This document shows positions 1 through 64,000 of a DNA stretch of 64,000 nt, piece after piece. Numbering within the stretch: the stretch's first letter is position 1; the number at the start of each line of letters is the position of its first letter. Source of the DNA: Acutalibacteraceae bacterium (GTDB lineage: Bacteria; Bacillota; Clostridia; Oscillospirales; Acutalibacteraceae); contig JAZQVR010000010.1 of the NCBI GenBank assembly GCA_045631965.1, positions 1 through 64,000 of the forward strand. The letters run 5' to 3'. The notes beneath the pieces were generated by a model that saw only the letters and a program-made list of their open reading frames with translations, made no database searches and had not been told where the DNA came from. The translations under genes and the position numbers were made by a program.

Positions 1-369
1 CCTTGATCATCTCACCGCCGGATACATAGCGGTAATTCTTCCGCTGCTCCATCAGCCTGTCCAGCTCCTGAGAGTTTGGCTTGTCCATCAGCTCCCGCTT
101 GGGCGCGCCGGACAGGGCAATAATGCTGTCCCGATCAGAAACTGCCGCAATGCGCCCGGTGTTCGAACCAATACAGTCGCAGATCTGTGCGGCAAAATCC
201 TGCAGATCCCCCATGGGAGAATACTTCCGGAAGATCACGCCCCCATCCTTTTCCGTGTAAATTTCAAGGGGATCACCCTCACGAATCTTGAGGGTCCTTC
301 TAATCTCTTTGGGAATAACGATACGACCTAAATCGTCTACACGACGAACAATTCCTGTTGCTTTCATAT
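1..369 (-). CDS. spoVT: Stage V sporulation protein T (SpoVT), partial: N-terminal AbrB-type swapped-hairpin DNA-binding domain plus the start of the GAF-like domain. The C-terminus runs off the window edge.
   Basis: Reverse-strand translation from the ATG at 367-369 begins MKATGIVRRVDDLGRIVIPKEIRR...REGDPLEIYTEKDGGVIFRKYSP...DFA...SDRDSIIALSG, collinear with B. subtilis SpoVT (AbrB-N domain followed by KYSP..DFA..CDRD..IAVSG). The ORF continues past position 1. Confidence 0.75.
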
Positions 370-731
370 TTCTATCTCCTTTTACGATACATTTGGCGGG
401 CGGCAGGTTGCCGCCCCTACATTTAAAAATGTTGGTGCGTGCTTGTAGGGGCGGGTATCAGCCGCCCGCCTACAATTATTTTACAAATTACGCTGTTAGT
501 ATCTGTAAACACAAGGGATTTATACGCACTAAATCAATGTGTATTTATGAAGGTAACCACCATAAATACATACGAAATATATGCATCAAAAGGCGTTTTT
601 CTGCCTATGGTATTTTTATTGTATATATGATATACTTAAATCGCAAATAAAACTGTCCCTCGCGAAAAAACAAGCTGTGTTATAACCAACACAGATAATA
701 GAGGAATAATCAATTCGACAAACTTGAATTT

Positions 732-1841
732 ATGGAGAATATTACAATGCTTGATAAAGTTCATAGAAAACCCCCAAATTTCGTGTTAACAGTAATTTGT
801 TGTGTGATTGTAATTTTTTTAATGGGCTGTGGATCAGAATCTGAGATAGAGAGCACAGAGGATCAGAATTCACAAAATGTTGTAGAGGCTACTACAAACG
901 AAAATACAAAGGATGATGACGCTGTATTTCATATAGACCTGACAAAGATATCTCCAATGATCCAGGAAAATGTAAGCGAAAATGTAGTTGTAGCAGCAAA
1001 AACAGTAATAGAGGGATTCTTACGATATGAGAACAGTGTTGAGATAGAAGTAAGTGGGAATAGTCAACGATTTTTAAACGATATGGCATATGTGATTCAC
1101 TGCACTTGTCCAATGTTTGGTGCTTTTACTGATTTTAATGAGATGTCTTCCTATGATGATGCATCAGGAAAAGTATCATGGGAATTTTTTGTAGAGGAAG
1201 CAGAATTTGATAGTAAACGGCAAGCTTTTTATGATGTGACTAAGACATATTTGTCCAATATAAAGTCAACAGATAGCGAAGCAATGCGTGCGATGCTTTT
1301 GTATTATGCAGTGATTGACGATTTGAACTATGATTTTGATTTGCTTGGCGAGAATTATGAGAAGTTGAGTAAAGAAGAAGCGAATTTGAAATCTTCACCA
1401 TATTATGTACTTGCAGAAAAAAGTGGTATTTGCACTAATATTGCGCAGGCATATATGTTTTTGTGTACACAGGCGGATATAGCTTGCGGAACGGTTTTAC
1501 ATATGGGTGGTAGTGGTATGCATATGTGGAATATCGTCCAGATCGATGACAAGTTCTATTATTGTGATCCTACTTGGGATGCGAATACCTCTCTTAAATA
1601 TTTCGGAATCACAGCAGCAGATCGAGCAAGCTGGGCAGGAGAGTATTCGGCGGATGATGGAACAATGCTTTCTATCACAATCCTTGAAAAATACGAGATA
1701 TCCGATTCTCGATTCGAAGTATTAAGAGGTAAATTGCCAGTAGAAATATCAGAGGTAAAAGTAGATAGAAAATTGCAGACCATTACATTTGTGGGATATG
1801 AATATGAATACGTCTTTGAATGCAAAGGGGCTGTGGAGTAA
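732..1841 (+). CDS. Lipoprotein with C-terminal transglutaminase-like cysteine protease domain
   Basis: Signal peptide plus lipobox (VIFLMGC|GSE). Cys/His/Asp core motifs GICTNIAQAYMFLC ... HMWNIVQIDDKFYYCDPTWD are typical of the transglutaminase-like superfamily. Confidence 0.6.
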   Translation: MENITMLDKVHRKPPNFVLTVICCVIVIFLMGCGSESEIESTEDQNSQNVVEATTNENTKDDDAVFHIDLTKISPMIQENVSENVVVAAKTVIEGFLRYENSVEIEVSGNSQRFLNDMAYVIHCTCPMFGAFTDFNEMSSYDDASGKVSWEFFVEEAEFDSKRQAFYDVTKTYLSNIKSTDSEAMRAMLLYYAVIDDLNYDFDLLGENYEKLSKEEANLKSSPYYVLAEKSGICTNIAQAYMFLCTQADIACGTVLHMGGSGMHMWNIVQIDDKFYYCDPTWDANTSLKYFGITAADRASWAGEYSADDGTMLSITILEKYEISDSRFEVLRGKLPVEISEVKVDRKLQTITFVGYEYEYVFECKGAVE

Positions 1842-1943
1842 CAATGCAGTCTGTGACTTGACATTTACCAACAAACACTTTAACATCATTTATTTCGATA
1901 TGAAGAAAAGATAGATAAATTCCAATATGTCAAACTGTACATA

Positions 1944-1970
1944 ACGCCCTGTGGAGTAACCACGGGGCGT
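1944..1970. terminator. GC-rich hairpin (cgccctgtgg-agtaa-ccacggggcg) between convergent genes; putative bidirectional terminator
   Basis: About 10-bp stem with one G-U wobble, flanked by A/T-rich sequence. It lies between the stop codons at 1841 (+) and 1996 (-). Confidence 0.4.
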
Positions 1971-1995
1971 TATTGATCTATATGGGATGTACAGC

Positions 1996-2178
1996 TTAGT
2001 GCTTGCTGCCTAAGACACGATCACCAAAGGCTAGTATTCCACGAATAAAGAGGTCGGATGATATAAGTGTTGTATATGAGGGGTCGCCCTCGCGGATTCT
2101 CATTGTGCGACGAATTTCTTTCGGAATGACAACCCTGCCGAGATCATCAATACGGCGTACAATACCTGTTGCTTTCAT
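1996..2178 (-). CDS. Short AbrB/SpoVT-family N-domain protein (60 aa); C-terminal part atypical and possibly degenerate
   Basis: The first 33 aa (MKATGIVRRIDDLGRVVIPKEIRRTMRIREGDP) are near-identical to the SpoVT/AbrB N-domain. After GDP the frame no longer resembles AbrB, but a +1 shifted frame gives PLIY..IIRPLYS, which is reminiscent of PLEIY..IFRKYSP. Confidence 0.5.
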   Translation of the reverse strand: MKATGIVRRIDDLGRVVIPKEIRRTMRIREGDPSYTTLISSDLFIRGILAFGDRVLGSKH

Positions 2179-2516
2179 AAAAATATCTTTCTCTTTGTTT
2201 TACGTTGCGTTAATTCGGGAGGCGAAACGCCTCCCCTACACAAATTTTGAAATTGTGTTGTTATGATATGTGAAACTTGGAGATTTATACTTTACAAATA
2301 TGCATAAAAATAAAAACAGGGTATCTCAACTAAACATTTAAACGTTCAAATGTCAACCATCAGCATCATAAATGTTTTCGAATATAGCCATCGAATTTTT
2401 CAATAGTAAATAAAATCGCATCGATAAATACGGATGATAACTTGACTTGTATTTTCACATTTGGATCCTTCCAAGCACTTTAAAGGCAAGTGAAAATGTT
2501 AATCCAAAAACGTCAA

Positions 2517-2544
2517 AAAGTGCCTTGAATCATCAAGGCACTTT
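2517..2544 (-). terminator. Rho-independent terminator at the 3' end of the Tad operon
   Basis: Hairpin aaagtgccttga-atcat-caaggcacttt. On the minus strand it is followed by TTTTTTGACGTTTTTGG, directly downstream of the TadG-like stop codon (2595). Confidence 0.55.
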
Positions 2545-2594
2545 GTTATATCTGTTGTGGAACTGCGTCATAATATATTCTGTTCTTTGAGCTT

Positions 2595-4361
2595 TTACTC
2601 AATAAGCACCGCAGCTTTTACTGATTTTGAAAAGGGAAGTTCGCGGTCGTTACTGCCCATAGTCAGACCACTCGGATTGCAGGTAATTGTGTCACCTATG
2701 ATGCTGCCGTGGATATCAAAATCACCCGAAGCGAGTGCAACATTGCCTTTGGGTGCATAAATTATTCCCCACAAATCAAAACCGCCCTGCTGAGAATAGA
2801 GTGTGATATCGCCTTTGCGTGAATAGATAGAAAGTGTTCCGCCGGCTTCATTGTATGTGTGTGTGCTGCCGCCGATTTTTATATCGTCTTCAGCTATCAT
2901 ACATCCGCTCAATGTAATGCCGCTTGAGCCTTGATTTGTTGAAAGCTTGCCGCCGCTGTATATAATACCTTTTATATTGTATTCTCCCTGACCTGAAAGT
3001 AGGAGCTCTTTTTTTCTGTTGTAAAGGTCGCCATTGAGAGTGAACGGACCTGCAATATCGGTTGCAGGTGATTCGTCGGTTGCGTTATTACCCCAGACAT
3101 AAATATCGCCGTTTACGGTAGTGCCGCCGCTTTGCAATTTAAGCGTATCATAAACATACATCTTTCCATTCACGCTCATAGATACACTGCCTTGCTTATC
3201 AAAAACTCCTCGGCAATAAACCGGGCCGTTAAAGGTTGCAGGACCGTTTAACGTCACATTACCGCCGACATAGGTTTCGCAGTCACACAGCAGACTGTAG
3301 CTTGAGCCGCGCGTAAGTTTACCGCCGGTATAAAAATAGTTGCCGTAAATATTTGTGTTGCCCTGCAGTGTAGTGTTACCGGCTACATATAAATTGCCGC
3401 CGACGCTGAAAGATTTGTCCCATGTAGTGGTCAGGTTTCCGCCGCAGTACATATTGCCCTTAACGTAAACGGGACACAGTGGATTGAAATCACCCTCGAT
3501 ATACAAATCGCCGTATATAATAAGCACATCGGAAGAATAGCTTGTCGAAAGAGTGCCCGCACAGTAAGTGTTACCGTTAATTGATATGGATGAATTTATT
3601 GTTGTGCCTGCAGCATAACGGTTGATATAAAAATTCAATTTTTCAACAGGAGCATAGTATTTTTGGAACATTGCTTCTGATGCAACCGGAGCAACAGCCA
3701 TAATTGTTGCATCAAAATCCGGCATTCCCTGAGATTTCACGTAATCTTTAAGTTGATTTACTGTTACGCTGTATTGGTTATAATCTGCATCCTGAGCTGA
3801 AAAAATCGTTCCGGTTATTGTGCTGCCGCCACCGTTGGCATATACGTTTCCGTTGCCGAAAATACTGCCGTCGATATTGTAGTGGCCGTTTAAGTTGAAC
3901 TGTGAATTATCGCCGTGGAACATAAGATACTCAAAATCTATCGCCATATTTTTGTTGACATAGCGTGCCGCAGCTTTGGCATTTATCTGAACGGAATCGA
4001 TATCGAAAAGGCTTGCAAAAATTGTTTCACACTTTCTTGAATCGGAAACGCGGACTATTTCGTCGCTCGGAAATTCAACAACTACGCTGTCAGTTGTAAA
4101 GCCGTTTTTTTCAACGTATTCGAGTGCAACCGCTTTTGCGGTCTGCTTATCCGGCATATAGCATACAGCAGCAAGTGCCGCAGAATCCATTGCGCTTTGA
4201 AGTTTGCTTTTCTGGTGGTATTTAAGTCCCATATCCGTGACAAGTGAAGCTATGGATAAAAAAGCTACAAGGCACAGTGCCGCAATAACCATTACAGCGC
4301 CGTTTTCTTCTTTCGCAAAAGATTTAATTCGGTTTCTCAGCATTGCAAGCACTCCCTTCAA
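2595..4361 (-). CDS. TadG-like large pilus-associated protein (TadE/TadG N-terminal domain plus long Gly/Asn-rich beta-helix-like repeat region)
   Basis: N-terminal TM segment with TadE/G-like motif (NGAVMVIAALCLVAFLSIASLVTDMGLKY). The C-terminal ~400 aa has repeated GGN-x-Y/V-x-GN units. It is the last gene of the tad operon. Confidence 0.55.
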   Translation of the reverse strand: MKGVLAMLRNRIKSFAKEENGAVMVIAALCLVAFLSIASLVTDMGLKYHQKSKLQSAMDSAALAAVCYMPDKQTAKAVALEYVEKNGFTTDSVVVEFPSDEIVRVSDSRKCETIFASLFDIDSVQINAKAAARYVNKNMAIDFEYLMFHGDNSQFNLNGHYNIDGSIFGNGNVYANGGGSTITGTIFSAQDADYNQYSVTVNQLKDYVKSQGMPDFDATIMAVAPVASEAMFQKYYAPVEKLNFYINRYAAGTTINSSISINGNTYCAGTLSTSYSSDVLIIYGDLYIEGDFNPLCPVYVKGNMYCGGNLTTTWDKSFSVGGNLYVAGNTTLQGNTNIYGNYFYTGGKLTRGSSYSLLCDCETYVGGNVTLNGPATFNGPVYCRGVFDKQGSVSMSVNGKMYVYDTLKLQSGGTTVNGDIYVWGNNATDESPATDIAGPFTLNGDLYNRKKELLLSGQGEYNIKGIIYSGGKLSTNQGSSGITLSGCMIAEDDIKIGGSTHTYNEAGGTLSIYSRKGDITLYSQQGGFDLWGIIYAPKGNVALASGDFDIHGSIIGDTITCNPSGLTMGSNDRELPFSKSVKAAVLIE

Positions 4362-4376
4362 AAGGTAATACCGTTT

Positions 4377-5369
4377 TTATTTTTCCTGTGCAGAATCGAT
4401 TGATTGTTTCAGCTGTTCTATCTGCTTGGTCAGTTCGCTGAGGGTAAGTTCTGCGCGGTCAACATAGTAGCCGTAAAGCTTAAGCTCTTTCTGTATTGCA
4501 AGTTTATCCTTGGCGTGCTCGGTTTCAAGCGAATTTATTTTTTCCGCGTGTTCAAATGCCTTGATTTTGTTTTCATCCTTCAGGCGGAGAATTTCTTCTT
4601 CGCTTTCGTTGACACGTTGACTCAATACACTGTTTTTGATTTCAAGCTCTGCAGATTGCTTTTTGACTTTTTCCGTTTCTGCAAGCAGTGTATTTATCTC
4701 AGCCGCTTTTCCCTCAAGTTCCGCATTCTTTTCCGCAAGTGATTTTTCTTTTGCGGTGAGTAATGCTTTGGCAGCCTCAAGCTGTGCAAAAACCGTCTTG
4801 TATTCTTCAATTATATTTTCGCTTTTCTGAACTTTGTTCAGAAGCTCTGCGTTTTCGCGTTTTAACGCTTCAACATTTGCTTTAAGATCTGAGTTTTCGG
4901 TTTCGAGGGAACTTATTTTCTCCGTATAATCCTTTTCCGTAGCATTGTTTTGATATAACTTCAAGGAATCATTTTCGTTTTCAAGCATTTCACAGCGTGC
5001 TTTGAGCTCGGCAATAATTTTTTCGTATTCTTCACTGTCTGCTGATGTACCGGGGATTTCCAAAGAATCAAGTTTTGCCTGACACTCTCTATATTTTTCG
5101 CTGTATAAGTTGCGTTCTCTGTTGGAAAGAATAAGTTCTTCCTTGATTGAAGAAAGCTTTGATTCATGCATACGGGACTCGGATTTATAGGTATGCGTAA
5201 GCTCGTTTATATAGTAAGCTACTTCATCGGGGTCGTAGCCGTAAAGCACTTTTTTGAAAAGTGTTTCAATGTCTTTGCTTTCTTTGCCGCGTGCGGGCGG
5301 ATTTATCTCTGCGTTCTTTGTTTCCTCAAGTACGGTACCTTTTACGGCTTCGTTTTTATTTTTCTTCAT
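4377..5369 (-). CDS. DivIVA-domain coiled-coil protein embedded in the Tad operon
   Basis: The N-terminal motif LFKKVLYGYDPDEVAYYINEL matches the DivIVA N-domain (F..GYD..EV..F). The remaining ~280 aa is heptad-rich, E/K/L coiled-coil sequence. Confidence 0.5.
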   Translation of the reverse strand: MKKNKNEAVKGTVLEETKNAEINPPARGKESKDIETLFKKVLYGYDPDEVAYYINELTHTYKSESRMHESKLSSIKEELILSNRERNLYSEKYRECQAKLDSLEIPGTSADSEEYEKIIAELKARCEMLENENDSLKLYQNNATEKDYTEKISSLETENSDLKANVEALKRENAELLNKVQKSENIIEEYKTVFAQLEAAKALLTAKEKSLAEKNAELEGKAAEINTLLAETEKVKKQSAELEIKNSVLSQRVNESEEEILRLKDENKIKAFEHAEKINSLETEHAKDKLAIQKELKLYGYYVDRAELTLSELTKQIEQLKQSIDSAQEK

Positions 5370-5731
5370 TTTTCATCCCCCACAGTTATTTTTAGTGAGT
5401 CACCTTCATGTATTCCGAGCTGTGCGGCGGCAAATGCTTTAACTTCAATTACGCTTCTTGCCTGCTTTACGGTTTTGCAGATTTTGCCCGGCTGTATGTT
5501 GCGTTCTATTTTTACAACTGTGTTTGCTTTATCAAGGTATATAACATCAATTGCAAATTTCATATTCAGCATATGTATCTGATTACACGGAGTAATAACC
5601 AACGCATAATCGTCCGCTATTGATTTGCGGAACATCAGCCCTCTGAAACGGGTAAAGAACGAATCGGCAAGCTCTGCATTTTTTGTAACTATTATATTGT
5701 TATTAATAATTATTATCTTTTTCATAAGCAT
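5366..5731 (-). CDS. DUF192 (COG1430) family protein
   Basis: Size (~120 aa) and motifs (RFRGLM...PCNQIHM...GD.L) fit DUF192. The start overlaps the upstream tadC stop. Confidence 0.5.
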   Translation of the reverse strand: MLMKKIIIINNNIIVTKNAELADSFFTRFRGLMFRKSIADDYALVITPCNQIHMLNMKFAIDVIYLDKANTVVKIERNIQPGKICKTVKQARSVIEVKAFAAAQLGIHEGDSLKITVGDEK

Positions 5732-6663
5732 TAAAATGTATCCAGTATATTAAGAACTGTCGGGCCCATAAGAATTATAAAAACTACGGGGAAGATAAAC
5801 AGCAGCATCGGCAACAGCATTTTGATAGAAGCCTTCATACCTTTTTCTTTTGCCTGCTGGCTTCTTTCTATACGCAGCTGTTCGGATTGTGCACGCATTA
5901 CGTTGTTGATCGGTATGCCGAGCTGTTCTGCCTGAACAAGTGCGGAAGCAAAGGTTTTGAGTTCGTCGAGGTTTGTTGCATCGCAAAGATTCTGCAAGGC
6001 TTCGCGTCTTGTTCTGCCCATCTGAATTTCGCGGTATACGATAAGAAGCTCATCAATAAACGGTCCCTTGAGCTTTTGCGAAACCTTTAAAAGTGCCGCA
6101 TCGAAGCCGAGACCTGCTTCAATACATACGCAAAGCATATCCATTGCATCGGGCAGCTGTCTTTTAATGCCTTTCTGATGGCTTGATACGCGTGAGCGAA
6201 GGTACATTGTAGGTCCCATAATACCTATCAGTACGCCTGACATAAGAATAAGCAGAGATATGAGCGCCTGAACTTTTACCGCAAGCATAATTACAAGCGT
6301 CAGAAAAACAGAACCGATCAAAAACGCATACTTTATAAACTGAAAATCGGAAGCTTCCATAAATATGCCGGCATAACGAAGCTGTTTGCGGATGGCTTCA
6401 AGTGCTTTCGTTTTACGTGCACTTTTCTTTTGAGGAAGGAGCTTGTTGAATTTAGCTAAAACGCTTTTTACACCCTTGCCGATAACTCTTTCGTAAAATG
6501 GAAGCTCCAGCTCTTTAAATATAGGCTGACCGACTGAATTGTTGATTCTGTCAATCCTGCTTCGTTTTTTATCTGATTTCCGACCTGCGGGAGAAGCCAG
6601 CAGGACTACCAGAATAAACGCAAGGAACGAATAAGCAATAACGAGAAATTCCAAAAAGCTCAC
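5731..6663 (-). CDS. tadC: Tad pilus inner-membrane platform protein TadC (T2SS-F domain)
   Basis: Polytopic membrane protein with a GspF-like cytoplasmic domain, immediately downstream of tadB in the operon. Confidence 0.7.
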   Translation of the reverse strand: MSFLEFLVIAYSFLAFILVVLLASPAGRKSDKKRSRIDRINNSVGQPIFKELELPFYERVIGKGVKSVLAKFNKLLPQKKSARKTKALEAIRKQLRYAGIFMEASDFQFIKYAFLIGSVFLTLVIMLAVKVQALISLLILMSGVLIGIMGPTMYLRSRVSSHQKGIKRQLPDAMDMLCVCIEAGLGFDAALLKVSQKLKGPFIDELLIVYREIQMGRTRREALQNLCDATNLDELKTFASALVQAEQLGIPINNVMRAQSEQLRIERSQQAKEKGMKASIKMLLPMLLFIFPVVFIILMGPTVLNILDTF

Positions 6664-6670
6664 CTCCGTA

Positions 6671-7663
6671 TCAATAGTCTATGGAAACTACCTTTCTTAT
6701 TGCGAAAAATCCGATTACTTCCATTACAACGGAAATTATAAGCATTATGTTGCCTATCTTTGTGGTAAAGAAGGATGACATATAATCCGGATTTACTACC
6801 ATCAGCACTGCCGCTATACCTATCGGCAGTGCACCTATAATCAGTCCTGACATTCGTCCCTGAGCGGTGATGGAGTTTATTTCGCCTTTGATTTTTATTC
6901 TTTCGCGGATTGTGTGGGAAATTGTTGAAAGCATTTCAGAAAGATTGCCGCCCGTTGTGCGCTGAATAAGCACTGCGGAAACTACAAGCATAAGGTCAGC
7001 GCTTTTAACACGGTCGCACATATTATTGAGTGCCTCTTCCATTGTTGCACCGTAACGGATTTCGTTACAGACTCTGCCGAATTCTATACCTATCGGAGGC
7101 GGCATATCATTGGCTACGTTTTCCATAACCTGGTTGAATGAAAAGCCCGAACGTAAACCGTTACACATCATTATCAGGGTATCGCCAAGCTGTGATTCAA
7201 AGTTTTTTCTGCGTTTATCCTTTTTTATTTTGATGAAAACAATCGGAATAAAAGCACCTATTGCCGCAAGCGTTGCCGAAGGCATAATACCCAGACGGAA
7301 CAATGCTGCAAGTCCTGCCGGAACAAAGGTAAGCACTATCCATATAAGAGTGAATTCTTCGGGCTTCATCATTATATCGGCCAGAATAAGCTCATTGAAA
7401 ATTGTATCCATAAGCTTTTTACGCTGTACCGAATGTTTGCCGTCGCTGTTAATGGCTCTTTTTAAAATTGAGGATTTGCGTTCTTTTTTCTTTTCCTGAA
7501 TCTGCAGGGTAAGCCCGCTTTTTTTGCTCGCTATTTTATCAACACGCTTTTCAACGGTGCGACGGCTTTGGGTTGCCGTGCCCATAATGCTGACCCAGAG
7601 AAAGAAGCTGAACAGAGCTATCGCAACGGCAAGAATAATTGTACTAATTTGTAAACCATTCAT
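6671..7663 (-). CDS. tadB: Tad pilus inner-membrane platform protein TadB (T2SS-F domain)
   Basis: Membrane protein with GspF-type motifs (NEIRYGATMEEAL). Its start overlaps the tadA stop. Confidence 0.7.
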   Translation of the reverse strand: MNGLQISTIILAVAIALFSFFLWVSIMGTATQSRRTVEKRVDKIASKKSGLTLQIQEKKKERKSSILKRAINSDGKHSVQRKKLMDTIFNELILADIMMKPEEFTLIWIVLTFVPAGLAALFRLGIMPSATLAAIGAFIPIVFIKIKKDKRRKNFESQLGDTLIMMCNGLRSGFSFNQVMENVANDMPPPIGIEFGRVCNEIRYGATMEEALNNMCDRVKSADLMLVVSAVLIQRTTGGNLSEMLSTISHTIRERIKIKGEINSITAQGRMSGLIIGALPIGIAAVLMVVNPDYMSSFFTTKIGNIMLIISVVMEVIGFFAIRKVVSIDY

Positions 7664-9005
7664 TATTGACCGTCACTCCGTTTCCTTTGATTTTTTCGAG
7701 GCATTTCGGTCTTACTCCGGTTGCATGGAATTTGCCCACGAATTTGCCCGAGGTATCAACCGTGCCGTCAGTTTCGTAAACAAAGATATCCTGCATGCTT
7801 ACTATATCGCCTTCCATACCTATTACTTCGGTTATGGAAGTTATTTTTCTTGTACCGTCGCGCAGACGGCTCTGCTGAACGATAAGGTCAATAGCTGAAG
7901 AAATCTGGTCTCTGATAGCTTTGAGCGGCAGTTCCATACCACTCATAAGAACCATTGTTTCAAGTCTTGCTACGGTATCACGCGGCGAGTTCGCATGGGT
8001 TGTGGTAAGCGAACCGTCGTGACCTGTGTTCATAGCCTGAAGCATATCCAGCGTTTCTTCCGAACGGACTTCACCGACGATTATTCTGTCGGGACGCATA
8101 CGAAGCGCGTTCTTTACAAGGTTACGGATTGTAACCGCACCCTTGCCTTCGAGGTTAGCAGGTCTTGCTTCAAGTGTGATAACATGCTCCTGCTTAAGCT
8201 GGACTTCCGCAGCGTCTTCAATTGTGACAATACGTTCATCCTCGGGAATGTAAGATGAAAGAACATTCAGAAGAGTTGTTTTTCCCGAACCGGTACCGCC
8301 CGCAACAACTATATTCAGTTTACCCTTTACACAAGCTTCAAGGAAATGGAGCATATCGGGGGTGAGTGAACCGAACTTTAAAAGCTGCTGTGCAGTTATC
8401 GGCTTTTTGCCGAACTTTCTTATTGTAAGCACAGGGCCTATAAGAGATAGCGGAGGAATGATAGCGTTCACACGGGAGCCGTCGGCAAGTCTGGCATCAA
8501 CCATAGGGCTTGCTTCGTCAACATGTCTGCCGACATTTGAAACTATACGGTTTATAATATTCATCAGGTGGTCTTCGTCCCTGAACTTGAGGTCGGTAAG
8601 CTTAAGCTTACCCTTATCTTCGATATATATCTTTTCCGGGCCGTTTACCATAATTTCGCTGATTGACGGATCCTGAACAAGTACCTCAATCGGGCCGTAG
8701 CCCATAATATCGTTAAAAAGATCTGTCGCAACCTTTTCTCTGTCAATACGCGGAATCAGAAATTCATCTTCATTGACTTTATCATCAACGATTTTGTACA
8801 TTACATCGCGGTCTGTTACGGTCTGACCGCTTTTGTTCATTTCGTCGATAATAGCTATATGAATTCTGCGTTTTGTTTCAAGATACGGGTCTTCAACCGT
8901 TTCTTCGGTTGCGGCTTTTTCTTTTGTTTTTTCAGCTTGTTCAGCTGTATCGCCTTTTTGTAACGGCAGTTTTTTCTGGCCGTCTATTCTGTCAAGAAGT
9001 CCCAT
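7644..9005 (-). CDS. cpaF: Tad pilus secretion ATPase TadA/CpaF (VirB11/GspE family)
   Basis: Walker [10 protein letters not shown], Asp box, Walker B and His box in the order typical of CpaF/TadA. About 450 aa. Confidence 0.9.
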
Positions 9006-9019
9006 ATCAAAACCTCACA

Positions 9020-10246
9020 TTACTTCTGCTTTTTCGTTAACGAAAAGCCTTTTTTCTTCGGTTGAGTGTTGTCTACGGGAACTATGCCCGTATGTACTTC
9101 GATTATTTTTTTTGCAAGATCGGATATACCCTTGGCAAGTGCCGACTTGGGTTGTGCAACCGTTACTGCCATACCCTTGTTCACGCTTGTAAGTGCTGCA
9201 GGGTAATCAGCGGAAATCTGTGCAAACAGATCCATTCCGAACATTTCGGTAAAATCTTCAGGTTTAATCAGGCTTTTTTCAATTCTGTTCAGCACAAACC
9301 TGATTTTATCGCGCTGATGAAGCTGGTCGAGTATCGTATAGCACACCTTTGCGTTGTTGAGTGAAAGAATTTCGTTGTTGTAAACCAAGAAAATTTCTTC
9401 ACAGTTTTCACAGGCTGTAATTACCGCATCATTGAAAGCTGAGGGCAAATCAATAATAATGTATTCGTAATACGGACGCATGATATCGATTATCCGCTCA
9501 ATATGCGTGGGTGTTACAAACTCGGCATATTCCGAACTCTTCGGCGCACAAAGCACGCTCATACCGCTTGAATGCTCAACGGCAAAACCGTTTATGTTTT
9601 CAATCGTGATACCGCCCCTGTCCTGAACAAGGTCAACAATAGAATTCTTTGTGTCCAGGTCAAGTGCCATTGATACATCGCCGAACTGCAGATCCAGATC
9701 AAGCAGCATTACTCTTTTGCCTGCCTTTGCAAGGCTTGCCGCAACACCGATTGCAAGCGTTGTTTTGCCCGTACCGCCTTTGCCGCCGAAAAATCCGAGT
9801 GCTTTGCAGCGCACCTTTTTGCCTTCGTTTGTGTCTAAAATACGTTGCTGTTCAAGTGAGTAAACCGTTTTGATATTTTCCGAAAAAGCTTCGCTGCTTA
9901 TTCCGTCAATCGGCAGAACCTTGCGTATACCATACTGTGCAGCTTTGTTTACAAGGTCGACGGTTATGTCGTCGTTGACAAGAATTACTATCAGCCCTTT
10001 GGCAACAGCAAGCAAATCCTGAACGAAACCAAACAGTGTATCCGGCACTTCGCCCCTGACTGCACAAAGAACGATTTCGGGATATTTGTTTATTATTTTT
10101 GTCTTACCTTCGGCCGAAAAGCCCGAATAACCGCTGATTGCAAACGCTTCATCGGCTACAAGATTTTTTGTCTCAATTCTTAAATCAAGGTCGTCCGACA
10201 AAATAAGTAAATTCATTTTTTCCATAGCCGTTTCATCTCCGATCAA
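9020..10246 (-). CDS. tadZ: TadZ/CpaE: N-terminal pseudo-receiver domain plus ParA/MinD-like ATPase
   Basis: Deviant Walker A GGKGGTGKTT in the C-terminal half and a receiver-like N-terminal domain. Position between cpaB and tadA. Confidence 0.75.
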   Translation of the reverse strand: MIGDETAMEKMNLLILSDDLDLRIETKNLVADEAFAISGYSGFSAEGKTKIINKYPEIVLCAVRGEVPDTLFGFVQDLLAVAKGLIVILVNDDITVDLVNKAAQYGIRKVLPIDGISSEAFSENIKTVYSLEQQRILDTNEGKKVRCKALGFFGGKGGTGKTTLAIGVAASLAKAGKRVMLLDLDLQFGDVSMALDLDTKNSIVDLVQDRGGITIENINGFAVEHSSGMSVLCAPKSSEYAEFVTPTHIERIIDIMRPYYEYIIIDLPSAFNDAVITACENCEEIFLVYNNEILSLNNAKVCYTILDQLHQRDKIRFVLNRIEKSLIKPEDFTEMFGMDLFAQISADYPAALTSVNKGMAVTVAQPKSALAKGISDLAKKIIEVHTGIVPVDNTQPKKKGFSLTKKQK

Positions 10247-10249
10247 TTA

Positions 10250-10981
10250 TTATTCGGCTGAGGGTGGTGCTGTTGTGGATTCGCCCATACCTTGGTTTGT
10301 TGCAGGCTCTTTTTTATCAGCAATGCTACCTTCAAGATTGTTGCTTTCTGCAAACGATACAAGTACGATTCTGTAATCGTTGATCGACATAAGCTTCGGA
10401 ATTTGTTCCTTGGTAAGCGCAAGCGTAAGAACCGAATAACTTGTTATTTCAGTGCCGTTATCCTGCTGTATATTCGCGGTATAATCGCTGATTTTTATTA
10501 CCGGAATATTTTCAAGTGCCGGCACGGCACTTCCCGAAAGCTTATCGTAAATGTTTATGCAGTCGTATTCTTTTATGAAATATGCTACACCGTCTTCGAT
10601 TTCTACGGTTATTGTGTACGCATACATTCCGTTTTCAAGCTGGTATGAAAGCCTGCCTTTTGCTGTTTTTTGTCCTACGGGAATCAGCTTACCTGCCATA
10701 AGCTGTTCGCCCTTAAGGATTTTCACACCTGCCATATAGCCGACTATATCTTCGGCTTTGCTTACCGTTCCGTAGGAAACGCCCGAAGCAGGTATTTTCA
10801 CTTCCCGGAACATATCAGCTGTGAGTATTGTGTTTTCATCTATATCCTGAAGCGCAATCAGAACAACTGCTTCATCAACACCTGTTACGACTTTGCTTGT
10901 TTTCAGCTCATTTGCAAAAAAGTATGTTGCAAGGCCTGCCGCAAGAGCGATTACAACCGCTATAAGATAAATTTTTTTCAT
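10250..10981 (-). CDS. cpaB: Flp pilus assembly protein CpaB/RcpC (SAF domain)
   Basis: N-terminal membrane anchor, 243 aa, operon position between tadE and tadZ. Confidence 0.65.
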   Translation of the reverse strand: MKKIYLIAVVIALAAGLATYFFANELKTSKVVTGVDEAVVLIALQDIDENTILTADMFREVKIPASGVSYGTVSKAEDIVGYMAGVKILKGEQLMAGKLIPVGQKTAKGRLSYQLENGMYAYTITVEIEDGVAYFIKEYDCINIYDKLSGSAVPALENIPVIKISDYTANIQQDNGTEITSYSVLTLALTKEQIPKLMSINDYRIVLVSFAESNNLEGSIADKKEPATNQGMGESTTAPPSAE

Positions 10982-11024
10982 AACTGACAGTCACCTTTCC
11001 GTGGTGTATCCGGATTTGTTTCCG

Positions 11025-11450
11025 CTACACATATGATTCTACTTTCATTGTTACTGTTGAGGTCAACGTTTTTTCTTTACCGAGTATGGTGCTCAATACC
11101 GGTGTGAAGAATGAAATATCAGCCTGCATACTGACTTCTACATCTCCTGATGTCGGATCTGAAGGCGATGTATATGTAATCTTGATATCCACACCGTCAT
11201 TTGCAAATACATTTGTTGAAAGATTTTCAATGTGATTTATTATTGCCTGAGTATCGGCATTCTCTTCGGTGTGAACTACGGCATACCTTGCACCTTCGCG
11301 GCAGGCATTGTTGAGCGAAAGCTGATTATAAAACAGCCAGCCGAAATCAATGATACCGCACAGGATCAGAAGAAAAATCGGAAGAATCAGCGCAAATTCA
11401 ACCATTGACTGGCCGTCTTCGCGTTTGAACTTCCTTAACCTTTTCTTCAT
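11025..11450 (-). CDS. tadE: TadE-like pseudopilin
   Basis: N-terminus SMVEFALILPIFLLILCGIIDFGWLFY matches the TadE-like domain. Confidence 0.7.
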   Translation of the reverse strand: MKKRLRKFKREDGQSMVEFALILPIFLLILCGIIDFGWLFYNQLSLNNACREGARYAVVHTEENADTQAIINHIENLSTNVFANDGVDIKITYTSPSDPTSGDVEVSMQADISFFTPVLSTILGKEKTLTSTVTMKVESYV

Positions 11451-11473
11451 TTTCCGTCACCTCCACCTTGGTT

Positions 11474-11512
11474 TTTAGCATTAAAGGGTAAGCTCGCTCA
11501 GCGAGCGAACTT
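11474..11512 (-). terminator. Intra-operon hairpin (attenuator/partial terminator) between flp pilin and tadE
   Basis: Extended palindrome gggtaagctcgctcagcgagcgaacttaccc immediately downstream of the flp stop on the transcribed strand. Such placement is typical of structures that uncouple pilin from machinery expression. Confidence 0.4.
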
Positions 11513-11566
11513 ACCCTTGACGAGTTACTTAGTATTTTTAAGTAAGGAATTAATAAGCGTGATTTC

Positions 11567-11761
11567 TTATGTACCTGAAGCTGTTGTTGCGGCTTCCTGG
11601 CCGATATCATCAATGCTGTCATTTACCTGGTCAAACAGATCACGTACCTTCGGACCGAGTGCTACAAGAGCAACGATAACAACGATTGCGATAAGACCTA
11701 TAATGAGACCGTACTCTACCATACCCTGACCTTCTTCGTCTTTAAACCATTTTCTTAACAT
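11567..11761 (-). CDS. flp: Flp/Fap-family pilin (copy 1)
   Basis: 64 aa. Flp signature G/QGMVEYGLIIGLIAIVVIV (G-XXXX-EY prepilin peptidase site followed by a hydrophobic helix). Confidence 0.85.
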   Translation of the reverse strand: MLRKWFKDEEGQGMVEYGLIIGLIAIVVIVALVALGPKVRDLFDQVNDSIDDIGQEAATTASGT

Positions 11762-11891
11762 AACTTTTTCCTCCTTAAATGTAATTGTGTTTTTTACTTT
11801 GACGGTTGTGTTAATCTGTTTACTTCTCAGTTTCGGTTTAACGTTCTTACTTTAAAGGCATCATAAGGTTTTGCTGTACGGATTTCTACTG

Positions 11892-12086
11892 TCAGGTACC
11901 TGAAGCTGTTGTTGCGGCTTCCTGACTGATATCATCAATGCTGTCATTGACCTGGTCGAACATATCGCGGATCTTCGGACCGAGTGCTACAAGAGCAACG
12001 ATAACAACGATTGCGATAAGTCCTATGATGAGACCATACTCAACCATACCCTGACCTTCTTCGTCCTTGAACCATTTTCTTAACAT
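11892..12086 (-). CDS. flp: Flp/Fap-family pilin (copy 2, tandem duplicate)
   Basis: 64 aa, 61/64 identical to copy 1 (KIRDM vs KVRDL; S vs G). Confidence 0.85.
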   Translation of the reverse strand: MLRKWFKDEEGQGMVEYGLIIGLIAIVVIVALVALGPKIRDMFDQVNDSIDDISQEAATTASGT

Positions 12087-12151
12087 TGTTCTTGCCTCCT
12101 TTATAATTTTTGTTTTTTTATTTTACCCTTTTCGCGGGTCAATTCCTGTTT

Positions 12152-12835
12152 TTAAAAGAGTGATGAGAAAACCTGCTGTGAAAGTTCACCGAACAGCGGG
12201 AAGAGAACCGTTACCACTGTACCGAGTGAAAGATAGGGACCCATGGGAACCGAAGTTTTAAGCGAACCCTTTTTGGTTACTACCAGATATACCAAAAAGA
12301 TCATCAAGCCGACCGCCATAATCAGTGCTGCCTGAAGGTATCCGAAAGCACCAAGACAGTAGCCGATTGCCGCGCTGTATTTTACATCGCCTGTTCCTAT
12401 CGGTATGCCTATAAGCATAGGCAGCTGATAGAGAATGAAGCCTGCTGCAAGACCTATAAGTGAAGGAATCAGTACTTCCTTTACCGGGGATCCTGTTGCG
12501 ATTGCGTAGACGATTGCGACGGTTCGGATTATCAGAAGAGCGAGTACAGAAGAATTAGGTATCTTTTTGATATCCAGATCTACAACGCCGATTGAAATTG
12601 CTACCGAAATGTAAGCAATCGCTTCGAGCCTTGCAGCTGTTTCGCTGTACCTCATAAAAGTTACCGCAAACAGAACTCCCGAGATCAACACCCAGGCAAC
12701 TATCAGAGCGATGTTCTTAACCGCTTCGACTTTCGAGGTTTCCTGTGTACGGTGTTTAATCTGGAAAATTGCTATCCGGTTAAAGGCCAATGCCGCGAGT
12801 GTACCGAGCGCTCCGCCGTAAATTGTTTCAACCAT
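12152..12835 (-). CDS. Prepilin peptidase (A24 family, TadV/CpaA-like)
   Basis: 227-aa polytopic membrane protein with conserved Asp-containing segments (VVDLDIKKIP ... GTGDVKY). First gene of the tad operon. Confidence 0.75.
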   Translation of the reverse strand: MVETIYGGALGTLAALAFNRIAIFQIKHRTQETSKVEAVKNIALIVAWVLISGVLFAVTFMRYSETAARLEAIAYISVAISIGVVDLDIKKIPNSSVLALLIIRTVAIVYAIATGSPVKEVLIPSLIGLAAGFILYQLPMLIGIPIGTGDVKYSAAIGYCLGAFGYLQAALIMAVGLMIFLVYLVVTKKGSLKTSVPMGPYLSLGTVVTVLFPLFGELSQQVFSSLF

Positions 12836-13244
12836 CAGCTTTCACCTCCCGCTTTTGTTCGGAAGCTTGTCGCTTCCTCTTTGCAACTTTATGGTACACC
12901 CGCCAATTGTCGAAGTCAAACAATAGTTTTTCACATTGTGGAAAACTATTAGTCAAATTGCACAATACGCAAATAGTGGGGTTTTTAGCGTGAAAACGCT
13001 GTTTTGCATACAATCCTTCTTATTACAAATATTTTTAAAATAAAAGCCGTTAAATGCAAGAAAAATTGCAAATTTCTTCTCTATTTTGCACAAAAGAAGT
13101 TCAATACCGAAATATACAGCGAAATATGCATTTTTCATCCGTTTTTCGTATATTTAACCGCATATCAGCCCAAACAGTACCGTTTGACTGCATAAAGTTT
13201 AGAAAATGTTTAGAGATGGTTTTTGAAAAAATTGCAGATTTAGT

Positions 13245-13273
13245 TTGCAATTGTCGCACAAACGCTGTATAAT
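13245..13273 (+). promoter_or_regulatory. Putative sigma-A-type promoter for the LuxR-family regulator gene
   Basis: TTGCAA (13245-13250), 17-nt spacer, then TATAAT (13268-13273) preceded by TG. It lies about 50 bp upstream of the ATG at 13326, inside the 490-bp AT-rich region shared with the divergent tad operon. Confidence 0.45.
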
Positions 13274-13325
13274 AGAAATGCAATCAGCGTGAGAACGACG
13301 GATACATAGCGAAAGGTGGTAAAAT

Positions 13326-14564
13326 ATGAACAAATTAACCGTTCAGCAAGCCGCAGAAAAGTGGAATATATCCGTAAGGAGAGTGCAGGATTACTGCAGA
13401 CTCGGCAAAATACCCGGTGCAGAACGTCTGGGCTCAAACTGGCTTATACCGGCAGATGCAATCCGTCCCGTTGACGGCAGAAGCAAAACCGCAAAGCTTG
13501 ATGCACAACGCGATATACCTATGCCGCGTAAAAGTCCTTTCCTTGATATGACAGACCTTTATTCAGAACCCGGTACGGCAAATAAATGTATATTTGCTCT
13601 TTCAAGTAACCCTGAAGCTCAGGCGCTTTTTTCTGCGGAAATAGCATACAGGCGCGGCGAAATAGACAGTGTATACAGATATGTACAATACTTTTTTGAT
13701 AAACATTCCGGCTTGTATTCCGTTATCGGCAGCGGTATGCTGCTTTCGCTTTGTGCAATGTGGACGGGTGACATCAATATGTGGCGACGAGCAAGAAAGC
13801 ATATTTGCGAAGCACCCGTAAAGAACAGTACCGAGCGTGATATCCTTGCTCTTTCACTTGCTGCAACCGACAGCGCAATACGTGCTACGGAAGATTTTCC
13901 CGAATGGTTCAAAAGAGGCTGCTTTGACAGCCTTCCCGTTGATGCTCGCCCTGCAGCTATGGTATATTATCTTAAATACCTTATTGTTTACGCACAGGAG
14001 CTTGCAACAGGCGAGCTGAAACTGCAGAATATACGCGGTCTCGGTCTGATGAGGTGTGTGCCGTATATTGCCGAGCCGATGATAACTGCAGCTCATAGCG
14101 ACGGTTATCTGATTCCTGAAATATATCTGCGCCTTATGTGCGCAATCGCCTGCCAGCAGTGCGGCGATACGGGCAGGGCAATATATCATCTTGATATAGC
14201 AATAGAATACTGCCTTGCAGATGATTTGTTCGGTCTGCTTGCAGAGCAACGCAGACAGCTTGGCAAAATTCTTGATGAAAGACTTGCGCTTGTTGACCCG
14301 TATGCCGTAAAGCGTGTAAAGGATCTGCACAAACGTGTGCATACCGGTTGGACAATTATCCACAACGCAATACTTGAAAGAACAGTTAACGTTGCCCTTA
14401 CTCTGCGCGAACGTGAAATAGCCCGCCTTGCAGTATTCGGACTTACCGACAGACAGATAGCAAATCAGCTTGATATGCCTGAATCACAGGTAAAAAGTAT
14501 GCTCAAATCCGCAAAAGAAAAGACCGGAGTTGATAAACGCTCCGATCTGGCAATGTATATTTGA
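13326..14564 (+). CDS. LuxR-family transcriptional regulator: N-terminal MerR/excisionase-like HTH, central helical domain, C-terminal LuxR-type HTH
   Basis: The C-terminus LTLREREIARLAVFGLTDRQIANQLDMPESQVKSMLKSAKEKTG is a GerE/LuxR HTH. The N-terminus LTVQQAAEKWNISVRRVQDYCRLGKIPGAER is a second HTH. Divergent to the tad operon. Confidence 0.7.
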   Translation: MNKLTVQQAAEKWNISVRRVQDYCRLGKIPGAERLGSNWLIPADAIRPVDGRSKTAKLDAQRDIPMPRKSPFLDMTDLYSEPGTANKCIFALSSNPEAQALFSAEIAYRRGEIDSVYRYVQYFFDKHSGLYSVIGSGMLLSLCAMWTGDINMWRRARKHICEAPVKNSTERDILALSLAATDSAIRATEDFPEWFKRGCFDSLPVDARPAAMVYYLKYLIVYAQELATGELKLQNIRGLGLMRCVPYIAEPMITAAHSDGYLIPEIYLRLMCAIACQQCGDTGRAIYHLDIAIEYCLADDLFGLLAEQRRQLGKILDERLALVDPYAVKRVKDLHKRVHTGWTIIHNAILERTVNVALTLREREIARLAVFGLTDRQIANQLDMPESQVKSMLKSAKEKTGVDKRSDLAMYI

Positions 14565-14658
14565 TTTTACTGTTAGGTCAATGACGATATCCCGATTCAA
14601 GCAGCATCTCCGAAATCGTGAATTGAATCGGAACTCATTATAACTCCTCCGATAAAAA

Positions 14659-14695
14659 AGCACCTTTGCTTGCATAACCTGCAAGCAAAGGTGCT
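14659..14695. terminator. Bidirectional rho-independent terminator
   Basis: Perfect 15-bp stem agcacctttgcttgca-taacc-tgcaagcaaaggtgct with an A-run 5' and a T-run 3', between the convergent stops at 14564 (+) and 14707 (-). Confidence 0.6.
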
Positions 14696-14706
14696 GAATT
14701 TTTATG

Positions 14707-15351
14707 TTATATTGTGTTCTTTGAGAAGATATTTCTGCGATCAATCTCAGCCGCAATTGACTTGATATAATCGGCAGCATCAAACTGTGCGTTATCGATA
14801 TTATCATCGAGAATGATTAACATCTGGCGAATCTCGGCATCCTTTTCCGTAACAACGCAGTCATTGGAAAAGTGAAGCTTTTCTTCGAGAGCGGTTAATT
14901 CTTTCTTGAACTTCTGAGCACCGGGCTTTACCATTACGCATTTAACCAGCTTGCGCATTTCAAGCATGTTGGCCTTTGCACTCTGGACAACATCATCCTC
15001 CTGCTTTCTCTTATTGGAAAAATTCCAAAGGAAAGAGCCGACGGTAAGAAGAGCAATAAATGCTACGATATAGAATGCAAAATATGTGAGGTATCCCTCG
15101 GGGAAATTCACAATATATACTAACGAAAGAATTACAGCTATCGGAACCATTACAGCAGCGCTGATAGCAGCCGTTAACTTTCTGGGGTCACCCTTGGACA
15201 TATAGAATAAGCAAGCTGCAACACCTTCAGCAAGTACAACGCCGAAAAGAGTGATAAGGCACATTGCTTCTAAGAAAGAATCTCCTAAAATGGCAAGGTA
15301 TAAAACAATGGTAATTACAATAGAAGCTATACCACCAATAATGCTATACAT
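14707..15351 (-). CDS. Membrane protein (4 TM helices plus cytoplasmic helical tail); possible YdjH-like partner of the SPFH protein
   Basis: Hydrophobic N-terminal half and charged C-terminal half. Starts 16 bp downstream of the SPFH gene stop. Confidence 0.45.
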   Translation of the reverse strand: MYSIIGGIASIVITIVLYLAILGDSFLEAMCLITLFGVVLAEGVAACLFYMSKGDPRKLTAAISAAVMVPIAVILSLVYIVNFPEGYLTYFAFYIVAFIALLTVGSFLWNFSNKRKQEDDVVQSAKANMLEMRKLVKCVMVKPGAQKFKKELTALEEKLHFSNDCVVTEKDAEIRQMLIILDDNIDNAQFDAADYIKSIAAEIDRRNIFSKNTI

Positions 15352-15366
15352 TTTTGTTACCTCCTG

Positions 15367-16638
15367 TTAATCCGCTTTTGATCCGCAATTACTGCAGAAC
15401 TTGGTTCCGTCTGCAAGTGCAGCTCCGCAACCGGGACATTTCTTCACCATAGACTTGCCGCAACCGGGGCAGAATTTTGCATTCGGCTCTAATGTGCTGC
15501 CGCAATCCGGGCAAATCACCTGACCGCAGCCGGGGCACTTGTTTGAACCCTCCGGAACATCTGCACCGCAGTTTTTGCAAGCATTAATCTTTTTGCCGCA
15601 ATCAGGACAGAATTTTGCACCTGCTGCATATGATGTACCGCAAGCTGAACACTTCAGTTCAGACGAAGCTTTTTGTGTATTAGCACCGCATTCGGGGCAG
15701 AACTTCAAGTTTTCAGCAATTTTAGCACGGCAAGAAGGACATTCTTTTGTGTTACCCTGGGTTGATAATACAGAGCCCATATTGCCTGCAGCATTTCCGA
15801 CTGCACCGCCGATGCCGAAACCGATGCCTGCACCGATACCTGCGCCCATAACGCCACCTGCAGCACCCTGATTTCCCGCAGCAGTATTCAATGTATCGAA
15901 AGTTCTTTCCTGCTGATAGTTGAAGCCGAGGATATCCATCTCAGCTTTCTTGGCAAGAGCTTCTTTAAGCTTCTTTACGGCAGGATCGTTTTCGGGAACA
16001 CTGATATCATTGATATAGAAAGAGTGTACATTAATTCCGAATTCGGAAAACTCGTACTGAAGCTGTTCGCTGAGAGCAAATGATATCTCTTCCAGATGTG
16101 AATTGATTTCCAGTATTGAAATTTTGGAATCAACAAGACATGATGAAAGTCTATCTTTGACTCGTGTAACATATAATCCTCTGAAGTAGTCAGAAAGAGT
16201 CTGCTTATTGAAGAAATTCATCGTGCCGACGAGTTTTGTAAGGAATCGTCTGGAATCTTCAATCTGTATACCGAACTGACCGAAAGCTCTCAACGGTACA
16301 AAAACACCGTACTTGGGATCCTGAACCTGTATAGGTGTTGTTGTACCCCATTTAATATCCAGCGCAAAAGCTTTGTTGATAAACCAAACTTCAGCAGAGA
16401 AAGGAGATTTACCGCCAAAGGGAATATTGACAAACTTCTGCAAAACCGGAATATTGTCAGTCGTGAGCTTATAATGACCGGGACCGAAAACGTCACAGAT
16501 CTGACCGTTTTTTACCAGAACAGCCTCTTGTGATTCGTTAACAATAAGCTGTGTCCAGGTCGACAACTCTGTGTTGGGATATCGCCAGGCAAAAATGCTG
16601 GCATCCGAATTAAATTTTAATACATCAACAATCGCCAT
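15367..16638 (-). CDS. SPFH/band-7 protein of the YdjI type fused to a Gly-rich linker and a C-terminal array of ~5 Zn-ribbons
   Basis: The core AEVWFINKAFALDIKWGTTTPIQVQD...FGINVHSFYINDISVP aligns with B. subtilis YdjI (AEVLFVNTKEFTVRWGTKQAINIP...). The C-terminus holds repeated CPxCG...CPxCG pairs (CPSCRAK..CPECG, CSACGT..CPDCG, CKNCGA..CPGCG, CPDCGS..CPGCG, CPGCGA..CSNCG). Start is taken at ATG 16638, which has the RBS GAGAGGTG; the longer ORF extension lacks one. Confidence 0.75.
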   Translation of the reverse strand: MAIVDVLKFNSDASIFAWRYPNTELSTWTQLIVNESQEAVLVKNGQICDVFGPGHYKLTTDNIPVLQKFVNIPFGGKSPFSAEVWFINKAFALDIKWGTTTPIQVQDPKYGVFVPLRAFGQFGIQIEDSRRFLTKLVGTMNFFNKQTLSDYFRGLYVTRVKDRLSSCLVDSKISILEINSHLEEISFALSEQLQYEFSEFGINVHSFYINDISVPENDPAVKKLKEALAKKAEMDILGFNYQQERTFDTLNTAAGNQGAAGGVMGAGIGAGIGFGIGGAVGNAAGNMGSVLSTQGNTKECPSCRAKIAENLKFCPECGANTQKASSELKCSACGTSYAAGAKFCPDCGKKINACKNCGADVPEGSNKCPGCGQVICPDCGSTLEPNAKFCPGCGKSMVKKCPGCGAALADGTKFCSNCGSKAD

Positions 16639-16731
16639 TAATATACACCTCTCATAAATATGCGCATTGTTTTTTAGACAAAGATGATTATACAACTTAC
16701 TAAAAAAAAAGTCAATATTTGTAAAAAACAC

Positions 16732-16760
16732 TTGAAAAAAGTTTTTTTACGATATATAAT
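16732..16760 (+). promoter_or_regulatory. Putative sigma-A promoter for the TM2-domain gene
   Basis: TTGAAA (16732-16737), 17-nt spacer, consensus TATAAT (16755-16760), about 40 bp upstream of the ATG at 16802. Confidence 0.45.
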
Positions 16761-16801
16761 ATGTGCGAAACCAAAATTTTATACAAAAGGGGTATTAAAT
16801 T

Positions 16802-17200
16802 ATGAGCAGCTATTGTCCTCAGTGCGGTGCACCTGTTGCAGCTAACGCTGTAAAATGTGATTACTGTAACGCACCTATCGCAAACAACGCACAGCCTGTA
16901 AATCCTGTTGTAAATCCTGTAAATCCTGCACAGCCTCAGGTTGTTGTTGTACAGAACGGCGGCTACAACGAAAGAGCAAACTGGCCTATCAAGAATAAGC
17001 TTGTTGCAGGCTTGTTGGCTATCTTACTGGGCGGTATCGGTGTCCACAAGTTCTATCTTGGCGAAAGCGGTAAAGGCGTTTTATATCTCCTTCTCTGCTG
17101 GACCGGTATTCCCGCTATCATTGGCCTTATCGAGGGTATCACAATCCTCACTTCCACTGATGAGAATTTCCAGATCAAGTACAGGTGCCGCATAGGCTAA
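16802..17200 (+). CDS. N-terminal Zn-ribbon plus TM2-domain membrane protein
   Basis: CPQCGAP...CDYCNAP ribbon and a Pro/Val/Asn-rich linker. TM2 signature LLAILLGGIGVHKFYLG...GIPAIIGLIEGI. Confidence 0.7.
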   Translation: MSSYCPQCGAPVAANAVKCDYCNAPIANNAQPVNPVVNPVNPAQPQVVVVQNGGYNERANWPIKNKLVAGLLAILLGGIGVHKFYLGESGKGVLYLLLCWTGIPAIIGLIEGITILTSTDENFQIKYRCRIG

Positions 17201-17216
17201 CTTAAAAACCGCAAAC

Positions 17217-17250
17217 AAAAACGGAGCAGTTTTTCTGCTCCGTTTTTTGT
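17217..17250 (+). terminator. Rho-independent terminator
   Basis: aaaaacggagcag-tttt-ctgctccgtttttt directly after the TM2 gene stop (17200). Confidence 0.7.
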
Positions 17251-17427
17251 TTGCCGTAATTTCATCCGTTTTTTCAAAAGCCGATGCAGTGCCTGACGGT
17301 CAAAAGTGCAAAACTATAAGTTTTTTTGCGGATTTTTTTGTGAAAATAAGATAATTTTTCTTGATATATATTAATAATTATGTTAAAATATTTAGAAAAG
17401 TAATGTTATTTTAAAATTTTATTTAAT

Positions 17428-17736
17428 ATGACTATTTCAAATACTGATGAGAAGGAGATTTTTGTTTTGACTATATTATACATTTATCTTACCATCATCA
17501 ATATTATTGCACTGGCAGCTATGGCAATCGATAAGCTTCGGGCACGTCGCCACCGCTGGCGTATTCCGGAGCACACCTTATTACTCATCGCGGCCCTTGG
17601 CGGCAGTGCGGGTTCACTCATCGGTATGTTGCTTTTTTGGCACAAGGTACGCGACAAAAAGTTTGCAATCGGTCTGCCTGTTATGCTGGCAGTACATCTT
17701 GCACTTGCTTTTATAATTGTTCAGTTTTCGGGTTGA
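17428..17736 (+). CDS. DUF1294 family small membrane protein
   Basis: The motif RHRWRIPEHTLLLIAALGGSAGSLIGMLLFWHKVRDKKF matches the DUF1294 signature. Confidence 0.6.
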   Translation: MTISNTDEKEIFVLTILYIYLTIINIIALAAMAIDKLRARRHRWRIPEHTLLLIAALGGSAGSLIGMLLFWHKVRDKKFAIGLPVMLAVHLALAFIIVQFSG

Positions 17737-17840
17737 TTCACCCATCCATTGAACACTTAGCATATATCAGCCCGACATTTTATCAACCGTATTACCAAAT
17801 ACGGCTATCTATTATGTTTGTGATGACAGAGGAGAAAAAT

Positions 17841-19586
17841 ATGAAAATCGGTATAGACTTCGGCAGTACATATTCAACTATATCCAAATACAACAGCATT
17901 ACTGATAATGTGGAAGCACTCACAGCTTCAGAAGGTGCGCCTGCCAGTATTCCTTCAGTGGTCAGCATTTCCAAAAAAGGTGTCATTACCTGCGGCCACG
18001 GTGCAAAGGAACAGGTCGGTAAAAAATCCGTTCGTGTTTACGAAGCTTTTAAAATGCTGCTTAACGAGCCCAATCAGGAAATGCTCTGCCGTCGAGGCTA
18101 TGACGACGAGTACACTCCTCGCCACATTACCAAAACTTTTCTTGAATCCACATTACACGGCATAATGCAGCGCGAAAGCCGCGACAGCATCGAAAACATC
18201 GTTATTTGTGTCCCCGAAATATGGGGCAACAAGCTGAACACTCTTGACGGCCGTGCGATTTTACGCAACGTGCTCAAGCAGGAAATTGATATCCCGGTAA
18301 ACAACATTCAGGTTGTAACAGAGCCGGAAGCAGCCAGTGCTTTTATCGCTTACAACTACGAAAAAGAAACACAAAAGAATTTTAACGGCCACCTGTTGCT
18401 TATCGACTACGGCGGAGGCACATTGGACCTCACCCTTACCTGCGTAACATCCCAAGGTCAGGGTACTATGGAAATCGGCTACCGTGAAGGCGGCGGCGCA
18501 GGCGAAAACCATCCCAATAACCGCGGCAGCGGCGACATCGGCAAAGCCGGCATAGCATTTATGCAGGGCGTCGTACTGCGTGCATTACAGGATGAGGATT
18601 TATTAACCGACAACGATACCGTAGATTATACCGACCCGGAATTTGTCGCAGCCGTAAAAGATCTTGAAAGCCAGATGAAAAGTGCTGAACGAATCAAAGA
18701 CATCGAAGATGTTTTCGAAGAATTCGGCAGCTACCGTAATATAAAGAAAATTTTAGATGACGATCCCATTGATTTCATTTCATTGGAATATGACGGTGAG
18801 GAAGTAAGCGTCACTTACCAACATCTTTTCCGTGCATACAACGAAATTGTTGAGCCTGTTTTGTTTGAAGAAGTAAGCAAAATCAACCAGCTCGTTGAGC
18901 AACATATCGGTGAGGATCCCTGTCAGCCTGCCGCCGGTGTGCGTGACGATTTCAAAATCGCACTGGTTGGCGGTTTCAGTTCCTTCTATCTCGTTAAAAA
19001 GCAAATCGCAGAGATATACAATATTGACCCCAACTCTACCATCGACCTGCGAGTCAAGAACGTTTCTGCCGACAAGCAGGAGCAGGCTATATCGCTCGGT
19101 GCTGCATTATTGGCAGCAGGCAAGGTCGTTCTGCAGAAAACAGCACGCTACTCTATCGGAATTTACGCTTCCGGTTCCGACGGCCGCAAGAGACTGTTTT
19201 ACGGCATCAGATATCATCAGGCAGTCGACACAGGCAAGCCGTACTTCCTTTGCTTCAATGACGAAAACTCCGATGACCCTGCCAACCGTGTTACCTACGG
19301 TGCACTGCACGGAAACATCAAAACCTTCGCCATCGAGTTTACCGACCGTAAAAACCACGGCGGCCTTATGAACCTGAAGCCTGAAATGCTGGAACGCTTG
19401 CAGCGTCTGCCCGAAGAAGGTTTCTGGAATCTCGGCTTTTCTATGGACGAAAGCGATGTTATCTCGTTCCATATCGTGCCCAGACCCTTACCGGGAATAA
19501 GCACTACAGAAGAATCTATTGTAATTCCTTTAGACAGTTATTCAAAAATGTTTGATTTGACCGATGTAAAAGAGGTGACGACATAA
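17841..19586 (+). CDS. Hsp70-like (ASKHA superfamily) ATPase, nucleotide-binding domain only, with ~200-aa C-terminal extension; non-canonical DnaK paralog
   Basis: Phosphate-1 IGIDFGSTYST, phosphate-2 LLIDYGGGTLDLTL and adenosine-like IALVGGFSSFYLV motifs in Hsp70 order. No substrate-binding beta-sandwich domain. Start is taken at ATG 17841, which has the RBS GAGGAG. The upstream extension of the ORF overlaps the DUF1294 gene and was rejected. Confidence 0.7.
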   Translation: MKIGIDFGSTYSTISKYNSITDNVEALTASEGAPASIPSVVSISKKGVITCGHGAKEQVGKKSVRVYEAFKMLLNEPNQEMLCRRGYDDEYTPRHITKTFLESTLHGIMQRESRDSIENIVICVPEIWGNKLNTLDGRAILRNVLKQEIDIPVNNIQVVTEPEAASAFIAYNYEKETQKNFNGHLLLIDYGGGTLDLTLTCVTSQGQGTMEIGYREGGGAGENHPNNRGSGDIGKAGIAFMQGVVLRALQDEDLLTDNDTVDYTDPEFVAAVKDLESQMKSAERIKDIEDVFEEFGSYRNIKKILDDDPIDFISLEYDGEEVSVTYQHLFRAYNEIVEPVLFEEVSKINQLVEQHIGEDPCQPAAGVRDDFKIALVGGFSSFYLVKKQIAEIYNIDPNSTIDLRVKNVSADKQEQAISLGAALLAAGKVVLQKTARYSIGIYASGSDGRKRLFYGIRYHQAVDTGKPYFLCFNDENSDDPANRVTYGALHGNIKTFAIEFTDRKNHGGLMNLKPEMLERLQRLPEEGFWNLGFSMDESDVISFHIVPRPLPGISTTEESIVIPLDSYSKMFDLTDVKEVTT

Positions 19587-21419
19587 ATGAAATTCAATCG
19601 TTTACAGGCCTCTATCTCAAATAATGCCGACCAATCGCCGTCGCTTTATATGGCTCTTTGTGCGATAGAATCTTTGTTTGCCGATTTAGAAGAAAGCTAC
19701 GGTTCAGATATCAACCTTTGTCCGGTCGGCGATGAGCGCCTTCCTTCCAAGCTTGTATGGTTGTGCCGCGTTATCAATGAAATCTACCGCGACAATAGCG
19801 ACGAGCTTCAGCGTAACCGCAGCCGTCTTGATATGGCTATGGAAAAGCTGAAAGAAACTCAAAAAGAGCTTGAAAAATCTGCCGCTGTTTGTGAAGAGCT
19901 GGCGAAACTGAATTCAGAATATGCCGTATTACAGCAGAAGCTGGAGAGCAACGGTGCTGCGGCTGCAGAATACGAAAAAATTTCTGCCAAGTGCCGTCAG
20001 GCAAAGCAGACGTTGGAGCAGCTCGGCACTTTTGATTTTGTTGCAGCGGAAAATGAATTAAAGCAGCTGACTGCTGACATCGCTTTGAAAGAAGGCGAAA
20101 AGTCTGCATTATTAACCAAACTCAATCAAACCCGTGAGTGTGCAGATGAGCTTGAGCAAGAAGTTGACGAATTAAAGACTAAAGAACAGGATTTACGCAA
20201 TCAGCTTTCAGCTTTGCAAGGAAAAAAGAGCTCAATCGGCGAAGGAAACGAAAGCCTGCTCGATGAGATTGACAGGCTGACAACCAAGCTCGCCTCTTCT
20301 CAGGATGAATTAAGCGACCTGGTCGCAAAACGCGATGACATCCAGAACAACATACTTATACTTCAGGGAAAAATCGCAGAATTCCGCGACGAAAGCCTGA
20401 CAGCTAAGCACGCAGAGTTGGAAGCTGTAAAAGAAGAAGCAGAGCAGCTTGAGGACGAACTTAACGCATTTGAACAGGATTGCTGCAAAATAAAAGATAA
20501 GCGAAATCAGCTTCTTATAGATATCGCTCACAAAAAAGCCGAAAACGAATCATTAAACGAAAAGTTTGCAGACACTCAGCAGAAACGAGATAATCTTGAA
20601 AAAGAAAAGCTTTGTTTATCGGCAACTTTATCTGACAGTGTGCAGAAGCTCGAATCGCTTCAGACTGAGGTTGACGAGCTTAATCAGAAAAAGCTCCCCG
20701 AAGTCTGGGAACTTCAGACGCAGGAGCAGTGTCGCAAGACAGAATTAGAGCAAAAAGTAACTGAAGCAGAAAATCAGTTGATTGTTCTTCAGGAAGAAAT
20801 TGCAAAACTCAACGACCGTCTTCCGAAGCTTGAAGAAGAAGTAGAAAACAACCGTGTAGTCTATAAAGCTCTTGCCGCAAGCTGTGCAGTCAGCTCCGGC
20901 GAGCTTGAAAGCCTTGAAAAGCAGATTGAAGAGCTTCGCAACAATACGGATGAACAGAAGCTTGTGGTTTATCGCAAGCAGCTGGAAGAAAAGCAGCAGG
21001 AGCTGGAAAACATTCAGCTTGAGTGTGAACGGATGAAGCAAGAAACTGCAGATCAAGGAATAAAACTCGAACAGTTACAAGAAGAAAGAGCAAGACTGCG
21101 CGACCTTAAAAACCGCCACGAACAAGGTGTAATGGTTACGGAAAAGCAGCTTCGTGAGCTTGAAACCGTTGTCAACGAGGAATACATACATGAAGTAATC
21201 TCGGCAGAAGAACGCATCAAGCTTCTGGAAAATGTACGCAGCAAATTATCCGCCTCCATCACAAATATGCAAAAAATCTTAGGCAAAGCTCCTGTTCAGG
21301 AACCGATTTCATTGGAAGACCAACTGAAATTTGAGTTACGTGAGCTTCGAATCAGAACCGATGATTTGCGTTGTTCTCTTGTAGAATGTGCTCACAGCCT
21401 TAAATTGGAGGAACGCTAA
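19587..21419 (+). CDS. Large coiled-coil protein (610 aa; ~90-aa N-terminal globular region then ~500 aa SMC-like heptad repeats)
   Basis: Continuous E/K/L/Q-rich heptad sequence. Its start codon abuts the Hsp70-like stop (TAAATG), which suggests translational coupling. Confidence 0.55.
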   Translation: MKFNRLQASISNNADQSPSLYMALCAIESLFADLEESYGSDINLCPVGDERLPSKLVWLCRVINEIYRDNSDELQRNRSRLDMAMEKLKETQKELEKSAAVCEELAKLNSEYAVLQQKLESNGAAAAEYEKISAKCRQAKQTLEQLGTFDFVAAENELKQLTADIALKEGEKSALLTKLNQTRECADELEQEVDELKTKEQDLRNQLSALQGKKSSIGEGNESLLDEIDRLTTKLASSQDELSDLVAKRDDIQNNILILQGKIAEFRDESLTAKHAELEAVKEEAEQLEDELNAFEQDCCKIKDKRNQLLIDIAHKKAENESLNEKFADTQQKRDNLEKEKLCLSATLSDSVQKLESLQTEVDELNQKKLPEVWELQTQEQCRKTELEQKVTEAENQLIVLQEEIAKLNDRLPKLEEEVENNRVVYKALAASCAVSSGELESLEKQIEELRNNTDEQKLVVYRKQLEEKQQELENIQLECERMKQETADQGIKLEQLQEERARLRDLKNRHEQGVMVTEKQLRELETVVNEEYIHEVISAEERIKLLENVRSKLSASITNMQKILGKAPVQEPISLEDQLKFELRELRIRTDDLRCSLVECAHSLKLEER

Positions 21420-21917
21420 ATGAAATGCCTTGTTTGCGGCAAAGATTTCGATTCATCCGAATGTCCCAGATGCCATTTCCCTGATGTTCAGCTTATAGGT
21501 GATCGTGAAGAAGCATTAAAAAAAATGCTGCCCACAATCAACCAATACAGAAAAAATTTTGCCGATGCGGTAAAGCTCTCCCTTATCACCTACCGCTGGA
21601 AAGATCAGGACGGTTATCTGGTGCTCAACAATAAAGATGTGACACCCATAGGTACGGCAGAAGAGTTGATGAAATCAGAAAAATGGCTGGAAACCAAATT
21701 TGCCCGTATTGCCGACAGCGACAAGATTACGGTTACTGTCTGCATCGAAATGGGTGACGATAAAAAGAACGTTGAAATCTCCGTTCCCAATTTAATGAAA
21801 GCGGAGTTGCAACAGTTGGGTGCCCGTGTTGACGACAGCTTCAACCTCAGCTTGATGTTGCGTAACAACACCGAAAAGCCCACAATATCCCAACCGGTCG
21901 ATTTATTTGCCGGTTAA
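21420..21917 (+). CDS. Zn-ribbon protein (165 aa)
   Basis: N-terminal CLVCGKDFDSSECPRCH ribbon. Its start abuts the upstream stop (TAAATG). Confidence 0.5.
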   Translation: MKCLVCGKDFDSSECPRCHFPDVQLIGDREEALKKMLPTINQYRKNFADAVKLSLITYRWKDQDGYLVLNNKDVTPIGTAEELMKSEKWLETKFARIADSDKITVTVCIEMGDDKKNVEISVPNLMKAELQQLGARVDDSFNLSLMLRNNTEKPTISQPVDLFAG

Positions 21918-21949
21918 CGGTTGTAAAACGACAGAAAGGAGCGTGAGCC

Positions 21950-23608
21950 GTGTTTTCATCCAAAGATTTGATATCGTTTGTCTTTGCCAACGAAAACGAT
22001 ACATATTATGGCGATGATTTACTGAAAAGAGATTTAAATCAATATTTGTGGGAACGGCTCCACGAAAACTACGAATCGGTTTACTTTCTGAGTGCTGAAG
22101 ACGACAGCTTCCGTGTACGTTCATACGGTGATCTGAGATGTAATGAATACACGCCGAAAAAGAAAAAAATATTCGGTTTGCTGGGCAGCAGTTCAGACCA
22201 AAGCGATCTGGGCAACTGGATTCAGCGGCAACTGTGTGCAAAATCGGATTCCACGGCAGCTTTTGTCTGCTCTCTTGATGATTTTTGTTCGGTTTTATCC
22301 GACCCGAAATGGTATCCGACACTTGAAAGTATTGCCGAAGATAAAAAGCGTACAGGTATTTTTGTGCTGACCGCTTCCGCTACGGCAGAGAAATCAGCCA
22401 ATATGTTATTGACAAGCCCCGTATTCGAAAAGCTTCACGAAACCGCAATTACGGATTTGCGTGACGGTGCCCCAAGAGATTTATACGGCACACTCAAAAA
22501 ACGCAAGTGGGACAATTGTATTTTCCTCAACAGCTTCACCTGGGAACGTGTTCACGATTTGTTGCTGCATCTGGTTGTCGAGTATCCCGACCGTTACGAA
22601 AGCTGCGAAAAGCTGGATACGATGTCGGAATATCTGTACACATATTTGCGTGACCCGGATTTTGCCCGTGAAGAGTTTTTGTTCGCAGAAGAATACGGCT
22701 TCGGATATCCGATGTACGAAGAGCTGTTTACCCGACTCAAAAATGAGCGCAACTGGAAAAATTTCGAAAAAAAAGTTGCTGCTTTTGAAAAGAGTGAAAG
22801 GAAACGTCAATGCACGGACTTATCGCCAAACGACGTTGCCGTGTTGCGTTCCCCGAACTCTTATGCGGGAAGATGTATGATAATCCGGTTACCCGACTGG
22901 CTCAACGATAACCCGCAGGAAGCAGAAAAGGCTCAGGCTACGCTTCAGAGTATATATTCCGAAGTTATTGCACCCAAGAGCAAGGTGGAAAATCCGGAAA
23001 TTATATCCTTTGCCGAAAAGCTGATCAACCGCCTCGATACGGTTGCAGTCGGCGATGCAGAATCTTACAATTTTGTATTGAGCACTTTGAAATTCTGCGT
23101 CGACCACATTTATTCACCGCATAACGATGAAAAAACTGCCGGCATTTTGTCAATCCTCCAAAAGAAGCAAGATGCCATCGGAATTTTCGATCAGCATTTT
23201 ATGACGCAAAGAAATTTAAAATTAATGCAGATATCTGTAAACGAAGGATCGATTCAAAGCATTACGCTTCAACAGCTGAATGCAAATTTCTATATTTTGG
23301 ATCAGGCAAAGAAAAAATTTGTAGATTTAATAGACTCTATGGAGCTTAATTTGGAAATGTCTGCAAAGTCATCATCTATCTCCGAGGTTCTGGAGACTCT
23401 TACGCTTGAAATTAAAAATATCGAAAAAAATCTCGCCGACATTCCGAAAAACAAACCGTTATCGGATGTTGCAGTAATCGAGCCGTTGACGCCTATGCCC
23501 GAACCCGAACCCGAAATATATCCCGAGCCAGAACCACCTGAAAAAGAGCAAGAGGATATATTTGTAATAACAGATGAAGATCGCAACTTCATTCCCCCTA
23601 TCAGATAA
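21950..23608 (+). CDS. Hypothetical protein (552 aa) with acidic Pro/Glu-rich C-terminal tail
   Basis: GTG start with the RBS AAAGGAG. No recognisable catalytic motifs. C-terminal PMPEPEPEIYPEPEPPEKEQED followed by a short hydrophobic terminal motif. Confidence 0.45.
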   Translation: MFSSKDLISFVFANENDTYYGDDLLKRDLNQYLWERLHENYESVYFLSAEDDSFRVRSYGDLRCNEYTPKKKKIFGLLGSSSDQSDLGNWIQRQLCAKSDSTAAFVCSLDDFCSVLSDPKWYPTLESIAEDKKRTGIFVLTASATAEKSANMLLTSPVFEKLHETAITDLRDGAPRDLYGTLKKRKWDNCIFLNSFTWERVHDLLLHLVVEYPDRYESCEKLDTMSEYLYTYLRDPDFAREEFLFAEEYGFGYPMYEELFTRLKNERNWKNFEKKVAAFEKSERKRQCTDLSPNDVAVLRSPNSYAGRCMIIRLPDWLNDNPQEAEKAQATLQSIYSEVIAPKSKVENPEIISFAEKLINRLDTVAVGDAESYNFVLSTLKFCVDHIYSPHNDEKTAGILSILQKKQDAIGIFDQHFMTQRNLKLMQISVNEGSIQSITLQQLNANFYILDQAKKKFVDLIDSMELNLEMSAKSSSISEVLETLTLEIKNIEKNLADIPKNKPLSDVAVIEPLTPMPEPEPEIYPEPEPPEKEQEDIFVITDEDRNFIPPIR

Positions 23609-23699
23609 TTGTAAAAAACAGATTCTATCTGTTAATAAATTATAATCAAAAATTATGCAGCTTTGCTGTGCGGGGTGTTACCCCGGAAAGGAGAAATAT

Positions 23700-24992
23700 A
23701 TGCCAAAACCTAATCGTCAGAACCAAACAAAAGCCGGCGGAGGTCGTTCCTCTAACCCCTTCATCAACTGGTTGGAAAATCGTAAGGAGCGTCGTCGCCA
23801 GGCAGAGGATGAGGCTGCCCGACTGATTACCAACAAAATAGCCGAGAATGAAAACATCATTGTCGACAAGCTCAGTTCTATCGACTTTTACAACAGCAGA
23901 TTACCTAAGGCAGTATTGGATGCCAAATCAAGAGAGGAACAGCCCTGCGGTGACCTTGAATATGCTGCTCGCGGTATTATCAATATGCTTCGCAAGAATC
24001 CCCAGACCATAAAGATGGACATCCGCAAGTTTGACCAGAAGTTATTGACATTGGTACTTCTCTTCAAGCAGACTGTTGAACAGGGCGATGTACGTGCTGC
24101 TTATGCTGCAAAAGGCGCTATCGTACGAGCTATCGCAGATATCCGCTGCCGTATTCCTCAGGATCAGCCCGAACTGGCAACAATGTTCGTAGAAGCTAAC
24201 TCAAAGTATCTTGATCAGTGGATTACTTTGGTATTATTGGCACAGGTTGCTGACCGCACCAAGCAGAACGCTGATACACACAGAGCAAGATTCGAACAGG
24301 CACTCAATCGCCATGAAGAGGATGTTGCTGAATTCCATAAGCGTATCCGTGAGGATGATGCTTTGCTTCTTGCTTTCCAGAAGCTTGTAGACCATACCTC
24401 AACCCAGAATCGTACCGAATGGGATAAAAATGAGCGCGATGTTCACCGTCTGATGGTTGAACGCCGTATGGAAAAAGCAAATCTTGATATAAACAACATT
24501 CTCTTGCAGCAATCCGAAATGGATCTGAGCGCCAAGGAAATGCAGGTAGAAATGCTTTATTCCAAGGTTGCAGCATTACCTATAGTTACCGACCCCGACC
24601 TGATGAGCAAATATCAGGAAAGCATCGACGAGCTGTTCAAGCAGTTGGCTGAAAGCGATGCACAGATTGATGAAACTCTCAAATCAATGGATGAAATTGA
24701 AGGTAATATCCAGCAGTTGAATGTCGCACCCGGCGCTGCACGTGCTATGGAAATAGCTGCCGAACAAGCTGAAAAAGTTCTTGCAGAAATCACCAAGCTG
24801 CAAAACGACCAAGCAGGCAAAAATACTCTTCACGCAAAGAAAATGCGTGAAGCACTGGGCATTCTTACCGAAGAGCAGCTTGCTGAGCAGAAGCGTCAGG
24901 CTGACCTTGAAGTACAGCGTGCCGCAGAAATTATGAGAGAACAGATGGAAGTGCAAGAACAAGAGCAAGAGCAGGAAATGCTGATAAACTGA
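23700..24992 (+). CDS. Hypothetical all-alpha-helical protein (431 aa), basic N-terminal region and acidic Glu/Gln-rich C-terminus
   Basis: Start at ATG 23700, which has the RBS GGAAAGGAG. The sequence is helix-prone throughout and ends MREQMEVQEQEQEQEMLIN. Confidence 0.45.
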   Translation: MPKPNRQNQTKAGGGRSSNPFINWLENRKERRRQAEDEAARLITNKIAENENIIVDKLSSIDFYNSRLPKAVLDAKSREEQPCGDLEYAARGIINMLRKNPQTIKMDIRKFDQKLLTLVLLFKQTVEQGDVRAAYAAKGAIVRAIADIRCRIPQDQPELATMFVEANSKYLDQWITLVLLAQVADRTKQNADTHRARFEQALNRHEEDVAEFHKRIREDDALLLAFQKLVDHTSTQNRTEWDKNERDVHRLMVERRMEKANLDINNILLQQSEMDLSAKEMQVEMLYSKVAALPIVTDPDLMSKYQESIDELFKQLAESDAQIDETLKSMDEIEGNIQQLNVAPGAARAMEIAAEQAEKVLAEITKLQNDQAGKNTLHAKKMREALGILTEEQLAEQKRQADLEVQRAAEIMREQMEVQEQEQEQEMLIN

Positions 24993-25029
24993 TACAGTTT
25001 TGTATTGTCTAATGAAAGGAGAGTCCCAT

Positions 25030-25764
25030 ATGGCGATTATCGATACAATCCACGAAACAAAAAACACCCTTGAAGAACTCAAGAGAAAATACAAATTCAG
25101 AAAAGCACGTATGGCACACAAAGATGCCGTTGAGCTTCAGGTTACATTAGCAAAGTGCAGAGGTAAGCTCGAAATCTGCAAAAACGATTTTAACCGTACA
25201 ATCAAAACCCAAAGCAGAAACATCAACGCCGGCAAAAAAATCGGCGCAGATACTCTCATTCAGGAGCAGATTCTTTGGGATGCCGCACTCGGCTATATGC
25301 TGGTACGTGATGCAATCTTTTCACTTGAAACAATCAATTCCTATGATTCCGTTTCACACGCATACGAAATGCTCGATGCTGCAGTAAAACAGATGTCCGG
25401 CAAAAAGAGCATTTTCCCCGTAGCAAAGCCCGGCTCTGCTAAAGAGCGTAACGCTTACGGCTACATAAATTCCTCTGCTGCACAGAAAGAAAAAGAGGAG
25501 CTGTTAGACGGATTTTTCGAGGCGCTGAAGCTTGACGGTGATATTGAAGCTCACCTTGCCAGCGCACGTATTCCCGGCGCAACCAACGCAGAGTTACGCC
25601 GTGCATATGTAGATGATAAGCTTTCTGACGGCGAGTTAGATTCTGACCTTGACGATTATATGGCTCGCCTCAATGCCGTTGACGATGCCGCAACACCCGC
25701 CGCAAACTTTGACCAGAATATGGATACCCTTATGGATATCCATCCGCCCAAAGATTCACTGTAA
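25030..25764 (+). CDS. Hypothetical helical protein (245 aa), basic N-terminal half and acidic C-terminal half; candidate ESCRT-III/PspA-superfamily-like protein with a MIM-like C-terminal helix
   Basis: The N-terminus MAIIDTI...KRKYKFRKARMAHK is basic. The C-terminus SDGELDSDLDDYMARLNAVDD is an acidic amphipathic segment resembling MIT-interacting motifs. Length and charge asymmetry are typical of ESCRT-III/PspA family members. This is inference only. Confidence 0.4.
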   Translation: MAIIDTIHETKNTLEELKRKYKFRKARMAHKDAVELQVTLAKCRGKLEICKNDFNRTIKTQSRNINAGKKIGADTLIQEQILWDAALGYMLVRDAIFSLETINSYDSVSHAYEMLDAAVKQMSGKKSIFPVAKPGSAKERNAYGYINSSAAQKEKEELLDGFFEALKLDGDIEAHLASARIPGATNAELRRAYVDDKLSDGELDSDLDDYMARLNAVDDAATPAANFDQNMDTLMDIHPPKDSL

Positions 25765-25779
25765 GAAGGAGATATTACT

Positions 25780-27165
25780 ATGGCATGGGATAACAGATAC
25801 GACATCAGCGGTACCGGCTATACACAATTAATGGATGAAAAAACCACGCGTTACACTAACCTTGTACGCAAGGCTGAACAGATTAACCGTGATCATGAAG
25901 GCAAGCCCACAAAGGAAGAGGCAAGCTATTATTATGAGGCTGCAAAAATCTGCGAAGAGATTATGAATATGAATCTTAAGCTCAGAGCAATTTACGAGCA
26001 GTGGAAATATCGCAAAACAGATTGTGAAGACAGAATAAGACAGATTACCAACATCCTCGCACCCAAGCCCGTTGCTCCCGAGCGTGAGCCTGTCGCTGGG
26101 CGCAACACTCAGAGAAATTCCGATTCTGACAAGCAGGCTGCAGATTCAAAAGCTCCTACTACCAGCAAGTCCGGCTTCACTACCGAATTTGCATCCAAAG
26201 AAGTTCCTGTAGAAATGATTGAAAAGTGGTTCAAGGATGTTTCCGACAAGGGCTTTGAATATGTTGTCGGCAGAACTGAATTGAAAGAACGCCTTATGAA
26301 TGAGGCTGCAGGCTTCGGTTGGGATAAGGTTGACTCCGCATTGGATATCAACCCTGTTCAGTGCTATTTCCTCTACGGCCCTCCCGGTACAGGTAAGACA
26401 CACCTCATCAAGGCTTTTGCTGCCGAGCTCAAGAAGAAGGGCTTCAACTTTATGCAGTTGACAGGCAGCGATATCCACAACAGCTATGTTGGCGTAGCAG
26501 AAAAAATCGTTGCTGCAGCTTTCAACGTTGCAACAGAAAAAGAGCCCTGCCTTATCTTTATCGATGAGATTGATAACCTCTGTGTCAGCAGAGACGGCAA
26601 GGCAGAAGGCCACGAGCAGCGTCTTACGGTTTCATTCCTTGAGGCATACAATAAGTTTAAAGAATCAGGCAAGCGCGTAATTTTCATCGGCGCTACCAAC
26701 CATCCCGGTAAAGTTGACGAAGCTATGCTTGACCGTGTAAGCCTCATCAAAATTCCGTTACCCGAAGCAGAGGACAGAATCGGTTATTTCGACAGAATGA
26801 TCAACGGAGTCGGCGAAAACAAGGGTATGGTTAAACTTACTCTCGAAGAAGGCTTCACATTCGAAGAAATGGCTGACGCTACAGATAACCACAGCTATCG
26901 TGACCTCGACCGTTTGAAGAACTCAATGCTCACCAAGCTCAAGAGTCAGGCTATTGCCGAGTATACTGTGCTTGATGAGGACGGTAAGGTAGACCAGCAG
27001 GCTACCGATGCAAAGGCAAGTGAAGCTATCATCAGCGGTGAGATTATGCTTACCCGCGAGCTCTTCGCACAAACCCAGAAAGAAAATCTGCCCAGTGACA
27101 AGACAAAGAGCCGTCAGGAGCTCAAAGAATTTGAAGAGCGTGTTTCGGCTATTGCAAATGAGTAA
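25780..27165 (+). CDS. AAA+ ATPase of the Vps4/katanin/spastin ('meiotic') clade with a putative N-terminal MIT-like three-helix domain and an S/T/K/P-rich linker
   Basis: Walker A YGPPGTGKTH and Walker B LIFIDEIDNLCVSR closely match Vps4 IIFIDEIDSLCGSR. The sensor-1 and second-region-of-homology segment IFIGATNHPGKVDEAMLDRVSLIKIPLPE matches Vps4 [30 protein letters not shown]. Residues ~20-95 (TTRYTNLVRKAEQ...EEASYYYEAAKICEEIM...LRAIYEQWKYRK) are predicted as three helices reminiscent of MIT. Confidence 0.8.
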   Translation: MAWDNRYDISGTGYTQLMDEKTTRYTNLVRKAEQINRDHEGKPTKEEASYYYEAAKICEEIMNMNLKLRAIYEQWKYRKTDCEDRIRQITNILAPKPVAPEREPVAGRNTQRNSDSDKQAADSKAPTTSKSGFTTEFASKEVPVEMIEKWFKDVSDKGFEYVVGRTELKERLMNEAAGFGWDKVDSALDINPVQCYFLYGPPGTGKTHLIKAFAAELKKKGFNFMQLTGSDIHNSYVGVAEKIVAAAFNVATEKEPCLIFIDEIDNLCVSRDGKAEGHEQRLTVSFLEAYNKFKESGKRVIFIGATNHPGKVDEAMLDRVSLIKIPLPEAEDRIGYFDRMINGVGENKGMVKLTLEEGFTFEEMADATDNHSYRDLDRLKNSMLTKLKSQAIAEYTVLDEDGKVDQQATDAKASEAIISGEIMLTRELFAQTQKENLPSDKTKSRQELKEFEERVSAIANE

Positions 27166-27209
27166 AAATTCAAGTTCACCCAAAATGCTGCTGAAAAGGA
27201 GTGTGTGAT

Positions 27210-28220
27210 ATGGAAAAAGAAATTCAAGCTTGGCTCAAAGGCATCTGTGACGTTTCTCAATTCAGGCTGGAATATTGGAAAGCCCGTGAATTAGACGACC
27301 CGGATGGCTGGGGAAGCCTTTTAGCACCTTCTTTTCAGGACGGCGACTCCGTCAGCGGCAGCGGTATTCTTTTAACCGGCGGCGACAGTCACAGTAAGAT
27401 ATCTTTTGCCATGCAGGTGTTGAATCTGCTCAAGCCCGAAGCATACGATGGAGTGTTCATTAGCGGAACAGACTTGGGTGCTGACGGTTTTGCACAAACT
27501 CTGAAGAAATTGAATAGCCTGTTCGACTATTTCAACAACAAAGGAATGGGCTTATGCCTTATTCTCGATGACTTGGATGAGTATGCTTACAGACGAAATC
27601 TTCTGCAGTTTTTAGGTCATAAGCTTTGCGAGTACAATATGTACGGCGGAGAGCTTGCTCCTTTGTTTTTGCTCATTATGGATGAACACGAGCAAGATAT
27701 TCCCGCTTTGCTCAGAGATTGCTTACAGCTTTGCCGTTTGCAGTTGCCTAACAAAGCCAAGCGCAGCGTCTATCTTGAGATTCACGCCAAATCATTGCGA
27801 AACTACCTCTCGCTTGAAGTATTTGCTCAGGCGACGGAGGGTGCAAGCTATGTACAGCTGCTGGATATGATTACTTTGGCAGAGAATTATATCGACAGTC
27901 TCGACGGACGCGGTATATCCGACGATGAGCTGAAAGCGTTTCTGGCAGACCAGATGCCGAATTGCACATCGGACAATCCGTTGAATGAAATCAATAAATC
28001 TATACAGCAGATGATTGAGCAACTCAAGAATTTGCCTGTCGGTGGCGGCGGAGGACCATATACACCACATAAACCAATTGACCCGAAGCCTCCGTTAACG
28101 AATGACAATCGCGTAACTCGTGAGGATATTGAGAATATGCCTCCGAAGCAGCTTGCTACAGAGCTTTTTGGAGAAGATCGTGTAAAAGAGTTACTGCAAC
28201 CTGCTGTTATTACGCAGTAA
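27210..28220 (+). CDS. Degenerate AAA+-like protein (predicted inactive pseudo-ATPase paralog)
   Basis: The AAA-like order of motifs is kept but catalytic residues are lost: the Walker A position is GILLTGGDSHSKIS (no GKT), the Walker B-like position is LCLILDDLDEY, and the C-terminal end is LQLPNKAKR (compare IPLPE). Start at ATG 27210, 9 nt after the RBS AAAGGAG. Confidence 0.45.
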   Translation: MEKEIQAWLKGICDVSQFRLEYWKARELDDPDGWGSLLAPSFQDGDSVSGSGILLTGGDSHSKISFAMQVLNLLKPEAYDGVFISGTDLGADGFAQTLKKLNSLFDYFNNKGMGLCLILDDLDEYAYRRNLLQFLGHKLCEYNMYGGELAPLFLLIMDEHEQDIPALLRDCLQLCRLQLPNKAKRSVYLEIHAKSLRNYLSLEVFAQATEGASYVQLLDMITLAENYIDSLDGRGISDDELKAFLADQMPNCTSDNPLNEINKSIQQMIEQLKNLPVGGGGGPYTPHKPIDPKPPLTNDNRVTREDIENMPPKQLATELFGEDRVKELLQPAVITQ

Positions 28221-28227
28221 ACAAAAA

Positions 28228-28262
28228 CAAAAATCCGGAACAGATGTTCCGGATTTTTTATT
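28228..28262. terminator. Bidirectional rho-independent terminator between converging operons
   Basis: atccggaacagatgttccggat hairpin flanked by an A-run 5' and TTTTTTATTT 3', between the stops at 28220 (+) and 28276 (-). Confidence 0.65.
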
Positions 28263-28275
28263 TGTAATATCAATA

Positions 28276-28893
28276 TTACCTGGCTGTTTTTTTGTTTTTA
28301 TTAGCGGAATAAGTATTGAGCTTTGCACCGCAGTTGCAACAATACTGGCTGTTAGGGCTGTTGTTTGTATTGCAGACACTGCATATCCGTGCAGTCTTAA
28401 CATACGGATTGGGGCGACTCGGAGCTTTAGGTCTCTTGTCGTATGCAGGTTCCTTCGGCTCGGTATGCTGCCGCTCATTGAAACTGCCGGATATGTTAAT
28501 AAATTGTTGCTTATCAAAACGGCCGGATTTTGCACTGCTCAGAATTTTTTCAACAGCAGACAGCACATTATCATCCCACTGCTGATTTTTTATCAAAGCA
28601 AGCGTTTGCTCTACGGATGGCTCCGGTGGAGGATTCCACAGTATTTTAAACAGTGAAACCGCAGGTGTACGAGACTTAATTACCTGCAGAGTAGGATACA
28701 GCTCGTAATTACGGCTGTTATCAAAACCGCATTTTTCGCAAAGAGGTGTTCTGTTCTGCGTTCCGCAAACAGTGCAGATATGTGAGCATTTACCTTTTGC
28801 GTTTACTGAAGCTGCTTTGTCGGCAGACTTATTTGGGGTACTATTGGATAAACTGTTACCAACAGTAAAATAATCGTTGTTTTTGCTGTTCAT
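28276..28893 (-). CDS. Double Zn-ribbon protein (205 aa)
   Basis: Two CxxC...CxxCG ribbons (CTVCGTQNRTPLCEKCG; CSVCNTNNSPNSQYCCNCG) separated by a ~110-aa domain. Confidence 0.5.
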   Translation of the reverse strand: MNSKNNDYFTVGNSLSNSTPNKSADKAASVNAKGKCSHICTVCGTQNRTPLCEKCGFDNSRNYELYPTLQVIKSRTPAVSLFKILWNPPPEPSVEQTLALIKNQQWDDNVLSAVEKILSSAKSGRFDKQQFINISGSFNERQHTEPKEPAYDKRPKAPSRPNPYVKTARICSVCNTNNSPNSQYCCNCGAKLNTYSANKNKKTAR

Positions 28894-28958
28894 TGTATAT
28901 ACGCCTCAATCGAGATGAATTTAATTTTTGCAGCTGCAGTTTCGTGCAGCCAAACAAA

Positions 28959-29939
28959 TCAAAGGTCACCGGGACGGAAGAAAGGATTTTCTCTTGTCGT
29001 GGATTCGTTGATAACAGGCGGCTTGTATGTAGTCTCTGCAACAGGTGGTGCTACATAATCAACCTTCGGAATTTCAGGCTCTGTGCCGCGTAATTTATGA
29101 AATACCTCAACGGCTGTAGGTCTTTTTTGCGGGTCACCGTCTACCATAGATTCAATCAGCGTTGCTATATCGCCGGGCAGTCTGCTCGATATAATCAGCT
29201 TTTCGCCCTTTGCAACGGCTTCGCCGGAGTAAGAATTTTCTATAGTGTTGTATCTCGGAAGCTCGCCCGTAAAATACTGATGAAAAAGAACACCCAATGC
29301 AAAAATATCCATTTTGCAGGTAAGCTCCACGCTTTCGCCCCAGATGTTTTTACAAGCCTCGGGTGAGAAATAATGGAAATCGCCTATGATTGCTTCGCCG
29401 GGTGCAGGCGGATTTGATTCCAAAAAGCTGCTGTCAAAATCGATAACCTTTGCCGTCACACGACCCGATGAGCTTTTGGTGAAAAGAATATTATCGGGTT
29501 TCAAATCGGCATGTATCAGCTTCATTTTGTGAAGACCTGCAATAGCGTGAGTAATAATCGCACACAGCCTTTTGATTTCACTAAGCGGAAGCTTTGCAAT
29601 ATCGGCAACATCCATATTAATCGCGTTAATCTTCTGCATAGCGATATAGTATTTGGATTCAATGCGGAAAAACTCTTCTATGCGAACGGCATTACCGTCT
29701 GAAGAAAGGTTTACCGCCTGATAGATTTTCTTTTTATCCTGCTCAAACAGCTGACATTCTCTGATCTTCTTTTTTAAACGTTCAGGACTGGAAACCGTAT
29801 CATTAAAAGGATATTTACGCTCAACAAACTGTTTGATGAAATATTCTTTTCCGCCCTTATTAGCAAAGCCCCAGATAGAGTAGCCGGCATTTTGGTTTGT
29901 AAAAGAACTTGTTATTTCATATTTACCCAGTTGTTCCAT
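28959..29939 (-). CDS. Ser/Thr protein kinase (Hanks-type), third member of the TerY-P-like triad
   Basis: Catalytic loop IHADLKPDNILF, activation segment VIDFDSS (DFD in place of DFG), lysine-containing FIKQF strand. The start ATG overlaps the PP2C stop (TAATG). Confidence 0.7.
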   Translation of the reverse strand: MEQLGKYEITSSFTNQNAGYSIWGFANKGGKEYFIKQFVERKYPFNDTVSSPERLKKKIRECQLFEQDKKKIYQAVNLSSDGNAVRIEEFFRIESKYYIAMQKINAINMDVADIAKLPLSEIKRLCAIITHAIAGLHKMKLIHADLKPDNILFTKSSSGRVTAKVIDFDSSFLESNPPAPGEAIIGDFHYFSPEACKNIWGESVELTCKMDIFALGVLFHQYFTGELPRYNTIENSYSGEAVAKGEKLIISSRLPGDIATLIESMVDGDPQKRPTAVEVFHKLRGTEPEIPKVDYVAPPVAETTYKPPVINESTTRENPFFRPGDL

Positions 29940-30910
29940 TATGCCTGTCCGTCCTTTATATGCCTCATATAATTATCACGATATGACTCCCAGAGTGAAA
30001 TGCGGCCGTCTTTGTCTTCGGGCGGCATTTTTGATATGGGAGCAAGATATTGCTTTTCAAGGTAAGCATATCGGTTAGCAAAAGCCTGCTGAAGTGCAGC
30101 AAATTTTCCGTAACCGTAAGATGCAAGGCAAATGGTGCTGTCATCGCCTGCAATTGAGCTTATCAGCTCAGCCAGTTTATTTTCCCACTGGTCTGCGCTT
30201 TTGGTTTGTAAAAGCGTGTTAAGCAGTATACCCTCAAACTCCATAGGTGTAGACAAATAGCCGAAGCAGCCGTCTGTTGCCGCAAAAACAACAAAAGGCT
30301 CAGTCATTCTGATGGTTTTGTGGTGGAGCTTTGCAGGCTTGTTACTGCACAGTATATTCTGAAGCACACCGTCTTCATAAGTATTAAGCATCGGGTCGGG
30401 CACATTGGTATCGTCTACCGTAAGCTGTGCGAGGCCCTTGGAGTTCATAATATAAACTCTTGAGTCTCCTGCCCAGATAGCACTTACAAGCATCTCGCCC
30501 TTCTTTGCCTGCCTGATCAGAGCAACCGCTGCTGTACTGGGCAAAGTACGGACACTGGAGCCTTTAATCTGAAATCCGCCGCCATCAACAGGAGGAACAA
30601 ACTGCATAAGGCGTTGAGTAATCTGCGGCGCAAAAACATCGGCAATCAGGTCAGCAACCTTAAGCTGACTCGGAAAAGTGCGGCGGAACTGATCATAGAA
30701 AACGCCGGCACAGAAACGCGATGCCATATATGCCTCGGTATGACCGGAGTAAAAATCGTGCTTTCTGGCACCTGCACCACCGCATCCGTCAAATGCGCCC
30801 AGAAGACCTGCTGCATCGCAAAAGCTGTAGCAGTAGCTGTCCTCACCGTGTCCGGGAATCTTATCACGGCAAAAAGACATTACAAAATCAAGAGACAGAT
30901 TATGCTGCAT
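29939..30910 (-). CDS. PP2C-family Ser/Thr protein phosphatase
   Basis: PP2C metal-binding motifs GAFDGCGGAGA, WAGDSRVYIM and VFAATDGCFGYL in canonical order. Confidence 0.7.
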   Translation of the reverse strand: MQHNLSLDFVMSFCRDKIPGHGEDSYCYSFCDAAGLLGAFDGCGGAGARKHDFYSGHTEAYMASRFCAGVFYDQFRRTFPSQLKVADLIADVFAPQITQRLMQFVPPVDGGGFQIKGSSVRTLPSTAAVALIRQAKKGEMLVSAIWAGDSRVYIMNSKGLAQLTVDDTNVPDPMLNTYEDGVLQNILCSNKPAKLHHKTIRMTEPFVVFAATDGCFGYLSTPMEFEGILLNTLLQTKSADQWENKLAELISSIAGDDSTICLASYGYGKFAALQQAFANRYAYLEKQYLAPISKMPPEDKDGRISLWESYRDNYMRHIKDGQA

Positions 30911-30996
30911 TGTACCAACCTCGAATCCAAAATAATGTTACTTATACAAGAGAACCGATGCGAAAAATCATCGGTTCCCGAAACTTCTTAAGTTAA

Positions 30997-31710
30997 TCAG
31001 ACAGAATTTGCGATAAGGTTAAGAATATCGTTGAAGTTCTTCTCTGCCAATCCGTTGCCGAGTGAAGACGGAATATGCCATGTCAGATCCCAGTTGTCGG
31101 ATATGTACTTCCAGTTATCGACATCGGGTGCAAAGAGAACAAGACGTCTTTCATTGGGTCTCATAAGGTTCGGGTCATCCCACCACTCGCTCAGCTCATT
31201 CATATCCTTCGGCATACCCTGGGGATAGAACTTGGACTTTTTGCCGAAGCCGAGATTGTGAGCACCTGCATCAGTCCAGACAACAATAACCTGACGCTTT
31301 TTAGCACCCTCTGTTGTCCACGGGGACTTGATAGCGTAAGCAAGCGCCTCAAGACCGTCCTCCGGGATGTCGCCTCCGCCGTCAGCGTGAATGCTGTTGA
31401 TGCAGGCTTCAAACTCTGCAGCCTGCTGCGGAAGGTGGAAGAAATCAGTTACCATCATAGCATACTGACCGTCTGCAATATAATCGCGGAAAGCGATAAC
31501 GCGAACGCGAAGCTGACGCACCTTCTTACCCTTTTCGGTCATAACGCGGTTGAAATCGTTGTAAAAGCTGATTGCATTCTGCTTTACCATATTGATAATT
31601 TTGTTCTGTGTGCCTGTGGTATCCTCCATGCTTCCTGTAGCATCGATGCAGAATACCATGTCTACCGTATAGTCCATTGACTGGCCGTAGCTGCCCTGAA
31701 ATCCTGACAT
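30997..31710 (-). CDS. von Willebrand factor A (vWA) domain protein of the TerY-like type
   Basis: MIDAS motif VFCIDATGSM, then ADGGGDIPEDGLEAL and WTDAGAH segments. Same order as TerY-family vWA proteins. Confidence 0.7.
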   Translation of the reverse strand: MSGFQGSYGQSMDYTVDMVFCIDATGSMEDTTGTQNKIINMVKQNAISFYNDFNRVMTEKGKKVRQLRVRVIAFRDYIADGQYAMMVTDFFHLPQQAAEFEACINSIHADGGGDIPEDGLEALAYAIKSPWTTEGAKKRQVIVVWTDAGAHNLGFGKKSKFYPQGMPKDMNELSEWWDDPNLMRPNERRLVLFAPDVDNWKYISDNWDLTWHIPSSLGNGLAEKNFNDILNLIANSV

Positions 31711-31864
31711 TTCTGTTTCCTCCTGCTTATATGTTGCAAATTATGATTAACCGTTAGCTTCAATAATTTTTTCAATAATTTTAATAAAATAATTAGGGAT
31801 TGATTCGTAGAAGAGCTCTTTGGTTACCCCACTATCTTTATAATAGATGGAATTTACTGTATTA

Positions 31865-32635
31865 TTATTTATTTCTATGATTAAGAGTTTTGTTTTTAAC
31901 CTCCCTGTTATCATTATAGTCAATTTTCACTTCACATATTTCTTTAGATGACCGGAGATCAAGCTCTTCATTACTACCCATATAAAATGATTTAAGCCAT
32001 TTGGTAATTTCCACCATATTTTCGTCAGGAACTTGATGTTGCTCTCCATTTAAAACAAAAGTAATCTTCTTAATATTTTCAAGATCATCGTCCGCAAAAA
32101 CTTTAGTGTCAGTTTCGGGCACATCGTTGGGGGGTGAGGGTGAGTTTTGTTTTGGGGGTGAGTTTGGTTCTTGGGTTTCTTTTGTGGTTGTGGGTTTCTT
32201 TTGTGTTTCTTTTTCTTCCTCTTTCTCTTCTTCGTCGTCAAATTCATATTTGTAGCCGGTAATGCCTGATTTTTCATTTACCTCTACTATATTTTGCTTT
32301 AACGTATCAAGCTCGTCGGAAAGCTTGCTTACTTTGCCGAAAAGCACAAATATAAGCACAAACAAAATGACAACAATAACCAGAACAAAGCCTGCCAAAG
32401 CTAACTTAATCGTCTTATTGTCGTCCGAATTATTCACCGGAGCAGGTGCTGCCGGACGCACGGGACGTTCGACAACATTGTTGGTACGAGCTGATGAAGC
32501 AGCCGCTGCTATGGATTCTTTGGATACGATATCATAAAAACCGCCGCAATCGGATAATGCGGGGACTTCCTTGCCGCAACGCTTACACTTTGTATCGGAA
32601 GGAGAAATTTTGTTGCCACACCATTTACAAATCAT
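31865..32635 (-). CDS. N-terminal Zn-ribbon, single-pass membrane protein with acidic low-complexity ectodomain
   Basis: CKWCGNKISPSDTKCKRCG ribbon, TM helix LALAGFVLVIVVILFVLIFVLF, then an E/K/T/P-rich region and a C-terminal globular segment. Confidence 0.5.
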   Translation of the reverse strand: MICKWCGNKISPSDTKCKRCGKEVPALSDCGGFYDIVSKESIAAAASSARTNNVVERPVRPAAPAPVNNSDDNKTIKLALAGFVLVIVVILFVLIFVLFGKVSKLSDELDTLKQNIVEVNEKSGITGYKYEFDDEEEKEEEKETQKKPTTTKETQEPNSPPKQNSPSPPNDVPETDTKVFADDDLENIKKITFVLNGEQHQVPDENMVEITKWLKSFYMGSNEELDLRSSKEICEVKIDYNDNREVKNKTLNHRNK

Positions 32636-32641
32636 TTTTCA

Positions 32642-32950
32642 CTACCTCTTTCTTGATGCAATATTCTCGCCGCAGATTGAGCACGTCGCGGCGTTGGGTT
32701 CGTTTTCACCGTCGCAAAACGGACAGCTGACGCTCATACGCTTCCCCGGAAAAACATAGATAACATTCGGAACAGGGGCGCTGCTGCGTACAGTTACCTT
32801 TGGCCTGTCGGCTGCGGCACCCGTACTTACGGGTTTGATGTCGCCCGATCCATCTGCCTTTTTCCGTTTCTTTTTTTTCTTGGAAACGCCGATTATTATT
32901 GCTATAACAACTACCGCTATCGCCGCATAAATAATTGGCTCTATCAACAC
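32642..32950 (-). CDS. Small TM protein with C-terminal Zn-ribbon (~100 aa)
   Basis: TM helix IIYAAIAVVVIAIIIGV, poly-Lys stop-transfer, C-terminal CPFCDGENEPNAATCSICG. The start is assigned to GTG 32950, which has the RBS AAAGAGG. Choice of start codon is uncertain. Confidence 0.4.
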   Translation of the reverse strand: MLIEPIIYAAIAVVVIAIIIGVSKKKKKRKKADGSGDIKPVSTGAAADRPKVTVRSSAPVPNVIYVFPGKRMSVSCPFCDGENEPNAATCSICGENIASRKR

Positions 32951-33238
32951 ACATACACCTCTTTGCAGGATTTGCTTTGAATTTTTTACCTTTTTATATA
33001 AATTTAAACATAATTTAAGATATTTTATCATAAAGCAAATTTGTTCGCAACATATTTATTCATAAATTCGATAAAAATTTACAAAATTTATGTATATATT
33101 CCGTATAAGTAAACGAAATTATTAATTACGCAAAACAAAGAACAAACCAACTGCGTCAGCATAAAAATATTTTATCAATTTACTTTAGCGACAAAGTATG
33201 ATATAATTTTCGCACGATGACATTTAAGGAGAATATGT

Positions 33239-33703
33239 ATGAAAAAAGCAATATCAATTTTACTTGCATTAATACTCGCAGTCAGTTTGTGCTCCTGCAG
33301 CCTCGGCAAGGACAAAAGAGTTACCGCTGCAATAGATACGCTCAAAGAATTCTGGACAGAAGAATACAGCAGAGATTATTACAAAGAAATCGGCAGCGAC
33401 GGCCACTTTGAAATAAAAAACACCAGAATAATCGAAATCAAAGAAAACAACACCGCTATGTTCAAAGACGTTGATTACATAGTTGAGTTTGTATTGTTTA
33501 CCGATTATTACGGCGGCTCACTCTACTACGAAAGCACACCAATGTATAACTCGGTTATCGTATACAAAAACGGCACATCAAAGGTCGACAGCGATTATGT
33601 ATCCAGATACAGAAACACCAACCTCAGCAACGACTACTCTGCTTTTATCGAATCCATTGATGATTTCGGCGACAAATACAACTGTGCCGAAAAGCTGATT
33701 TAA
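33239..33703 (+). CDS. Lipoprotein of unknown function
   Basis: Signal peptide with lipobox LCSCSLG. Confidence 0.5.
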   Translation: MKKAISILLALILAVSLCSCSLGKDKRVTAAIDTLKEFWTEEYSRDYYKEIGSDGHFEIKNTRIIEIKENNTAMFKDVDYIVEFVLFTDYYGGSLYYESTPMYNSVIVYKNGTSKVDSDYVSRYRNTNLSNDYSAFIESIDDFGDKYNCAEKLI

Positions 33704-33735
33704 AAGCCAAACTTAAAAATTATTTATTTGGTGGT

Positions 33736-34482
33736 GTGATTATGGGATATGATAAAAAGCCTGCAATGATACTTTTTGATGTTGGCGGCACACTTTTTGC
33801 CGGCGGCAAGTTTTCGGCAGCTGACGGTCTGGATGCACTGCGACTCGCAGCTTCCAACCCCGATATTACCGATACCGCAACAATGGCTGAGCTTTGGGAG
33901 AGCTATGCAGAAGAAATCGGCTCGGGTCACAAATCAGTTTCAGGCACTACACTTGACTTTCCGCTCTCCGGTGCACTGAAGTATATCACAATGAGAACAG
34001 GGCTTCACTTTGACATCTCAATGTACGAGCAAGAGGAGCTTTTTGACCGATTCAACTCAACAAGAAAAGTTATTGACGGCATACCAGAGCTGCTCGAAAC
34101 AGCGAACTCGCTCGGAATACGCACAGCGGTTATAAGCAACAACGCAATGAGCGGCGAATCGCTTGCGCTTGCGGTAAAGCACTGGATTCCGACATCAGAA
34201 ATGGAATTCTGCCTGACCAGTGCAGACATACTGCTCTCAAAACCCGACAGAAATATTTTTGATATTGCCGTAAGTTACGCGGGCCTGAATGCCGACGAGT
34301 GCTGGTATTGCGGCGACAGCTTCACACCGGATGTTTACGGCGCAAAGCAAGCAGGGCTGACACCTGTACTTATCGACACCAAATCCCCTGCTGAATTGCA
34401 ATTCAAAGCCGATGCCGATGTGGGTGAATATATGGTTATCAACCATTGGGATGAGCTGACAAAGCACATAAGGAATATATAA
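33736..34482 (+). CDS. HAD-superfamily hydrolase
   Basis: Motif I ILFDVGGTLF, motif II ISNN, motif IV GDSFTPDVYGAKQAG. Confidence 0.7.
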   Translation: MIMGYDKKPAMILFDVGGTLFAGGKFSAADGLDALRLAASNPDITDTATMAELWESYAEEIGSGHKSVSGTTLDFPLSGALKYITMRTGLHFDISMYEQEELFDRFNSTRKVIDGIPELLETANSLGIRTAVISNNAMSGESLALAVKHWIPTSEMEFCLTSADILLSKPDRNIFDIAVSYAGLNADECWYCGDSFTPDVYGAKQAGLTPVLIDTKSPAELQFKADADVGEYMVINHWDELTKHIRNI

Positions 34483-34484
34483 TA

Positions 34485-34518
34485 AAACGAGCCGATTCGC
34501 TATGAATCGGCTCGTTTT
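34485..34518 (+). terminator. Rho-independent terminator, followed by a second hairpin (34525-34544) that probably terminates the convergent LCP gene
   Basis: aaacgagccgattcgc-tatg-aatcggctcgtttt immediately after the HAD stop. Confidence 0.55.
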
Positions 34519-34593
34519 GTTCGCGGAACGGTCAAGACCGTTCCCTACATTTTTATGTGTGTTCTCAGTTGCTTTATTGGCAGTCCGTAAAAC

Positions 34594-35760
34594 TCAACCG
34601 TAAAGGAAGCTGTTTATACGTCTTGCGGCATCATCTATATCAAACGAAATAATCGACATACCATTATAACGCCTGTAAGCATACGCACCGTCAAACGGTA
34701 CATGCTGCGACTCTATATCGACGTTGCCCTGCTTGCCCGAAAAAGCAGTTATTACGCCTGTAAGCTCACCCAGAGGAATATTTGTCTTTACCAGCTTGAA
34801 TCCGATATCAGCCAGATTGTACATTTCAAGCAGGGATTTTTCGTTGAGAATTTTATTAAATAAAGACTGAATGACTTTTTGCTGACGACTTGTTCGTACA
34901 AAGTCGCTGTCAAGCTTACGCGTACGCATATATGTCAGCGCCGAAGGACCTGTCAGATGGCACTCGCCTGCCTCGACCTGCTTGCCGAGTGCATTGTTTT
35001 TGTTGAAATACTTTGCCTCTGCTTCCGTCAGCTTAATATCAACACCGCCTACCTGATCGATGAAATTCTTTACACCGTTGAAATCAATAACCACGAAGCG
35101 TTGTATATCAAGGTCAAATATCTGATTGACCGTGTTGACGGCAAGGCCCACGCCGTCAAAAGAATAGGCGGCATTTATTCTGTTCCATTTGTGACCCTCT
35201 ATAGGCACAAGCGAATCTCGAAGCACGGATATCATCTTGATTTCATCATTCTTTTTGTTATAAGAAAGAATGATTATGGCATCGCTTCTGCCGCGTTCGC
35301 GTGTAACATCTCTTGAATCAGTGCCGAGAATCAGTATATTAATAATATCCGGATTTTTCTGTTCGACCTTATATATCGGTGTTTTTCCGTAAACGTTAAT
35401 TGCGTTTGCTGAATTGCCGAAAGAATTGGAGCTGTTATATTTTATACCCGAGCCGCCGGAATTCACATTACCGGGCAAAGTCTCCGGCTCGGTCGTTAAA
35501 TCATACTCCATTTCTTCTTCGCTGAGCGTAACATCCTCCCAACCTGAAGGCTGCTCATCCATTTCAGGGCGGACATAAACATCAGATCGCTCAACAATTT
35601 CACTTTTAACATATGAATTCTTATAGAAGCCTACCACAAACGGCATAGCAAGACCCACTGCAATCACAACAACAAGTGCAATCGGAATGGTAATACCGAG
35701 TATTATTTTTCTTCTTTTTTTGCTCTTTTTCCTCTGTTCGGCAGTTTTATACTTTTTCAA
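34594..35760 (-). CDS. LCP (LytR-CpsA-Psr) family cell-envelope phosphotransferase
   Basis: N-terminal TM anchor and LCP core ILILGTDSRD...RSDAIIILSYN...ISVLRDS...INAAYSFDG. Confidence 0.8.
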   Translation of the reverse strand: MKKYKTAEQRKKSKKRRKIILGITIPIALVVVIAVGLAMPFVVGFYKNSYVKSEIVERSDVYVRPEMDEQPSGWEDVTLSEEEMEYDLTTEPETLPGNVNSGGSGIKYNSSNSFGNSANAINVYGKTPIYKVEQKNPDIINILILGTDSRDVTRERGRSDAIIILSYNKKNDEIKMISVLRDSLVPIEGHKWNRINAAYSFDGVGLAVNTVNQIFDLDIQRFVVIDFNGVKNFIDQVGGVDIKLTEAEAKYFNKNNALGKQVEAGECHLTGPSALTYMRTRKLDSDFVRTSRQQKVIQSLFNKILNEKSLLEMYNLADIGFKLVKTNIPLGELTGVITAFSGKQGNVDIESQHVPFDGAYAYRRYNGMSIISFDIDDAARRINSFLYG

Positions 35761-35959
35761 AATCTCACCTACTCTGACTCAAGTAAACGCCTTAACCTAT
35801 ATACAGATTATATTAACACAACCTGCAAAAAAATACAATCGGCAATTTAAAGAAAAGCGTATCCGTTTGCTTTGGAACATACTGCGCTGCCGACAACAAA
35901 AATTGCAGCATACCTCGCACTGAAGTATGCTGCAAAAACGATAACCGTTAAAATTAAAA

Positions 35960-36904
35960 TCAGTTGTTGGAGTCAGCAGGAGCCTGAGGAGCTACGGGAG
36001 CCTGAGGAGCTACGGGAGCCTGAGGTGCTACAGGAGCCTGAGGTGCTACAGGAGCCTGAGGAGCTATGGGAGCATAGGGATTCTGGTATGCACCGGGCAC
36101 AGGATATGCTACGGGAGCAGGAGTCTTTTTCTTGAAAAACTTCTTGATATCAATTTCTTTTTCGGACTTATTGGCAAGCATAAAGAGTGCCATACCGATT
36201 GCAACCGAAATAAGTACGTTGAAGAAACCGCCGAAAAGTGAAACAATTGAAAGTGCCTCATCAGCATAAACCGGCATATATTCGCCATCGTCGAAAATTG
36301 CCCTGATAACGCCAAGAAGGAAGTAGCCGAATTTTCTTAACCAATCACAAAGGAAAACAGAAAAAGCTGCTACGCCTACAAACTTGAACATATCGGAAAA
36401 CTTCTTTGCAGCAATAAATGCACAAACTGCAAAAACGATAACGCTTACAAATGCGATATTAACATCGGAGAGCTCTATCATTGCGATTGACCAAAACTCA
36501 TGATCAAAAATATCACCGGTAACCTCGGCAAGTGCACCGTCTATTACACCGTCGCCAGCCCATTGATTGAATACATAAGCCTTTAAGTCATAAAGTCTGG
36601 CAAACAAATTCATAACTCCGCTGACTGCAAAAATGCAGATACCCATAAGAATATAGGGAAGAGTCAGGAATTCTTTAAAATCGACCTTGCCTTTTAAATC
36701 AAACTTTTTCTTGGGCGGTGCTGACACCGGAGCATACATAGGCTGAACAGGCGGCTGATAAGTCGGCTGAACAGGCGGAACGGGTTGAGCTGCCTGAACG
36801 GGTTGAGCTGCCTGAACGGGCTGAGCTGCCTGAACGGGTTGTGCAGGCTGGTTGGGCTGCAAAGATGGTGCTGCACTAAAATTAGGATTGAAATTGTTAT
36901 CCAT
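35960..36904 (-). CDS. Polytopic membrane protein with proline-rich repetitive N- and C-terminal tails
   Basis: N-terminus QPVQAAQPVQAAQPVQAAQPV, C-terminus (APQAPV)x5, central TM helices. Confidence 0.5.
   Translation of the reverse strand: MDNNFNPNFSAAPSLQPNQPAQPVQAAQPVQAAQPVQAAQPVPPVQPTYQPPVQPMYAPVSAPPKKKFDLKGKVDFKEFLTLPYILMGICIFAVSGVMNLFARLYDLKAYVFNQWAGDGVIDGALAEVTGDIFDHEFWSIAMIELSDVNIAFVSVIVFAVCAFIAAKKFSDMFKFVGVAAFSVFLCDWLRKFGYFLLGVIRAIFDDGEYMPVYADEALSIVSLFGGFFNVLISVAIGMALFMLANKSEKEIDIKKFFKKKTPAPVAYPVPGAYQNPYAPIAPQAPVAPQAPVAPQAPVAPQAPVAPQAPADSNN
35979..36068. repeat. 5 x 18-bp in-frame tandem repeat (ggagcctgaggagctacg and variants) encoding the C-terminal (APQAPV)n tail
   Basis: Direct inspection: units at 35979, 35997, 36015, 36033 and 36051, with 1-2 substitutions between units. 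Confidence 0.8.
36781..36852. repeat. 3-4 x 18-bp in-frame tandem repeat (cgggttgagctgcctgaa) encoding the N-terminal (QPVQAA)n tail
   Basis: Direct inspection: units at 36781, 36799 and 36817, and a degenerate unit at 36835. Confidence 0.75.
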
Positions 36905-37130
36905 ATTTTTACCTCCAAATACATTTTATTTAGATTATTATATAACTGCACTGTATATTTGTCAATAATTTACTGCTGTTCAACTCAAAAAAGCGCGTTT
37001 AATTATAGTCATTTACAACAAACGCCACATTTAAAAATGATTACTTTTGTATAAAATCTACATTCCGCTTGTAAATACACACTAATATATGTTATAATAT
37101 TAGATAATATTCAAACCAAGGAGTGATTCC

Positions 37131-39008
37131 GTGAGCAACCAGAAAAAGACCCTGTCTATAGACAAGGTCAAAAGCTTCGTTACTGAAATCAAAACTCATT
37201 GGCACACCCCTGCCGAAGGCAAGTATGTGCCGTACAAAGAGTACAAAGACGTTGTGCTTGCAGTCGGCAGTAACTACGCAGGTTCAAAGGTGCTTGAGTA
37301 CATAGGCTTCTTCTCAGCCTGTTACCTCATTATGCACCACTATCATCTGCCGTACCTTACTTTCTCAATCATCGGCATTATCAATATGCCGCTCGGTTAC
37401 ATATCGGCACTTATGTGGTGGCTTGTATGTGACAACCTCGGCTTTCTGCCAAAACGTACGGAGAAGAAATTTTACGGCGTATACTTTGCGATGATACTGT
37501 TCGGTGTATTTACGCTGACATTTGACTACACAGACACGATTGTCAATTACCTTGAATTAGGGCTGAACAATCTGGGGTCGTTACTTAACTTCTCGTGGCT
37601 TAAAACCATCAATCTGCCCGACTTCAACATTGACTACCCGTCACTTATCGGACAGAACTCAAAAGTTGTACGCTATCTGAACAGCCTTGACGGTATGGAC
37701 ACAACTGCATGCATCAAAGTTTTCGGCACGCACTTCCTCTATACCGGCTGGGTCGGTGCAAGAAATATATTCTGGCGCAAAAAGCTGCTGCCCAAGTACG
37801 GCAGATACAAATACTCACTATACTGCGATGTTATACCAAAGTGCGTAATGGTAATACTTATCGGCTGGCTTCCTGTTTACAACATATCAGACGTTGCAAC
37901 ACGTGTATGGGTAGCCAACCTGATGTTCGCAACTTATAACGTATTCGGATTTGCCAACAATATGGAAACCTGCACAAAGAGCATCAGCCCCAATCTGCAG
38001 GAAAGAATTTACGTACGAAGCTACCCTGTTAAGATTTCACATTTCTTCAACACGCTTGTCGGCATAGCAATGCCTATTGCTATCGGTATGCTCCGTAACG
38101 AGTGGGCTGATATCAACGTTTACCGCTATGTAATTCCGATAACATTCATCATTCTTGCAGCGATGACAATGATTTTTGCAGGCAGAATCAAAGAGAGAAT
38201 TCCGCAGCCGCCCGTTGAGAAAAAGGTTCAGATTAAATTCTGGGACGGTATGTTCGGTGTTCTCAAAAACAAATACCTGCTTATCAAAAACCTTGTTCAG
38301 CTTATTGACGCACTCGGCAACGGTATGCTGCCGTTTGTAACGGTTCTCTACTTCTATACGTTCCGCTTAAGCGGTCTGCCCTACAGCCTTATTGTTATGC
38401 TGATTTCGTTTGCAGGCACTCCGCCCGACCTCTTCTCTCCCTATTTCCTCAAGCGTTTCTCATACAAGCAGATTATGATTTTCTATCAGATTACACGAGC
38501 AATCGGCAACGCCGCAATAGTTGCCGCGATCTGGTTCTGCGGCGATAACCTTGTGCTTTGCGGTACAATCTGCGTTGTCGTACTCTTCTTTATGGAAATG
38601 ACAAAGACCGTACCCACAACCGCAGGTCACGATATGGATGTACGTATTGCAGACTACCAGATGTATATTTCGGGTGAAAGACTTGAAAGCTTTGCGGGTA
38701 TATTCGGCTGGTTTACAGGCCCGATAACCTCTTTCATAGGTCTGCTTATTCCTCTGTTCCTGCTCCGCTACGGCTTCAACAGCAACTGGGAAGTTCTCTT
38801 TGTCGATGCTTCCCGAAGAAGCATTATCGCAATACCGCTTATAGTAGATGTTGTCGGCTACATTCTTATGACAATTCCGTACTTCTTCTGGGACTACGAC
38901 AGCAAGAAACAGAATATGGTTATGGAAATGCTCAAGCGACGTGCCGAAGTAACAGAAAAGCAAGCTGAAGAAACCAACGAAAAGGTTTCGGGCGGCTACA
39001 CAGGTTAA
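37131..39008 (+). CDS. Large polytopic membrane protein (625 aa); possibly a GPH/MFS-type transporter
   Basis: At least 12 hydrophobic segments. The N-terminal region is loosely reminiscent of GPH-family symporters. No firm motif. Confidence 0.35.
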   Translation: MSNQKKTLSIDKVKSFVTEIKTHWHTPAEGKYVPYKEYKDVVLAVGSNYAGSKVLEYIGFFSACYLIMHHYHLPYLTFSIIGIINMPLGYISALMWWLVCDNLGFLPKRTEKKFYGVYFAMILFGVFTLTFDYTDTIVNYLELGLNNLGSLLNFSWLKTINLPDFNIDYPSLIGQNSKVVRYLNSLDGMDTTACIKVFGTHFLYTGWVGARNIFWRKKLLPKYGRYKYSLYCDVIPKCVMVILIGWLPVYNISDVATRVWVANLMFATYNVFGFANNMETCTKSISPNLQERIYVRSYPVKISHFFNTLVGIAMPIAIGMLRNEWADINVYRYVIPITFIILAAMTMIFAGRIKERIPQPPVEKKVQIKFWDGMFGVLKNKYLLIKNLVQLIDALGNGMLPFVTVLYFYTFRLSGLPYSLIVMLISFAGTPPDLFSPYFLKRFSYKQIMIFYQITRAIGNAAIVAAIWFCGDNLVLCGTICVVVLFFMEMTKTVPTTAGHDMDVRIADYQMYISGERLESFAGIFGWFTGPITSFIGLLIPLFLLRYGFNSNWEVLFVDASRRSIIAIPLIVDVVGYILMTIPYFFWDYDSKKQNMVMEMLKRRAEVTEKQAEETNEKVSGGYTG

Positions 39009-39026
39009 GGAAGGAGGCTGCAGAAT

Positions 39027-40256
39027 ATGAGCAAAAAAAGCAAAAAGAAAATAGATGCGGCTTCCGTTAACGAGCCTGAATTCAAGCTTGATATTCCGGA
39101 TGACAAAATCTGGACATATCAGATACCCGGTCTTGCCGCACCACATATCGGCAAACCGTTCAAGCACTTTGCACTCAAAAAGACCATTTTCACAATAACA
39201 GTCCTGCTCGCAGTCGGTCTTTCAATATATTTCAGTTTCCTTGCAATTGCAAACAAAGATACATTCGAGTATGAAGAGATATCTGCAGGCTCATATCGTC
39301 TTGCCAAATTCAGTAATACGGGTGAGCTGGAAGAAATTTATATCGACTACGTTACAAAAGTTGAGTTCAACCAGATAACAAAGGAATACGTTTTCAACAA
39401 GGATGAAAGCAAGAAAATCACTGAAATACGTGAATACGCACTCAACTGCGACGATAAGATTAAAACAATCTACATAGGCGCCGATGTACAGAAGATTGAC
39501 GGCAAATCGTTCTACTCCTGCTGGGCACTCGAAAACATCGAGGTTGACGAAAACAATCCTTACTACTGTGATATTGACGGTGTTCTTTACAACAAAGACA
39601 AGACCGTACTTATCAACTACCCCTGCAACCACGATGAATATCTCCGCAAAAAATACGGCTATAAAGAGGAAATGTACAGAGAAGATGTTACAGAGCAGTA
39701 CAGGCTCGATATCCAGACCTATGTTGTACCCTCTACCGTAACAACACTCGGCGAGCTTTGCTTCGCTTACACAAATATCAGAGATATTTATCTGCCCGAG
39801 GGCCTCGAGAGAATGGAAACACTCTCCGTATTCAAGCTCCATGAGCCGAAAGACCAATGGGGCAACACACCGTCGCTCGAAAACATTTACACCTACAAAG
39901 CAAACAGCGTAATCAGCGACACAAGCTACAAAGCAAAAGACAGCTTCAGCGAAATTTATCTTTCACTGCCCGAAGGTCTTAAATACATAGGCTCCGATGC
40001 ACTCAGCTACAATCAGGCTATGAGCTATATCTACATTCCCTCAAGCGTAACCGAAATCGGTCATCACGCATTCTGGGACGATGTTTACAAAGAGGATGAT
40101 CAGCTCAAAGGCTTATCAGCAATCAATGTAGCCGCAACCGAAGCTGAATTCGAAAAAGTCAAGCTCGGTGACCAATGGCGACCGCAGTACGACTATATGC
40201 TTTTCAAGAAGAGCATCGATGTAAACTACGGTGTCGAACGACAAGCAATAAACTAA
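39027..40256 (+). CDS. Cell-surface leucine-rich-repeat protein (BspA-type LRR_5) with N-terminal membrane anchor
   Basis: The motif NPYYCDIDGVLYNKDKTVLINYPCN and repeated 'ipssVt.IG..AF' segments are typical of BspA-like LRR_5 repeats. Confidence 0.6.
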   Translation: MSKKSKKKIDAASVNEPEFKLDIPDDKIWTYQIPGLAAPHIGKPFKHFALKKTIFTITVLLAVGLSIYFSFLAIANKDTFEYEEISAGSYRLAKFSNTGELEEIYIDYVTKVEFNQITKEYVFNKDESKKITEIREYALNCDDKIKTIYIGADVQKIDGKSFYSCWALENIEVDENNPYYCDIDGVLYNKDKTVLINYPCNHDEYLRKKYGYKEEMYREDVTEQYRLDIQTYVVPSTVTTLGELCFAYTNIRDIYLPEGLERMETLSVFKLHEPKDQWGNTPSLENIYTYKANSVISDTSYKAKDSFSEIYLSLPEGLKYIGSDALSYNQAMSYIYIPSSVTEIGHHAFWDDVYKEDDQLKGLSAINVAATEAEFEKVKLGDQWRPQYDYMLFKKSIDVNYGVERQAIN

Positions 40257-40296
40257 GTCAAAACCTCCGGCTAAGCCGGAGGTTTTGACTCTATAT
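40257..40296 (+). terminator. Rho-independent terminator
   Basis: gtcaaaacctccgg-ctaa-gccggaggttttgac followed by TCTATAT. Confidence 0.6.
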
Positions 40297-40469
40297 ATAA
40301 TAAATCTTGTGCGTTTGCCGTGTTTTTGCCCTCTCGCGGTACCTTTGTACAGCTTCGGGGTAAAGAACACGGCATCTCGTTGTCTTTCTCGAAGTCTGAC
40401 TTTTTTTATCCTTAATATTTACTTGAGTTTTTCTATGTGCTATAATACCGAAAAAGAGGTGTACTGTCA

Positions 40470-41234
40470 ATGAACATTGTTTTGCTTACCGCTGTCGGAG
40501 TCGGCGGCGCAACGCTTTTCGGCTCCGTAATCGGTTTTATCTTCAAAAGAATATCGCACAAATTTTCAGATATTATGCTCAGCTTTGCCGCAGGTATTAT
40601 GCTTGCCGCCGCAGTGCTCGGTCTGATTATGCCGTCACTCGAGCAAGGTATGAAACGCGGCACATTATACGGAATAATCATTTCGGTAGCAGGTATTTTC
40701 GCAGGTGCGGTTTGTCTTAACCTTATCGATAAGCTCGTACCTCACCTTCACAAACTTGCAGGCGATGACGCAGAGGCGCATAACAACAAGCAGCTCAGTA
40801 AAGTAATGCTGTTTGTAACGGCAATTGCAATACATAATCTGCCTGAGGGCCTTGCCGCAGGTGTCGGCTTCGGCTCAGGTGACACAACTCAGGCTTTACT
40901 CATCGCAGGCGCTATCGCGCTGCAGAATATACCCGAGGGTATGATAATCATCGGCCCGATGCTCGGTGCAGGTGTCAGCCTCAGGAAGGCGTTTGTGATT
41001 GCACTTATAACCGGATTTGTCGAGGTTGCCGGTACGCTTATCGGCTACTTTGCAATCACTATCTCTACCGCTGTTCTTCCCTTTGCCTTGAGCTTTGCAG
41101 GCGGTACAATGCTCTATGTAGTCAGTGACGAAATGATACCCGAAACTCACGCACACGGTAGCGAGCGAGGTGCAACCTATGCACTTCTCACGGGCTTCTG
41201 CGTAATGCTGATTTCAGACATTTTACTCGGATAA
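40470..41234 (+). CDS. zupT: ZIP-family metal (zinc) transporter, ZupT-like
   Basis: HNLPEGLAAGVGFGSG and HNLPEGM-like ZIP signatures. 254 aa, 8 TM helices. Confidence 0.75.
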   Translation: MNIVLLTAVGVGGATLFGSVIGFIFKRISHKFSDIMLSFAAGIMLAAAVLGLIMPSLEQGMKRGTLYGIIISVAGIFAGAVCLNLIDKLVPHLHKLAGDDAEAHNNKQLSKVMLFVTAIAIHNLPEGLAAGVGFGSGDTTQALLIAGAIALQNIPEGMIIIGPMLGAGVSLRKAFVIALITGFVEVAGTLIGYFAITISTAVLPFALSFAGGTMLYVVSDEMIPETHAHGSERGATYALLTGFCVMLISDILLG

Positions 41235-41240
41235 AAAGAG

Positions 41241-41273
41241 GGTTGCACCTGACAAAATCAGATGCAACCCTTT
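41241..41273. terminator. Bidirectional terminator between zupT and dfx
   Basis: agggttgcacctgacaaaatcagatgcaaccct hairpin followed by T-rich sequence. Confidence 0.55.
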
Positions 41274-41277
41274 AGTT

Positions 41278-41658
41278 TTACATTACGGTTTTCCAAAGGC
41301 CGTGTTTGTTGCAGTAGCTGTATACGGCAGTCGGCTTCTCATCGCAGAGCCTGAATTCAACCTCGGGCTTTTCATCGCTGATAAGGCACTTGCGCTGGCC
41401 GCCTCTGTCAGTTTGCAGATAAACCCAATTTATGCTGTGGTCGGTTTCCATAGGGTGCGGTACAGTGCCGACAGTTACTTTTACGCTGTCGCCGTTAACC
41501 TTTACAACAGGGCTGTGCTTTTCGCCGCCCTCGTTTTCGGTTGAAGCCTGCAGGTGCTCCATTTCACTGCCGCAGCACATAATCGGCACGCCTGCACCGT
41601 GTATAAGCCCCACAATATTGCCGCACTTACGGCAAAGATAAAACCTTGATTCACACAT
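41278..41658 (-). CDS. dfx: Desulfoferrodoxin (superoxide reductase, 2Fe class)
   Basis: N-terminal desulforedoxin CxxC...CC motif (CRKCGN...MCCGSEM) and neelaredoxin centre (HPMETDHSINW ... C..H). Confidence 0.85.
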   Translation of the reverse strand: MCESRFYLCRKCGNIVGLIHGAGVPIMCCGSEMEHLQASTENEGGEKHSPVVKVNGDSVKVTVGTVPHPMETDHSINWVYLQTDRGGQRKCLISDEKPEVEFRLCDEKPTAVYSYCNKHGLWKTVM

Positions 41659-41720
41659 TTAACATACCTCCTTTTGGAAATAGTATGCTTGAAAATTATT
41701 ACCTTATTCGGAGAAATGAT

Positions 41721-42215
41721 ATGAGCAAAGTTGAAACATTAATTCAGTATGCAAAAGTTTACTCTGACCCGCCCGAAGGTGTGCGTGAGGCAAGCCGTGC
41801 AATAATAATAAAAGACGGCAAAATACTGCTGACATATGAAACGAACACGGATGTTTATATGTCACCGGGCGGCGGTGTTGAGCCGGGTGAAACACTTGAA
41901 GAATGCTGCGTGCGTGAAATCCGCGAAGAAGCAGGATACACCGTAAAACCCTTGGAGCTTTTTGTAATCATCAACGAATACTGCTTTGAAACGCTTTATG
42001 TAAGCAACTACTTTGTTTGCGAAATCACGGAAAAAAGTGAACAAAAACTGACTGAAATTGAAATCGAGCACGGTGCAACACCCGTATGGCTTGACTTTGA
42101 TAAGGCGATTGAACTCTTTTCACACTACCCAGAAAAGCGTGAGGATATATCGAGCCTGTATCTGCGTGAGTACACTGTGCTCACCAAATACAAGGCTGAA
42201 AGGATAACAAAATGA
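41721..42215 (+). CDS. NUDIX hydrolase
   Basis: Nudix box GGGVEPGETLEECCVREIREEAGY. Start at ATG 41721 with the RBS GGAGAAA. Confidence 0.7.
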   Translation: MSKVETLIQYAKVYSDPPEGVREASRAIIIKDGKILLTYETNTDVYMSPGGGVEPGETLEECCVREIREEAGYTVKPLELFVIINEYCFETLYVSNYFVCEITEKSEQKLTEIEIEHGATPVWLDFDKAIELFSHYPEKREDISSLYLREYTVLTKYKAERITK

Positions 42216-42988
42216 AAATAACTGCACTTACGGAAAACACACCGCATAACAATAACATATCGGCCGAGCACGGACTCAGCCTTTATATCGAAACTCAAAA
42301 GCACAACATACTTTTTGACATGGGGCAGACCTCACTCTTTGCCGAAAACGCAGAAAAGCTCGGGATTGACCTTGCAAAAGTTGATATCGCCATACTCTCA
42401 CACGGACACTATGACCACGGCGGCGGACTCGGAAAATTCCTCGAAATCAATAAAACCGCACCGATATATATCAGCCGCCACGCCTTTGGTGACTATTACA
42501 ACGGCACGGAAAAATACATAGGTCTTGACAAAGCTTTGCAAAATGAAACGAGAATTATTTTTGTTGACGATGAATTTGAGATAGACAGCGAATTAAGTCT
42601 TTATTCCTGCAATAATAAAACCAAAAGTCACTACCTCGGCAGTTTCGGTCTGAATATGAAGCGTGACGGTGAATTTCTGCCCGATGATTTTATGCACGAG
42701 CAATATCTGCTTATAAACGAAAACGGCAAGCGTGTACTTATAAGCGGTTGCTCGCACAAAGGTGTAATGGATATAGTCGATTGGTTTGAGCCCGATTTTT
42801 TCATCGGCGGATTTCATTATTCAAAGCTTGAGCTCGACGAAAAGCTCGCAGAATACGCCGCAACTCTCGCATCGCATAAAACAGTCTACTTCACCTGCCA
42901 CTGCACAGGCACGGAGCAGTATGAATTTATGAAAAAATATATGCCGCAGTTGAGCTACCTCTCCTGCGGCGAAAGTATAAACTTATAA
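42212..42988 (+). CDS. MBL-fold metallo-hydrolase
   Basis: Motif ILSHGHYDHGGG (HxHxDH). Overlaps the NUDIX stop (ATGA). Confidence 0.65.
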   Translation: MKITALTENTPHNNNISAEHGLSLYIETQKHNILFDMGQTSLFAENAEKLGIDLAKVDIAILSHGHYDHGGGLGKFLEINKTAPIYISRHAFGDYYNGTEKYIGLDKALQNETRIIFVDDEFEIDSELSLYSCNNKTKSHYLGSFGLNMKRDGEFLPDDFMHEQYLLINENGKRVLISGCSHKGVMDIVDWFEPDFFIGGFHYSKLELDEKLAEYAATLASHKTVYFTCHCTGTEQYEFMKKYMPQLSYLSCGESINL

Positions 42989-43201
42989 TGCATTTGAGCA
43001 AACGCAAATCATACAAAACATTTTTTGCAAATCATAAAAAACTCAAACTCCAAAACATAGAAAAAATGGATCTCGATGTGTTTAACATTCAACAGCACCG
43101 CTGCTTAATTGAGGGATTAGAATGATTTGCTTCGCATGATTTGGCGTACCGCCATGATTTGTTGCTTGCAACATGATTCGAATTGATAAAACAATTCATT
43201 T

Positions 43202-44578
43202 TTAAAACATCATATTTTCAACAAACAAATCCGAAAAGAATACATCGGCTGAAAGGTCGATGTATTTTGTTTTTTCGGCAAGTGTTTTCAGGTCATTTTT
43301 ATCCGTTGCATATTTAACAGTGCCAAGCAGACTCGAATTGCCCAACGAAACACATCTGTCAGCAAACTCACAAGGCAGTAAACCTGTCGCAACAGCACTG
43401 TCAACATTGATTGCGGAAGAAAATCCGCCCGAAATATATACGGTTTCAACATCATCAGGTGTAATGGTGCAACACTTTACAAGCGACATAATCGCAGAGT
43501 AAACTGCAGACTTTGCAAGCTGATACTGCCTTATATCCTCCTGCGAAATATACACCCCCTCCGCAAGCTCAAAACGCTCACAAGGCATATATCCGCTACG
43601 GTCCATAATACCTTTTTCGAGAAGATACGCAACCGCATCAATGAGCCCCGTACCGCATATTCCGACAGCTTCAGCACCGCCTACGGTAGTTGCTTTGCCG
43701 CCTGAATATGCACAGATTGCCCCGCTGACAGCACCCATACCGCACGAAATACACGCCCCCTCAAAGCAAGGACCTGCGGCCGCAGACGTTGACACAGAGC
43801 CGTTTTTATTCATCAGCACTATCTCGGCATTAGTACCCAGGTCAACAAGCAGGCTGTATTTACCGTCTGACGGCATACCGACAAGATTCATACCTGCAAC
43901 GATATCGGCCCCGACAAAAGCCGACACACACGGCAGACTCTCAACCAAACCGACACCGACAATACCGAGCGAAGCCGCGTCGGCACATCTGCCCTCAAGA
44001 AAAGCAGGAGTATACGGTGCGACACCAAGCGAAGAACAGTCTTCGCCGAAGAGAATGTGAAGCATTGTTGTATTACCCGAAATGTAAAGCTTTTCGACTT
44101 TACAAGAGTTGATTCGGGCGATCATATTATTAATCTCATCAATCAGCACTTTCTGCAGATTTTCGGTTGAATTTTTGGTTGAGTAATCAATTCTTGATAT
44201 AACATCCGCACCGAAAGCACGCTGAGGATTGAGCGAATTTACCGTTCTGATAATTTTTTTATTCTTCAGCGAAACGAGAGCAAGAGCGAGAGTAGTAGTA
44301 CCTATATCAAGCACAAGGCAATATTTACCATCAAGAGTTTTTTCGAAATTCTCCTGTGCAGATACAGCCGTATTCACGGGCTCAACAGTAATATCGGAGT
44401 TGATTTCATATCGGCACGATAATTCTTCACGTCCGTTAACTATCACTTTGCACTTGCCGCAAACTCCCCTGCCGCCGCAAGGATGCTCAACTGCAATACC
44501 ACAACGCATCAGCACAGCCGACAGCTTTTCGCCGCCTTCGGCAAATAAAACCTTGCCGTTATAACAAACCTTGTACAT
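43202..44578 (-). CDS. [2Fe-2S] ferredoxin domain fused to ASKHA-fold domain (RACo-like corrinoid activation/regeneration protein, DUF4445-type)
   Basis: N-terminus CGGRGVCGKCKV...C (plant-type 2Fe-2S ligands), followed by a sugar-kinase/Hsp70/actin-like fold region with glycine-rich phosphate loops. Confidence 0.55.
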   Translation of the reverse strand: MYKVCYNGKVLFAEGGEKLSAVLMRCGIAVEHPCGGRGVCGKCKVIVNGREELSCRYEINSDITVEPVNTAVSAQENFEKTLDGKYCLVLDIGTTTLALALVSLKNKKIIRTVNSLNPQRAFGADVISRIDYSTKNSTENLQKVLIDEINNMIARINSCKVEKLYISGNTTMLHILFGEDCSSLGVAPYTPAFLEGRCADAASLGIVGVGLVESLPCVSAFVGADIVAGMNLVGMPSDGKYSLLVDLGTNAEIVLMNKNGSVSTSAAAGPCFEGACISCGMGAVSGAICAYSGGKATTVGGAEAVGICGTGLIDAVAYLLEKGIMDRSGYMPCERFELAEGVYISQEDIRQYQLAKSAVYSAIMSLVKCCTITPDDVETVYISGGFSSAINVDSAVATGLLPCEFADRCVSLGNSSLLGTVKYATDKNDLKTLAEKTKYIDLSADVFFSDLFVENMMF

Positions 44579-44663
44579 ACTCTCACCTCCACAAAAGTAT
44601 TATATCATAAACAATACCGTAAAATCAACGGAGACAACCCCAACGGGCTGTCTCCGTTCAACT

Positions 44664-45623
44664 TTAAGAAGCATTGGCCGCAAGAGATTCCATCTCCGCT
44701 TTATACTCTTCAAAGCTCACAAGCTCAATATCGCTATAATCCGTTTCAGATGTTACACCGCCTGCAAAATCTGTAAAGCGATATAATGTGCAACCGTTTG
44801 CAGCATTATAGAGTTGAGTATAGTCATCGTTAAAAACATACTCGCCGTCTTTGGCTATTGAACTCAAACCGCTTATTGACACACTGCGATTTGCAATATC
44901 AACACTGTAAGTTGCTCCGAAGTGCTCAACTTTATAATTATTCGATAATTTTCTGTAGGATGAAACGAACAGGTTTGATGCGCTGTCGTAATATGAGAGG
45001 AAACCAAAAAAGGTTACATCCTGCTGAGCTTTTTCAACAATTGACCTTTTTTTCAGGTCAAAAGACTCGCCCTTTTTCTGTATAGGATAATCATAGTCTG
45101 TCCATCTTTCGAAGATAAGTCTTGTTATAAGCTCATTATCCTCGCCGTAATTCACATTGTAAAACCTTGCTGTATCAGCACTGTCGCTGCCTAAAGAAGA
45201 AAAATAATCGGTAACCTCCAGGCAAGCCTCTCCTGCATCGTCTTTTACAAACACACACTTAAACATTTCCACATATTTATCTTCGCCATAAGGAGCATAT
45301 ATCGTTATCTTACCGTCGCTGTCTATAGCGTAAGGCATATCACCGCAGTCGCCGTTGGTTTGTTCAATTACAATACCGTCAAAATATTTGTTATCGATAG
45401 GTTTGAACAAAAAACTGTCCGCAAGAATACCGTTTTCACTTTCACCATCAGGATTACGCCAGAATCCGACGGATAAAGAAGCGATAAGTTCGCCTTGGCT
45501 GTTATTTTCTTGTGCGTTTGTCGTCTGTGTATCAGCCGCTGTGCCATTATCTTTTGAACAGCCGCAACAAAGCACGCCGAGTGTGAAAACCAAAGCAAAG
45601 AGAATTGATATAACTTTTTTCAT
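44664..45623 (-). CDS. Lipoprotein of unknown function
   Basis: Lipobox LGVLCCGCS followed by a polar secreted domain. Confidence 0.5.
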   Translation of the reverse strand: MKKVISILFALVFTLGVLCCGCSKDNGTAADTQTTNAQENNSQGELIASLSVGFWRNPDGESENGILADSFLFKPIDNKYFDGIVIEQTNGDCGDMPYAIDSDGKITIYAPYGEDKYVEMFKCVFVKDDAGEACLEVTDYFSSLGSDSADTARFYNVNYGEDNELITRLIFERWTDYDYPIQKKGESFDLKKRSIVEKAQQDVTFFGFLSYYDSASNLFVSSYRKLSNNYKVEHFGATYSVDIANRSVSISGLSSIAKDGEYVFNDDYTQLYNAANGCTLYRFTDFAGGVTSETDYSDIELVSFEEYKAEMESLAANAS

Positions 45624-45708
45624 ATTTCGCTACCTCTTTTTAGACTACACAAAATTTTCACTGTGATTATTATACACTTGTCTTTATCTGTGTTCAATAG
45701 CTTTTAAT

Positions 45709-47514
45709 TCAGTTTGTGTTTTCTTTATACTTTTCAGCCTGAAGATTGAACATATAGGCATATTTGCCGTTCATAGCCATAAGCTCCTCATGCGAGCCGC
45801 TTTCGACGATTTCACCGTTTTCGAGCATATAGATAACATCTGCCATAACGGTTGTGGACAAGCGGTGTGAGATAAATATAACCGTCTTATCCTTTGCCGC
45901 ACGCGACATTGCTTCGTTGAGCGAATACTCTGAAACGGGGTCGAGGTTTGCACTCGGCTCATCAAGAATCGCAAAAGGACAGTCTTTATAGAAAGCACGT
46001 GCAACGGCAACCTTCTGAGCCTCACCGCCTGAGAGAGACAGGCCTTCATCATCAAACTCACGGAGCAGTATAGAATCCGTACCGTTGGGCAGCTTCTTTT
46101 CAAAGCTGCTCTCTTTGAGTGCCGCCGCTACCTTTGATTTATCGGGATTTTCTTCCATAGCGACATTCTCGGCAAGAGTTGCACCGAAGAGCGAGAAATC
46201 CTGGAATACGGCCGCATAGTTTTCGTGGTATGACTTTATCTTCCATTCTTTGATATTTATTCCGTCAACTGTTATTTCGCCGCTCGTAACATCGTAAAGG
46301 CGGAGAAGCAGATTGGTAAGAGTGGTCTTACCTGCACCGTTATAGCCGACAAGTGCAATTTTCTGATACGGCTTTATTTCAAGGCTGATGTTTTTAAGAG
46401 TCGGCTTATCGTTGCCCGGATAGGTAAACGAAACGTCATCAAGCTTTATTGTTACGGGTTTATCAAGCTTCTTTTCGAGCGAGCCGTCTTTGATTTTTTC
46501 TTCGGCATTCATAAACTTTTTGAATTTCTCAACATAAAGACCGTTTTCGCGGAAGGTAACGGCAAACCAGGTTGTAAGCGCAAAAATACTGCTGCTGACA
46601 TTGGCAACACCGTTGAAGGTAGCGGCAAAATCGCCCATTGATATTTCTTTAAGCACTATCGCTTTATAGCCCATATAGAGAGTTACGCCGAAGCTGATAA
46701 GAATAGTCAGCGGAAGGCTGTCCTGCGAAAAATAAAGCATACACTGCTTATAGAGGAAAGGCGAAATAGTCTTCAGACGGTCATAAATATTTGCGGTATA
46801 CCTGCGCTCTATCATTTCACCTGCAGGGTTAAGGCGCAATTCTTTGGCATAATCCTGAAGATAAAACACACGTGAGAAATACATATTCTTGCGGTCAAGC
46901 GGAGTCATCGCCTGCTTTTTGGCAACATTTACCTTTGCAATCATTCTGCCGATAAGAACCATAATTCCGACACAGGCGAGAACAAAAACAATGCTTATGC
47001 GATCGATACTGACAATAATCGCAGTGACGGTAAAAATCGAAAACAGATTGGTGACAATATGCCGTGTGCAGCTCATAACGCTTTCCGCTCTGTCGCTCAT
47101 CGAATTCATCGCAAGAACAAAATCGTTATAAAACTCAGGGTCATCATAGGACTGAAAATCCATTTTTGCCGCTTTTTCATAAATTGCAGTATACAGCTTA
47201 TGGTAAAGCTTTTCACTCTGCTTGGGTACATAAATCTCGTAAACAATTGTATTATAGAGGTTGCCGAAAATAATAAAGAACGCAAAAATCGCAAAAGCGA
47301 TAAGTATACGGTGGTAATCTCTGCCCTCCTGCACAACATCGATTATATACTTGAGCAGTACAACGTTTGACAGCAGCCACGGCAGATTTGTGAGCACATC
47401 GGCAAGTATATAATGGAACATAAGAAAAGGAGAATGCTTTGTTATAAACCGCAGCATATACACATAGTTCCGTATGCTGTGCGATTTCTCTGCCTGCTTT
47501 TTCTTATTCTTCAT
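45709..47514 (-). CDS. ABC transporter, fused permease-ATPase (type I exporter half-transporter, partner B)
   Basis: Six TM helices then an NBD with Walker A GYNGAGKTT, signature LSGGEAQKVAVARA and Walker B ILDEP. Start at ATG 47514, which has the RBS AGGAGG. The ORF track's longer N-terminal extension was rejected. Overlaps the partner gene by 11 nt. Confidence 0.85.
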   Translation of the reverse strand: MKNKKKQAEKSHSIRNYVYMLRFITKHSPFLMFHYILADVLTNLPWLLSNVVLLKYIIDVVQEGRDYHRILIAFAIFAFFIIFGNLYNTIVYEIYVPKQSEKLYHKLYTAIYEKAAKMDFQSYDDPEFYNDFVLAMNSMSDRAESVMSCTRHIVTNLFSIFTVTAIIVSIDRISIVFVLACVGIMVLIGRMIAKVNVAKKQAMTPLDRKNMYFSRVFYLQDYAKELRLNPAGEMIERRYTANIYDRLKTISPFLYKQCMLYFSQDSLPLTILISFGVTLYMGYKAIVLKEISMGDFAATFNGVANVSSSIFALTTWFAVTFRENGLYVEKFKKFMNAEEKIKDGSLEKKLDKPVTIKLDDVSFTYPGNDKPTLKNISLEIKPYQKIALVGYNGAGKTTLTNLLLRLYDVTSGEITVDGINIKEWKIKSYHENYAAVFQDFSLFGATLAENVAMEENPDKSKVAAALKESSFEKKLPNGTDSILLREFDDEGLSLSGGEAQKVAVARAFYKDCPFAILDEPSANLDPVSEYSLNEAMSRAAKDKTVIFISHRLSTTVMADVIYMLENGEIVESGSHEELMAMNGKYAYMFNLQAEKYKENTN

Positions 47515-49351
47515 CGCCGTCACCCTCCTCTCTGTAGCCTGATGCCTGAAGGGTAAACATCTCGCAGTATGCTCCGCCAAGATCCATAAGAGCCTCGTGT
47601 GTGCCCTGCTCGATAAGCTCGCCGCCCGCAAAGACAAGTATATTGTCACTGCGTGTTGCGCTTGAAAGACGGTGAGAAATATAGATTACGGTTTTGTCCC
47701 TTGTACCCTCCATAAGGTTATCATACATAGCAGACTCCGCAACAGGGTCGAGCGCAGATGAAGGCTCGTCAAGAATTGCAATATCAAACTGCTTTGCAAA
47801 CATTCTTGCAATTGTTACCTTCTGGCTCTCTCCGCCCGAAAGCAGAGCACCCTCATCATCAAACTCTCTTGTGAGAAGATTGTTTATGCCCATTGGCAGA
47901 GTTTCGATTTTGCCGTAAACACCGCTTTGTACGAGCGATTTTTCGGCACGTGAAATGTTATTCTCATCGACCTCTTCTATAAGCACATTCTCGGCAACAG
48001 TCATTGCAAAAACCATATAATCCTGGAATACGCTTGCAAAACGCTCGCGGTATTTCAAGAGGTCATATTCTTTTATATTTATACTATTGTAAAGTATTTC
48101 GCCTTCACTGACATCATAAAGGCGCATCATCAGCTTTGAGAGAGTTGTTTTGCCTGCACCGTTGTGGCCGACAACAGCTATACTCTCACCTTTGCTGATT
48201 TTAAATGAAACATCTTTAAGGGTATAATCTTTGTTTTCGCCGTAGCGGAAGGACACGTTTTTAAATTCAAGGCTTTCAAATTCGTCGGGAATAATTTCAC
48301 CGCTTTTAATTTTAGGCTCATAGGCCAGAAACTCACGCATATTCTGCACCCAGAGGCAGTGCTTCTGCTGCATTGTGAAATAATGTGCAAGCTGATTGAG
48401 CTTGTTACGGCAGTTTGTTATTGCCGAAACCAACACGGAAAAATCCGAAACGGAAATATCGCCAAGTGAAATAAGACGGTAACAGCCATAGCCTAAACCG
48501 CCTGCAACAGGTATAACCTCGCCGAAAAAGTCGCTGAGTATCTCAAGCACAGCAATACGCCAGCCATACTTTTTTATAACAGCTATATTGTCATCAATCG
48601 CCTTTGCAAAGCGTCGCTTAACTACAGAAAAAATATTTGTTGTCTTGATCTCTTTTGCGAAATCCTTGAGCAAAACAGTTCTTTTCGTGTAATCCTTCTG
48701 ACGCTCAAAAGGTGTCATTTCCTTTTCTCTTGCAAACTCTGCCTGATTACGCTTGACTCTGAAAAACATAACAACAAGCGGACAGAGGATAAAAACAAGC
48801 AGAAACGGGTCAAGACTGTAGAGATAGGCGGCAAGAAAAATTATGCTGACCACACTGCCGAGTGTCCAGCCCGTACCCTCGATAATACGCTTGAAGCCGC
48901 CCTTTTCGACTACCCACGTAGCACGGTTGTAGTTATCGAAAAAATCAGGGTCTTCATAACAGCCGAGCTCAACTTGCTGTGCCTTTTTGAAAATGAGCGA
49001 ATTAAGATAGCTTTCACATTTGATTTCAAATTTTTCTCTGACAGGATGAAAAACATAGTAAGAAAAGAGGTCTATTACAATCTTGCCGAGTATGATAAGA
49101 CCTATTTTTATTGCAAACTCTTTGAACGTGCCGTTACCCTCGATAATCGAAAGCGCAGTCTGCAGAAACATAACATTGAACACAACGGCATAGTATACAT
49201 TCTCGGCTATATATGCAAGGTAAATAAGCAAAACCGACAAAGGCGAGCACTTGAGTCCGCACTTGATCATAAACCACGTATTGCGGAAAACGTGAGCCTT
49301 AGCCTTAAAATCAACAGCCTGCCTCATTTGTTTCTCCTTTCGAAAAATCAA
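47504..49351 (-). CDS. ABC transporter, fused permease-ATPase (type I exporter half-transporter, partner A)
   Basis: Six TM helices then an NBD with Walker A GHNGAGKTT, signature LSGGESQKVTIARM and Walker B ILDEPSSALD. Confidence 0.85.
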   Translation of the reverse strand: MIFRKEKQMRQAVDFKAKAHVFRNTWFMIKCGLKCSPLSVLLIYLAYIAENVYYAVVFNVMFLQTALSIIEGNGTFKEFAIKIGLIILGKIVIDLFSYYVFHPVREKFEIKCESYLNSLIFKKAQQVELGCYEDPDFFDNYNRATWVVEKGGFKRIIEGTGWTLGSVVSIIFLAAYLYSLDPFLLVFILCPLVVMFFRVKRNQAEFAREKEMTPFERQKDYTKRTVLLKDFAKEIKTTNIFSVVKRRFAKAIDDNIAVIKKYGWRIAVLEILSDFFGEVIPVAGGLGYGCYRLISLGDISVSDFSVLVSAITNCRNKLNQLAHYFTMQQKHCLWVQNMREFLAYEPKIKSGEIIPDEFESLEFKNVSFRYGENKDYTLKDVSFKISKGESIAVVGHNGAGKTTLSKLMMRLYDVSEGEILYNSINIKEYDLLKYRERFASVFQDYMVFAMTVAENVLIEEVDENNISRAEKSLVQSGVYGKIETLPMGINNLLTREFDDEGALLSGGESQKVTIARMFAKQFDIAILDEPSSALDPVAESAMYDNLMEGTRDKTVIYISHRLSSATRSDNILVFAGGELIEQGTHEALMDLGGAYCEMFTLQASGYREEGDGDEE

Positions 49352-49464
49352 CTTGATTGAATAATAGCACTTATCAGTTTAATATTCAATAAGAATATAA
49401 CAATAAAGGGTATATAATACAAGTCTTGCAATAAATGTTTCGGTATGTTATAATATCTACAGAA

Positions 49465-49499
49465 AACACCGCCGTAAAGTTGAGCTTTACAGCGGTGTT
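49465..49499. terminator. Hairpin terminator downstream of dgt-like gene
   Basis: aacaccgccgtaaag-ttgag-ctttacagcggtgtt followed by TTTTTTG. Confidence 0.5.
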
Positions 49500-49504
49500 T
49501 TTTG

Positions 49505-50701
49505 TCAATCAAAATAACCCGTATATTCTATTTTGATTTTGCTTTCGGGGAAGAGATGCTTATACAGGTCAACAAAGTAGTCATCCGTCATACTTGCGAT
49601 ATAGTCGGCAACAATCTGCGAATGCTCTGTTTCGGTATAAGGAGCAGTACGTTTGTAATGCACTTTATTTTCAAGGAAGCCGATATGGTGAGTAAATATG
49701 GGCGATGCCGTATTGCTGTCGGCAAGGTCGCTCATAAGCCGCTCAAAAAGCTGTACCATCATAGGCTTCACCGTATTTTCAAGCTTATCGCGCACAGATT
49801 TCTCTTTGTAAATATATGTGTAATTCTCTGTTTTTGCTTTTTTAAGCTCAGCAAAAATATCCTCATCCATTTTGATGTAGGGCTTGCCGTAGCTGTTTTC
49901 TACTATGTTTACACTCAGGTTATTGATTATCTCTGCATTTGTTTTGCCGAGCTTACCGTCAAAAAACAAGCTGTCGTCGGCAATATCGATACGGCTTGCA
50001 TCCTGCCTGTCTTTGCCGAGGTAGGCTATAATATCGGAAATTCGCACAACACAGCCCTCAAGCGTACACGGCACAAGCAGGCGTACATTTGCTTTATCAA
50101 GATAGCAGGCTTCAATCTGCTCATCAAACTGCCTGAAGCCTTCAAGTGATACGGGACGATACTCGCAAAGCTCCATTTCGCCGTCGTGTGCGGCAATACC
50201 GTTGAGAGTCTGCAGGCTGATATTGAACGGAAATATTTTATCGAGCACACGCACCGAATGAATATTGTGGCTGAAATGTCTGCCGCTGTATTTGCAAAGC
50301 AGCTCATCAAGATAAGCCTCGCCTGCGTGACCGAAAGGCGTATGACCTATATCGTGGCCGAGTGCTATAGCCTCAATAAGCTCAAGGTTAAGACCGAGTG
50401 CTTTGCCTATAGTGCGGGCGATGCGTGACACCAACTGCACATGAAGTGCACGTCTGGTCATATCATCATTTTTATAAAATGAAAACACCTGCGTTTTATC
50501 TGTATAGCGGTTGTAATACGGGCAGTGCATAATTTTATCTATATCGCGGATAAAAGGTGTACGCAATATGCTTGGCTTATCGTGCGACATATCACGGCGA
50601 AGCACCAGGCTATCGTCAAAGGCAAATTGCGGCACAGTGCCATCCTTTCTGTCCGATTCGATTTTTCGTGCAACTGTCTGCGACAAAGGAATATATTTCA
50701 T
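49505..50701 (-). CDS. dgt: dGTP triphosphohydrolase-like HD-domain protein (Dgt family)
   Basis: HD motif LGHDIGHTPFGHAGE. About 400 aa, consistent with the short bacterial dGTPase-like family. Confidence 0.7.
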   Translation of the reverse strand: MKYIPLSQTVARKIESDRKDGTVPQFAFDDSLVLRRDMSHDKPSILRTPFIRDIDKIMHCPYYNRYTDKTQVFSFYKNDDMTRRALHVQLVSRIARTIGKALGLNLELIEAIALGHDIGHTPFGHAGEAYLDELLCKYSGRHFSHNIHSVRVLDKIFPFNISLQTLNGIAAHDGEMELCEYRPVSLEGFRQFDEQIEACYLDKANVRLLVPCTLEGCVVRISDIIAYLGKDRQDASRIDIADDSLFFDGKLGKTNAEIINNLSVNIVENSYGKPYIKMDEDIFAELKKAKTENYTYIYKEKSVRDKLENTVKPMMVQLFERLMSDLADSNTASPIFTHHIGFLENKVHYKRTAPYTETEHSQIVADYIASMTDDYFVDLYKHLFPESKIKIEYTGYFD

Positions 50702-50815
50702 AAAAGCACCTCGGTAACATTATAGCAGACAAAATTTCAAAAATCAAAAATATTGACAGAAAAAAGCAATAATAGTATTATGTAAGCATAATTTTTCAGT
50801 AAAGGAATTACCGTT

Positions 50816-51370
50816 ATGAAAAAAGTTACTGCTTTTATTCTGGCTCTGGTTATTGTTTTTTCGTTGAGTATTACGGTGTTTGCGGCTGATGAAGCTGAAG
50901 AAAAAGGCACATTTTCCGATTACAGATTCCAATATTATTCACGCGAAGAAGTGCTGACTATAGCAGACCGCATTGCAACCGCAGCGTTTTACGAACCGTT
51001 TTGGCCAACAGAAGACACCGAATCGGTAATCATCTCGCTCGACCTTCGTTCCAACCCCGAACTTGGCAACATATCGGTTTTTATCGAATCGGTACGTGCA
51101 ATGGTCGACCGCTCGGCCGACTATGTAACCGACACAACGGATAGCGTAGAACTTATGAATTACAATCAGGTTGCAGGCGAGCTTGCACTTCACGTCGCAC
51201 TGCTGATGCTTCTGGACAATTATGCAGATACAGGACTTATCGAAAACGTAGAAGATCTTTACATAAAAACAGAAATTGCCGACCTCAACATCGACGAACA
51301 AAGAATTTCACCGCAGTTTATAAACCTTGTCGGCACGCTTATAATGAACGTACTTGACATAGCATTTTAA
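50816..51370 (+). CDS. Secreted protein of unknown function
   Basis: Signal peptide MKKVTAFILALVIVFSLSITVFA|ADE. Confidence 0.4.
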   Translation: MKKVTAFILALVIVFSLSITVFAADEAEEKGTFSDYRFQYYSREEVLTIADRIATAAFYEPFWPTEDTESVIISLDLRSNPELGNISVFIESVRAMVDRSADYVTDTTDSVELMNYNQVAGELALHVALLMLLDNYADTGLIENVEDLYIKTEIADLNIDEQRISPQFINLVGTLIMNVLDIAF

Positions 51371-51387
51371 AAAGGAGAATTGACAAT

Positions 51388-51951
51388 ATGCTTACACTTG
51401 ACAGAGCCAAGGAGCTGCTCGCAACTACAACAACCGAGCCGCATCTCATAATCCACGCCAAAAACGTTATGGCGGCTATGGGCGGCCTTGCAAAACATTT
51501 CGGCGAGGACGAGGCTTACTGGCAGGCAATAGGTTACCTGCACGATTACGACTATGAGCAGCACCCTGAAGAGCACCTTCAGTTTACCGCAGAGCCGCTC
51601 AGAGAAGCCGGGCTTGACGAAACTGAAATCAGAGCCATACTTGCTCACGGCTACTCAATAATAAATGATGTTGAGCCGATTACAAATATGGAAAAATCCC
51701 TCTTTACCGTTGATGAGCTTACAGGCATAATTCAGGCGGCTGCAAGAATGAGACCTGCAGGAATCACCGATATGGAAACTTCGAGCTTTATGAAAAAGTT
51801 CAAGGATAAAAAATTCGCCGCAAAGTGCGACAGAGAGCTGATAAAAAAAGGCTGCGAAATGCTCGGTATGGAAGTAAAGGAAGTTGCCGCAATCTGTATT
51901 GAGGCTATGAAAGAAATGGCTGACGAGCTCGGAATAGGTGCAAAGGAATAA
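51388..51951 (+). CDS. HD-superfamily phosphohydrolase (putative)
   Basis: His/Asp-containing segments (HAKNVM ... IGYLHDYDY ... LAHGYS) consistent with an HD fold. Weak call. Confidence 0.45.
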   Translation: MLTLDRAKELLATTTTEPHLIIHAKNVMAAMGGLAKHFGEDEAYWQAIGYLHDYDYEQHPEEHLQFTAEPLREAGLDETEIRAILAHGYSIINDVEPITNMEKSLFTVDELTGIIQAAARMRPAGITDMETSSFMKKFKDKKFAAKCDRELIKKGCEMLGMEVKEVAAICIEAMKEMADELGIGAKE

Positions 51952-51955
51952 AATT

Positions 51956-51982
51956 TAAGGAGCTGTTTTTACAGCTCCTTAA
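51956..51982. terminator. Bidirectional hairpin terminator
   Basis: ttaaggagctg-ttttta-cagctccttaa between convergent stops. Confidence 0.55.
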
Positions 51983-51985
51983 ATT

Positions 51986-54421
51986 TTATGAAAGCTTTAT
52001 GCGTACTGTTTTGATTTCCCACGGTCTGAAGCTCAGCTTACCGCCTGCGATTTCTGCCGTCACGTTGGCAAGCAGGTCGGTTTCAGCATCCGCAACACCG
52101 AAATCGGACGTAAGCACTGCCGAAGCAAATTTATCGGAATAGTTACAGAAACGGGCATAGATATATCCGTTTTCGGGATAGAGCGAAGTGAGAATAACAG
52201 CCTCGTTATCGGACTCAAAGCTGACAGGCTTAATCTCGGCAAGGTCACCGTCACCTGCCTTGATGCAGGCACATTCCGGCTGATAAGCATAAGAGAGAGC
52301 CTTTGTATGAAGAGCGGCATCGCTCATATCCGCACTAAAGGGATAAATTGCAAACTCATCGTCATAAACACCGTCGAGCATCTTTGTGCCGCACATATAT
52401 TCATTGGAATAAACAAGCGGAATCAGCACACGGTTGCCCTGAATTGCAGAACCCATACAGCCACGGTTGAAAACAGCTACACCATTTTTGCTGTCACGCA
52501 GACAAAGCCAATAGATGCCGTGCATATAAGTTGTGGAATTGAATGACTCCTCCTGCGGCACTTCGGTATCGATAAGAATAAGGTCGTTGGGATACCAATA
52601 CTCCTCTGTTTTAAGCACAGCACCGTTCCAGTCGGAGATTGAATAAGGCAGGTCACGCACCATACGTCTGTCACTGTCAAGACAAGCATTCATAACAAAA
52701 CAGAGCTTATCCTCGTGATGATGTCCGTTGCGTGTAAGCGGTACGGGTCTGCCCTGGGTAATATCGGTGCGACCTATCTTCTCACCGTGGACTTCGAAGG
52801 TGGTTTTGCAGTCAATACGCTCGTTTTCACCGTTAAAGCACATCTCAAAAGTAAAAGGAACAGTACCTATTTTACCTTTTTGTGTCGCAGTAGCAGTAAA
52901 GGTGTTTATCTTTACACTCCACTCGCCAAGAGATACGCGGTCATCTCCGTCAATCCACGCAGTGAAAAGAGCACCCTCGCCGTTGTCAAATATCCTTCTG
53001 CCTGACTTGTCAGCTATATAAACTATGCCTTTTTCGTTGAGTTTAGCGGTATACAGCGGTGTTTTCAGCTCACCGCTATCTGCTGACCACACAAAACCCG
53101 ATGCCTTTTCAACAGCGGTTTCGCTTAATGAATATCGTTTAGCAGTAAAGGGATTGAACTTTACTCGAACTTTAAGTTTTCCGTCACAATATTCGCTCTC
53201 AATATTATCTTCGCCGTCATAAACAGCATAATTCTTGTCGGTTTCAACCTCAATCCACTCATCAACAGCAAAAGAATGCAGGTTGGTAACAAGAAGCGAC
53301 TCACCGTTTTTATCGGCAAAGCGAGAAGCGGCAAAAGAAAGAGAATCAGCCTTGACACCGTCGGCAAGCTCAAGCGATTCGGGAATAAAGCGACGCGCAA
53401 GGTCGAGCAGGCCGCAGATTGTTACATCGTGATGCTGTGCCGCCATAGCATATTTCCAAGCTTCCTCGCTCTGCTTTTCAAGCGATTCACCGCCGAGAAT
53501 TACGCTGAAAGCATTGAGCTTTTCTGCCTGCACTGCATTGACCTCGCTTGCACGCACACCGTTGAAAATTTCGTTACCGCAGTAGCCCCATGGCATCTGC
53601 ACGTGGAAATCGTTGTCGGTAGTATCGAGCATATCGGTTGCTTCGCCGTAGATTTCTGGAATATCCTCGAGCAAAACATATTCGTAATTATCTTTAGACT
53701 CGATATACTCGGTAAGTCTTTCGATAGGCTGGCATACATCATCATAACGCGAAGCCAGAAGCGGCTTATATTTTTTGAATTTTTCTTCAAAATCTTCAGG
53801 CTCGTAGCCTGCTTCACCCTCTGACCAGCGGGAAAGAATCCAGTTATCGAGAGTTGTGCAGTTATATCCCCTGCCCTGCTCAGGATAGGTCGGCACGGCA
53901 GGAACTGCGGTTCTATCCTTGCCAATCCATAGTCCCCACGCGGAGTCAAAATTCTTCGGGTAACCGTAGCCCATAACGTGCGAGCGAAGCAAAGCCGCAT
54001 CATAGCCGCACTGACTGATAAGCTGCGGAGTCTGATTATGAAGTGCAAACTCGGAAATGCTGTATACATTCGGAGTGATGCCGAAATAATGAAGATTTGT
54101 ACGCACGGCGTATGAGAGCTGACGTGCGTTTGACTCCTCTGATACGGTAAGTGCAAGAGGCTGACCGTATGTAGTAGCACCGAGGCCTACTCTGCCCGGA
54201 TATTTTTTGAGCAGATATGACACCGTTTCAACAATTTCGGGGTCACACCTTGTATATTCGTCAAAAGTAAAGGATTCATAATCAAGGCCGATTCTGAGTT
54301 TCGGATATTTTTCGAGCCATTCATCAATATTTTTAAGCCTCGGCTTAAGCCAGTCGCCCCAGAGGACATAGCCGCCGTGCTCATAGGTAAGGATATATAA
54401 TTTATCTGCCATAAAAAGCAC
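51986..54421 (-). CDS. Large glycoside-hydrolase-like protein (GH38/GH57-superfamily-like N-terminal domain); specificity unknown
   Basis: 811 aa and cytoplasmic (no signal peptide). The N-terminal (beta/alpha)-barrel-like region is loosely reminiscent of GH38/GH57. Low confidence. Confidence 0.35.
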   Translation of the reverse strand: MLFMADKLYILTYEHGGYVLWGDWLKPRLKNIDEWLEKYPKLRIGLDYESFTFDEYTRCDPEIVETVSYLLKKYPGRVGLGATTYGQPLALTVSEESNARQLSYAVRTNLHYFGITPNVYSISEFALHNQTPQLISQCGYDAALLRSHVMGYGYPKNFDSAWGLWIGKDRTAVPAVPTYPEQGRGYNCTTLDNWILSRWSEGEAGYEPEDFEEKFKKYKPLLASRYDDVCQPIERLTEYIESKDNYEYVLLEDIPEIYGEATDMLDTTDNDFHVQMPWGYCGNEIFNGVRASEVNAVQAEKLNAFSVILGGESLEKQSEEAWKYAMAAQHHDVTICGLLDLARRFIPESLELADGVKADSLSFAASRFADKNGESLLVTNLHSFAVDEWIEVETDKNYAVYDGEDNIESEYCDGKLKVRVKFNPFTAKRYSLSETAVEKASGFVWSADSGELKTPLYTAKLNEKGIVYIADKSGRRIFDNGEGALFTAWIDGDDRVSLGEWSVKINTFTATATQKGKIGTVPFTFEMCFNGENERIDCKTTFEVHGEKIGRTDITQGRPVPLTRNGHHHEDKLCFVMNACLDSDRRMVRDLPYSISDWNGAVLKTEEYWYPNDLILIDTEVPQEESFNSTTYMHGIYWLCLRDSKNGVAVFNRGCMGSAIQGNRVLIPLVYSNEYMCGTKMLDGVYDDEFAIYPFSADMSDAALHTKALSYAYQPECACIKAGDGDLAEIKPVSFESDNEAVILTSLYPENGYIYARFCNYSDKFASAVLTSDFGVADAETDLLANVTAEIAGGKLSFRPWEIKTVRIKLS

Positions 54422-54542
54422 CTCCGTTTTTTAAAATAATATCACTGCTCACTTAACGCTGTCAATTATATTTATTTTTAAGATTGACTAAAAATAATAC
54501 ATATTGTACAATAAAGGCACCAAAACCAACGGAGGAAAAACA

Positions 54543-56198
54543 ATGAAGAAAAGAGTTTTACGCATAGTTTCAATTGCGATGTGCTTTGTGATGCTGTTTA
54601 CAGGCTCAACACTCGGCACAAACGCAGCACAGCCTCAGGAAGAAAACGCAGCAACAGACTTTATTATGAAAGGTCTTTACAACACACTCAATGTAGTTGT
54701 TGAAGGACTTGTAAAATCAATCTGCACAATTTATCTCGACCCCAACGATTGGCAGAGTCTTGACGATTACGATGCAGACGAAATCGGCTTTATGCCCGGT
54801 CGCGATACATATCAGACCGAAGCTGCAGAAAACGCTGTATGGAAGCTCGGCTATGCAAAAAAGAGCATCGTACCCGATGATATAGACAGCGGCAAGTACA
54901 ACCTCGGCCGTGACCTGCTCAACAAGTACGCTCAGGGTGTATACGATGACCAGTGCATCCGCGTAACAGTGCTTGACGACAACAGCGGTGAAGGTGCAGT
55001 AGTGCTTGCAGCGGTTGATGCACTCGGCGTTACATCAACTGACACACGCACAATCCGCAAGGCAATCCTTGAGTACTGCGAAAAGAACAACATCAAGGTT
55101 GCAAGTATCAATATCAGTGCAACTCACGCACACTCCGCACTTGACACACAGGGTGTCAGCACAGAGTTTTTCACAAAGCTCCTCGCTGCATTCTGGAAGA
55201 ATCTGCTCGGACTTAATATGACAATCCCCGGCCTTGAAACAGCAGAAGCATTCAAGCAGCACTTTATCGACACATCGGTCGAAGCTATCAAAGAAGCTCT
55301 CGGCAATATGGAAGAAGGCAAGCTTTACTTCTCCGCTATTGATATGAGCGAGTATTTCAAAGATAAGCGTGACCTTATCTCCAAAGAAGACCTGCCTGAA
55401 ACAGCAAGCTTCTGCTTCATTCCCGATTCAGGCAACGCTCCCACATACATAAGTGACATCACCTGCCACGCAACATCATTCAGCGCAAGCAACGGCCTTG
55501 TAGGCTCCGACTACATCTACTACATTGACAAATACATTAAGGAAACAAACGGCGGCAACTTCATTATGATTCCGGGTGCTGTCGGTCAGGTTTCACGCGA
55601 TATCGATGTCGACACAACAGGTATGACAGAGTACGAAGAAAAGGGTGCACAGGCAAGATACCTCGGCACTGTACTCGGCGATATGATTATTTCTGCCGAC
55701 TATGCAACTGAGCTTGAGCCGATTATCAACGTCAAGCACAGAGAGCTTTTCATCACACCCGAAAACAGCATTCTCACTCTCGCTTGTGAAATCGGCCTTG
55801 TAAACAACAAGATTTTCTACACAGGCACAGGCTTCGGCAGAGAGTACTGTATGGCTACTGAAATGGGATACCTTGAGTTTGGCAACGAAATCGGTCTCGC
55901 ACTCTTCCCTGCAGAGCTTTATCCCGAAGTTTTCTGGGATGACGAAATTACAGGCGGTGCAAACTGGGACGGCACCGAGTGGCAGTATGACAGCCTTTCA
56001 GAATCAGTTGACGGCGTTACCGTATACGCAGTAAGCCTTACAAACGATGCTATCGGCTACGTGCTTACCGACAACAACTTTGCATTTATGGGTCACATCA
56101 TCGGCGACGGTATTGCCGACGAGACTCTCTCCGTAGGCAAGCACACAGGCTCATACCTTGTTACCGAATACTACGCACTTATTGATTCACTTAAATAA
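54543..56198 (+). CDS. Secreted neutral/alkaline ceramidase-like hydrolase
   Basis: Signal peptide. The segments RVTVLDDNSGEGAVVLAAVDALGVT and ISATHAHSALDTQG resemble the neutral ceramidase N-domain. Start at ATG 54543 with the RBS GGAGGAAAAA. Confidence 0.45.
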   Translation: MKKRVLRIVSIAMCFVMLFTGSTLGTNAAQPQEENAATDFIMKGLYNTLNVVVEGLVKSICTIYLDPNDWQSLDDYDADEIGFMPGRDTYQTEAAENAVWKLGYAKKSIVPDDIDSGKYNLGRDLLNKYAQGVYDDQCIRVTVLDDNSGEGAVVLAAVDALGVTSTDTRTIRKAILEYCEKNNIKVASINISATHAHSALDTQGVSTEFFTKLLAAFWKNLLGLNMTIPGLETAEAFKQHFIDTSVEAIKEALGNMEEGKLYFSAIDMSEYFKDKRDLISKEDLPETASFCFIPDSGNAPTYISDITCHATSFSASNGLVGSDYIYYIDKYIKETNGGNFIMIPGAVGQVSRDIDVDTTGMTEYEEKGAQARYLGTVLGDMIISADYATELEPIINVKHRELFITPENSILTLACEIGLVNNKIFYTGTGFGREYCMATEMGYLEFGNEIGLALFPAELYPEVFWDDEITGGANWDGTEWQYDSLSESVDGVTVYAVSLTNDAIGYVLTDNNFAFMGHIIGDGIADETLSVGKHTGSYLVTEYYALIDSLK

Positions 56199-56239
56199 TA
56201 AGATTGCATAATAAAACGTACCATTAAAGGCAGTAAAAA

Positions 56240-56272
56240 AGGATGTGTAGAAATTCTACACATCCTTTTGTT
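56240..56272. terminator. Bidirectional hairpin terminator
   Basis: aaaggatgtgtagaa-att-ctacacatccttttg. Confidence 0.55.
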
Positions 56273-56281
56273 ATGCTTAAA

Positions 56282-56530
56282 TTACTTTGTGCAAACAAGT
56301 TTTTCTTCAAGCATTTCAGCAATACAGTCAACACTGTGCCATACTGCCGCATCAACCTGAGTCGGCTGAATTTCAATACCGAGTCTGTCATCAACCTCGT
56401 TGATAAACTCGATAAAAGCAAGCGAATCAAGTATTCCGTCTTCAATAAGGTCTGCATTTTCGTCAATCGGCGACAAACCTGTAATATCTTCCAGTATTTT
56501 CACGACTTTATTTTTCATCAGACATAACAC
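56282..56530 (-). CDS. Acyl/D-alanyl carrier protein (PP-binding)
   Basis: 82 aa. The motif GILDSLAFIEFI has the conserved Ser in a DSL context. Translationally coupled to the upstream ligase. Confidence 0.65.
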   Translation of the reverse strand: MLCLMKNKVVKILEDITGLSPIDENADLIEDGILDSLAFIEFINEVDDRLGIEIQPTQVDAAVWHSVDCIAEMLEEKLVCTK

Positions 56531-57936
56531 TCCAAAAGCTTTTTTTCGTCTGTTTTACCGTTAACGGTAAGCGGAATCGAATCCACAACCCTTATCTCAG
56601 GCAACATATATGCAGGCAATATATCGCTGAGCTTTTCCGCAAGTGATTCAAGGTTTGAATTTTGTTTCAGCTGAACAAAAGCAAAAATTCTTCTCACAGC
56701 ACCCTTGCTGTTTTTAAGAGCACAAACCTTGCAGTTAACGCACTCATTCATAGATAAAATAACGTTTTCAATTTCCTTTAACTCTATACGGTAGCCTTTA
56801 TATTTAATCTGTGTATCGTTTCTGCCAAGGCAATAAAAGCAGCCGTCAATACACACACCGATATCGCCCGTAGCATACGCACTCTGACCCTTGAACTCAA
56901 AAAATCTGTTTGAATTAAGTGACGAATTCACATAGCCTGCTCCGACGCTTGTACCTGCAATTATTATTTCGCCTGTCTGACCATTGGGCTGCTCGTTAAA
57001 ATCGCCGTCAACAATATAAAGCTCGGTATCAACTTTCGGATAACCGATCGGCACATCCGTTTGCTTATCATCATTTATGCGTATTGCCGTAACGGCAAAG
57101 GTACACTCTGTAGGTCCGTAGCAATTAATTATTTCTATTCCGGGGAAAGCCTTCATAAGCTTTGAAACCGTACGCTTACCGAGAGACTCTCCGCAAAAAA
57201 TTACGGTTTTTAATTTTGGCAGCAGCTCGCTGCTGAACGAGTTGTCAAGCAGAAGATAATCGGCGAATGACGGAGTAAACACGGCGGCGTCAGCACCCGA
57301 AAGCGAGAGCCGCTCAAAAAGCTGCCGATAATCGCTTTGCACATATTTCGGCAAAACAAAATGCGTGCTCCTGCTGACCAGCGAAAGATACAAATCCGCA
57401 ACCGACAAATCAAAAGAGAAGTTTGCCTGATTCAGAATCACGCCGTCGGTTTTGCTCCACAGCTGTTCAAGCCAGCTCACACAGCTTTTAAGATTACGGT
57501 ACAGTATCTTTACGCCCTTCGGCTCACCTGTACTGCCTGAGGTGAAAATTATATAGTACACATCGTTGTCGTGCATAAGAATCTTATCGATATCTCCGAC
57601 GGCGGAATTTTGCATTACCGAACAGATGCTGCCGTCTATTACAACACCGGGCTCAGCCTGACGCAGTATATTCTCTACCCTACCCTTGGGCAACGAAGCA
57701 TCAATCGGAACATAAGCCATACCTGCAAACGAACACGCAAGGAAGCAAGCAAGCATAAAAACTTCTTTATGGCCTATAACTGCAACAGGTTTTTTGTCGG
57801 GATTATTATCCAGCAAATAGTGATAAAGATTGCACACATATCCGTACATCTCTTTGTTGGTGCAGCTATATACACCGTCGTTCAGGCATATGTATTCTTT
57901 TTCACTTTTTAAATTTTCAAGTATCTTCTCCAGCAT
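56518..57936 (-). CDS. AMP-dependent ligase of the DltA-like type (carrier-protein ligase)
   Basis: AMP-binding core IIFTSGSTGEPKGV plus ATGDIG, G(Y)R..LKEIE and K motifs. 472 aa without condensation domains. Confidence 0.75.
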   Translation of the reverse strand: MLEKILENLKSEKEYICLNDGVYSCTNKEMYGYVCNLYHYLLDNNPDKKPVAVIGHKEVFMLACFLACSFAGMAYVPIDASLPKGRVENILRQAEPGVVIDGSICSVMQNSAVGDIDKILMHDNDVYYIIFTSGSTGEPKGVKILYRNLKSCVSWLEQLWSKTDGVILNQANFSFDLSVADLYLSLVSRSTHFVLPKYVQSDYRQLFERLSLSGADAAVFTPSFADYLLLDNSFSSELLPKLKTVIFCGESLGKRTVSKLMKAFPGIEIINCYGPTECTFAVTAIRINDDKQTDVPIGYPKVDTELYIVDGDFNEQPNGQTGEIIIAGTSVGAGYVNSSLNSNRFFEFKGQSAYATGDIGVCIDGCFYCLGRNDTQIKYKGYRIELKEIENVILSMNECVNCKVCALKNSKGAVRRIFAFVQLKQNSNLESLAEKLSDILPAYMLPEIRVVDSIPLTVNGKTDEKKLLECYV

Positions 57937-58768
57937 CGGCTCTTTCCCTTATCTCATCTTCGGGTATCAATGAATAATCATACATTACCTTGGAGTGATT
58001 TTTAAGTATCAGCTCGCGGTTTATTTCTTCACCCGTCTGTCTGTTTTTTATAACACGATAAATAAGGCTGTTTCTGTAAAATATACCATTTTCATCCTTG
58101 GCGTAGTGGTGTCCCTCTTCAAAAATTCTGTACTTAAGGTCAAGGGGCTTACAGGCACGCAGCTCACCGCAGAGCATATTATCATCAACCCATACCCTGA
58201 GCTGAACAGGTGTATCCGTTGTGTTTTTGAAGCGATAATCCAACGCCTTATAGCATATCGACGTGCCCGTACCGAATGGCACGCGGCGCTTTGCATCAGG
58301 AAAAAGAGCATCGGAATGGTGATGAAGCTCACTTACCTCAAGCGGAGAGTGCAAAACCAGCCAATGAACCATATTTGCCATCTGGCAGACACCGCCTCCG
58401 ACACCTTTTTTCAGTTGGCTGTTGCTTATAACCAAGCCTTCAAGATAACCCTTGCTCGCAGAAGGTGCTCCGACAAGATTCCAGAACGAAAATTCTTCAC
58501 CCGGTGCTACAACAATTCCGTCAAGCTTTTTTGAAACAATTTCGAGGTTTGTTTTTTTATTTATCTGAAGTTGCATATCAACACCGTGAAGCTCTCTGAG
58601 TATAACACGTGTATCGCCCTTCCATATGTGCTCGAAATTGTTTTTATCAAAGGTCTTTGCAAATTTTTTGCCTTGAGAAAAATCCTTGATATCTTTTTTC
58701 AAGCGTTCTTTAAATAAAGATATCTTGTAACATACCGGGCCATATTCGCAGAATAATTTCCTTGCCAT
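57917..58768 (-). CDS. VanW-family protein
   Basis: The segments YKALDYRFKNTTDTPVQLRVWVDD match VanW domain character. Weak-to-moderate. Confidence 0.5.
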   Translation of the reverse strand: MARKLFCEYGPVCYKISLFKERLKKDIKDFSQGKKFAKTFDKNNFEHIWKGDTRVILRELHGVDMQLQINKKTNLEIVSKKLDGIVVAPGEEFSFWNLVGAPSASKGYLEGLVISNSQLKKGVGGGVCQMANMVHWLVLHSPLEVSELHHHSDALFPDAKRRVPFGTGTSICYKALDYRFKNTTDTPVQLRVWVDDNMLCGELRACKPLDLKYRIFEEGHHYAKDENGIFYRNSLIYRVIKNRQTGEEINRELILKNHSKVMYDYSLIPEDEIRERADAGEDT

Positions 58769-58890
58769 TAAACCCCCACCTTAATAATTCTATTTAACAT
58801 AATACCGATAAAAAAGTCAATCCGAAATTCATATTACGAGATGTATCGGCAGCATTTTTCAATCCGCCTGACAGGGTTATCAGGTCAACC

Positions 58891-60123
58891 CTATGTGGTT
58901 GCCCGCTGACTATCATTTTTCCTTTTCGTCTTTATCGTTGCGGCATAGGCACTGTTGCAAAGGCCGAGCACTGCGGAAATTACAAACAGCAGCTCCATAC
59001 CGAGGGTCTGCCAAATCCAGCCGCCGAAGAGGGCGATAAAAACGGTAATGACGTGGTTAATCGAGACGCCTGTTGAAATTGTTGCCTTAACCTCTTCCTG
59101 GTTATCGGCAAGGTCCTGCACATAGACGTTGGATGCCATTGATGCAAGGGAAATAACGGCATCGAGCACATATGCACAGCAACAGATTACAAACGCGACA
59201 TCGTGAGAGAAAAAGCGGTGAGCAAAGCCGTAGGCAAAGCAGACAGCAACCAGAATGATGGTATCCGTAATCATAACAATTTTGTAGCCGATACGGTCAA
59301 TAATCCTGCCGACAACAGGCGAAGCAAAGAAGCAGGTTACAGCCGAAATTGCAAACAGCAGGCTAATCATTGCAGCATCTGCCTTATAAAACAGAATCAG
59401 CACATAAGGGCCGAAGGTGAAAAACACCTGCTTGCGTGCACCGTAGAACATTTCAAGCATATAGTACTTTTTGTACTTCTTATGGAAATAGAAGCGGCGC
59501 TTTGTCGAATCCGTTTCGCTCTTACCCGTAATACGGAACGAAAATATAACACTGACAGCCGCAAGCACTGCCGCAACGGCAAAGAAAAGCTTATATGTAC
59601 CGACACCGCCTGCAAGAGCAGAGAAAGCAACAACAACGGCGATATAACCGACAAGCGTGCCAATCTGGCTTGCCGAATTCTGTGCACCGAGTGCGGCGCC
59701 GCCATGCCCGGAGCGCGCATACTTGAGCGAGAGAGTATTTTTCATACCGATCTGAATATGCTCACCAAGAGAATACATTGTAATAGAGAGAATCACGAGC
59801 ACTTTACCCGGCGGCAGAATTGCCATCATACCCATACCTGCAAGCAGGCAAACCGCACCTGCCTTATACATAGTTTCGGCAGAGAGCATATAGAAAAGAG
59901 CCAAAATCAGCACAAGTATAACACCGGGTATCTCGCGGAAGAACTCCGCTATGCCTCTCTCCATTTCACCAAGACCGACAATCTCAGCAAAATAGTTATC
60001 CAGCATACCCTTGTAAAGTCCGTAGGAAAGACCTGTTACAAGGATTGAGAGTAAAAGAAATTTATAGTTTTTGCCTTCAAGAAAGGTTTCTTTGAAGCGT
60101 GGAATTAGCCCTGATTTTTTCAT
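58891..60123 (-). CDS. MFS transporter
   Basis: 12 predicted TM helices, 410 aa, MFS-like loop between TM2 and TM3. Confidence 0.65.
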   Translation of the reverse strand: MKKSGLIPRFKETFLEGKNYKFLLLSILVTGLSYGLYKGMLDNYFAEIVGLGEMERGIAEFFREIPGVILVLILALFYMLSAETMYKAGAVCLLAGMGMMAILPPGKVLVILSITMYSLGEHIQIGMKNTLSLKYARSGHGGAALGAQNSASQIGTLVGYIAVVVAFSALAGGVGTYKLFFAVAAVLAAVSVIFSFRITGKSETDSTKRRFYFHKKYKKYYMLEMFYGARKQVFFTFGPYVLILFYKADAAMISLLFAISAVTCFFASPVVGRIIDRIGYKIVMITDTIILVAVCFAYGFAHRFFSHDVAFVICCCAYVLDAVISLASMASNVYVQDLADNQEEVKATISTGVSINHVITVFIALFGGWIWQTLGMELLFVISAVLGLCNSAYAATIKTKRKNDSQRATT

Positions 60124-60140
60124 TATTTCAGCTCCGATTT

Positions 60141-60857
60141 TTAATTACAGTAATACATAATACTCAGCGCAAACAATGCCTGCGCAGGGAAATATGTAAC
60201 GTTGACAAGCCACTTTGTCATTCGCTCAAAGAACACGTGCGGAGGTGTGCCGAACATACTGATTGCAAGGCTTGTATCCGAAGCGATAAAAAGTGCACTT
60301 GCACCAAGCAGGCAGATAGCCATAGGATAATCGCCGTTGACGAACAGCACCATTCCCCTTGCAAACGAAACGATAAACGAAGCTAAAAGCACCAACGCAT
60401 AAGGAATCATCCATTTGAATTTGCCGTGAAACCTTATTTTATTGAGCAGCACAACAACCGCACTCATAAAGGCCATAAATGCGGTGAGGCCGACAATCTG
60501 ACCGAGATAGGGTGAAGCAAAAATTGAAGATTTGAAGCCTGTAATAAAATTGAGAATATACAGGATATGACCTGCGCCAAAGAAAAGTGCACCCCAGAGG
60601 AAATACTTACGCTCCATATAATCGAGGAAGAAATCGCCGAGTGCGCCGAGAAGAAGACCGCCGAGCATAAACGCCGCATAAGAACTAAAGCCTACGGCAG
60701 CTACACTGCACACACCTGCAAGCACAAAGCAGAGCGAGCAAAGCATTTTTGCCGCAAGAGCTCGTTTAGAAAAGTACGGAATTTTACCTATAAAAAGCGT
60801 TGCCGTACCGGCAAAGCCTACAAAAACAAATGCCGCAATTTTAAATAACATTGTCAA
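60141..60857 (-). CDS. YhhN-like polytopic membrane protein (putative lysoplasmalogenase family)
   Basis: 238 aa, ~8 TM helices. Weak resemblance only. Confidence 0.35.
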   Translation of the reverse strand: MTMLFKIAAFVFVGFAGTATLFIGKIPYFSKRALAAKMLCSLCFVLAGVCSVAAVGFSSYAAFMLGGLLLGALGDFFLDYMERKYFLWGALFFGAGHILYILNFITGFKSSIFASPYLGQIVGLTAFMAFMSAVVVLLNKIRFHGKFKWMIPYALVLLASFIVSFARGMVLFVNGDYPMAICLLGASALFIASDTSLAISMFGTPPHVFFERMTKWLVNVTYFPAQALFALSIMYYCN

Positions 60858-60900
60858 CCGCTCCGTTTCTTATCATTTATGACCGATGACTGTAAACATA

Positions 60901-61575
60901 TCAATTACCAATTCTTCCATCGATATCCCAAAGTTTCGCACCTTTGTATGTAAAGTAGTCCGGGCCACAAACGCCGTTATCTTTTCCCAGACATTTTTTA
61001 GCAACGCCTGTTAAATACATTATCTCGCCGTTAAACTTTACTTTTCTATCGTCAACAACCTCACAGGTTATCGAGGGATCCAGACGATATTGTAAAATTG
61101 CTCCAACGGGAATTTGCCACTCTGAAAATGTAAAATTGTTGGCACGAGTTCTGCTTTCCTTTTCGATATCTTGAGCTTCCCGTTCCTCGACCTGTTCTGC
61201 ACTTGTAGGACACCAAAGCTTTAATCTGTCTGTAAATCCGTGCATTTCTGCAATAGCTTCAAGAATTTTGTATGCTTTTTCAGGCTCCATAGCGTAAAAT
61301 TCACGTTCTCGCTTTTTACCATTGACATTTTCTACAGTACGTAAATCAGGATTTAATCTATCAATAATTGAATGAACATTCTTGTCAGATAACCTTGAAG
61401 TTACGGCATATGTAGCATATATACGGAAAGAGAATGGAACGCATTCGCTTCGATTAAGCTCTTTCAAACGTCTTTCAACATCATCAGCATATCCGATTTT
61501 TACATATTCTTTAAAAGATGGGTTTGTCAAAATATAAATTACACCTTTTATATCCGTAATGGAATTTGAATTCAT
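60901..61575 (-). CDS. GIY-YIG nuclease-fold protein of the T5orf172/DUF4357 type
   Basis: N-terminal GVIYILTNPSFKEYVKIGYADDVERRLKELN matches T5orf172-type GIY-YIG. Start at ATG 61575, which has the RBS GAGGAG. Confidence 0.6.
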   Translation of the reverse strand: MNSNSITDIKGVIYILTNPSFKEYVKIGYADDVERRLKELNRSECVPFSFRIYATYAVTSRLSDKNVHSIIDRLNPDLRTVENVNGKKREREFYAMEPEKAYKILEAIAEMHGFTDRLKLWCPTSAEQVEEREAQDIEKESRTRANNFTFSEWQIPVGAILQYRLDPSITCEVVDDRKVKFNGEIMYLTGVAKKCLGKDNGVCGPDYFTYKGAKLWDIDGRIGN

Positions 61576-61576
61576 T

Positions 61577-61942
61577 TTATTTTTCTCCTCGTAGATTTTC
61601 TTTCGCGGTGGTAATAGACTTAACAAGCATACGACGAATAACGCCACATTCTTGTAAAAGCTCCTTGGACACTTGTTCGCTTACAGCGTTTGAGCCGACA
61701 AGTATTTCAATCCAATATTCCGTTTCACTACATTCTTTTAAGGCGATATGGAATTTATTTATAAAATCAGCCTTACTCACGGCATAATTAGCTTCGTGTA
61801 TATTGGCACCGATTGAGGTTGCACTTCTTATAATTTGATTTACAATCACACCTCTGCCTTTACGAGTATCAACCTTATCACAGACGGAGATTATGTGCAA
61901 TGCAAAAGCTTTTGCTCTTGTACGAAGTTCGGAATCTTTCAT
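61577..61942 (-). CDS. Four-helix-bundle protein (the family often annotated '23S rRNA intervening sequence protein')
   Basis: 121 aa. The segments RSATSIGANIHEA ... ECSETEYWIEIL are characteristic of this family. Confidence 0.6.
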   Translation of the reverse strand: MKDSELRTRAKAFALHIISVCDKVDTRKGRGVIVNQIIRSATSIGANIHEANYAVSKADFINKFHIALKECSETEYWIEILVGSNAVSEQVSKELLQECGVIRRMLVKSITTAKENLRGEK

Positions 61943-62152
61943 ATTTTTCTCCTTTAAAATATTGGTGAAGTTTTGCTTGTTTCACTCGCAAAGTGAAGTT
62001 TCTCACTTTGTTCGTAGTGAAGTTACTCACTACGCTCACAGTGAAGTTAAGTTCGCCCAAAGATTACTCTCACTTGCGCCGTTTACGGCGCAAACTTCAC
62101 TTCGCTGTAATCGAAACTTCACTGCTTGCAACTTCACTCGCCGCAGGCGAAC
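61943..62152. repeat. Inverted-repeat array: AGTGAAGTT x4 on one arm, AACTTCAC(T) x4 on the other, around a central GC hairpin (gcgccgtttacggcgc)
   Basis: Direct inspection of the intergenic region between rlmD and the four-helix-bundle gene. Confidence 0.7.
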
Positions 62153-63325
62153 TTAATTATCGAAAGTTCGTTTGAGACACACGACCATTTCACAATGAAG
62201 TGTGAACGGAAACATATCCACAGGCCGCATCTTCTTAACCTCATAGCCGTTATTAACGAGATAGCGTAAATCACGCTCCAAAGTTTCTGGGTTACAAGAA
62301 ATATATACAACTCTCTCAGGATTAAGAGTGACAACGCTTGAAAGGAAACGTTTATCGCTGCCTGCACGGGGAGGATCCATAAAAACAACATCCGCTTTCT
62401 CCCCTGCCTGAGCCATATCACGCATAAACTCGCCTGCATCGGCACAGATGAAGCGGATATTATCGGCATTGTTGCGTGCGGCATTGGACTTGGCATCACG
62501 CACTGCAGAGGCGTTAAGCTCCGCACCGATAACTTCGCCTGCTTTTTTAGCGGCAATTATACCGATAGTGCCCGTACCGCAGTAAGCATCGATAACCTTT
62601 TCTTTACCCGTAAGCCCTGCATACTCAATTGCGAGAGAATACAGCTTCTCTGTCTGGGCAGGGTTTACCTGATAAAACGACTGCGGAGAAATACGGAAGG
62701 TACAGCCGCAAAGGCTGTCCTCAATATAACCGTCGCCGTAAATCGTTTTATTTATATCACCAAGCACAAGGTTGGTGTGCTTTGAATTTATATTCTGTAC
62801 AACGGTTGTGATTTCGGGGTGAGCCTTGAGCAGTGCACCTACAAAGTTATTCTTTGACGGAAAAACACTGCTTGCAGTGACAAGCACAACAAGAATCTGA
62901 CCGCTGTTATATCCTTTTCTTATAAGAACATGGCGCAGAAAGCCTACGCCCGTATCTTCGTTATACGGACGAAGCCTGAATTTTGACAGAAGAGTGCGAA
63001 TTGTGACGATTATTTCGTCAGCTTTTTCATCCTCTATCATACAGCTGTCAACATTTACGATACGGTGGCTGCTGCTCTGGTAGACACCCGAAATAATCTT
63101 ACCGCCGCGTGTAGTGCCGAAAGCCGCCTGTACCTTACAGCGATAGTGATACGGATTCTCCATACCGACTATTTTGCCGACTCTGCCGAATCTGCCGAGC
63201 AGCTTTTCAACCTTTGCCTGCTTGAATTTAAGCTGACGCGGGTAATCCATATTCTGCAGCTGACATCCGCCGCATTTTTTTGCAAGAGCACAACGCTTTG
63301 TTTCCTGCAAGGCTTTTTCCTCCAA
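62153..63325 (-). CDS. rlmD: 23S rRNA (uracil-C5)-methyltransferase RlmD/RumA-like (TRAM domain plus SAM methyltransferase)
   Basis: N-terminal Fe-S cysteine cluster in the TRAM region (CGGCQLQ), SAM-binding motifs DAYCGTGTIG and DPPRAG, conserved C-terminal Cys. Confidence 0.8.
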   Translation of the reverse strand: MEEKALQETKRCALAKKCGGCQLQNMDYPRQLKFKQAKVEKLLGRFGRVGKIVGMENPYHYRCKVQAAFGTTRGGKIISGVYQSSSHRIVNVDSCMIEDEKADEIIVTIRTLLSKFRLRPYNEDTGVGFLRHVLIRKGYNSGQILVVLVTASSVFPSKNNFVGALLKAHPEITTVVQNINSKHTNLVLGDINKTIYGDGYIEDSLCGCTFRISPQSFYQVNPAQTEKLYSLAIEYAGLTGKEKVIDAYCGTGTIGIIAAKKAGEVIGAELNASAVRDAKSNAARNNADNIRFICADAGEFMRDMAQAGEKADVVFMDPPRAGSDKRFLSSVVTLNPERVVYISCNPETLERDLRYLVNNGYEVKKMRPVDMFPFTLHCEMVVCLKRTFDN

Positions 63326-63330
63326 AAATT

Positions 63331-64000
63331 TTATAGTCCGAGCAGATGCTTCGCATTGAGCGAAAGTATCTGCTCTTTTTCATTATCATCAATAGGAAGT
63401 GAACGAAGAATTGCAATTTCTTTTGATGCGTTACTCCACGGTGAATCAGAGCCGAAGAGAATCTTATCAGCACCGTGATTCTTTACTATTCTCAAAAACT
63501 GCTCCAACGGGAAGCATTCAAAGCCCATCGAAGTATCGAGATAAACATCTCTGCCTACAAGGTAATGCTCAACCTCATCCCACATAGCGTGACCGCCAAG
63601 GTGTGCAACAACAAACACACCGCCCTGCATTTCGTCGAGCATTTTGGCAAAACGCTCGGGCGTTGACTTGAAAGGCTCGGGCATACCCGGGTCAAAGCCG
63701 CCGTGATGAAGAATTATCAAACCTTTTGAAAAAGCATAGTCGTAAATACGGAGCATACGCAATTCATCGGGATAAAACCCCTGATACTCCGCGTGGAGCT
63801 TGATACCTTTGAGTCCGAGTGACGCCACAAGGTCAATATCACGCTTATAGTCATCCGTATCGGGGTGAATACCGCCGAATGCAACAATCCTCTCACCTAC
63901 AGCCTGAGCCGACCAGGTGTTGGTCGTAACGGTCTGTGACGGCTTGGTGATGACAGGCTGAATAACGCTTATATCTACGCCCCACATATCCATATGCTCA
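63331..64000 (-). CDS. Amidohydrolase-2 family metal-dependent TIM-barrel hydrolase (partial; N-terminus beyond window end)
   Basis: The ORF is open to the window edge. Metal-binding His/Asp pattern (HHGG ... HLGGH ... DSPW). Confidence 0.5.
   Translation of the reverse strand, partial: EHMDMWGVDISVIQPVITKPSQTVTTNTWSAQAVGERIVAFGGIHPDTDDYKRDIDLVASLGLKGIKLHAEYQGFYPDELRMLRIYDYAFSKGLIILHHGGFDPGMPEPFKSTPERFAKMLDEMQGGVFVVAHLGGHAMWDEVEHYLVGRDVYLDTSMGFECFPLEQFLRIVKNHGADKILFGSDSPWSNASKEIAILRSLPIDDNEKEQILSLNAKHLLGL

Follow-up and report, generated by a model that had tools for sequence, protein, structure and literature searches.

Three genes make up the locus, which lies in a window of 64 kb (64,000 nucleotides, the whole stretch of DNA that was analysed). 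The central gene (15367..16638, minus strand; coordinates include the stop codon) encodes a soluble protein of 423 residues, in which an SPFH domain of the Band_7_1 family is followed by an array of five zinc ribbons. Downstream of it, on the same strand, lies the gene for a 214-residue protein with four transmembrane (TM) segments (14707..15351), referred to here as the partner, and upstream of it, on the plus strand and transcribed divergently, lies the gene for a 132-residue protein that joins a zinc ribbon to a TM2 domain (16802..17200). The open reading frame of the SPFH gene extends over 15367-16731 of the minus strand, and the actual start is the ATG at 16638, which gives the N-terminus MAIVDVLKF and has GAGAGGTG just before it.

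The SPFH domain spans residues 18-234 (15937..16587, minus strand; Pfam envelope), covers positions 2-209 of the 211 in the Band_7_1 profile (Pfam: PF13421) and matches it with an E-value of 3.6e-54 (184 bits, against a cut-off of 24). More than 5000 homologs of the protein were found, and the column identity of the SPFH domain averages 0.88 over 120 of them, while a PDB sequence search returned a single match at chance level. A hydropathy scan detected no hydrophobic segment in the protein, which has no membrane anchor of its own. The domain is followed by a hydrophobic, Gly/Ala-rich linker of low complexity (residues 253-296; 15751..15882, minus strand), with 16 glycines and 9 alanines in 44 residues, and a GxGxG-rich segment equivalent to it is found C-terminal to the SPFH domain in every relative inspected as well as in the Bacillus protein YdjI. 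The five Cys4 zinc ribbons occupy residues 300-418 (15385..15741, minus strand) and contain exactly five CxxC-x10-CxxC motifs, with 20 cysteines altogether; each ribbon is about 22 residues long and not markedly basic, and Pfam recognises Zn_Ribbon_1 on 5 stretches of the array and DZR on 4. All 20 cysteines are conserved in at least 99% of 120 homolog clusters, a pattern that points to purifying selection on the ribbons. Five ribbons are present in 118 of the best 120 homologs, but across the nearest 150 clusters at 50% identity the count ranges from 0 to 5, and some relatives have a SHOCT or GYF_2 tail at the same position instead. An earlier note on this DNA had described a multiplication of the ribbons after a Gly-rich linker; the array does hold exactly five, as compared to one in YdjI, but because the family spans 0-5 ribbons this is no special expansion and nothing peculiar to the locus.

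The spacer between the SPFH gene and the partner gene measures 15 nt and an AGGAGG ribosome-binding site is located 8 nt ahead of the partner ATG; the two genes are closely coupled in translation. The partner has hydrophobic segments at residues 4-22, 31-49, 63-81 and 91-109 (hydropathy), followed by a helical tail of about 100 residues that should face the cytoplasm, as the number of TM segments is even and basic residues follow the fourth. Its AF2 model is all-helical (pLDDT 76) and, in a Foldseek search of the PDB, gave nothing below an E-value of 0.16, with only noise from GPCRs, vinculin and designed bundles. There was no Pfam match of any kind at E≤10, nor any in NCBIfam or PADLOC, so that a match to NfeD is lacking as well. 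The earlier note had expected a YdjH-like membrane protein at this position. YdjH is defined by a membrane-associated TPM-phosphatase domain and a low-complexity tail (PMC11237479), whereas the partner, although a membrane protein encoded directly downstream, has four TM helices in an all-helical model and no TPM_phosphatase match at E≤10; it is thus not a YdjH homolog, and BLASTP detected no similarity when it was compared with the last 101 residues of a YdjH ortholog. No relative with a known function could be detected for the partner. Homology to the short, 114-residue four-TM proteins of distant loci is unsupported (hhalign probability 5%), and the match to a 145-residue group of distant four-TM proteins is moderate (62%).

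The product of the divergent gene consists of an N-terminal zinc ribbon (Zn_Ribbon_1, 1.4e-5 in Pfam), a Pro/Gln/Val-rich linker and a TM2 domain with two TM helices (Pfam: PF05154; E-value 8e-19, 68 bits against a cut-off of 27.9), in agreement with what the earlier note had read there. Two promoter-like sites, each with 11 of 12 matches, stand back-to-back in the intergenic region: TTGACT-17-TATAAT for the operon of the SPFH and partner genes (16687..16715, minus strand) and TTGAAA-17-TATAAT for the ZnR-TM2 gene (16732..16760, plus strand), the latter being the site already proposed for it. The promoter scan was overall at chance (10 sites, against 7.3 ± 3.2 in shuffles); these two sites are the best of the region and correctly placed for their genes. 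For the operon promoter, TTGACA and TATAAT boxes are also found in one related locus (L007) and, in part, in two others (L004 and L006). At the other end, a bidirectional hairpin resembling an intrinsic terminator (14659..14695), with a stem of 16 bp and T runs on both sides, closes both the SPFH-partner operon and a convergent LuxR-type gene. Delimited in this way, from a predicted promoter through to a predicted terminator, the SPFH and partner genes form a bicistronic operon.

The cassette of TM2, five-ribbon SPFH and four-TM genes is intact in four otherwise unrelated neighbourhoods, at 67-83% identity, and the divergent position of the ZnR-TM2 gene upstream of the SPFH gene is kept in these four contexts. 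In every close context the partner is kept 3' of the SPFH gene, and an HMM also detected it in about 12 loci that are more distant. In 80 metagenomic loci, whose SPFH domains are 38-65% identical to that of the 423-residue protein, the downstream neighbour of the SPFH gene is a ∼4-TM protein in most cases with sufficient sequence. Membrane proteins with an N-terminal zinc ribbon are enriched close to SPFH genes, with 26 out of 1260 open reading frames within 1.5 kb as compared to 2 out of 1962 farther away (Fisher p 3e-9), these being counts of raw six-frame reading frames in related, non-independent loci. TM2 genes also adjoin distant Band_7_1 genes in L063, L064, L073 and L079, and some of the Band_7_1 genes with this recurrent neighbour carry three ribbons and some a GYF_2 tail. 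As TM2 also adjoins ribbon-less SPFH proteins, a pairing of ribbon with ribbon is not required; and as no TM2 gene lies within 6 kb in the clade with 55-65% identity, TM2 is not an obligate partner. Band_7_1 proteins with SHOCT or GYF_2 tails (PMC3581485) share the SPFH domain and the Gly-rich linker with the protein described here, and many of their loci have a ∼4-TM gene downstream, with a ZnR-TM2 gene adjacent in L064, L073 and L079; they differ in carrying another C-terminal adaptor domain, the ribbon count here standing at the upper end of the range. The three-gene membrane module is real and widely conserved in gut and rumen Clostridia. None of its three proteins matches any of the PADLOC anti-phage models.

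Membrane organisation by SPFH proteins is universal, and few of their clients are known in bacteria. To our knowledge, no member of the anchor-less Band_7_1 branch other than Bacillus YdjI/SamI has been studied, and this one has been read wholly through its link to PspA. As a Bacillus reference we used a locus of B. tequilensis, found via a primer sequence from PMC8581546, which begins 421 bp upstream of ydjI and covers YdjI (L009:422-1393) and the C-terminal end of YdjH. This YdjI ortholog reaches 144.5 bits with the PF13421 model and aligns to the 423-residue protein with 23% identity over about 350 residues (BLASTP E-value 2e-19), so that the YdjI-type core claimed by the earlier note withstands the formal alignment suggested there. 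Judged by its sequence, the 423-residue protein belongs to the Band_7_1/YdjI (SamI) family, PF13421; at an identity of just 23%, this is relatedness at the level of the family, not orthology. Like the protein described here, YdjI/SamI of the pspA-ydjGHI (samGHI) operon lacks a membrane anchor of its own and carries a Gly-rich low-complexity linker followed by a C-terminal CPxCG-type ribbon (PMC8581546; bioRxiv 10.64898/2026.02.06.704340), and it reaches the membrane only with the membrane proteins YdjG and YdjH (PMC8581546). In both systems, two membrane-protein genes lie alongside and one of their products has an N-terminal ribbon. In YdjG, two zinc ribbons are combined with an NTF2-like domain and a TM segment (PMC11237479), a description that sets YdjG apart from the protein with one ribbon and a TM2 domain found here, which is moreover transcribed divergently, outside the operon; the ZnR-TM2 protein is an analog of YdjG in layout, not a homolog. 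Flotillin/stomatin-NfeD operons (FloA/FloT, YqiK, QmcA-YbbJ) likewise pair a protein of the SPFH superfamily with a small membrane protein. There, the SPFH protein is anchored by an N-terminal TM segment or hairpin, ends in a flotillin or coiled-coil region and is paired with NfeD, in contrast to the anchor-less SPFH protein and the partner without an NfeD match of the present cassette.

A further difference from pspA-ydjGHI is the absence of pspA, noted before for the immediate surroundings of the SPFH gene and extended here to the operon, the window and related loci: Pfam found no signature of PspA_IM30 (PF04012) or Snf7 in the scanned neighbours across the 64-kb window, phmmer and jackhmmer searches with E. 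coli PspA matched no open reading frame of the window or of about 85 related loci, and PF04012 does not occur in the Pfam lists of four other cassette contexts. In these searches we found nothing in support of a link between the SPFH cassette and the phage-shock (PspA) system. The earlier note had nevertheless seen candidate PspA/ESCRT-III-like genes in the operon at 23.7-28.2 kb, which also encodes an AAA ATPase, and had proposed that these and the cassette form a rearranged and expanded Psp-like module, an idea to which the distance of only about 8 kb between the two gene sets and the recruitment of the ESCRT-III homolog PspA by YdjI in Bacillus (PMC8581546) lend some appeal. We consider it very unlikely, as the synteny is not kept in either direction: this Hsp70/AAA operon is absent in four other contexts where the SPFH cassette is intact, and the cassette is absent in two other contexts of the operon. 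Nor do the operon genes themselves bear out the proposal, with no PspA_IM30, Snf7 or MIT match in Pfam at E≤10 and no match to ESCRT-III or PspA in PDB sequence searches with the claimed ESCRT-III/Vps4-like proteins. The 244-residue protein lacks sequence support as a PspA/ESCRT-III protein, its family reaching an hhalign probability of 1% against E. coli PspA, and its model gave only a non-specific four-helix-bundle match, with nothing below an E-value of 0.7 in Foldseek. The operon is a separate conserved cassette, not adjacent to the SPFH cassette in the other genomes examined, and a functional tie between the two was rejected on synteny in both directions. As to its other products, the AAA ATPase is closest, among solved structures, to the D2 domains of VAT/Cdc48, the 445-residue protein gave just a weak and irrelevant tail-sheath match in the PDB sequence search, and a reading as a defence system was set aside because the JetC/LmuB match of the 610-residue protein and the IetA/TRIP13 match of the AAA ATPase reflect generic coiled coils and generic AAA domains. 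A canonical PspA/IM30 could also be encoded elsewhere in the genome and be recruited in trans by the SPFH module as a functional equivalent of YdjGHI. Family and layout are as in YdjI, surveys place Band-7 genes beside pspA in several phyla, and abbreviated operons may use a PspA encoded elsewhere (PMC11237479; bioRxiv 10.1101/2021.02.15.431232), but the related loci and neighbourhoods searched are as devoid of PspA homologs as the window, the similarity to YdjI falls short of orthology, and the membrane partners are homologous neither to YdjH nor, going by its description, to YdjG, which makes this reading unlikely.

We therefore favour, with a probability of roughly 0.55, a membrane-scaffold module that is self-contained, comprises three genes and belongs to the YdjI/SamI (Band_7_1) branch, with partners unlike those in Bacillus and no PspA found nearby. 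The cassette is a so far uncharacterised member of the YdjI/SamI family, a variant with different membrane partners, and most likely it forms a membrane-tethered SPFH scaffold. By analogy with YdjI, the four-TM partner would be the membrane anchor of an oligomeric SPFH assembly beneath the membrane, and the ZnR-TM2 protein may take the place that YdjG, with its ribbons, has in Bacillus. The five ribbons could then serve as a multivalent protein-binding tail near the membrane, multiplied by the SPFH oligomer, which would recruit or cluster either its clients or the membrane partner that bears a ribbon. The output would probably be a local organisation of the membrane or an envelope-stress response, and not an enzymatic activity. 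The partner is cast as the anchor because of gene order and of the analogy with a protein of just 23% identity.

Two other roles may be considered for the ribbon tail. It could bind nucleic acids instead of acting as a protein adaptor, either holding DNA or RNA at the membrane or serving in regulation, given that many proteins use zinc ribbons of this general class to bind nucleic acids (PMC3581485) and that the YdjG ribbon is annotated as TF_Zn_Ribbon. We find this improbable, as the SHOCT and GYF_2 tails that replace the ribbons in close relatives are seen as modules for oligomerisation or peptide binding, as the ribbons are short and not notably basic, and as the same ribbon type is found at the N-terminus of many neighbouring small membrane proteins, for which a protein network beneath the membrane is a better fit. 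Cys4 zinc sites are also known as redox switches in other proteins, and a tail with 20 near-invariant cysteines, in close homologs that come from MAGs named 'Clostridia bacterium' and taken to be anaerobes, might be a sensor of redox state or zinc, such that oxidation or loss of zinc would switch the assembly of the scaffold. We hold this to be the least likely of the readings weighed here; because the number of ribbons is free to vary among relatives and tails devoid of these cysteines substitute for them, a role as an adaptor is favoured over that of a dedicated sensor.

Within the favoured reading of a membrane-tethered scaffold module, the conservation of the same type of scaffold, abundant in gut and rumen Clostridia, in a tight cassette with other partners and with no PspA found nearby suggests that the core job of the family is independent of PspA. 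It is possible, if on less than even odds, that the combination of a Band_7_1 SPFH protein, an unannotated ∼4-TM protein and a membrane protein with an N-terminal ribbon, often of the TM2 type, represents a widespread and so far undescribed scaffold or stress system, distinct from Psp, in which a swappable C-terminal adaptor (0-5 ribbons, SHOCT or GYF_2) selects the clients. If so, the link to PspA in Bacillus would be one lineage-specific use of a broader scaffold, and bacterial TM2-domain proteins, for which a keyword search of the literature found no function, would gain their first functional context. For annotation, genes so far labelled 'SPFH domain-containing protein' and, twice, 'hypothetical protein' can be joined into one module, with a four-TM protein without family assignment and a TM2 protein as candidate partners; the practical value is modest, and the system is not new in kind. 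The TM2 domain (PF05154) of the divergent gene is also shared with eukaryotic TM2D proteins such as almondex/TM2D3 (PMC8714088), from which the bacterial protein differs in its length of 132 residues and its predicted cytoplasmic zinc ribbon.

The SPFH gene lies in an ORF at 15367-16731 (-) whose plausible start is the ATG at 16638 (MAIVDVLKF), with GAGAGGTG ahead of it, giving a product of 423 residues. Band_7_1 (PF13421) spans residues 18-234 of this protein (Pfam: E 3.6e-54, 184 bits, the cut-off being 24), the C-terminus shows repeated Pfam matches to Zn_Ribbon_1, DZR and Zn_ribbon_3, and a motif count places ten CxxC pairs, making exactly five CxxC-x10-CxxC ribbons, in residues 300-418; a scan of the whole sequence found no hydrophobic segment. 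As CAGGAGGTAACAAAAATG directly follows the stop codon, the gene for the 214-residue membrane partner (14707-15351, (-)) begins 15 nt downstream, preceded by a strong ribosome-binding site, and a bidirectional terminator with a 16-bp stem (14659-14695) closes the operon. The terminator is common to a convergent gene (13326-14564, (+)) for a 412-residue regulator that has an HTH_17 (excisionase-like) domain at its N-terminus and a LuxR/GerE HTH at its C-terminus and is not found beside the cassette in other genomes. On the other flank, the divergent gene at 16802-17200 (+) encodes a 132-residue protein (ZnR-TM2) in which a zinc ribbon at the N-terminus is joined by a Pro/Gln/Val-rich linker to a TM2 domain (PF05154, E 8e-19). 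The 163-bp intergenic region carries two back-to-back promoter-like sites, TTGACT-17-TATAAT serving the SPFH operon and TTGAAA-17-TATAAT serving the TM2 gene, as the earlier note had read it, each scoring 11/12; the promoter scan overall did not rise above the shuffle control, yet both sites are the best of the region and correctly placed, and similar boxes are present in related loci.

For comparison with YdjI, we used a Bacillus tequilensis locus retrieved with a primer sequence printed in PMC8581546, which encodes a 323-residue ortholog that begins with MSFFRNQL, ends with a single CPNCG...CPNCG ribbon and likewise matches PF13421 (E 4.6e-42). The two proteins share 23% identity over ~350 residues (E 2e-19), and the published layout of YdjI/SamI, a soluble SPFH domain, then a stretch of low complexity and at the C-terminus a zinc finger, is also that of the window protein. 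Alignment, common domain and layout together establish significant similarity to YdjI, so that the proposed YdjI-type core is upheld; the relationship is at the level of the family, not of orthology.

A search with the SPFH protein gave more than 5000 hits, and the same architecture is found in the best 120 clusters (67-100% identity, 419-446 residues), of which the few with a name are called “SPFH domain-containing protein” and come from Clostridia MAGs. Five ribbons are present in 118 of these 120, with conservation of 99% or more at each ribbon cysteine. A HMMER search with the isolated SPFH domain, run in full against 1.84 billion representatives, gave 3806 clusters; of the best 150, 64 lack ribbons (a class that includes some fragments), 13 have one, 35 two, 26 three, 8 four and 4 five. 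The array proposed as an expansion is therefore real in its number, but it is not exceptional, five being the upper end of a common and variable feature. Full-length ribbon-free members carry a SHOCT or GYF_2 tail behind the same Gly-rich linker, in agreement with the SHOCT paper, where PF13421 is the commonest SHOCT partner, and the Band_7_1 C-terminal tail acts like an exchangeable adaptor module. Across the homologous entries P0146-P0295 and the related loci L012-L091, the Gly-rich, hydrophobic GxGxG linker is a hallmark of the family, past which the tail consists of 0-5 ribbons, of SHOCT, at times doubled, or of GYF_2 set between Pro-rich stretches.

The 214-residue partner has four hydrophobic segments within its first 110 residues, followed by a hydrophilic tail of ~100 residues. 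Its AlphaFold model (24-sequence alignment, pLDDT 76) is all-helical, with four TM helices, the last of which is prolonged as a long helix, with three shorter ones after it. YdjH is a membrane protein with a TPM-phosphatase domain (PMC11237479), and the description of the partner as YdjH-like had to be abandoned: it matches neither TPM nor any other Pfam family even at E<=10, nor any NCBIfam or PADLOC model, and Foldseek found no PDB fold below E 0.16. YdjG has a TM segment and an NTF2-like domain besides two ribbons (PMC11237479), and the ZnR-TM2 protein is like it only in being a membrane protein with a cytoplasmic ribbon.

The three genes recur in the same order (TM2 divergent, SPFH with five ribbons, then a partner of 218-219 residues) in four otherwise unrelated neighbourhoods with homologs of 67-83% identity, none of which has an Hsp70-like, AAA or PspA_IM30 gene near the cassette. 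The window's genes from 17.4 to 28.2 kb form a conserved cassette in its own right, in the order DUF1294, an Hsp70-like protein, a 610-residue coiled coil, a 165-residue ribbon protein, proteins of ~540, ~430 and ~243 residues, an AAA ATPase and a ~340-residue protein, to which other genomes add a DUF87 ATPase; it was met twice elsewhere, both times without an adjoining SPFH gene. Convergent to it, at 28276-30910 (-), lie genes for a 205-residue protein that has zinc ribbons at its N- and C-termini, a 326-residue Ser/Thr protein kinase and a 323-residue weakly PP2C-like phosphatase; as a DZR protein also follows the Hsp70/AAA cassette in the related locus L011, these genes may belong with it.

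In a metagenome scan with an SPFH-domain alignment (80 loci, 38-65% identity, six-frame ORF analysis), ribbon counts again ranged from 0 to 5, and SPFH was repeatedly paired with a four-TM protein and with membrane proteins that bear a ribbon. A ~4-TM protein of 113-147 or 220-263 residues, without a Pfam family, lies directly downstream of SPFH in most loci long enough; the partner HMM picks up about a dozen of these (E 1e-24 to 1e-6), and profile-profile comparison gives moderate support for homology to the 145-residue group (62%, E 8e-5) and none to the 114-residue group (5%). TM2-domain genes adjoin SPFH genes with three ribbons or a GYF_2 tail in four loci (L063, L064, L073, L079), and none lies within 6 kb of SPFH in the clade of 55-65% identity. 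Of the 1260 ORFs lying 1.5 kb or less from SPFH, 26 encode small N-terminal-ribbon proteins that also have one or more TM segments, against 2 of the 1962 ORFs at greater distance (odds ratio 21, p 3e-9); these figures come from raw ORFs of related loci and are indicative only. Several distant loci have two or more such genes in tandem beside SPFH (L064 5622-9332; L067 3570-4359; L055 1552-2608; L019 556-1789), which may point to ribbon-anchored partners forming paralogous families.

YdjI, the sole studied relative, depends on two membrane proteins for its membrane localisation (PMC8581546), and since the SPFH protein has no anchor of its own, the four-TM partner would be its likely membrane anchor, acting via the cytoplasmic helical tail. 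The ZnR-TM2 protein may provide a second, YdjG-like contact, and the ribbon array a multivalent adaptor displayed beneath the membrane by an SPFH oligomer. We give this model as a whole a probability of about 0.55. Next to the interchangeable tails of the family, binding of nucleic acid by the ribbons appears improbable, and a redox or zinc switch highly so.

The earlier note had instead joined the cassette to PspA/ESCRT-III-like genes ~8 kb away in a rearranged Psp-like module. The adjacency itself speaks for such a link; neither cassette accompanies the other in the four and two neighbourhoods met elsewhere, which makes it incidental, and joint action with the adjacent operon is very improbable. 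No 23.7-28.2 kb protein matches PspA_IM30, Snf7 or MIT, PDB sequence searches with the candidates were empty, and the 244-residue family profile aligns to PspA with an hhalign probability of 1%. The 244-residue protein is modelled (pLDDT 72) as a bundle of helices without a Foldseek match, a fold compatible with ESCRT-III but not diagnostic, and thus an unproven lead on a different system. As the note had stated, pspA is absent beside the SPFH gene, here and near the cassette in the four other neighbourhoods, and E. coli PspA had no match among the ORFs of the window and of all loci retrieved; that PspA works with the cassette in trans, as the kinship to YdjI might invite, is unlikely. With no PspA nearby and neither a TPM nor a YdjG-type partner, the locus falls outside the pspA-ydjGHI system. 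What stands of the first reading is thus the SPFH core, the five ribbons, the TM2 gene and the YdjI family and layout, but not the YdjH-like partner, the PspA/ESCRT-III candidates or the tie to the adjacent operon. Keyword searches of the literature found no account of Band_7_1, four-TM and TM2 genes as neighbours and no function for a bacterial TM2 protein; the Band_7_1 cassette is abundant yet uncharacterised.

In one lineage (L001 12046-13227, with equivalents in L002 and L003), the four-TM partner is followed by a fourth co-directional gene, absent from the window, for a 393-residue protein that carries Zn_Ribbon_1 at its N-terminus and a single TM segment. In one related genome, L006 540-3173, at a distance of two genes from the cassette, encodes an 877-residue TIR_2-WD40-RCC1 protein, likely of a defence or NAD-depleting effector type and probably unrelated to the cassette. 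Upstream of the cassette in the window, a co-directional gene run (2595-12835, (-)) ends in a 64-residue ORF that by eye resembles a Flp-type pilin (…QGMVEYGLIIGLIAIV…) and in a gene for a type IV prepilin peptidase (Peptidase_A24, E 2e-7), which suggests a Tad/Flp pilus cluster.

Follow-up and report, generated by a model that had tools for sequence, protein, structure and literature searches.

An Hsp70-like protein, a coiled-coil protein and a zinc-ribbon protein as the constant core of an eight-gene operon in many gut Clostridia

Hsp70-like NBD/SBD proteins have already been predicted in conflict systems, such as the CnuD and CnuCD proteins of CoCoNuTs and the NxD-McrB fusions (PMC11090510), and the DO-GTPase-tubulin-HSP70 systems (PMC7159879). 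These divergent Hsp70 units are found in multi-gene operons of patchy distribution, rich in coiled-coils, Zn ribbons, cold-shock domains, AAA+ proteins (SpoVK/Cdc48-like) and HerA/FtsK ATPases. Here we describe an operon that likewise places a divergent Hsp70 in a patchily distributed multi-gene cassette, but that has no McrB-type GTPase, McrC/DUF2357, HEPN, HEAT, tubulin or TRAFAC GTPase. And when set against CnuD as described (PMC11090510), whose motifs are partly degenerate, the catalytic residues of the Hsp70 presented here are invariant.

The operon is found in a 64,000-nucleotide stretch of DNA from an Acutalibacteraceae bacterium (the window, meaning the whole stretch that was analyzed). 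It extends over positions 17841-28220 and has eight genes: an Hsp70-like gene (Hsp70L), a coiled-coil gene (CC), a zinc-ribbon gene (ZnR), pD, pE, pF, a predicted active AAA ATPase, and a degenerate AAA paralogue (pH). The intergenic gaps are 0-46 nt, RBSs are present, and a terminator follows at 28229 (Table 1). An earlier note on this DNA singled out the first three genes, and the reading frames and the TAAATG sequences it reported at both junctions are indeed there. The overlap it described between the Hsp70-like stop and the coiled-coil start is not, as the stop is followed immediately by the ATG (0-nt gap), with zero bases in common. Shine-Dalgarno-like sequences (GAGGTG / GGAGG) lie 7-13 nt 5′ of the starts at these junctions, and -4/-1 overlaps are frequent at the corresponding junctions of homologous loci. 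For Hsp70L there are 665 full-length homologues, and 199 clusters at 50% identity for E ≤ 1e-30. The trio consists of three real genes.

Upstream, a promoter-like site offers weak evidence, from its consensus, for a possible start of the operon. Flanking the cassette on one side or the other in 11 of 86 loci, the DUF1294 gene that follows the site is an occasional cassette accessory. Downstream, homologues of the convergent Zn-ribbon protein appear near the cassette in 9 loci, which makes it a possible loose accessory.

Table 1. Coordinates of the operon and of its flanking features in the window.
Feature	Coordinates	Strand	Length	Basis and remarks
Promoter-like site	17361..17389	+		TTGATA-17-TAAAAT with TG; 5′ of DUF1294 gene; consensus scan only
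DUF1294 small membrane protein	17428..17736	+	102 aa	Pfam DUF1294, E 1.8e-21
Hsp70L, predicted lid-less non-canonical Hsp70 (NBD + linker + SBDbeta)	17841..19586	+	581 aa	Pfam, profile, AF2, Foldseek
CC, coiled-coil protein, no ATPase head	19587..21419	+	610 aa	Sub-threshold coil-type matches
ZnR, N-terminal 4-Cys zinc ribbon + ~140-aa domain	21420..21917	+	165 aa	Cys conservation
pD, N-terminal domain + C-terminal helical domain common with pE	21950..23608	+	552 aa	hhalign
pE, helical	23700..24992	+	430 aa	From ATG with RBS (start choice by RBS); ORF opens 23655
pF, helical	25030..25764	+	244 aa	ORF opens 25000
Classic-clade AAA ATPase, predicted active	25780..27165	+	461 aa	PF00004, E 2e-33
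pH, degenerate AAA paralogue	27210..28220	+	336 aa	hhalign; ORF opens 27201
Bidirectional intrinsic terminator, 13-bp stem	28229..28258	.		Strong; closes operon
Convergent protein, C-terminal Zn ribbon	28276..28893	-	205 aa	Weak Pfam zinc-ribbon matches

The first question is whether Hsp70L is an Hsp70 at all. Residues 3-202 match Pfam HSP70 (E 1.4e-9), and the two motifs given in the earlier note are there, IGIDFGSTYST at residues 3-13 and LIDYGGGTLDL at 186-196. When the family profile is compared to the PDB, all matches are Hsp70s (best 4e-19), and the structure matches DnaK, BiP and Ssb. The Hsp70-like identity is thus upheld, and an MreB/ParM actin or a sugar kinase, as the alternatives for this protein, are ruled out by these same matches. 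Hsp70L falls outside DnaK and HscA, scoring 41 bits where their cut-offs are 822 and 708.

A correction concerns the C-terminus, as Hsp70L had been taken to have no substrate-binding domain. In the AF2 model (pLDDT 91), residues ~427-581 fold as a beta domain. The best Foldseek match of the model is the lid-less DnaK NBD+SBDbeta structure 7kzu (E 6e-23, TMq 0.62, 613 columns), and an NBD alone (7rax) aligns less well (TMq 0.50). The family consensus TAPYSIG resembles the VTPLSLGIE motif with which the SBDbeta of Hsp70s begins. Because the SBDbeta is kept, Hsp70L is not a truncated NBD-only paralogue. Judging by the model, it is a complete ATPase-plus-peptide-clamp Hsp70 for which the helical lid is the only part missing. 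Relative to canonical Hsp70s (DnaK, HscA, HscC, BiP), the fold and the order NBD-linker-SBDbeta are the same, the phosphate-1, phosphate-2 and adenosine motifs are kept, and the catalytic K71, E175, D199 and T204 all have equivalents. The invariant residues of the family are D6, G8, K71, E161, P162, D189, GGGTLD191-196 and G377/G378. On the other hand, the structure-based identity to canonical Hsp70s is just 15-18%, there is no lid, C-terminal tail, J-protein or GrpE partner, and the gene for Hsp70L shares a dedicated operon with those for coiled-coil, Zn-ribbon and AAA proteins.

The coiled-coil partner had been called SMC-like. Its heptad-rich long coiled-coil does weakly match the coil regions of SMC, Rad50, JetC and LmuB, but the matches are confined to that region and are far under the cut-offs (61 vs. 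300 bits; 50 vs. 567), and the description does not hold. Unlike SMC, Rad50 or MukB, CC lacks ABC ATPase head motifs at both its N- and its C-terminus, no Walker A was found when looked for, and no hinge or Zn hook is recognized. An occupancy and conservation profile of 81 homologues shows that the N-terminal ~180 aa and the C-terminal ~100 aa are conserved while the middle varies in length, with CC ranging from 218 to 850 aa across loci. In ZnR, residues C3, C6, C15 and C18 are invariant (62 sequences). Beyond the ribbon, the ~140-aa domain looks beta-rich from its sequence and has no family or PDB match.

ZnR is the most constant neighbour of Hsp70L. The two genes keep together where loci are rearranged, and they also form extra Hsp70L-ZnR pairs (L053, L070, L073, L083, L085), and in the rearranged L070, L083 and L085 it is ZnR, instead of CC, that lies beside Hsp70L. 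Co-occurrence was counted over 48 sufficiently long species-level loci, and neighbours over 86 loci. The first seven cassette genes are found together in 47 of the 48, in different Clostridia species, and the eighth, pH, is near-universal in them. The seven core genes co-occur in three gene orders, with Hsp70L identities as low as ~33%. Among more distant relatives the trio alone persists, with other modules attached. Loci L170, L171, L172 and L173 retain Hsp70L-CC-ZnR, and the replacements across them are a trypsin fusion, a cold-shock domain, a TM Zn-ribbon protein, an 835-aa HerA/FtsK protein, or AAA-trypsin giants. As an example, L170 has a fusion of a pD-like region with Trypsin_2, and L171 one of ZnR with a cold-shock domain. 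Since the trio persists while the other modules change, the trio is the conserved functional core. Hsp70L is always encoded with CC and ZnR, and this lineage has pD, pE, pF, AAA and pH as fixed companions of the trio. The proposal that the Hsp70-like and coiled-coil proteins act as an ATP-driven remodelling pair therefore survives in part. The strongly conserved linkage of Hsp70L, CC and ZnR, distant variants included, makes a joint ATP-driven remodelling role reasonable. The pair as the unit does not stand, because the trio heads an operon of eight genes, among them one for a Cdc48/Vps4-class AAA ATPase that any mechanism has to include.

By its sequence that ATPase would be an active, single-ring unfoldase. 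Its best PDB matches are VAT/Cdc48/AFG2 (1e-41), and Walker A G200-K206, Walker B D262-E263, N307, R319 and R374 are invariant, with a pore loop YVG. The N-terminal region of ~95 aa has a helical look, and a search for MIT similarity in it found none. The paralogue pH aligns to it with hhalign at 99.9% (E 1.2e-33), has its Walker A eroded in this window (TGGDSHSK), and retains G57 as its sole invariant residue. Between the trio and the AAA genes, pE is found in 48 of 48 complete loci and has an acidic/Gln-rich tail, with Asn as the last or next-to-last residue in two thirds of homologues. It has no family match, and pD has none in Pfam, NCBIfam, PADLOC or the PDB and is not detectably AAA; the domain the two have in common was found with hhalign (97.3%, E 2.4e-11).

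The protein pF suggests a first alternative, that the cassette is a bacterial ESCRT-III/Vps4-like system for membrane remodelling or repair, with a physiological role and not a defensive one. Here pF, and perhaps pE and pD, would be polymerizing ESCRT-III-like subunits, AAA/pH a Vps4/CdvC-like disassembly ring, and the trio a second chaperone of assembly and disassembly, in the way that HSP70B-CDJ2-CGE1 serves VIPP1. ESCRT-III superfamily structures are 8 of the top 25 Foldseek matches of pF, so that its fold is possibly ESCRT-III-like, but the likeness is statistically not distinctive and the model is of moderate confidence (pLDDT 66.7). The homologues are 210-270 aa long, with a basic N-terminal and an acidic C-terminal half as in the window, and many end in an acidic amphipathic helix; pF of the window has DDYMARLNAV, which is LxxRLxxL-like, and some loci carry pF paralogues in tandem. 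Vps4, CdvC and spastin are members of the classic clade, to which the AAA of the cassette also belongs. Yet pF has no Snf7, PspA or Vipp1 match (profile vs. PDB; Pfam scan of 63 members), and the cassette has no sequence-level similarity to archaeal CdvB/CdvC or bacterial PspA/Vipp1, no MIT domain, no TM segment and no identified membrane-binding element. In the window the cassette is closely preceded by an SPFH/Zn-ribbon gene and a TM2 gene, but such neighbours recur in 0 of 86 loci. A patchy, multi-copy distribution is also at odds with a housekeeping role, and we consider this explanation unlikely.

Another possibility, one we judge improbable, is a transferable module for proteostasis or stress tolerance. 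Like DnaK-ClpB or the heat-resistance islands, it would be a bi-chaperone disaggregase made of an Hsp70 and an AAA, and its helical proteins would serve as holdases or adaptors. The ClpB M-domain docks Hsp70, and the long CC is reminiscent of it as a possible coupling element. As in Hsp70-ClpB/Hsp104, a threading-competent AAA would be combined, here within one operon, with an Hsp70 that has SBDbeta and is catalytically intact, and the cassette proteins are all cytosolic and acidic. But the AAA is a single-ring member of the classic clade with a pseudo-AAA as partner, CC is a protein of its own, and no locus has a J-domain, GrpE or other NEF, small HSP or protease. Five dedicated fast-evolving partners are hard to square with general proteostasis, as are the trypsin, HerA/FtsK and TM proteins of distant variants.

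A SWIM-HerA gene lies directly upstream of the cassette in 26 of 86 loci and matches the PADLOC DndH model in its C-terminal ATPase part (7.6e-167, 555 bits), without any of the N-terminal DndH domains and with no DndF or DndG gene in the cassette. The matched domain belongs to the "HerA/FtsK capture" pool (PMC10853773). These HerA/FtsK/TrwB-like ATPases, adjoining also in L172 and L173, could instead power conjugation or export, the cassette then being accessory to a machine for DNA transfer, for secretion or of a mobile element, and L001 is flanked by DUF3991/Toprim, YodL and DUF3846 genes that we read as conjugative-element genes. This seems more doubtful still, as the window has no HerA gene, its cassette no membrane or secreted component besides the optional DUF1294, and relaxase, T4SS and T7SS genes are not conserved nearby. 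Searches of plasmid and phage collections and of IMG/VR gave no family member, so that we read mobility from the patchy distribution alone.

The family is found only in Clostridia (Oscillospiraceae, Lachnospiraceae, Ruminococcus, Blautia) and has several long coiled-coil or helical components, but a lineage-specific cytoskeletal, cell-division or sporulation apparatus is very improbable given a presence in only ~172 of 185,579 scanned species genomes (a lower bound from a single peptide pattern), variable neighbourhoods, divergent copies (types A and B) within single MAGs, and exchangeable partner modules.

Patchy spread, swappable modules (trypsin, TM Zn-ribbon, HerA/FtsK), a DndH-type HerA and repeat-protein neighbours (RCC1 and LRR/DUF285) make a conflict role the likeliest. 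The vWA-unknown-kinase triad of the window also recurs at ≤5 kb from the cassette in three distant loci. Against a conflict role, the cassette in the window has no nuclease, toxin or other recognizable effector, the window lacks the HerA gene, several loci (L005, L167) have housekeeping surroundings, and PADLOC gives no specific match, only non-specific coiled-coil and generic AAA ones. No match to any Pfam or NCBIfam family exists for 6 of the 8 proteins and no paper was found that describes the cassette; this eight-gene two-ATPase operon is undescribed.

How could such a conflict system work? The trio would be an ATP-gated sensor or switch, in which Hsp70L may hold a partner or target protein by clamping an extended segment of it. 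ZnR may be its dedicated adaptor in place of a J-protein, with nucleic-acid binding hinted by the ribbon and the cold-shock fusion in one relative, and CC may be a scaffold. The AAA/pseudo-AAA ring would thread helical pD, pE and pF, possibly via their conserved C-terminal tails. As output, ATP would control how a helical, possibly ESCRT-III-like polymer assembles and disassembles, and this output is a guess, as pD, pE and pF are nearly without invariant polar residues.

The operon probably encodes a protein-remodelling or defence-type machine, whose biological function is most likely an anti-phage or anti-mobile-element one. Hsp70L, CC and ZnR, its constant core in many gut Clostridia, may tentatively be regarded as the invariant part of a multi-protein conflict system that is undescribed and horizontally scattered among these bacteria.

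The best-supported reading of the eight-gene cassette (Hsp70L, CC, ZnR, pD, pE, pF, AAA and pH) is that it encodes an undescribed accessory multi-ATPase remodelling system, with an invariant core formed by the trio of Hsp70L (an Hsp70-like protein), CC (a coiled-coil protein) and ZnR (a zinc-ribbon protein). We looked for a description of the cassette in the literature and found none. The genes lie in a tight plus-strand array between 17.4 and 28.3 kb of the window (see table). TAAATG is present at both the Hsp70L/CC and the CC/ZnR junctions, as the earlier note had observed, with Shine-Dalgarno-like sequences inside the upstream gene, but the stop abuts the ATG and does not, as had been claimed, overlap it. 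Across cassette loci, the inter-gene gaps show a cluster at -4 to +3 nt.

Features of the cassette and its surroundings (window positions, except where a homologous locus is named)
Feature	Position	Strand	Remark
Tad/Flp-type pilus locus	2595-12835	-	
Flp-like pilin ORF	11892-12086	-	by eye, from sequence
A24 prepilin peptidase	12152-12835	-	
412-aa regulator	13326-14564	+	N-terminal HTH_17 (excisionase/MerR-like), C-terminal LuxR/GerE HTH
Unannotated 214-aa protein	14707-15351	-	apparently membrane-embedded, from sequence
SPFH/Band_7_1 protein	15367-16731	-	fused to about five Zn ribbons
Zn-ribbon + TM2 protein	16802-17200	+	
Promoter-like site	17361-17389		best near operon start; precedes DUF1294
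DUF1294 gene	17428-17736	+	
Hsp70L gene	17841-19586	+	581 aa
CC gene	19587-21419	+	610 aa
ZnR gene	21420-21917	+	165 aa
pD gene	21950-23608	+	552 aa
pE gene	ORF 23655-24992	+	likely start 23700, has RBS
pF gene	ORF 25000-25764	+	likely start 25030
AAA ATPase gene	25780-27165	+	461 aa
pH gene	ORF 27201-28220	+	likely start 27210
Bidirectional terminator	28229-28258		13-bp stem; nine bases past pH stop
205-aa protein	28276-28893	-	C-terminal Zn ribbon; convergent to operon end
Ser/Thr kinase	28959-29939	-	
Unannotated 323-aa protein	29939-30910	-	
vWA protein	30997-31710	-	
SWIM-HerA gene, locus L007	8370-9971		
SWIM-HerA gene, locus L003	8299-9972		
SWIM-HerA gene, locus L008	8246-9970		

The two Hsp70 motifs quoted in the earlier note are found in Hsp70L, at residues 3-13 and 186-196, and the Pfam HSP70 match is confined to residues 3-202 (E 1.4e-9). 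Invariant or near-invariant among 60 Hsp70L sequences are D6, G8, T10, K71, E161-P162, D189, GGGTLD191-196 and G377/G378, which constitute the phosphate-1 (DxGxT), catalytic Lys, NEPTAA, phosphate-2 (DxGGGT) and adenosine (GG) elements of Hsp70, and which align with those of BiP when the profile is compared to the PDB. Because the catalytic and nucleotide residues are kept, ATP hydrolysis would be expected. In the PDB, the 60-member profile matches Hsp70 proteins alone (best 4e-19); all 114 of the profile matches that we inspected (E <= 1e-5), together with the top 50 Foldseek matches, are Hsp70 or Hsp110. The ATPase is thus of the Hsp70 type, and an identity as an MreB/ParM/actin protein or as a sugar kinase is rejected. 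The sole other trace is a weak match to a PHROG "partition protein" (1.3e-3). Against the NCBIfam DnaK and HscA models, Hsp70L scores 41.1 and 40.6 bits, below the respective cut-offs of 822 and 708, and no DnaJ or GrpE domain is found among the cassette proteins.

What does not hold is the claim that this protein has no substrate-binding domain. AlphaFold2 models the protein with high confidence (pLDDT 91, pTM 0.89), and residues ~427-581 form a beta-rich domain. The model's best Foldseek matches in the PDB are lid-truncated DnaK and BiP structures that include both the nucleotide-binding domain and SBDbeta in a docked, ATP-like conformation (for 7kzu, E 6e-23 and TMq 0.62 over 613 aligned columns), and structures of the nucleotide-binding domain alone match less well (7rax, TMq 0.50). 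The helical lid (SBDalpha) and the C-terminal tail are absent, as Hsp70L ends at residue 581, straight after the beta domain. Going by this model, Hsp70L is predicted to be an otherwise complete Hsp70, missing just the helical lid and tail. At the domain boundary the family consensus reads TAPYSIG, which appears to resemble the VTPLSLGIE motif of Hsp70.

The description of CC as SMC-like also has to be abandoned. A Walker A motif was looked for in CC and none was found, and its matches to SMC, Rad50, JetC and LmuB models are low, sub-threshold, and cover the coil regions alone (50-61 bits vs. NCBIfam cut-offs of 300-1000). With no ATPase heads, an SMC/Rad50 identity is rejected. In 81 homologues, about 180 N-terminal and 100 C-terminal residues are present throughout and are the best conserved, while the middle varies in length (the whole protein ranges from 218 to 850 aa), a pattern that would fit a scaffold with functional ends. 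We infer that the coil may fold back into an antiparallel hairpin. In ZnR, the third member of the trio, the four cysteines C3, C6, C15 and C18 are invariant; the region after them appears beta-rich from its sequence, and this post-ribbon domain has no match to anything known. A profile search for ZnR fusions returned 36 close relatives only, and no new architecture.

How widespread is this arrangement? Gut metagenomes are rich in close homologues of Hsp70L, with 665 matches and 199 clusters at 50% identity for E <= 1e-30. Scanning a single genome for each species gave at least 172 loci, a lower bound given that the scan used one peptide pattern. All the retrieved loci (80/80) are from Clostridia: Faecousia/Oscillospiraceae, Lachnospiraceae, Ruminococcus, Blautia intestinihominis and Hominifimenecus. 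For 86 loci, ORFs were called and then searched with iterated HMMs built from the window proteins. The genes do co-occur outside the window, the conservation on which the earlier note depended: of the 48 species-level loci whose flanks are long enough, 47 have Hsp70L, CC, ZnR, pD, pE, pF and AAA together, and pH is near-universal too. There are three gene orders, namely that of the window, one in which pD is shifted upstream of Hsp70L, and a rearranged one (L070, L083, L085) in which Hsp70L remains next to ZnR and not to CC. Two divergent cassettes, of gene orders A and B, can be found in one metagenome-assembled genome (L024 and L038 in RUG10851, L022 and L064 in RUG475, L016 and L039 in E09__bin63), which suggests that the coexisting copies are non-redundant. 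The neighbours of the cassette vary by locus.

It is the distant variants that single out the trio. Relatives of Hsp70L at about 30-35% identity retain Hsp70L, CC and ZnR, and swap everything else. On one metagenome contig (L170), a 940-aa pD-like/Trypsin_2 fusion lies upstream of the trio; on another (L171), a cold-shock domain is fused to ZnR; and on two more (L172 and L173) the trio is accompanied by a HerA/FtsK ATPase of 835 aa, an HExxH protein and a Zn-ribbon protein whose C-terminal part carries TM helices, with two AAA-AAA-Trypsin_2 giants also present upstream in L173. That the trio is kept through such changes is the strongest support for these genes acting together. Extra stand-alone Hsp70L-ZnR pairs, adjoining a full or partial cassette (L053:~10000-12300, L073:~10000-12220), reinforce ZnR as a dedicated partner of Hsp70L. 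The earlier note thus made a real observation but partly mis-described it. The genes are conserved jointly, as a co-functional unit driven by an Hsp70-type ATPase would be, but that ATPase is not truncated to its nucleotide-binding domain, the SMC likeness of its partner falls away, and three genes rather than two make up the unit.

The second ATPase belongs to the classic AAA clade (PF00004, E 2e-33, 116 bits), and its best PDB matches are VAT, Cdc48 and AFG2 at 1e-41. Walker A (G200-K206), Walker B (D262-E263), sensor-1 (N307), arginines R319 and R374, and the pore loop YVG at 236-238 are all invariant. On these residues, AAA is predicted to be a threading unfoldase. pH is a degenerate paralogue of AAA (hhalign 99.9%, E 1e-33), with an eroded P-loop in the window. 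pD and pE have a helical domain in common (hhalign 97.3%). A reading of pD as a third AAA-like protein is unsupported (0.2-0.7% hhalign probability against AAA and pH), and the comparison of pE with pF as possible paralogues was negative. After an acidic/Gln-rich linker (window 24950-24992), 48 of the 72 distinct pE tails finish with Asn or with Asn and one further residue; an HbYX (Hb-Tyr-X) tail is rejected because only 6 of the 72 fit, the general feature being the C-terminal Asn. CC proteins of type-A cassettes terminate in CAxSLKLEER (window C-terminus 21390-21419), and the pF tail of type-B cassettes is an acidic amphipathic helix, e.g. DIDELMRNL (window pF C-terminus 25700-25764). These conserved C-termini of pE, type-B pF and type-A CC might serve for docking to the N-domain of AAA or to the Hsp70L substrate-binding domain. 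All the cassette proteins are acidic and none has a TM segment. pD, pE, pF, ZnR and pH have no match in Pfam, NCBIfam or PHROG, and six of the eight proteins fall outside any Pfam or NCBIfam family.

As for what the cassette does, a role in conflict or defence is most likely. A SWIM-HerA/FtsK gene directly adjoins the cassette in 26 of the 86 loci, either immediately upstream of Hsp70L or just past pH. It encodes a protein of ~530-690 aa with an N-terminal SWIM-like CxC...CxH finger and a HerA/FtsK ATPase. The match of this protein to the DndH model of PADLOC falls in the model's C-terminal ATPase part and reaches 555 bits (7.6e-167). One of these loci is L007, the closest relative of the window cassette (88% Hsp70L identity), where DNA similarity to the window starts just 18 nt upstream of the Hsp70L start; a tblastn search of the window (E 1e-3) found no SWIM-HerA homologue. 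The HerA/FtsK domain has been captured repeatedly by anti-invader systems (Rakesh et al., PMC10853773), and Hsp70-like proteins with nucleotide- and substrate-binding domains have been predicted earlier in conflict systems (PMC11090510, PMC7159879). RCC1-repeat beta-propeller proteins flank eight loci (L030, L043, L050, L052, L055, L067, L076, L077) and DUF285/BspA-type LRR proteins another seven (L008, L042, L047, L049, L051, L058, L066), one of the latter with a kinase-like N-terminus. Kinases also recur among flanking genes, and neighbours of mobile-element or restriction type are found in L001, L003 and L170. The coexistence of two divergent cassettes in one genome points the same way. Just downstream of the window cassette lies a vWA-unknown-kinase triad with counterparts no more than 5 kb from the cassette in three distant loci, as all three genes in L070 and L072 and as the vWA gene only in L086. 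This array is TerY-P-like, with no phosphatase recognised.

Against a conflict role, several loci sit amid housekeeping genes, the window cassette has no recognisable effector enzyme, and searches of phage, plasmid and IMG/VR collections turned up no copy. Searches of PADLOC-DB v2 gave no match to a specific anti-phage model, only generic AAA (IetA/TRIP13) and coil (LmuB/JetC) matches, weak non-specific Cas11a/Csn2 matches for pF, and zero matches for Hsp70L, ZnR, pD, pE and pH. The mechanism of the cassette is something that we infer.

The most interesting alternative is that the cassette has an ESCRT-III/Vps4-like function. pF shows three features typical of ESCRT-III, namely its length, a charge split between a basic N-terminal and an acidic C-terminal part, and an acidic tail with a terminal amphipathic helix, and tandem pF paralogues are present at several loci. 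Its AF2 model, built on the shallower type-A alignment (pLDDT 66.7), shows a 70-residue helix followed by shorter helices. Foldseek finds nothing significant for this model, the best match being Vipp1 at E 0.17, and sequence-level membership in ESCRT-III/PspA (Snf7) gained no support when the pF profile was searched against the PDB and 63 members were scanned with Pfam. Nor is a Vps4/CdvC-style MIT domain detected in AAA: a Pfam scan of 51 N-termini and a PDB profile search were negative (one N-terminus of the 51 reaches 0.012 to NRBF2_MIT), and hhalign against a VPS4 MIT alignment entered by hand gives 0.7%. We treat the ESCRT-III likeness of pF as a lead, not a result.

Taken to its full extent, this lead would make the cassette a bacterial machine of a kind not recognised before, with two ATPase units acting together on the polymerisation of ESCRT-III-like helical proteins: the lid-less Hsp70, served by CC as scaffold and ZnR as adaptor, and a Vps4/Cdc48-like AAA hetero-ring. 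It would be a horizontally transferred, self-contained analogue of eukaryotic/archaeal ESCRT-III-Vps4 plus Hsp70 uncoating, possibly an abortive-infection effector. The trio, for its part, would found a new family of ATP-gated modules that switch different effectors, be it an AAA/helical polymer, a trypsin, or a TM protein with HerA/FtsK. We regard this full scheme as rather unlikely.

The cassette has neither the McrB-like AAA+ GTPase (NxD/NxxD) nor the McrC (DUF2357) of CoCoNuT/McrBC systems by Pfam, NCBIfam and PADLOC. Searches of IMG/VR, INPHARED and PLSDB found no family member, and a phage or plasmid origin is rejected, with IMG/VR giving only canonical giant-virus Hsp70s at 22-28% identity. 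A functional link to the SPFH/Zn-ribbon, TM2 and LuxR genes that precede the cassette is rejected because none recurs in the 86 loci, and neither does the 214-aa protein recur beside the cassette.

Around the cassette, the SPFH/Zn-ribbon protein is presumably YdjI-like. The 412-aa regulator sits between the SPFH gene and the pilus locus, which includes TadE/G-like, T2SSF, T2SSE ATPase, ParA/TadZ-like ATPase and RcpC/CpaB genes. Homologues of the 205-aa Zn-ribbon protein occur near the cassette in nine loci; the one in L067 is a member of the RCC1-repeat flank family, and the one in L007 matches the ZnR HMM.

The cassette is compact (10.4 kb) and has sharp boundaries, so heterologous expression can test it directly. 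If pF is truly ESCRT-III-like, then Hsp70, AAA unfoldases and ESCRT-III-type polymers would be joined in one bacterial operon, with a bearing on the evolution of membrane remodelling and on the mechanisms of abortive infection. Should the trio prove to be an ATP-gated module in its own right, an Hsp70 can work with neither lid nor J-protein nor exchange factor, and a private coiled-coil and Zn-ribbon partner would be a different route to Hsp70 regulation. With the trio in a fixed link to fast-evolving helical proteins and a Cdc48/Vps4-class AAA pair, the cassette would be a new multi-ATPase system in the accessory genome of gut Clostridia.

Follow-up and report, generated by a model that had tools for sequence, protein, structure and literature searches.

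The window analysed here is a stretch of 64,000 nucleotides from an Acutalibacteraceae bacterium (contig JAZQVR010000010.1), whose minus strand carries six co-directional genes at 28276-32950, in the order TM-Zn-ribbon protein, Zn-ribbon-TM-ectodomain protein, vWA protein, PP2C-fold phosphatase, Hanks-type kinase and soluble double Zn-ribbon protein. Each ORF was found where the original prediction had placed it. The features of this region are the following:

33022-33050, minus strand: weak promoter-like site (TTGCGA-17-TAAAAT with a TG extension) 5' of the first gene, from a consensus scan only
32642-32950, minus strand: small TM-Zn-ribbon protein, ORF with weak DZR/Zn_ribbon Pfam matches
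31865-32635, minus strand: Zn-ribbon-TM-ectodomain protein, ORF with a Zn_Ribbon_1 match (E=2e-4)
30997-31710, minus strand: stand-alone, cytoplasmic vWA protein of the integrin beta-I type, ORF with VWA_4 above the Pfam cut-off
29939-30910, minus strand: PP2C/PPM-fold Ser/Thr phosphatase, from a family profile against the PDB and from an AF2 model with Foldseek
28959-29939, minus strand: soluble, non-RD (HAD) Hanks-type Ser/Thr kinase, Pkinase 89 bits
28276-28893, minus strand: soluble double Zn-ribbon protein, ORF with DZR, RanBP-type and Zn_Ribbon_1 matches (E 2e-4 to 9e-4)
28229-28258, no strand assigned: bidirectional intrinsic terminator (13-bp stem) that separates the triad operon from a convergent AAA+ operon

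The longest ORF of the first gene reaches 33031, and the GTG at 32950, preceded by a GAGGTG ribosome-binding site, is its probable start as judged from the sequence. At 29939, the stop codon of the PP2C gene overlaps the start codon of the kinase gene (TAATG), in agreement with the co-transcription that had been proposed for them and with translational coupling, and the operon ends at a strong terminator. The motifs reported in the original prediction (CIDATGSMED, GAFDGCGGAGA, AGDSRVY, HADLKPDN and IDFDSS) are all present in the translations, and so are the three flanking proteins it had described, two with a TM segment and a ribbon upstream and a soluble one with two ribbons downstream. Pfam profiles support the vWA and Pkinase assignments; PP2C is sub-threshold in Pfam and is supported by the family profile and by AlphaFold/Foldseek.

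The vWA protein (237 aa) carries a MIDAS motif, D23-x-T25-x-S27 (31630-31644), a GGGD-x-PE-x-G-x-E-A loop (31342-31380) and TD147A (31270-31272). It scored 35.2 bits against Pfam VWA_4 (cut-off 27), and also matched Integrin_beta. Residues D23, T/S25, S27, E117 and D147 were intact in 84 of 84 relatives, and the AF2 model reached a pLDDT of 90.4. Sequence and model indicate a vWA fold with an intact predicted MIDAS metal site. The best structural matches were integrin beta-subunit I domains, and the DxPE-G-x-[DE]-A and TDxxxH motifs are shared with integrin beta-8; by its nearest structures and by this shared loop and strand, the protein belongs to an integrin beta I-domain-like subfamily. In integrins, the D-x-P-E-G-G-x-D-A loop consists of SyMBS/MIDAS residues. 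The resemblance to the integrin domain covers the MIDAS (DxSxS in integrins), this loop and the TDxxxH strand, whereas the window protein is cytoplasmic and stand-alone, is only 13-18% identical, lacks hybrid and PSI domains and has no alpha subunit.

The triad had initially been likened to TerY-P, but its vWA protein does not cluster with TerY. BLASTP against TerY2 and TerY3 of plasmid R478 detected no similarity (E=15 and 2.7, respectively), and hhalign recovered generic vWA homology only (83% probability, 17% identity). Against PF00092, the protein failed at 18.6 bits, whereas R478 TerY1-3 reach 48-56 bits. With the three TerYs of this one plasmid as reference, the protein is thus not TerY-like by BLASTP, Pfam or structure.

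The putative phosphatase (323 aa) comprises a core and, at its C-terminus, an extension made of helices (about residues 270-314). Its motifs are GED (residues 22-24), FDGCGG (30776-30793), GDSR (30458-30469), TDG (30269-30277) and DD (30140-30145). Its Pfam PP2C score, 17.5, lies under the cut-off of 24. When the family profile was compared with the PDB, PppA was the best match (5e-5), tPphA, Stp1 and PstP were also found, and all matches at E<=0.02 were PP2C enzymes. Similarly, the top 50 Foldseek matches of the AF2 model (pLDDT 79.8) were all PP2C/PPM proteins (best E=1e-12, target-normalised TM-score up to 0.76). Residues G22-E23-D24, D41-G42, G148-D149-S150-R151, D213-G214 and D256-D257 were invariant in 46 sequences. 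Sequence and model together point to a family with a PPM fold and all acidic metal ligands that is almost devoid of Pfam annotation, only one of the 120 relatives listed having a precomputed Pfam domain.

Regarding the kinase, HADLKPDN lies at 29490-29513, DFD at 29433-29441 and the beta3 Lys36 at 29832-29834; no Zn ribbon is fused to it. The alignment of 82 relatives confirmed the DFD in place of DFG and the atypical Gly-rich loop, in which G19 alone is invariant. The Gly of DFG is replaced throughout by an invariant Asp (D169), and since DFD is invariant or nearly so in the 82 relatives, it is a family trait. The catalytic residues K36 and D145 are retained in 82/82, together with K147, D167, D169, E194 and D211, while H143, N150, P193 and R273 are found in 81/82 and E66 in 67/82. 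The suggestion that this might be a low-activity kinase is thus unsupported: as far as conserved residues can tell, the protein is not degenerate and looks like a catalytically competent Hanks-type Ser/Thr kinase.

The association of a vWA protein, a PP2C and a Ser/Thr kinase corresponds to the TerY-P theme (Anantharaman, Iyer & Aravind 2012) as later defined (PMC11090510 and PMC4978471). The module shares with the R478 TerY3-PP2C-kinase cluster the three domain types, a single operon in which stop and start codons overlap, a non-RD D-x-D kinase, an association with Zn ribbons of some kind and a mobile, self-contained behaviour; the two kinases align with E=1e-6, the R478 enzyme having DVD at the DFD position. 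The identification of a TerY-P triad held for the domains and the operon logic, held in part for the Zn ribbon, which is encoded apart from the window kinase, and failed for the vWA type and for the ter genes. The window vWA is of the integrin beta-I type, and the module has no TerY-C domain. The R478 PP2C has 545 aa and scores 156 bits on PP2C_2, against 323 aa and 17.5 bits for the highly divergent window protein. The R478 kinase carries a fused Zn ribbon, whereas that of the window has neither a fused ribbon nor a beta-rich domain and ends with a GDL tail. Membrane-anchored Zn-ribbon proteins are almost obligatory partners of the window-type module, unlike R478 TerY-P. The parts of the window examined contain no ter genes (TerZ, TerA-F, TerD, TerC), nor do the flanking regions of 80 loci, and the window genes examined and the flanks of some 80 loci were likewise free of DNA-processing/restriction and WXG/FtsK secretion genes. 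A canonical TerY-P triad that would confer resistance to tellurite or metal stress, like those of ter clusters, is therefore largely refuted and in our view highly improbable.

To what extent this arrangement is conserved was assessed from related loci, nearly all from MAGs and with ORFs called by a simple script. A PP2C relative flanks the vWA relative in 84 and a kinase relative in 85 of 86 loci (four of which are copies of one contig), so that the arrangement is not due to chance. The order vWA-PP2C-STK was seen 59 times and PP2C-STK-vWA 21 times, with an overlap between the PP2C and kinase ORFs in 45 of 80 loci. A total of 423 species-level genomes encode a vWA relative. Of the 80 best, the only one outside Clostridia is a short contig of a MAG labelled Bacteroidaceae; the cultured hosts Blautia caecimuris, Faecalibacterium langellae and Oribacterium are among them. 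The six-gene operon is thus real and occurs in hundreds of species of gut Clostridia. Beyond the triad, the flanks have no further gene family in common and the module has no conserved effector domain. Two proteins (P0156 and P0217) fuse the kinase to this vWA family, the first with a kinase of the same DFD family that lacks the tail; the existence of such kinase-vWA fusions is a new finding.

The Zn-ribbon proteins accompany the triad almost as constantly. Of 81 related loci, one is the window itself, two are plasmid loci and all others come from Clostridia; membrane Zn-ribbon proteins were found within 3 kb on the same strand in 79. In total, 447 kb of triad-proximal sequence contained 196 such ORFs, compared with 27 on both strands of 701 kb farther off. 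The TM-Zn-ribbon protein consists of an N-terminal TM helix, a polybasic stretch, a linker, an '[IL]Y' motif and a C-terminal CPxCDGEN...CxxCG ribbon (32672-32725) predicted to face the cytoplasm, and this architecture, with the common motif TIYxF...CPxCDGEN, recurs on the same strand in 56/81 loci. The second protein has an N-terminal ribbon (32576-32629), a conserved P-x-L-S-D-C-G-G-F-Y-D-[IL]-V motif (32525-32563) and a TM helix (32339-32404), after which come a charged/Pro-rich spacer and, at the C-terminus, a small extracellular domain; in 58 of 86 loci, a tblastn relative of it adjoins the triad. Twenty-five loci encode the SDCGGFY-type motif, in each case within the gene that directly precedes the triad. 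The ectodomains of the triad-linked proteins include PASTA, subtilase, LRR_5 (BspA-LRR) and WG repeats. The nearly obligatory location of the triad beside membrane-anchored cytoplasmic Zn-ribbon proteins with varying ectodomains had not been described before. The soluble protein has ribbons at 28729-28776 and 28327-28383 on either side of an uncharacterised domain (about 110 residues) and is poorly conserved, but it is common for a Zn-ribbon protein to be encoded downstream of the kinase. Its N-terminal NDYFTVGNSL bears a loose likeness to the tail motif described below.

The window kinase ends with PFFRPGDL (28962-28985), its very C-terminus. A G[DN]L sequence lies within the last 5 residues of 55 of the 82 kinases and a broader motif is found in 64, about a fifth showing the relaxed tail only; the consensus is aromatic-aromatic-x-x-G-D-L. 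Ten small soluble Zn-ribbon proteins and several Zn-ribbon-TM proteins terminate likewise, the double Zn-ribbon protein of the window having no tail, and in four relatives (L023, L026, L027 and L029) both a Zn ribbon and the tail are fused to the kinase. This C-terminal tail, common to kinases and many accessory Zn-ribbon proteins, is a new element of the module. Integrin ligands offer an Asp, as in RGD, or in RGDLxxL for beta-6 and beta-8. The GDL tail would offer an Asp in the same way.

The triad had also been described as converging on a Vps4-like operon, which holds for the window, where both operons meet at one terminator, and does not hold as a conserved partnership. A role of the triad as regulatory arm of the adjacent Hsp70-like ... 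AAA+ (Vps4/CdvC-like) operon, in a joint membrane-remodelling or repair system, would fit with locus L086, in which homologues of the Hsp70-like, 165-aa, AAA+ (1.5e-64) and second AAA-like proteins lie directly upstream of, and co-directional with, the Zn-ribbon genes and the triad, the vWA there being only 52% identical; an SPFH-domain protein with four Zn ribbons is also encoded nearby (15367-16731). However, the adjacency occurs in only 2 of 81 loci, the AAA+ genes are absent within 10 kb of the triad in all closer relatives (60-80% identity), and the AAA+ family is rare in a metagenome scan (4 loci, on sequences too short to be informative). We consider such a partnership improbable.

Another possibility is anti-phage defence of the TerY-P type, in which a kinase activated upon infection, perhaps through membrane sensing by the Zn-ribbon proteins, would abort infection by phosphorylating host or phage proteins, PP2C and vWA holding it off otherwise. 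Stand-alone action in defence has been reported for TerY-P-like triads (Gao et al. 2020, cited in PMC11090510). The kinase matches the PADLOC-DB v2 defence-kinase models mad6 (1e-27), MkoA and PD-T4-6, but these matches reflect generic Hanks-domain similarity. No PADLOC-DB v2 model was matched by the vWA or the PP2C even at E<=10, a result that is uninformative because the R478 TerY-P proteins match none either; the database may lack suitable models. In favour of this reading, genomic contexts differ between loci, same-family triads lie on plasmids of Herpetosiphon, beside transposases or a resolvase, and on a mobilizable Calothrix plasmid, integrases occupy 3 of 132 sampled flanking positions and one MAG holds two copies (L046 and L049). 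By contrast, the neighbouring genes serve mainly housekeeping or transport and include no recurring families of restriction or other defence genes, no nuclease, pore or other effector was found, no relative occurs among IMG/VR viral contigs, and the PASTA, LRR and subtilase ectodomains suggest envelope or surface biology. A defence function thus appears unlikely, less so than the AAA+ partnership.

According to PMC11090510, the stand-alone anti-phage system (Gao et al. 2020, cited therein) has a kinase-OB fold protein and the triads associated with type II/III-A CoCoNuTs a kinase-Zn-ribbon protein. Compared by description only, these are the same triad with the ribbon tied to the kinase, as in the four window relatives with fused ribbons, whereas the window module has no OB fold and no McrBC, CoCoNuT or restriction genes nearby. 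The actinobacterial GAP1-N2 GTPase-centric systems (Kaur et al. 2020, PMC7159879, in section 29) combine a kinase(-Zn-ribbon), a PP2C and a stand-alone vWA. They resemble the clostridial module in these three proteins, in Zn ribbons, TM segments and a predicted membrane-proximal role, and in partners whose extracellular parts include PASTA-like, SH3 or PEGA-type domains. They differ in lineage, and the flanks of 81 loci showed neither DO-GTPase nor GAP1 genes. In Sulfolobus, ArnA (Zn-ribbon and FHA) and ArnB (vWA) form a switch with the kinases ArnC/ArnD and the phosphatase PP2A, which sets a precedent for the binding of a vWA protein by a Zn-ribbon partner in a manner controlled by kinases and a phosphatase (PMC6509490, PMC12852372). 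This archaeal switch differs from the module by PP2A instead of PP2C, an FHA domain reading phosphorylation, additional beta-sandwich and helical domains in ArnB, and the lack of membrane anchors and of a GDL tail. PASTA receptor kinases (PknB/PrkC/Stk1) with their PP2C (Stp/PstP), and PpkA/PppA/Fha1 of type VI secretion, place a Hanks kinase-PP2C pair over envelope processes. PpkA combines a kinase with a vWA domain, and a Zn-ribbon-TM-PASTA protein adjoins the triad in one relative. Unlike in these pathways, putative receptor and kinase are here separate polypeptides, there is no FHA protein and the vWA is cytoplasmic and stand-alone.

Taken together, these data lead us to propose, at even odds, a self-contained membrane-associated Ser/Thr phospho-signalling module that would act as a split receptor kinase, with an integrin-like MIDAS binding the GDL tail. 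The soluble kinase, apparently without a sensor domain of its own, would be recruited to Zn-ribbon membrane proteins serving as interchangeable receptors or clients. The integrin-like vWA might be the assembly hub, capturing the GDL tails in which the kinase and accessory Zn-ribbon proteins end; by analogy with integrin beta subunits and RGD, the tail Asp and/or the terminal carboxylate could ligate the MIDAS metal. The tail could equally be bound by the kinase itself or by PP2C, in the latter case through the helices at its C-terminus. PP2C would reset the switch. The module is a distinct, undescribed clostridial branch of the vWA-PP2C-kinase ('TerY-P-like') theme, and because of the ectodomains, its field of action is most likely the regulation of the envelope or cell surface.

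Six closely spaced minus-strand genes lie between a promoter-like site and a strong bidirectional terminator, and the six-gene arrangement is confirmed: all the sequence motifs quoted in the original prediction are found in this operon, and the TAATG overlap between the PP2C-like and kinase genes is present. The features are as follows.

33050-33022, minus strand: promoter-like site, 5' of gene i
32642-32950, minus strand: gene i, small protein whose N-terminal transmembrane (TM) helix is followed by a polybasic stretch and, at the C-terminus, a Zn ribbon
31865-32635, minus strand: gene ii, protein beginning with a Zn ribbon, followed by a TM helix and a C-terminal part outside the cell
30997-31710, minus strand: gene iii, vWA protein, 237 aa
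29939-30910, minus strand: gene iv, PP2C-like protein, 323 aa
28959-29939, minus strand: gene v, Hanks kinase, 326 aa
28276-28893, minus strand: gene vi, soluble protein with two Zn ribbons
28229-28258: strong bidirectional terminator at the 3' end of the operon

The longest open reading frame of gene i extends to 33031; the GTG at 32950 is preceded by a GAGGTG site and agrees with the operon end first proposed. The closest relatives are gut Clostridia/Oscillospiraceae MAGs, and the window appears to derive from such a genome.

In Pfam, the vWA protein matched VWA_4 (35 bits) and, weakly, Integrin_beta. Its AlphaFold model is confident (pLDDT 90.4) and the top 50 Foldseek matches to this model were all integrin beta subunits. 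Comparison of the family profile with PDB sequences likewise returned almost only integrin beta-8, -6, -3 and -1, these matches being weak (E about 0.006), and the alignment pairs the motifs VDxxxxxDxSxSM and TDxxxH and the loop GxxDxPExGx[DE]A. The MIDAS-type residues are intact in 84/84 relatives. Directly after the MIDAS DxTxS, a Thr-rich insertion, E-D-T-T-G-T-Q-N-K, is encoded at 31603-31629 (residues 28-36); of 47 diverse family members, 38-40 have gaps at positions 30-32, and the model confidence is lower at the insertion, which is a candidate phospho-acceptor loop adjoining the metal site. A 201-aa antisense open reading frame (31075-31680, plus strand) lies within the vWA gene and has counterparts in about 30 related loci. 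It is most likely a by-product of codon composition rather than a gene, and the opposite-strand "family" that it seemed to form over 30 loci was rejected as an artefact of ORF picking.

The PP2C-like protein scored only 17.5 bits with Pfam PP2C_2 (cut-off 24). It has about 2,030 database relatives; of the best 120, a single one has a Pfam annotation and those with names are all called "hypothetical". At E<=0.02, a profile built from 46 sequences matched PP2C structures exclusively, PppA at 5e-5 followed by tPphA, Stp1 and PstP, and the PPM metal-ligand motifs GED, DGxGG, GDSR, TDG and DD are all invariant in these sequences. The top 50 Foldseek matches to the AlphaFold model (pLDDT 79.8) were all PP2C enzymes, with a best E value of 1e-12; beyond the core, some 45 residues form a helical extension. 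A fold and a likely activity are thereby assigned to some 2,000 sequence clusters that were labelled hypothetical.

The kinase scored 89 bits with Pfam Pkinase. When it was compared with 82 relatives from related loci, K36, D145, K147, D167, D169, E194 and D211 were invariant, H143, N150, P193 and R273 were kept in 81/82, and the αC glutamate E66 in 67/82. A, G or S takes the place of the Arg of the HRD motif, which makes the kinase non-RD. DFD stands instead of DFG in 82/82 relatives and is thus a family signature, not decay. The original prediction had taken DFD and an atypical Gly-loop as a hint of possible low activity, an idea that is not borne out, DFD being a family trait and the catalytic residues being invariant or nearly so; at the sequence level, this conservation also rules out a pseudokinase.

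At the very end of each kinase the last residues are conserved and the preceding 40 or so are not (PFFRPGDL, WFSSAGDL, FFSAAGDL and similar). G[DN]L occurs within the final five residues of 55/82 kinases and a broader tail motif in 64/82, for which we estimate a chance expectation of well under one kinase. GDL-type tails also terminate 10 small soluble Zn-ribbon proteins encoded beside the triad (vWA, PP2C-like and kinase genes), several proteins in which a Zn ribbon precedes the TM helix (ZnR-TM), and some longer multi-ribbon proteins. In Herpetosiphon, a C-terminal ...MDL is retained. Three fusion proteins carry a vWA domain of the window family: P0156 joins it to a DFD-type kinase of the same family as the window kinase, lacking the tail, P0217 to a canonical HRD/DFG kinase through a long disordered linker, and P0157 to an SMEK_N domain.

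Among 185,579 species genomes, 423 contain the vWA family, which comprises 1,559 clusters at 50% identity. Apart from one short contig of a Bacteroidaceae-labelled MAG, the best 80 vWA loci were all from Clostridia, including Oscillospiraceae, Lachnospiraceae, Blautia, Faecalibacterium and Oribacterium. Relatives of the PP2C-like protein and of the kinase adjoin the vWA gene in 84/86 and 85/86 loci, respectively, with the order vWA-PP2C-kinase in 59 loci and PP2C-kinase-vWA in 21. In 45/80, the reading frames of PP2C and kinase overlap. No further gene family was recurrent in the 10-kb flanks, as judged by all-against-all clustering and by Pfam analysis of 132 flanking ORFs (maximum 3/132); the module is therefore self-contained. 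Extra kinases account for 3/132 of the flanking ORFs of other loci, and the L001 locus, whose system is 74% identical, has a further stand-alone kinase (316 aa) and a membrane protein of the TraX family ahead of the two Zn-ribbon genes (7277-8992). One Lachnospiraceae MAG, CAMNQN01, carries two separate copies of the module (L046 and L049).

Distant vWA members (42-45% identity) are found on Herpetosiphon and Calothrix plasmids, where same-family triads occur outside Firmicutes. That of Herpetosiphon aurantiacus plasmid pHAU01 (L005; Haur_5138-5140) lies beside transposases and a resolvase, and that of a mobilizable MobQ plasmid of Calothrix (L006) has the order vWA-kinase-PP2C and a PP2C-like protein of 1,042 aa.

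Within 3 kb of the triad and on its strand, 79/81 loci encode at least one membrane-anchored Zn-ribbon protein. Near the triad (447 kb) we counted 125 ZnR-TM and 71 TM-ZnR ORFs; further away, over 701 kb and both strands, the counts were 17 and 10. These membrane proteins belong to the system. Every Zn ribbon is predicted to lie in the cytoplasm, on the basis of the positive-inside rule and the nature of the C-terminal domains. In the gene directly upstream of the triad, the ribbon is followed by an almost invariant P-x-L-S-D-C-G-G-F-Y-D-L-V-P, which occurs in 25 loci and in each of them in this gene, and the small TM-ZnR protein has the signature [IL]Y...CPxCDGEN...CxxCG. The downstream paralogues are many and variable, with extracellular parts that include PASTA repeats, subtilase, BspA-type LRRs and WG repeats. 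The Zn-ribbon membrane proteins thus look like interchangeable receptors or surface proteins with a common cytoplasmic handle.

The operon had been read as a TerY-P triad. In the archetype on plasmid R478, the order is TerY1-TerX-TerY2-TerY3(TerY-C)-PP2C-kinase, adjoining terW and terZABCDE. Both systems have the three domain types and the operon coupling in common, and this part of the reading stands. Both kinases are non-RD with D-x-D (DVD in R478, DFD in the window family) and align at E=1e-6; a Zn ribbon is fused to the kinase in R478 and in four relatives of the window system, and is separate in the window. The GDL-type tail is absent from the R478 kinase, whose companion PP2C is larger (545 against 323 aa) and scores 156 bits with PP2C_2 against 17.5. 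By contrast, the vWA protein is not of TerY type according to sequence and Pfam evidence. It has no BLASTP similarity to TerY2 or TerY3, it fails PF00092, which TerY1-3 pass at 48-56 bits, and hhalign gives 83% probability with 17% identity over 111 columns, that is, generic vWA homology. No ter genes, TerY-C domain, or DNA-processing or secretion partners were found among the window genes examined and the locus flanks, and a canonical role in tellurite or metal stress is essentially excluded. Given these differences, and with TerY-P as defined in citing papers, we file the system outside the TerY clade, as one that works like a TerY-P triad. Kinase-Zn ribbon, PP2C and vWA sets also occur in actinobacterial GTPase-centric systems (PMC7159879). 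What is new here is the integrin-beta-I-like vWA, the barely annotated PP2C family, the GDL-tailed DFD kinase and the obligatory membrane Zn-ribbon partners.

The surroundings of the operon towards lower coordinates are as follows.

2595-12835, minus strand: Tad/Flp-type pilus locus
13326-14564: HTH-LuxR regulator, after the pilus locus
15367-16731, minus strand: protein of SPFH/Band_7_1 type (184 bits) bearing four Zn ribbons at its C-terminus; it lies upstream of the AAA+ operon
17637-28220, plus strand: eight-gene operon, comprising first an Hsp70-like protein (649 aa, weak HSP70 match), next proteins of 610, 165, 552, 445 and 254 aa without Pfam match, then an AAA+ ATPase of classic type (461 aa; CDC48, PAN and CdvC are the best NCBIfam matches, each far short of the cut-off) and a protein of 339 aa without family match

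The pilus locus encodes TadE/G-like proteins, two T2SSF (TadB/C), T2SSE (TadA), a ParA-like TadZ, RcpC/CpaB and a prepilin peptidase. The SPFH protein is a further Zn-ribbon protein near the triad, and its role is probably membrane-associated. At higher coordinates, past the triad operon, lie a putative lipoprotein, a HAD hydrolase, an LCP (LytR_cpsA_psr) enzyme, membrane proteins and a BspA-LRR protein. The context is one of envelope and surface biology, and the window parts examined showed no genes for restriction, CRISPR or transposases.

A functional link of the triad to the Hsp70-like/AAA+ operon, the Vps4-like operon of the original prediction, is an unlikely reading. The two operons converge in the window, but the adjacency is seen only there and in L086, where homologues of four of the operon proteins immediately precede the triad with their order conserved. 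Relatives of this operon are rare, a metagenome scan giving 4 short contigs. Since the window and L086 systems are only 52% identical and differently arranged, the link deserves mention without being general.

TerY-P-like triads have been reported in defence (PMC11090510), the contexts of the present triads are variable and some relatives are plasmid-borne, all of which would suit an anti-phage defence module. We nevertheless regard this role as unlikely: the flanks are not defence islands, none of the relatives occurs in the viral contigs of IMG/VR, and the ectodomains indicate envelope biology. PADLOC gave no match for the vWA and PP2C proteins and likewise none for the positive control, R478 TerY1-3 and PP2C, so that the scan is uninformative. 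A tblastn match to a human faecal scaffold (GenBank MT836186, "UNVERIFIED: Bacteriophage sp.") carries a PP2C-kinase-vWA triad of Lachnospiraceae-type order with a 56%-identical vWA. The phage carriage that it suggested was rejected because IMG/VR holds no relative, and the scaffold is probably bacterial DNA from a virome.

Integrin beta subunits bind RGD, and beta-6 and beta-8 bind RGDLxxL. By analogy, the integrin-like vWA could serve as a hub whose MIDAS metal binds the Asp or the terminal carboxylate of the GDL tail; the sensor-less kinase would be recruited to Zn-ribbon-tagged membrane proteins and the PP2C would reverse the phosphorylation. No conserved effector domain was found in the module. 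We put forward, tentatively and as a somewhat doubtful proposal, a split receptor-kinase system of gut Clostridia in which a cytoplasmic integrin-beta-I-like adaptor may read a C-terminal Gly-Asp-Leu peptide by its metal site, assembling a sensor-less kinase, a phosphatase and changeable Zn-ribbon-tagged receptors.

If true, the recognition of Asp ligands by integrins would have a counterpart in bacteria that acts inside the cell and may be related to it by evolution. vWA-PP2C-kinase triads are widespread and linked to stress responses and phage defence, and this clade gives testable handles on the role of the vWA: an integrin-like MIDAS, a shared tail, kinase-vWA fusions and defined membrane partners. 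Experiments are feasible, as Blautia, Faecalibacterium and Oribacterium are abundant, culturable gut carriers, and the very common ZnR-TM proteins of Firmicutes gain a functional context.
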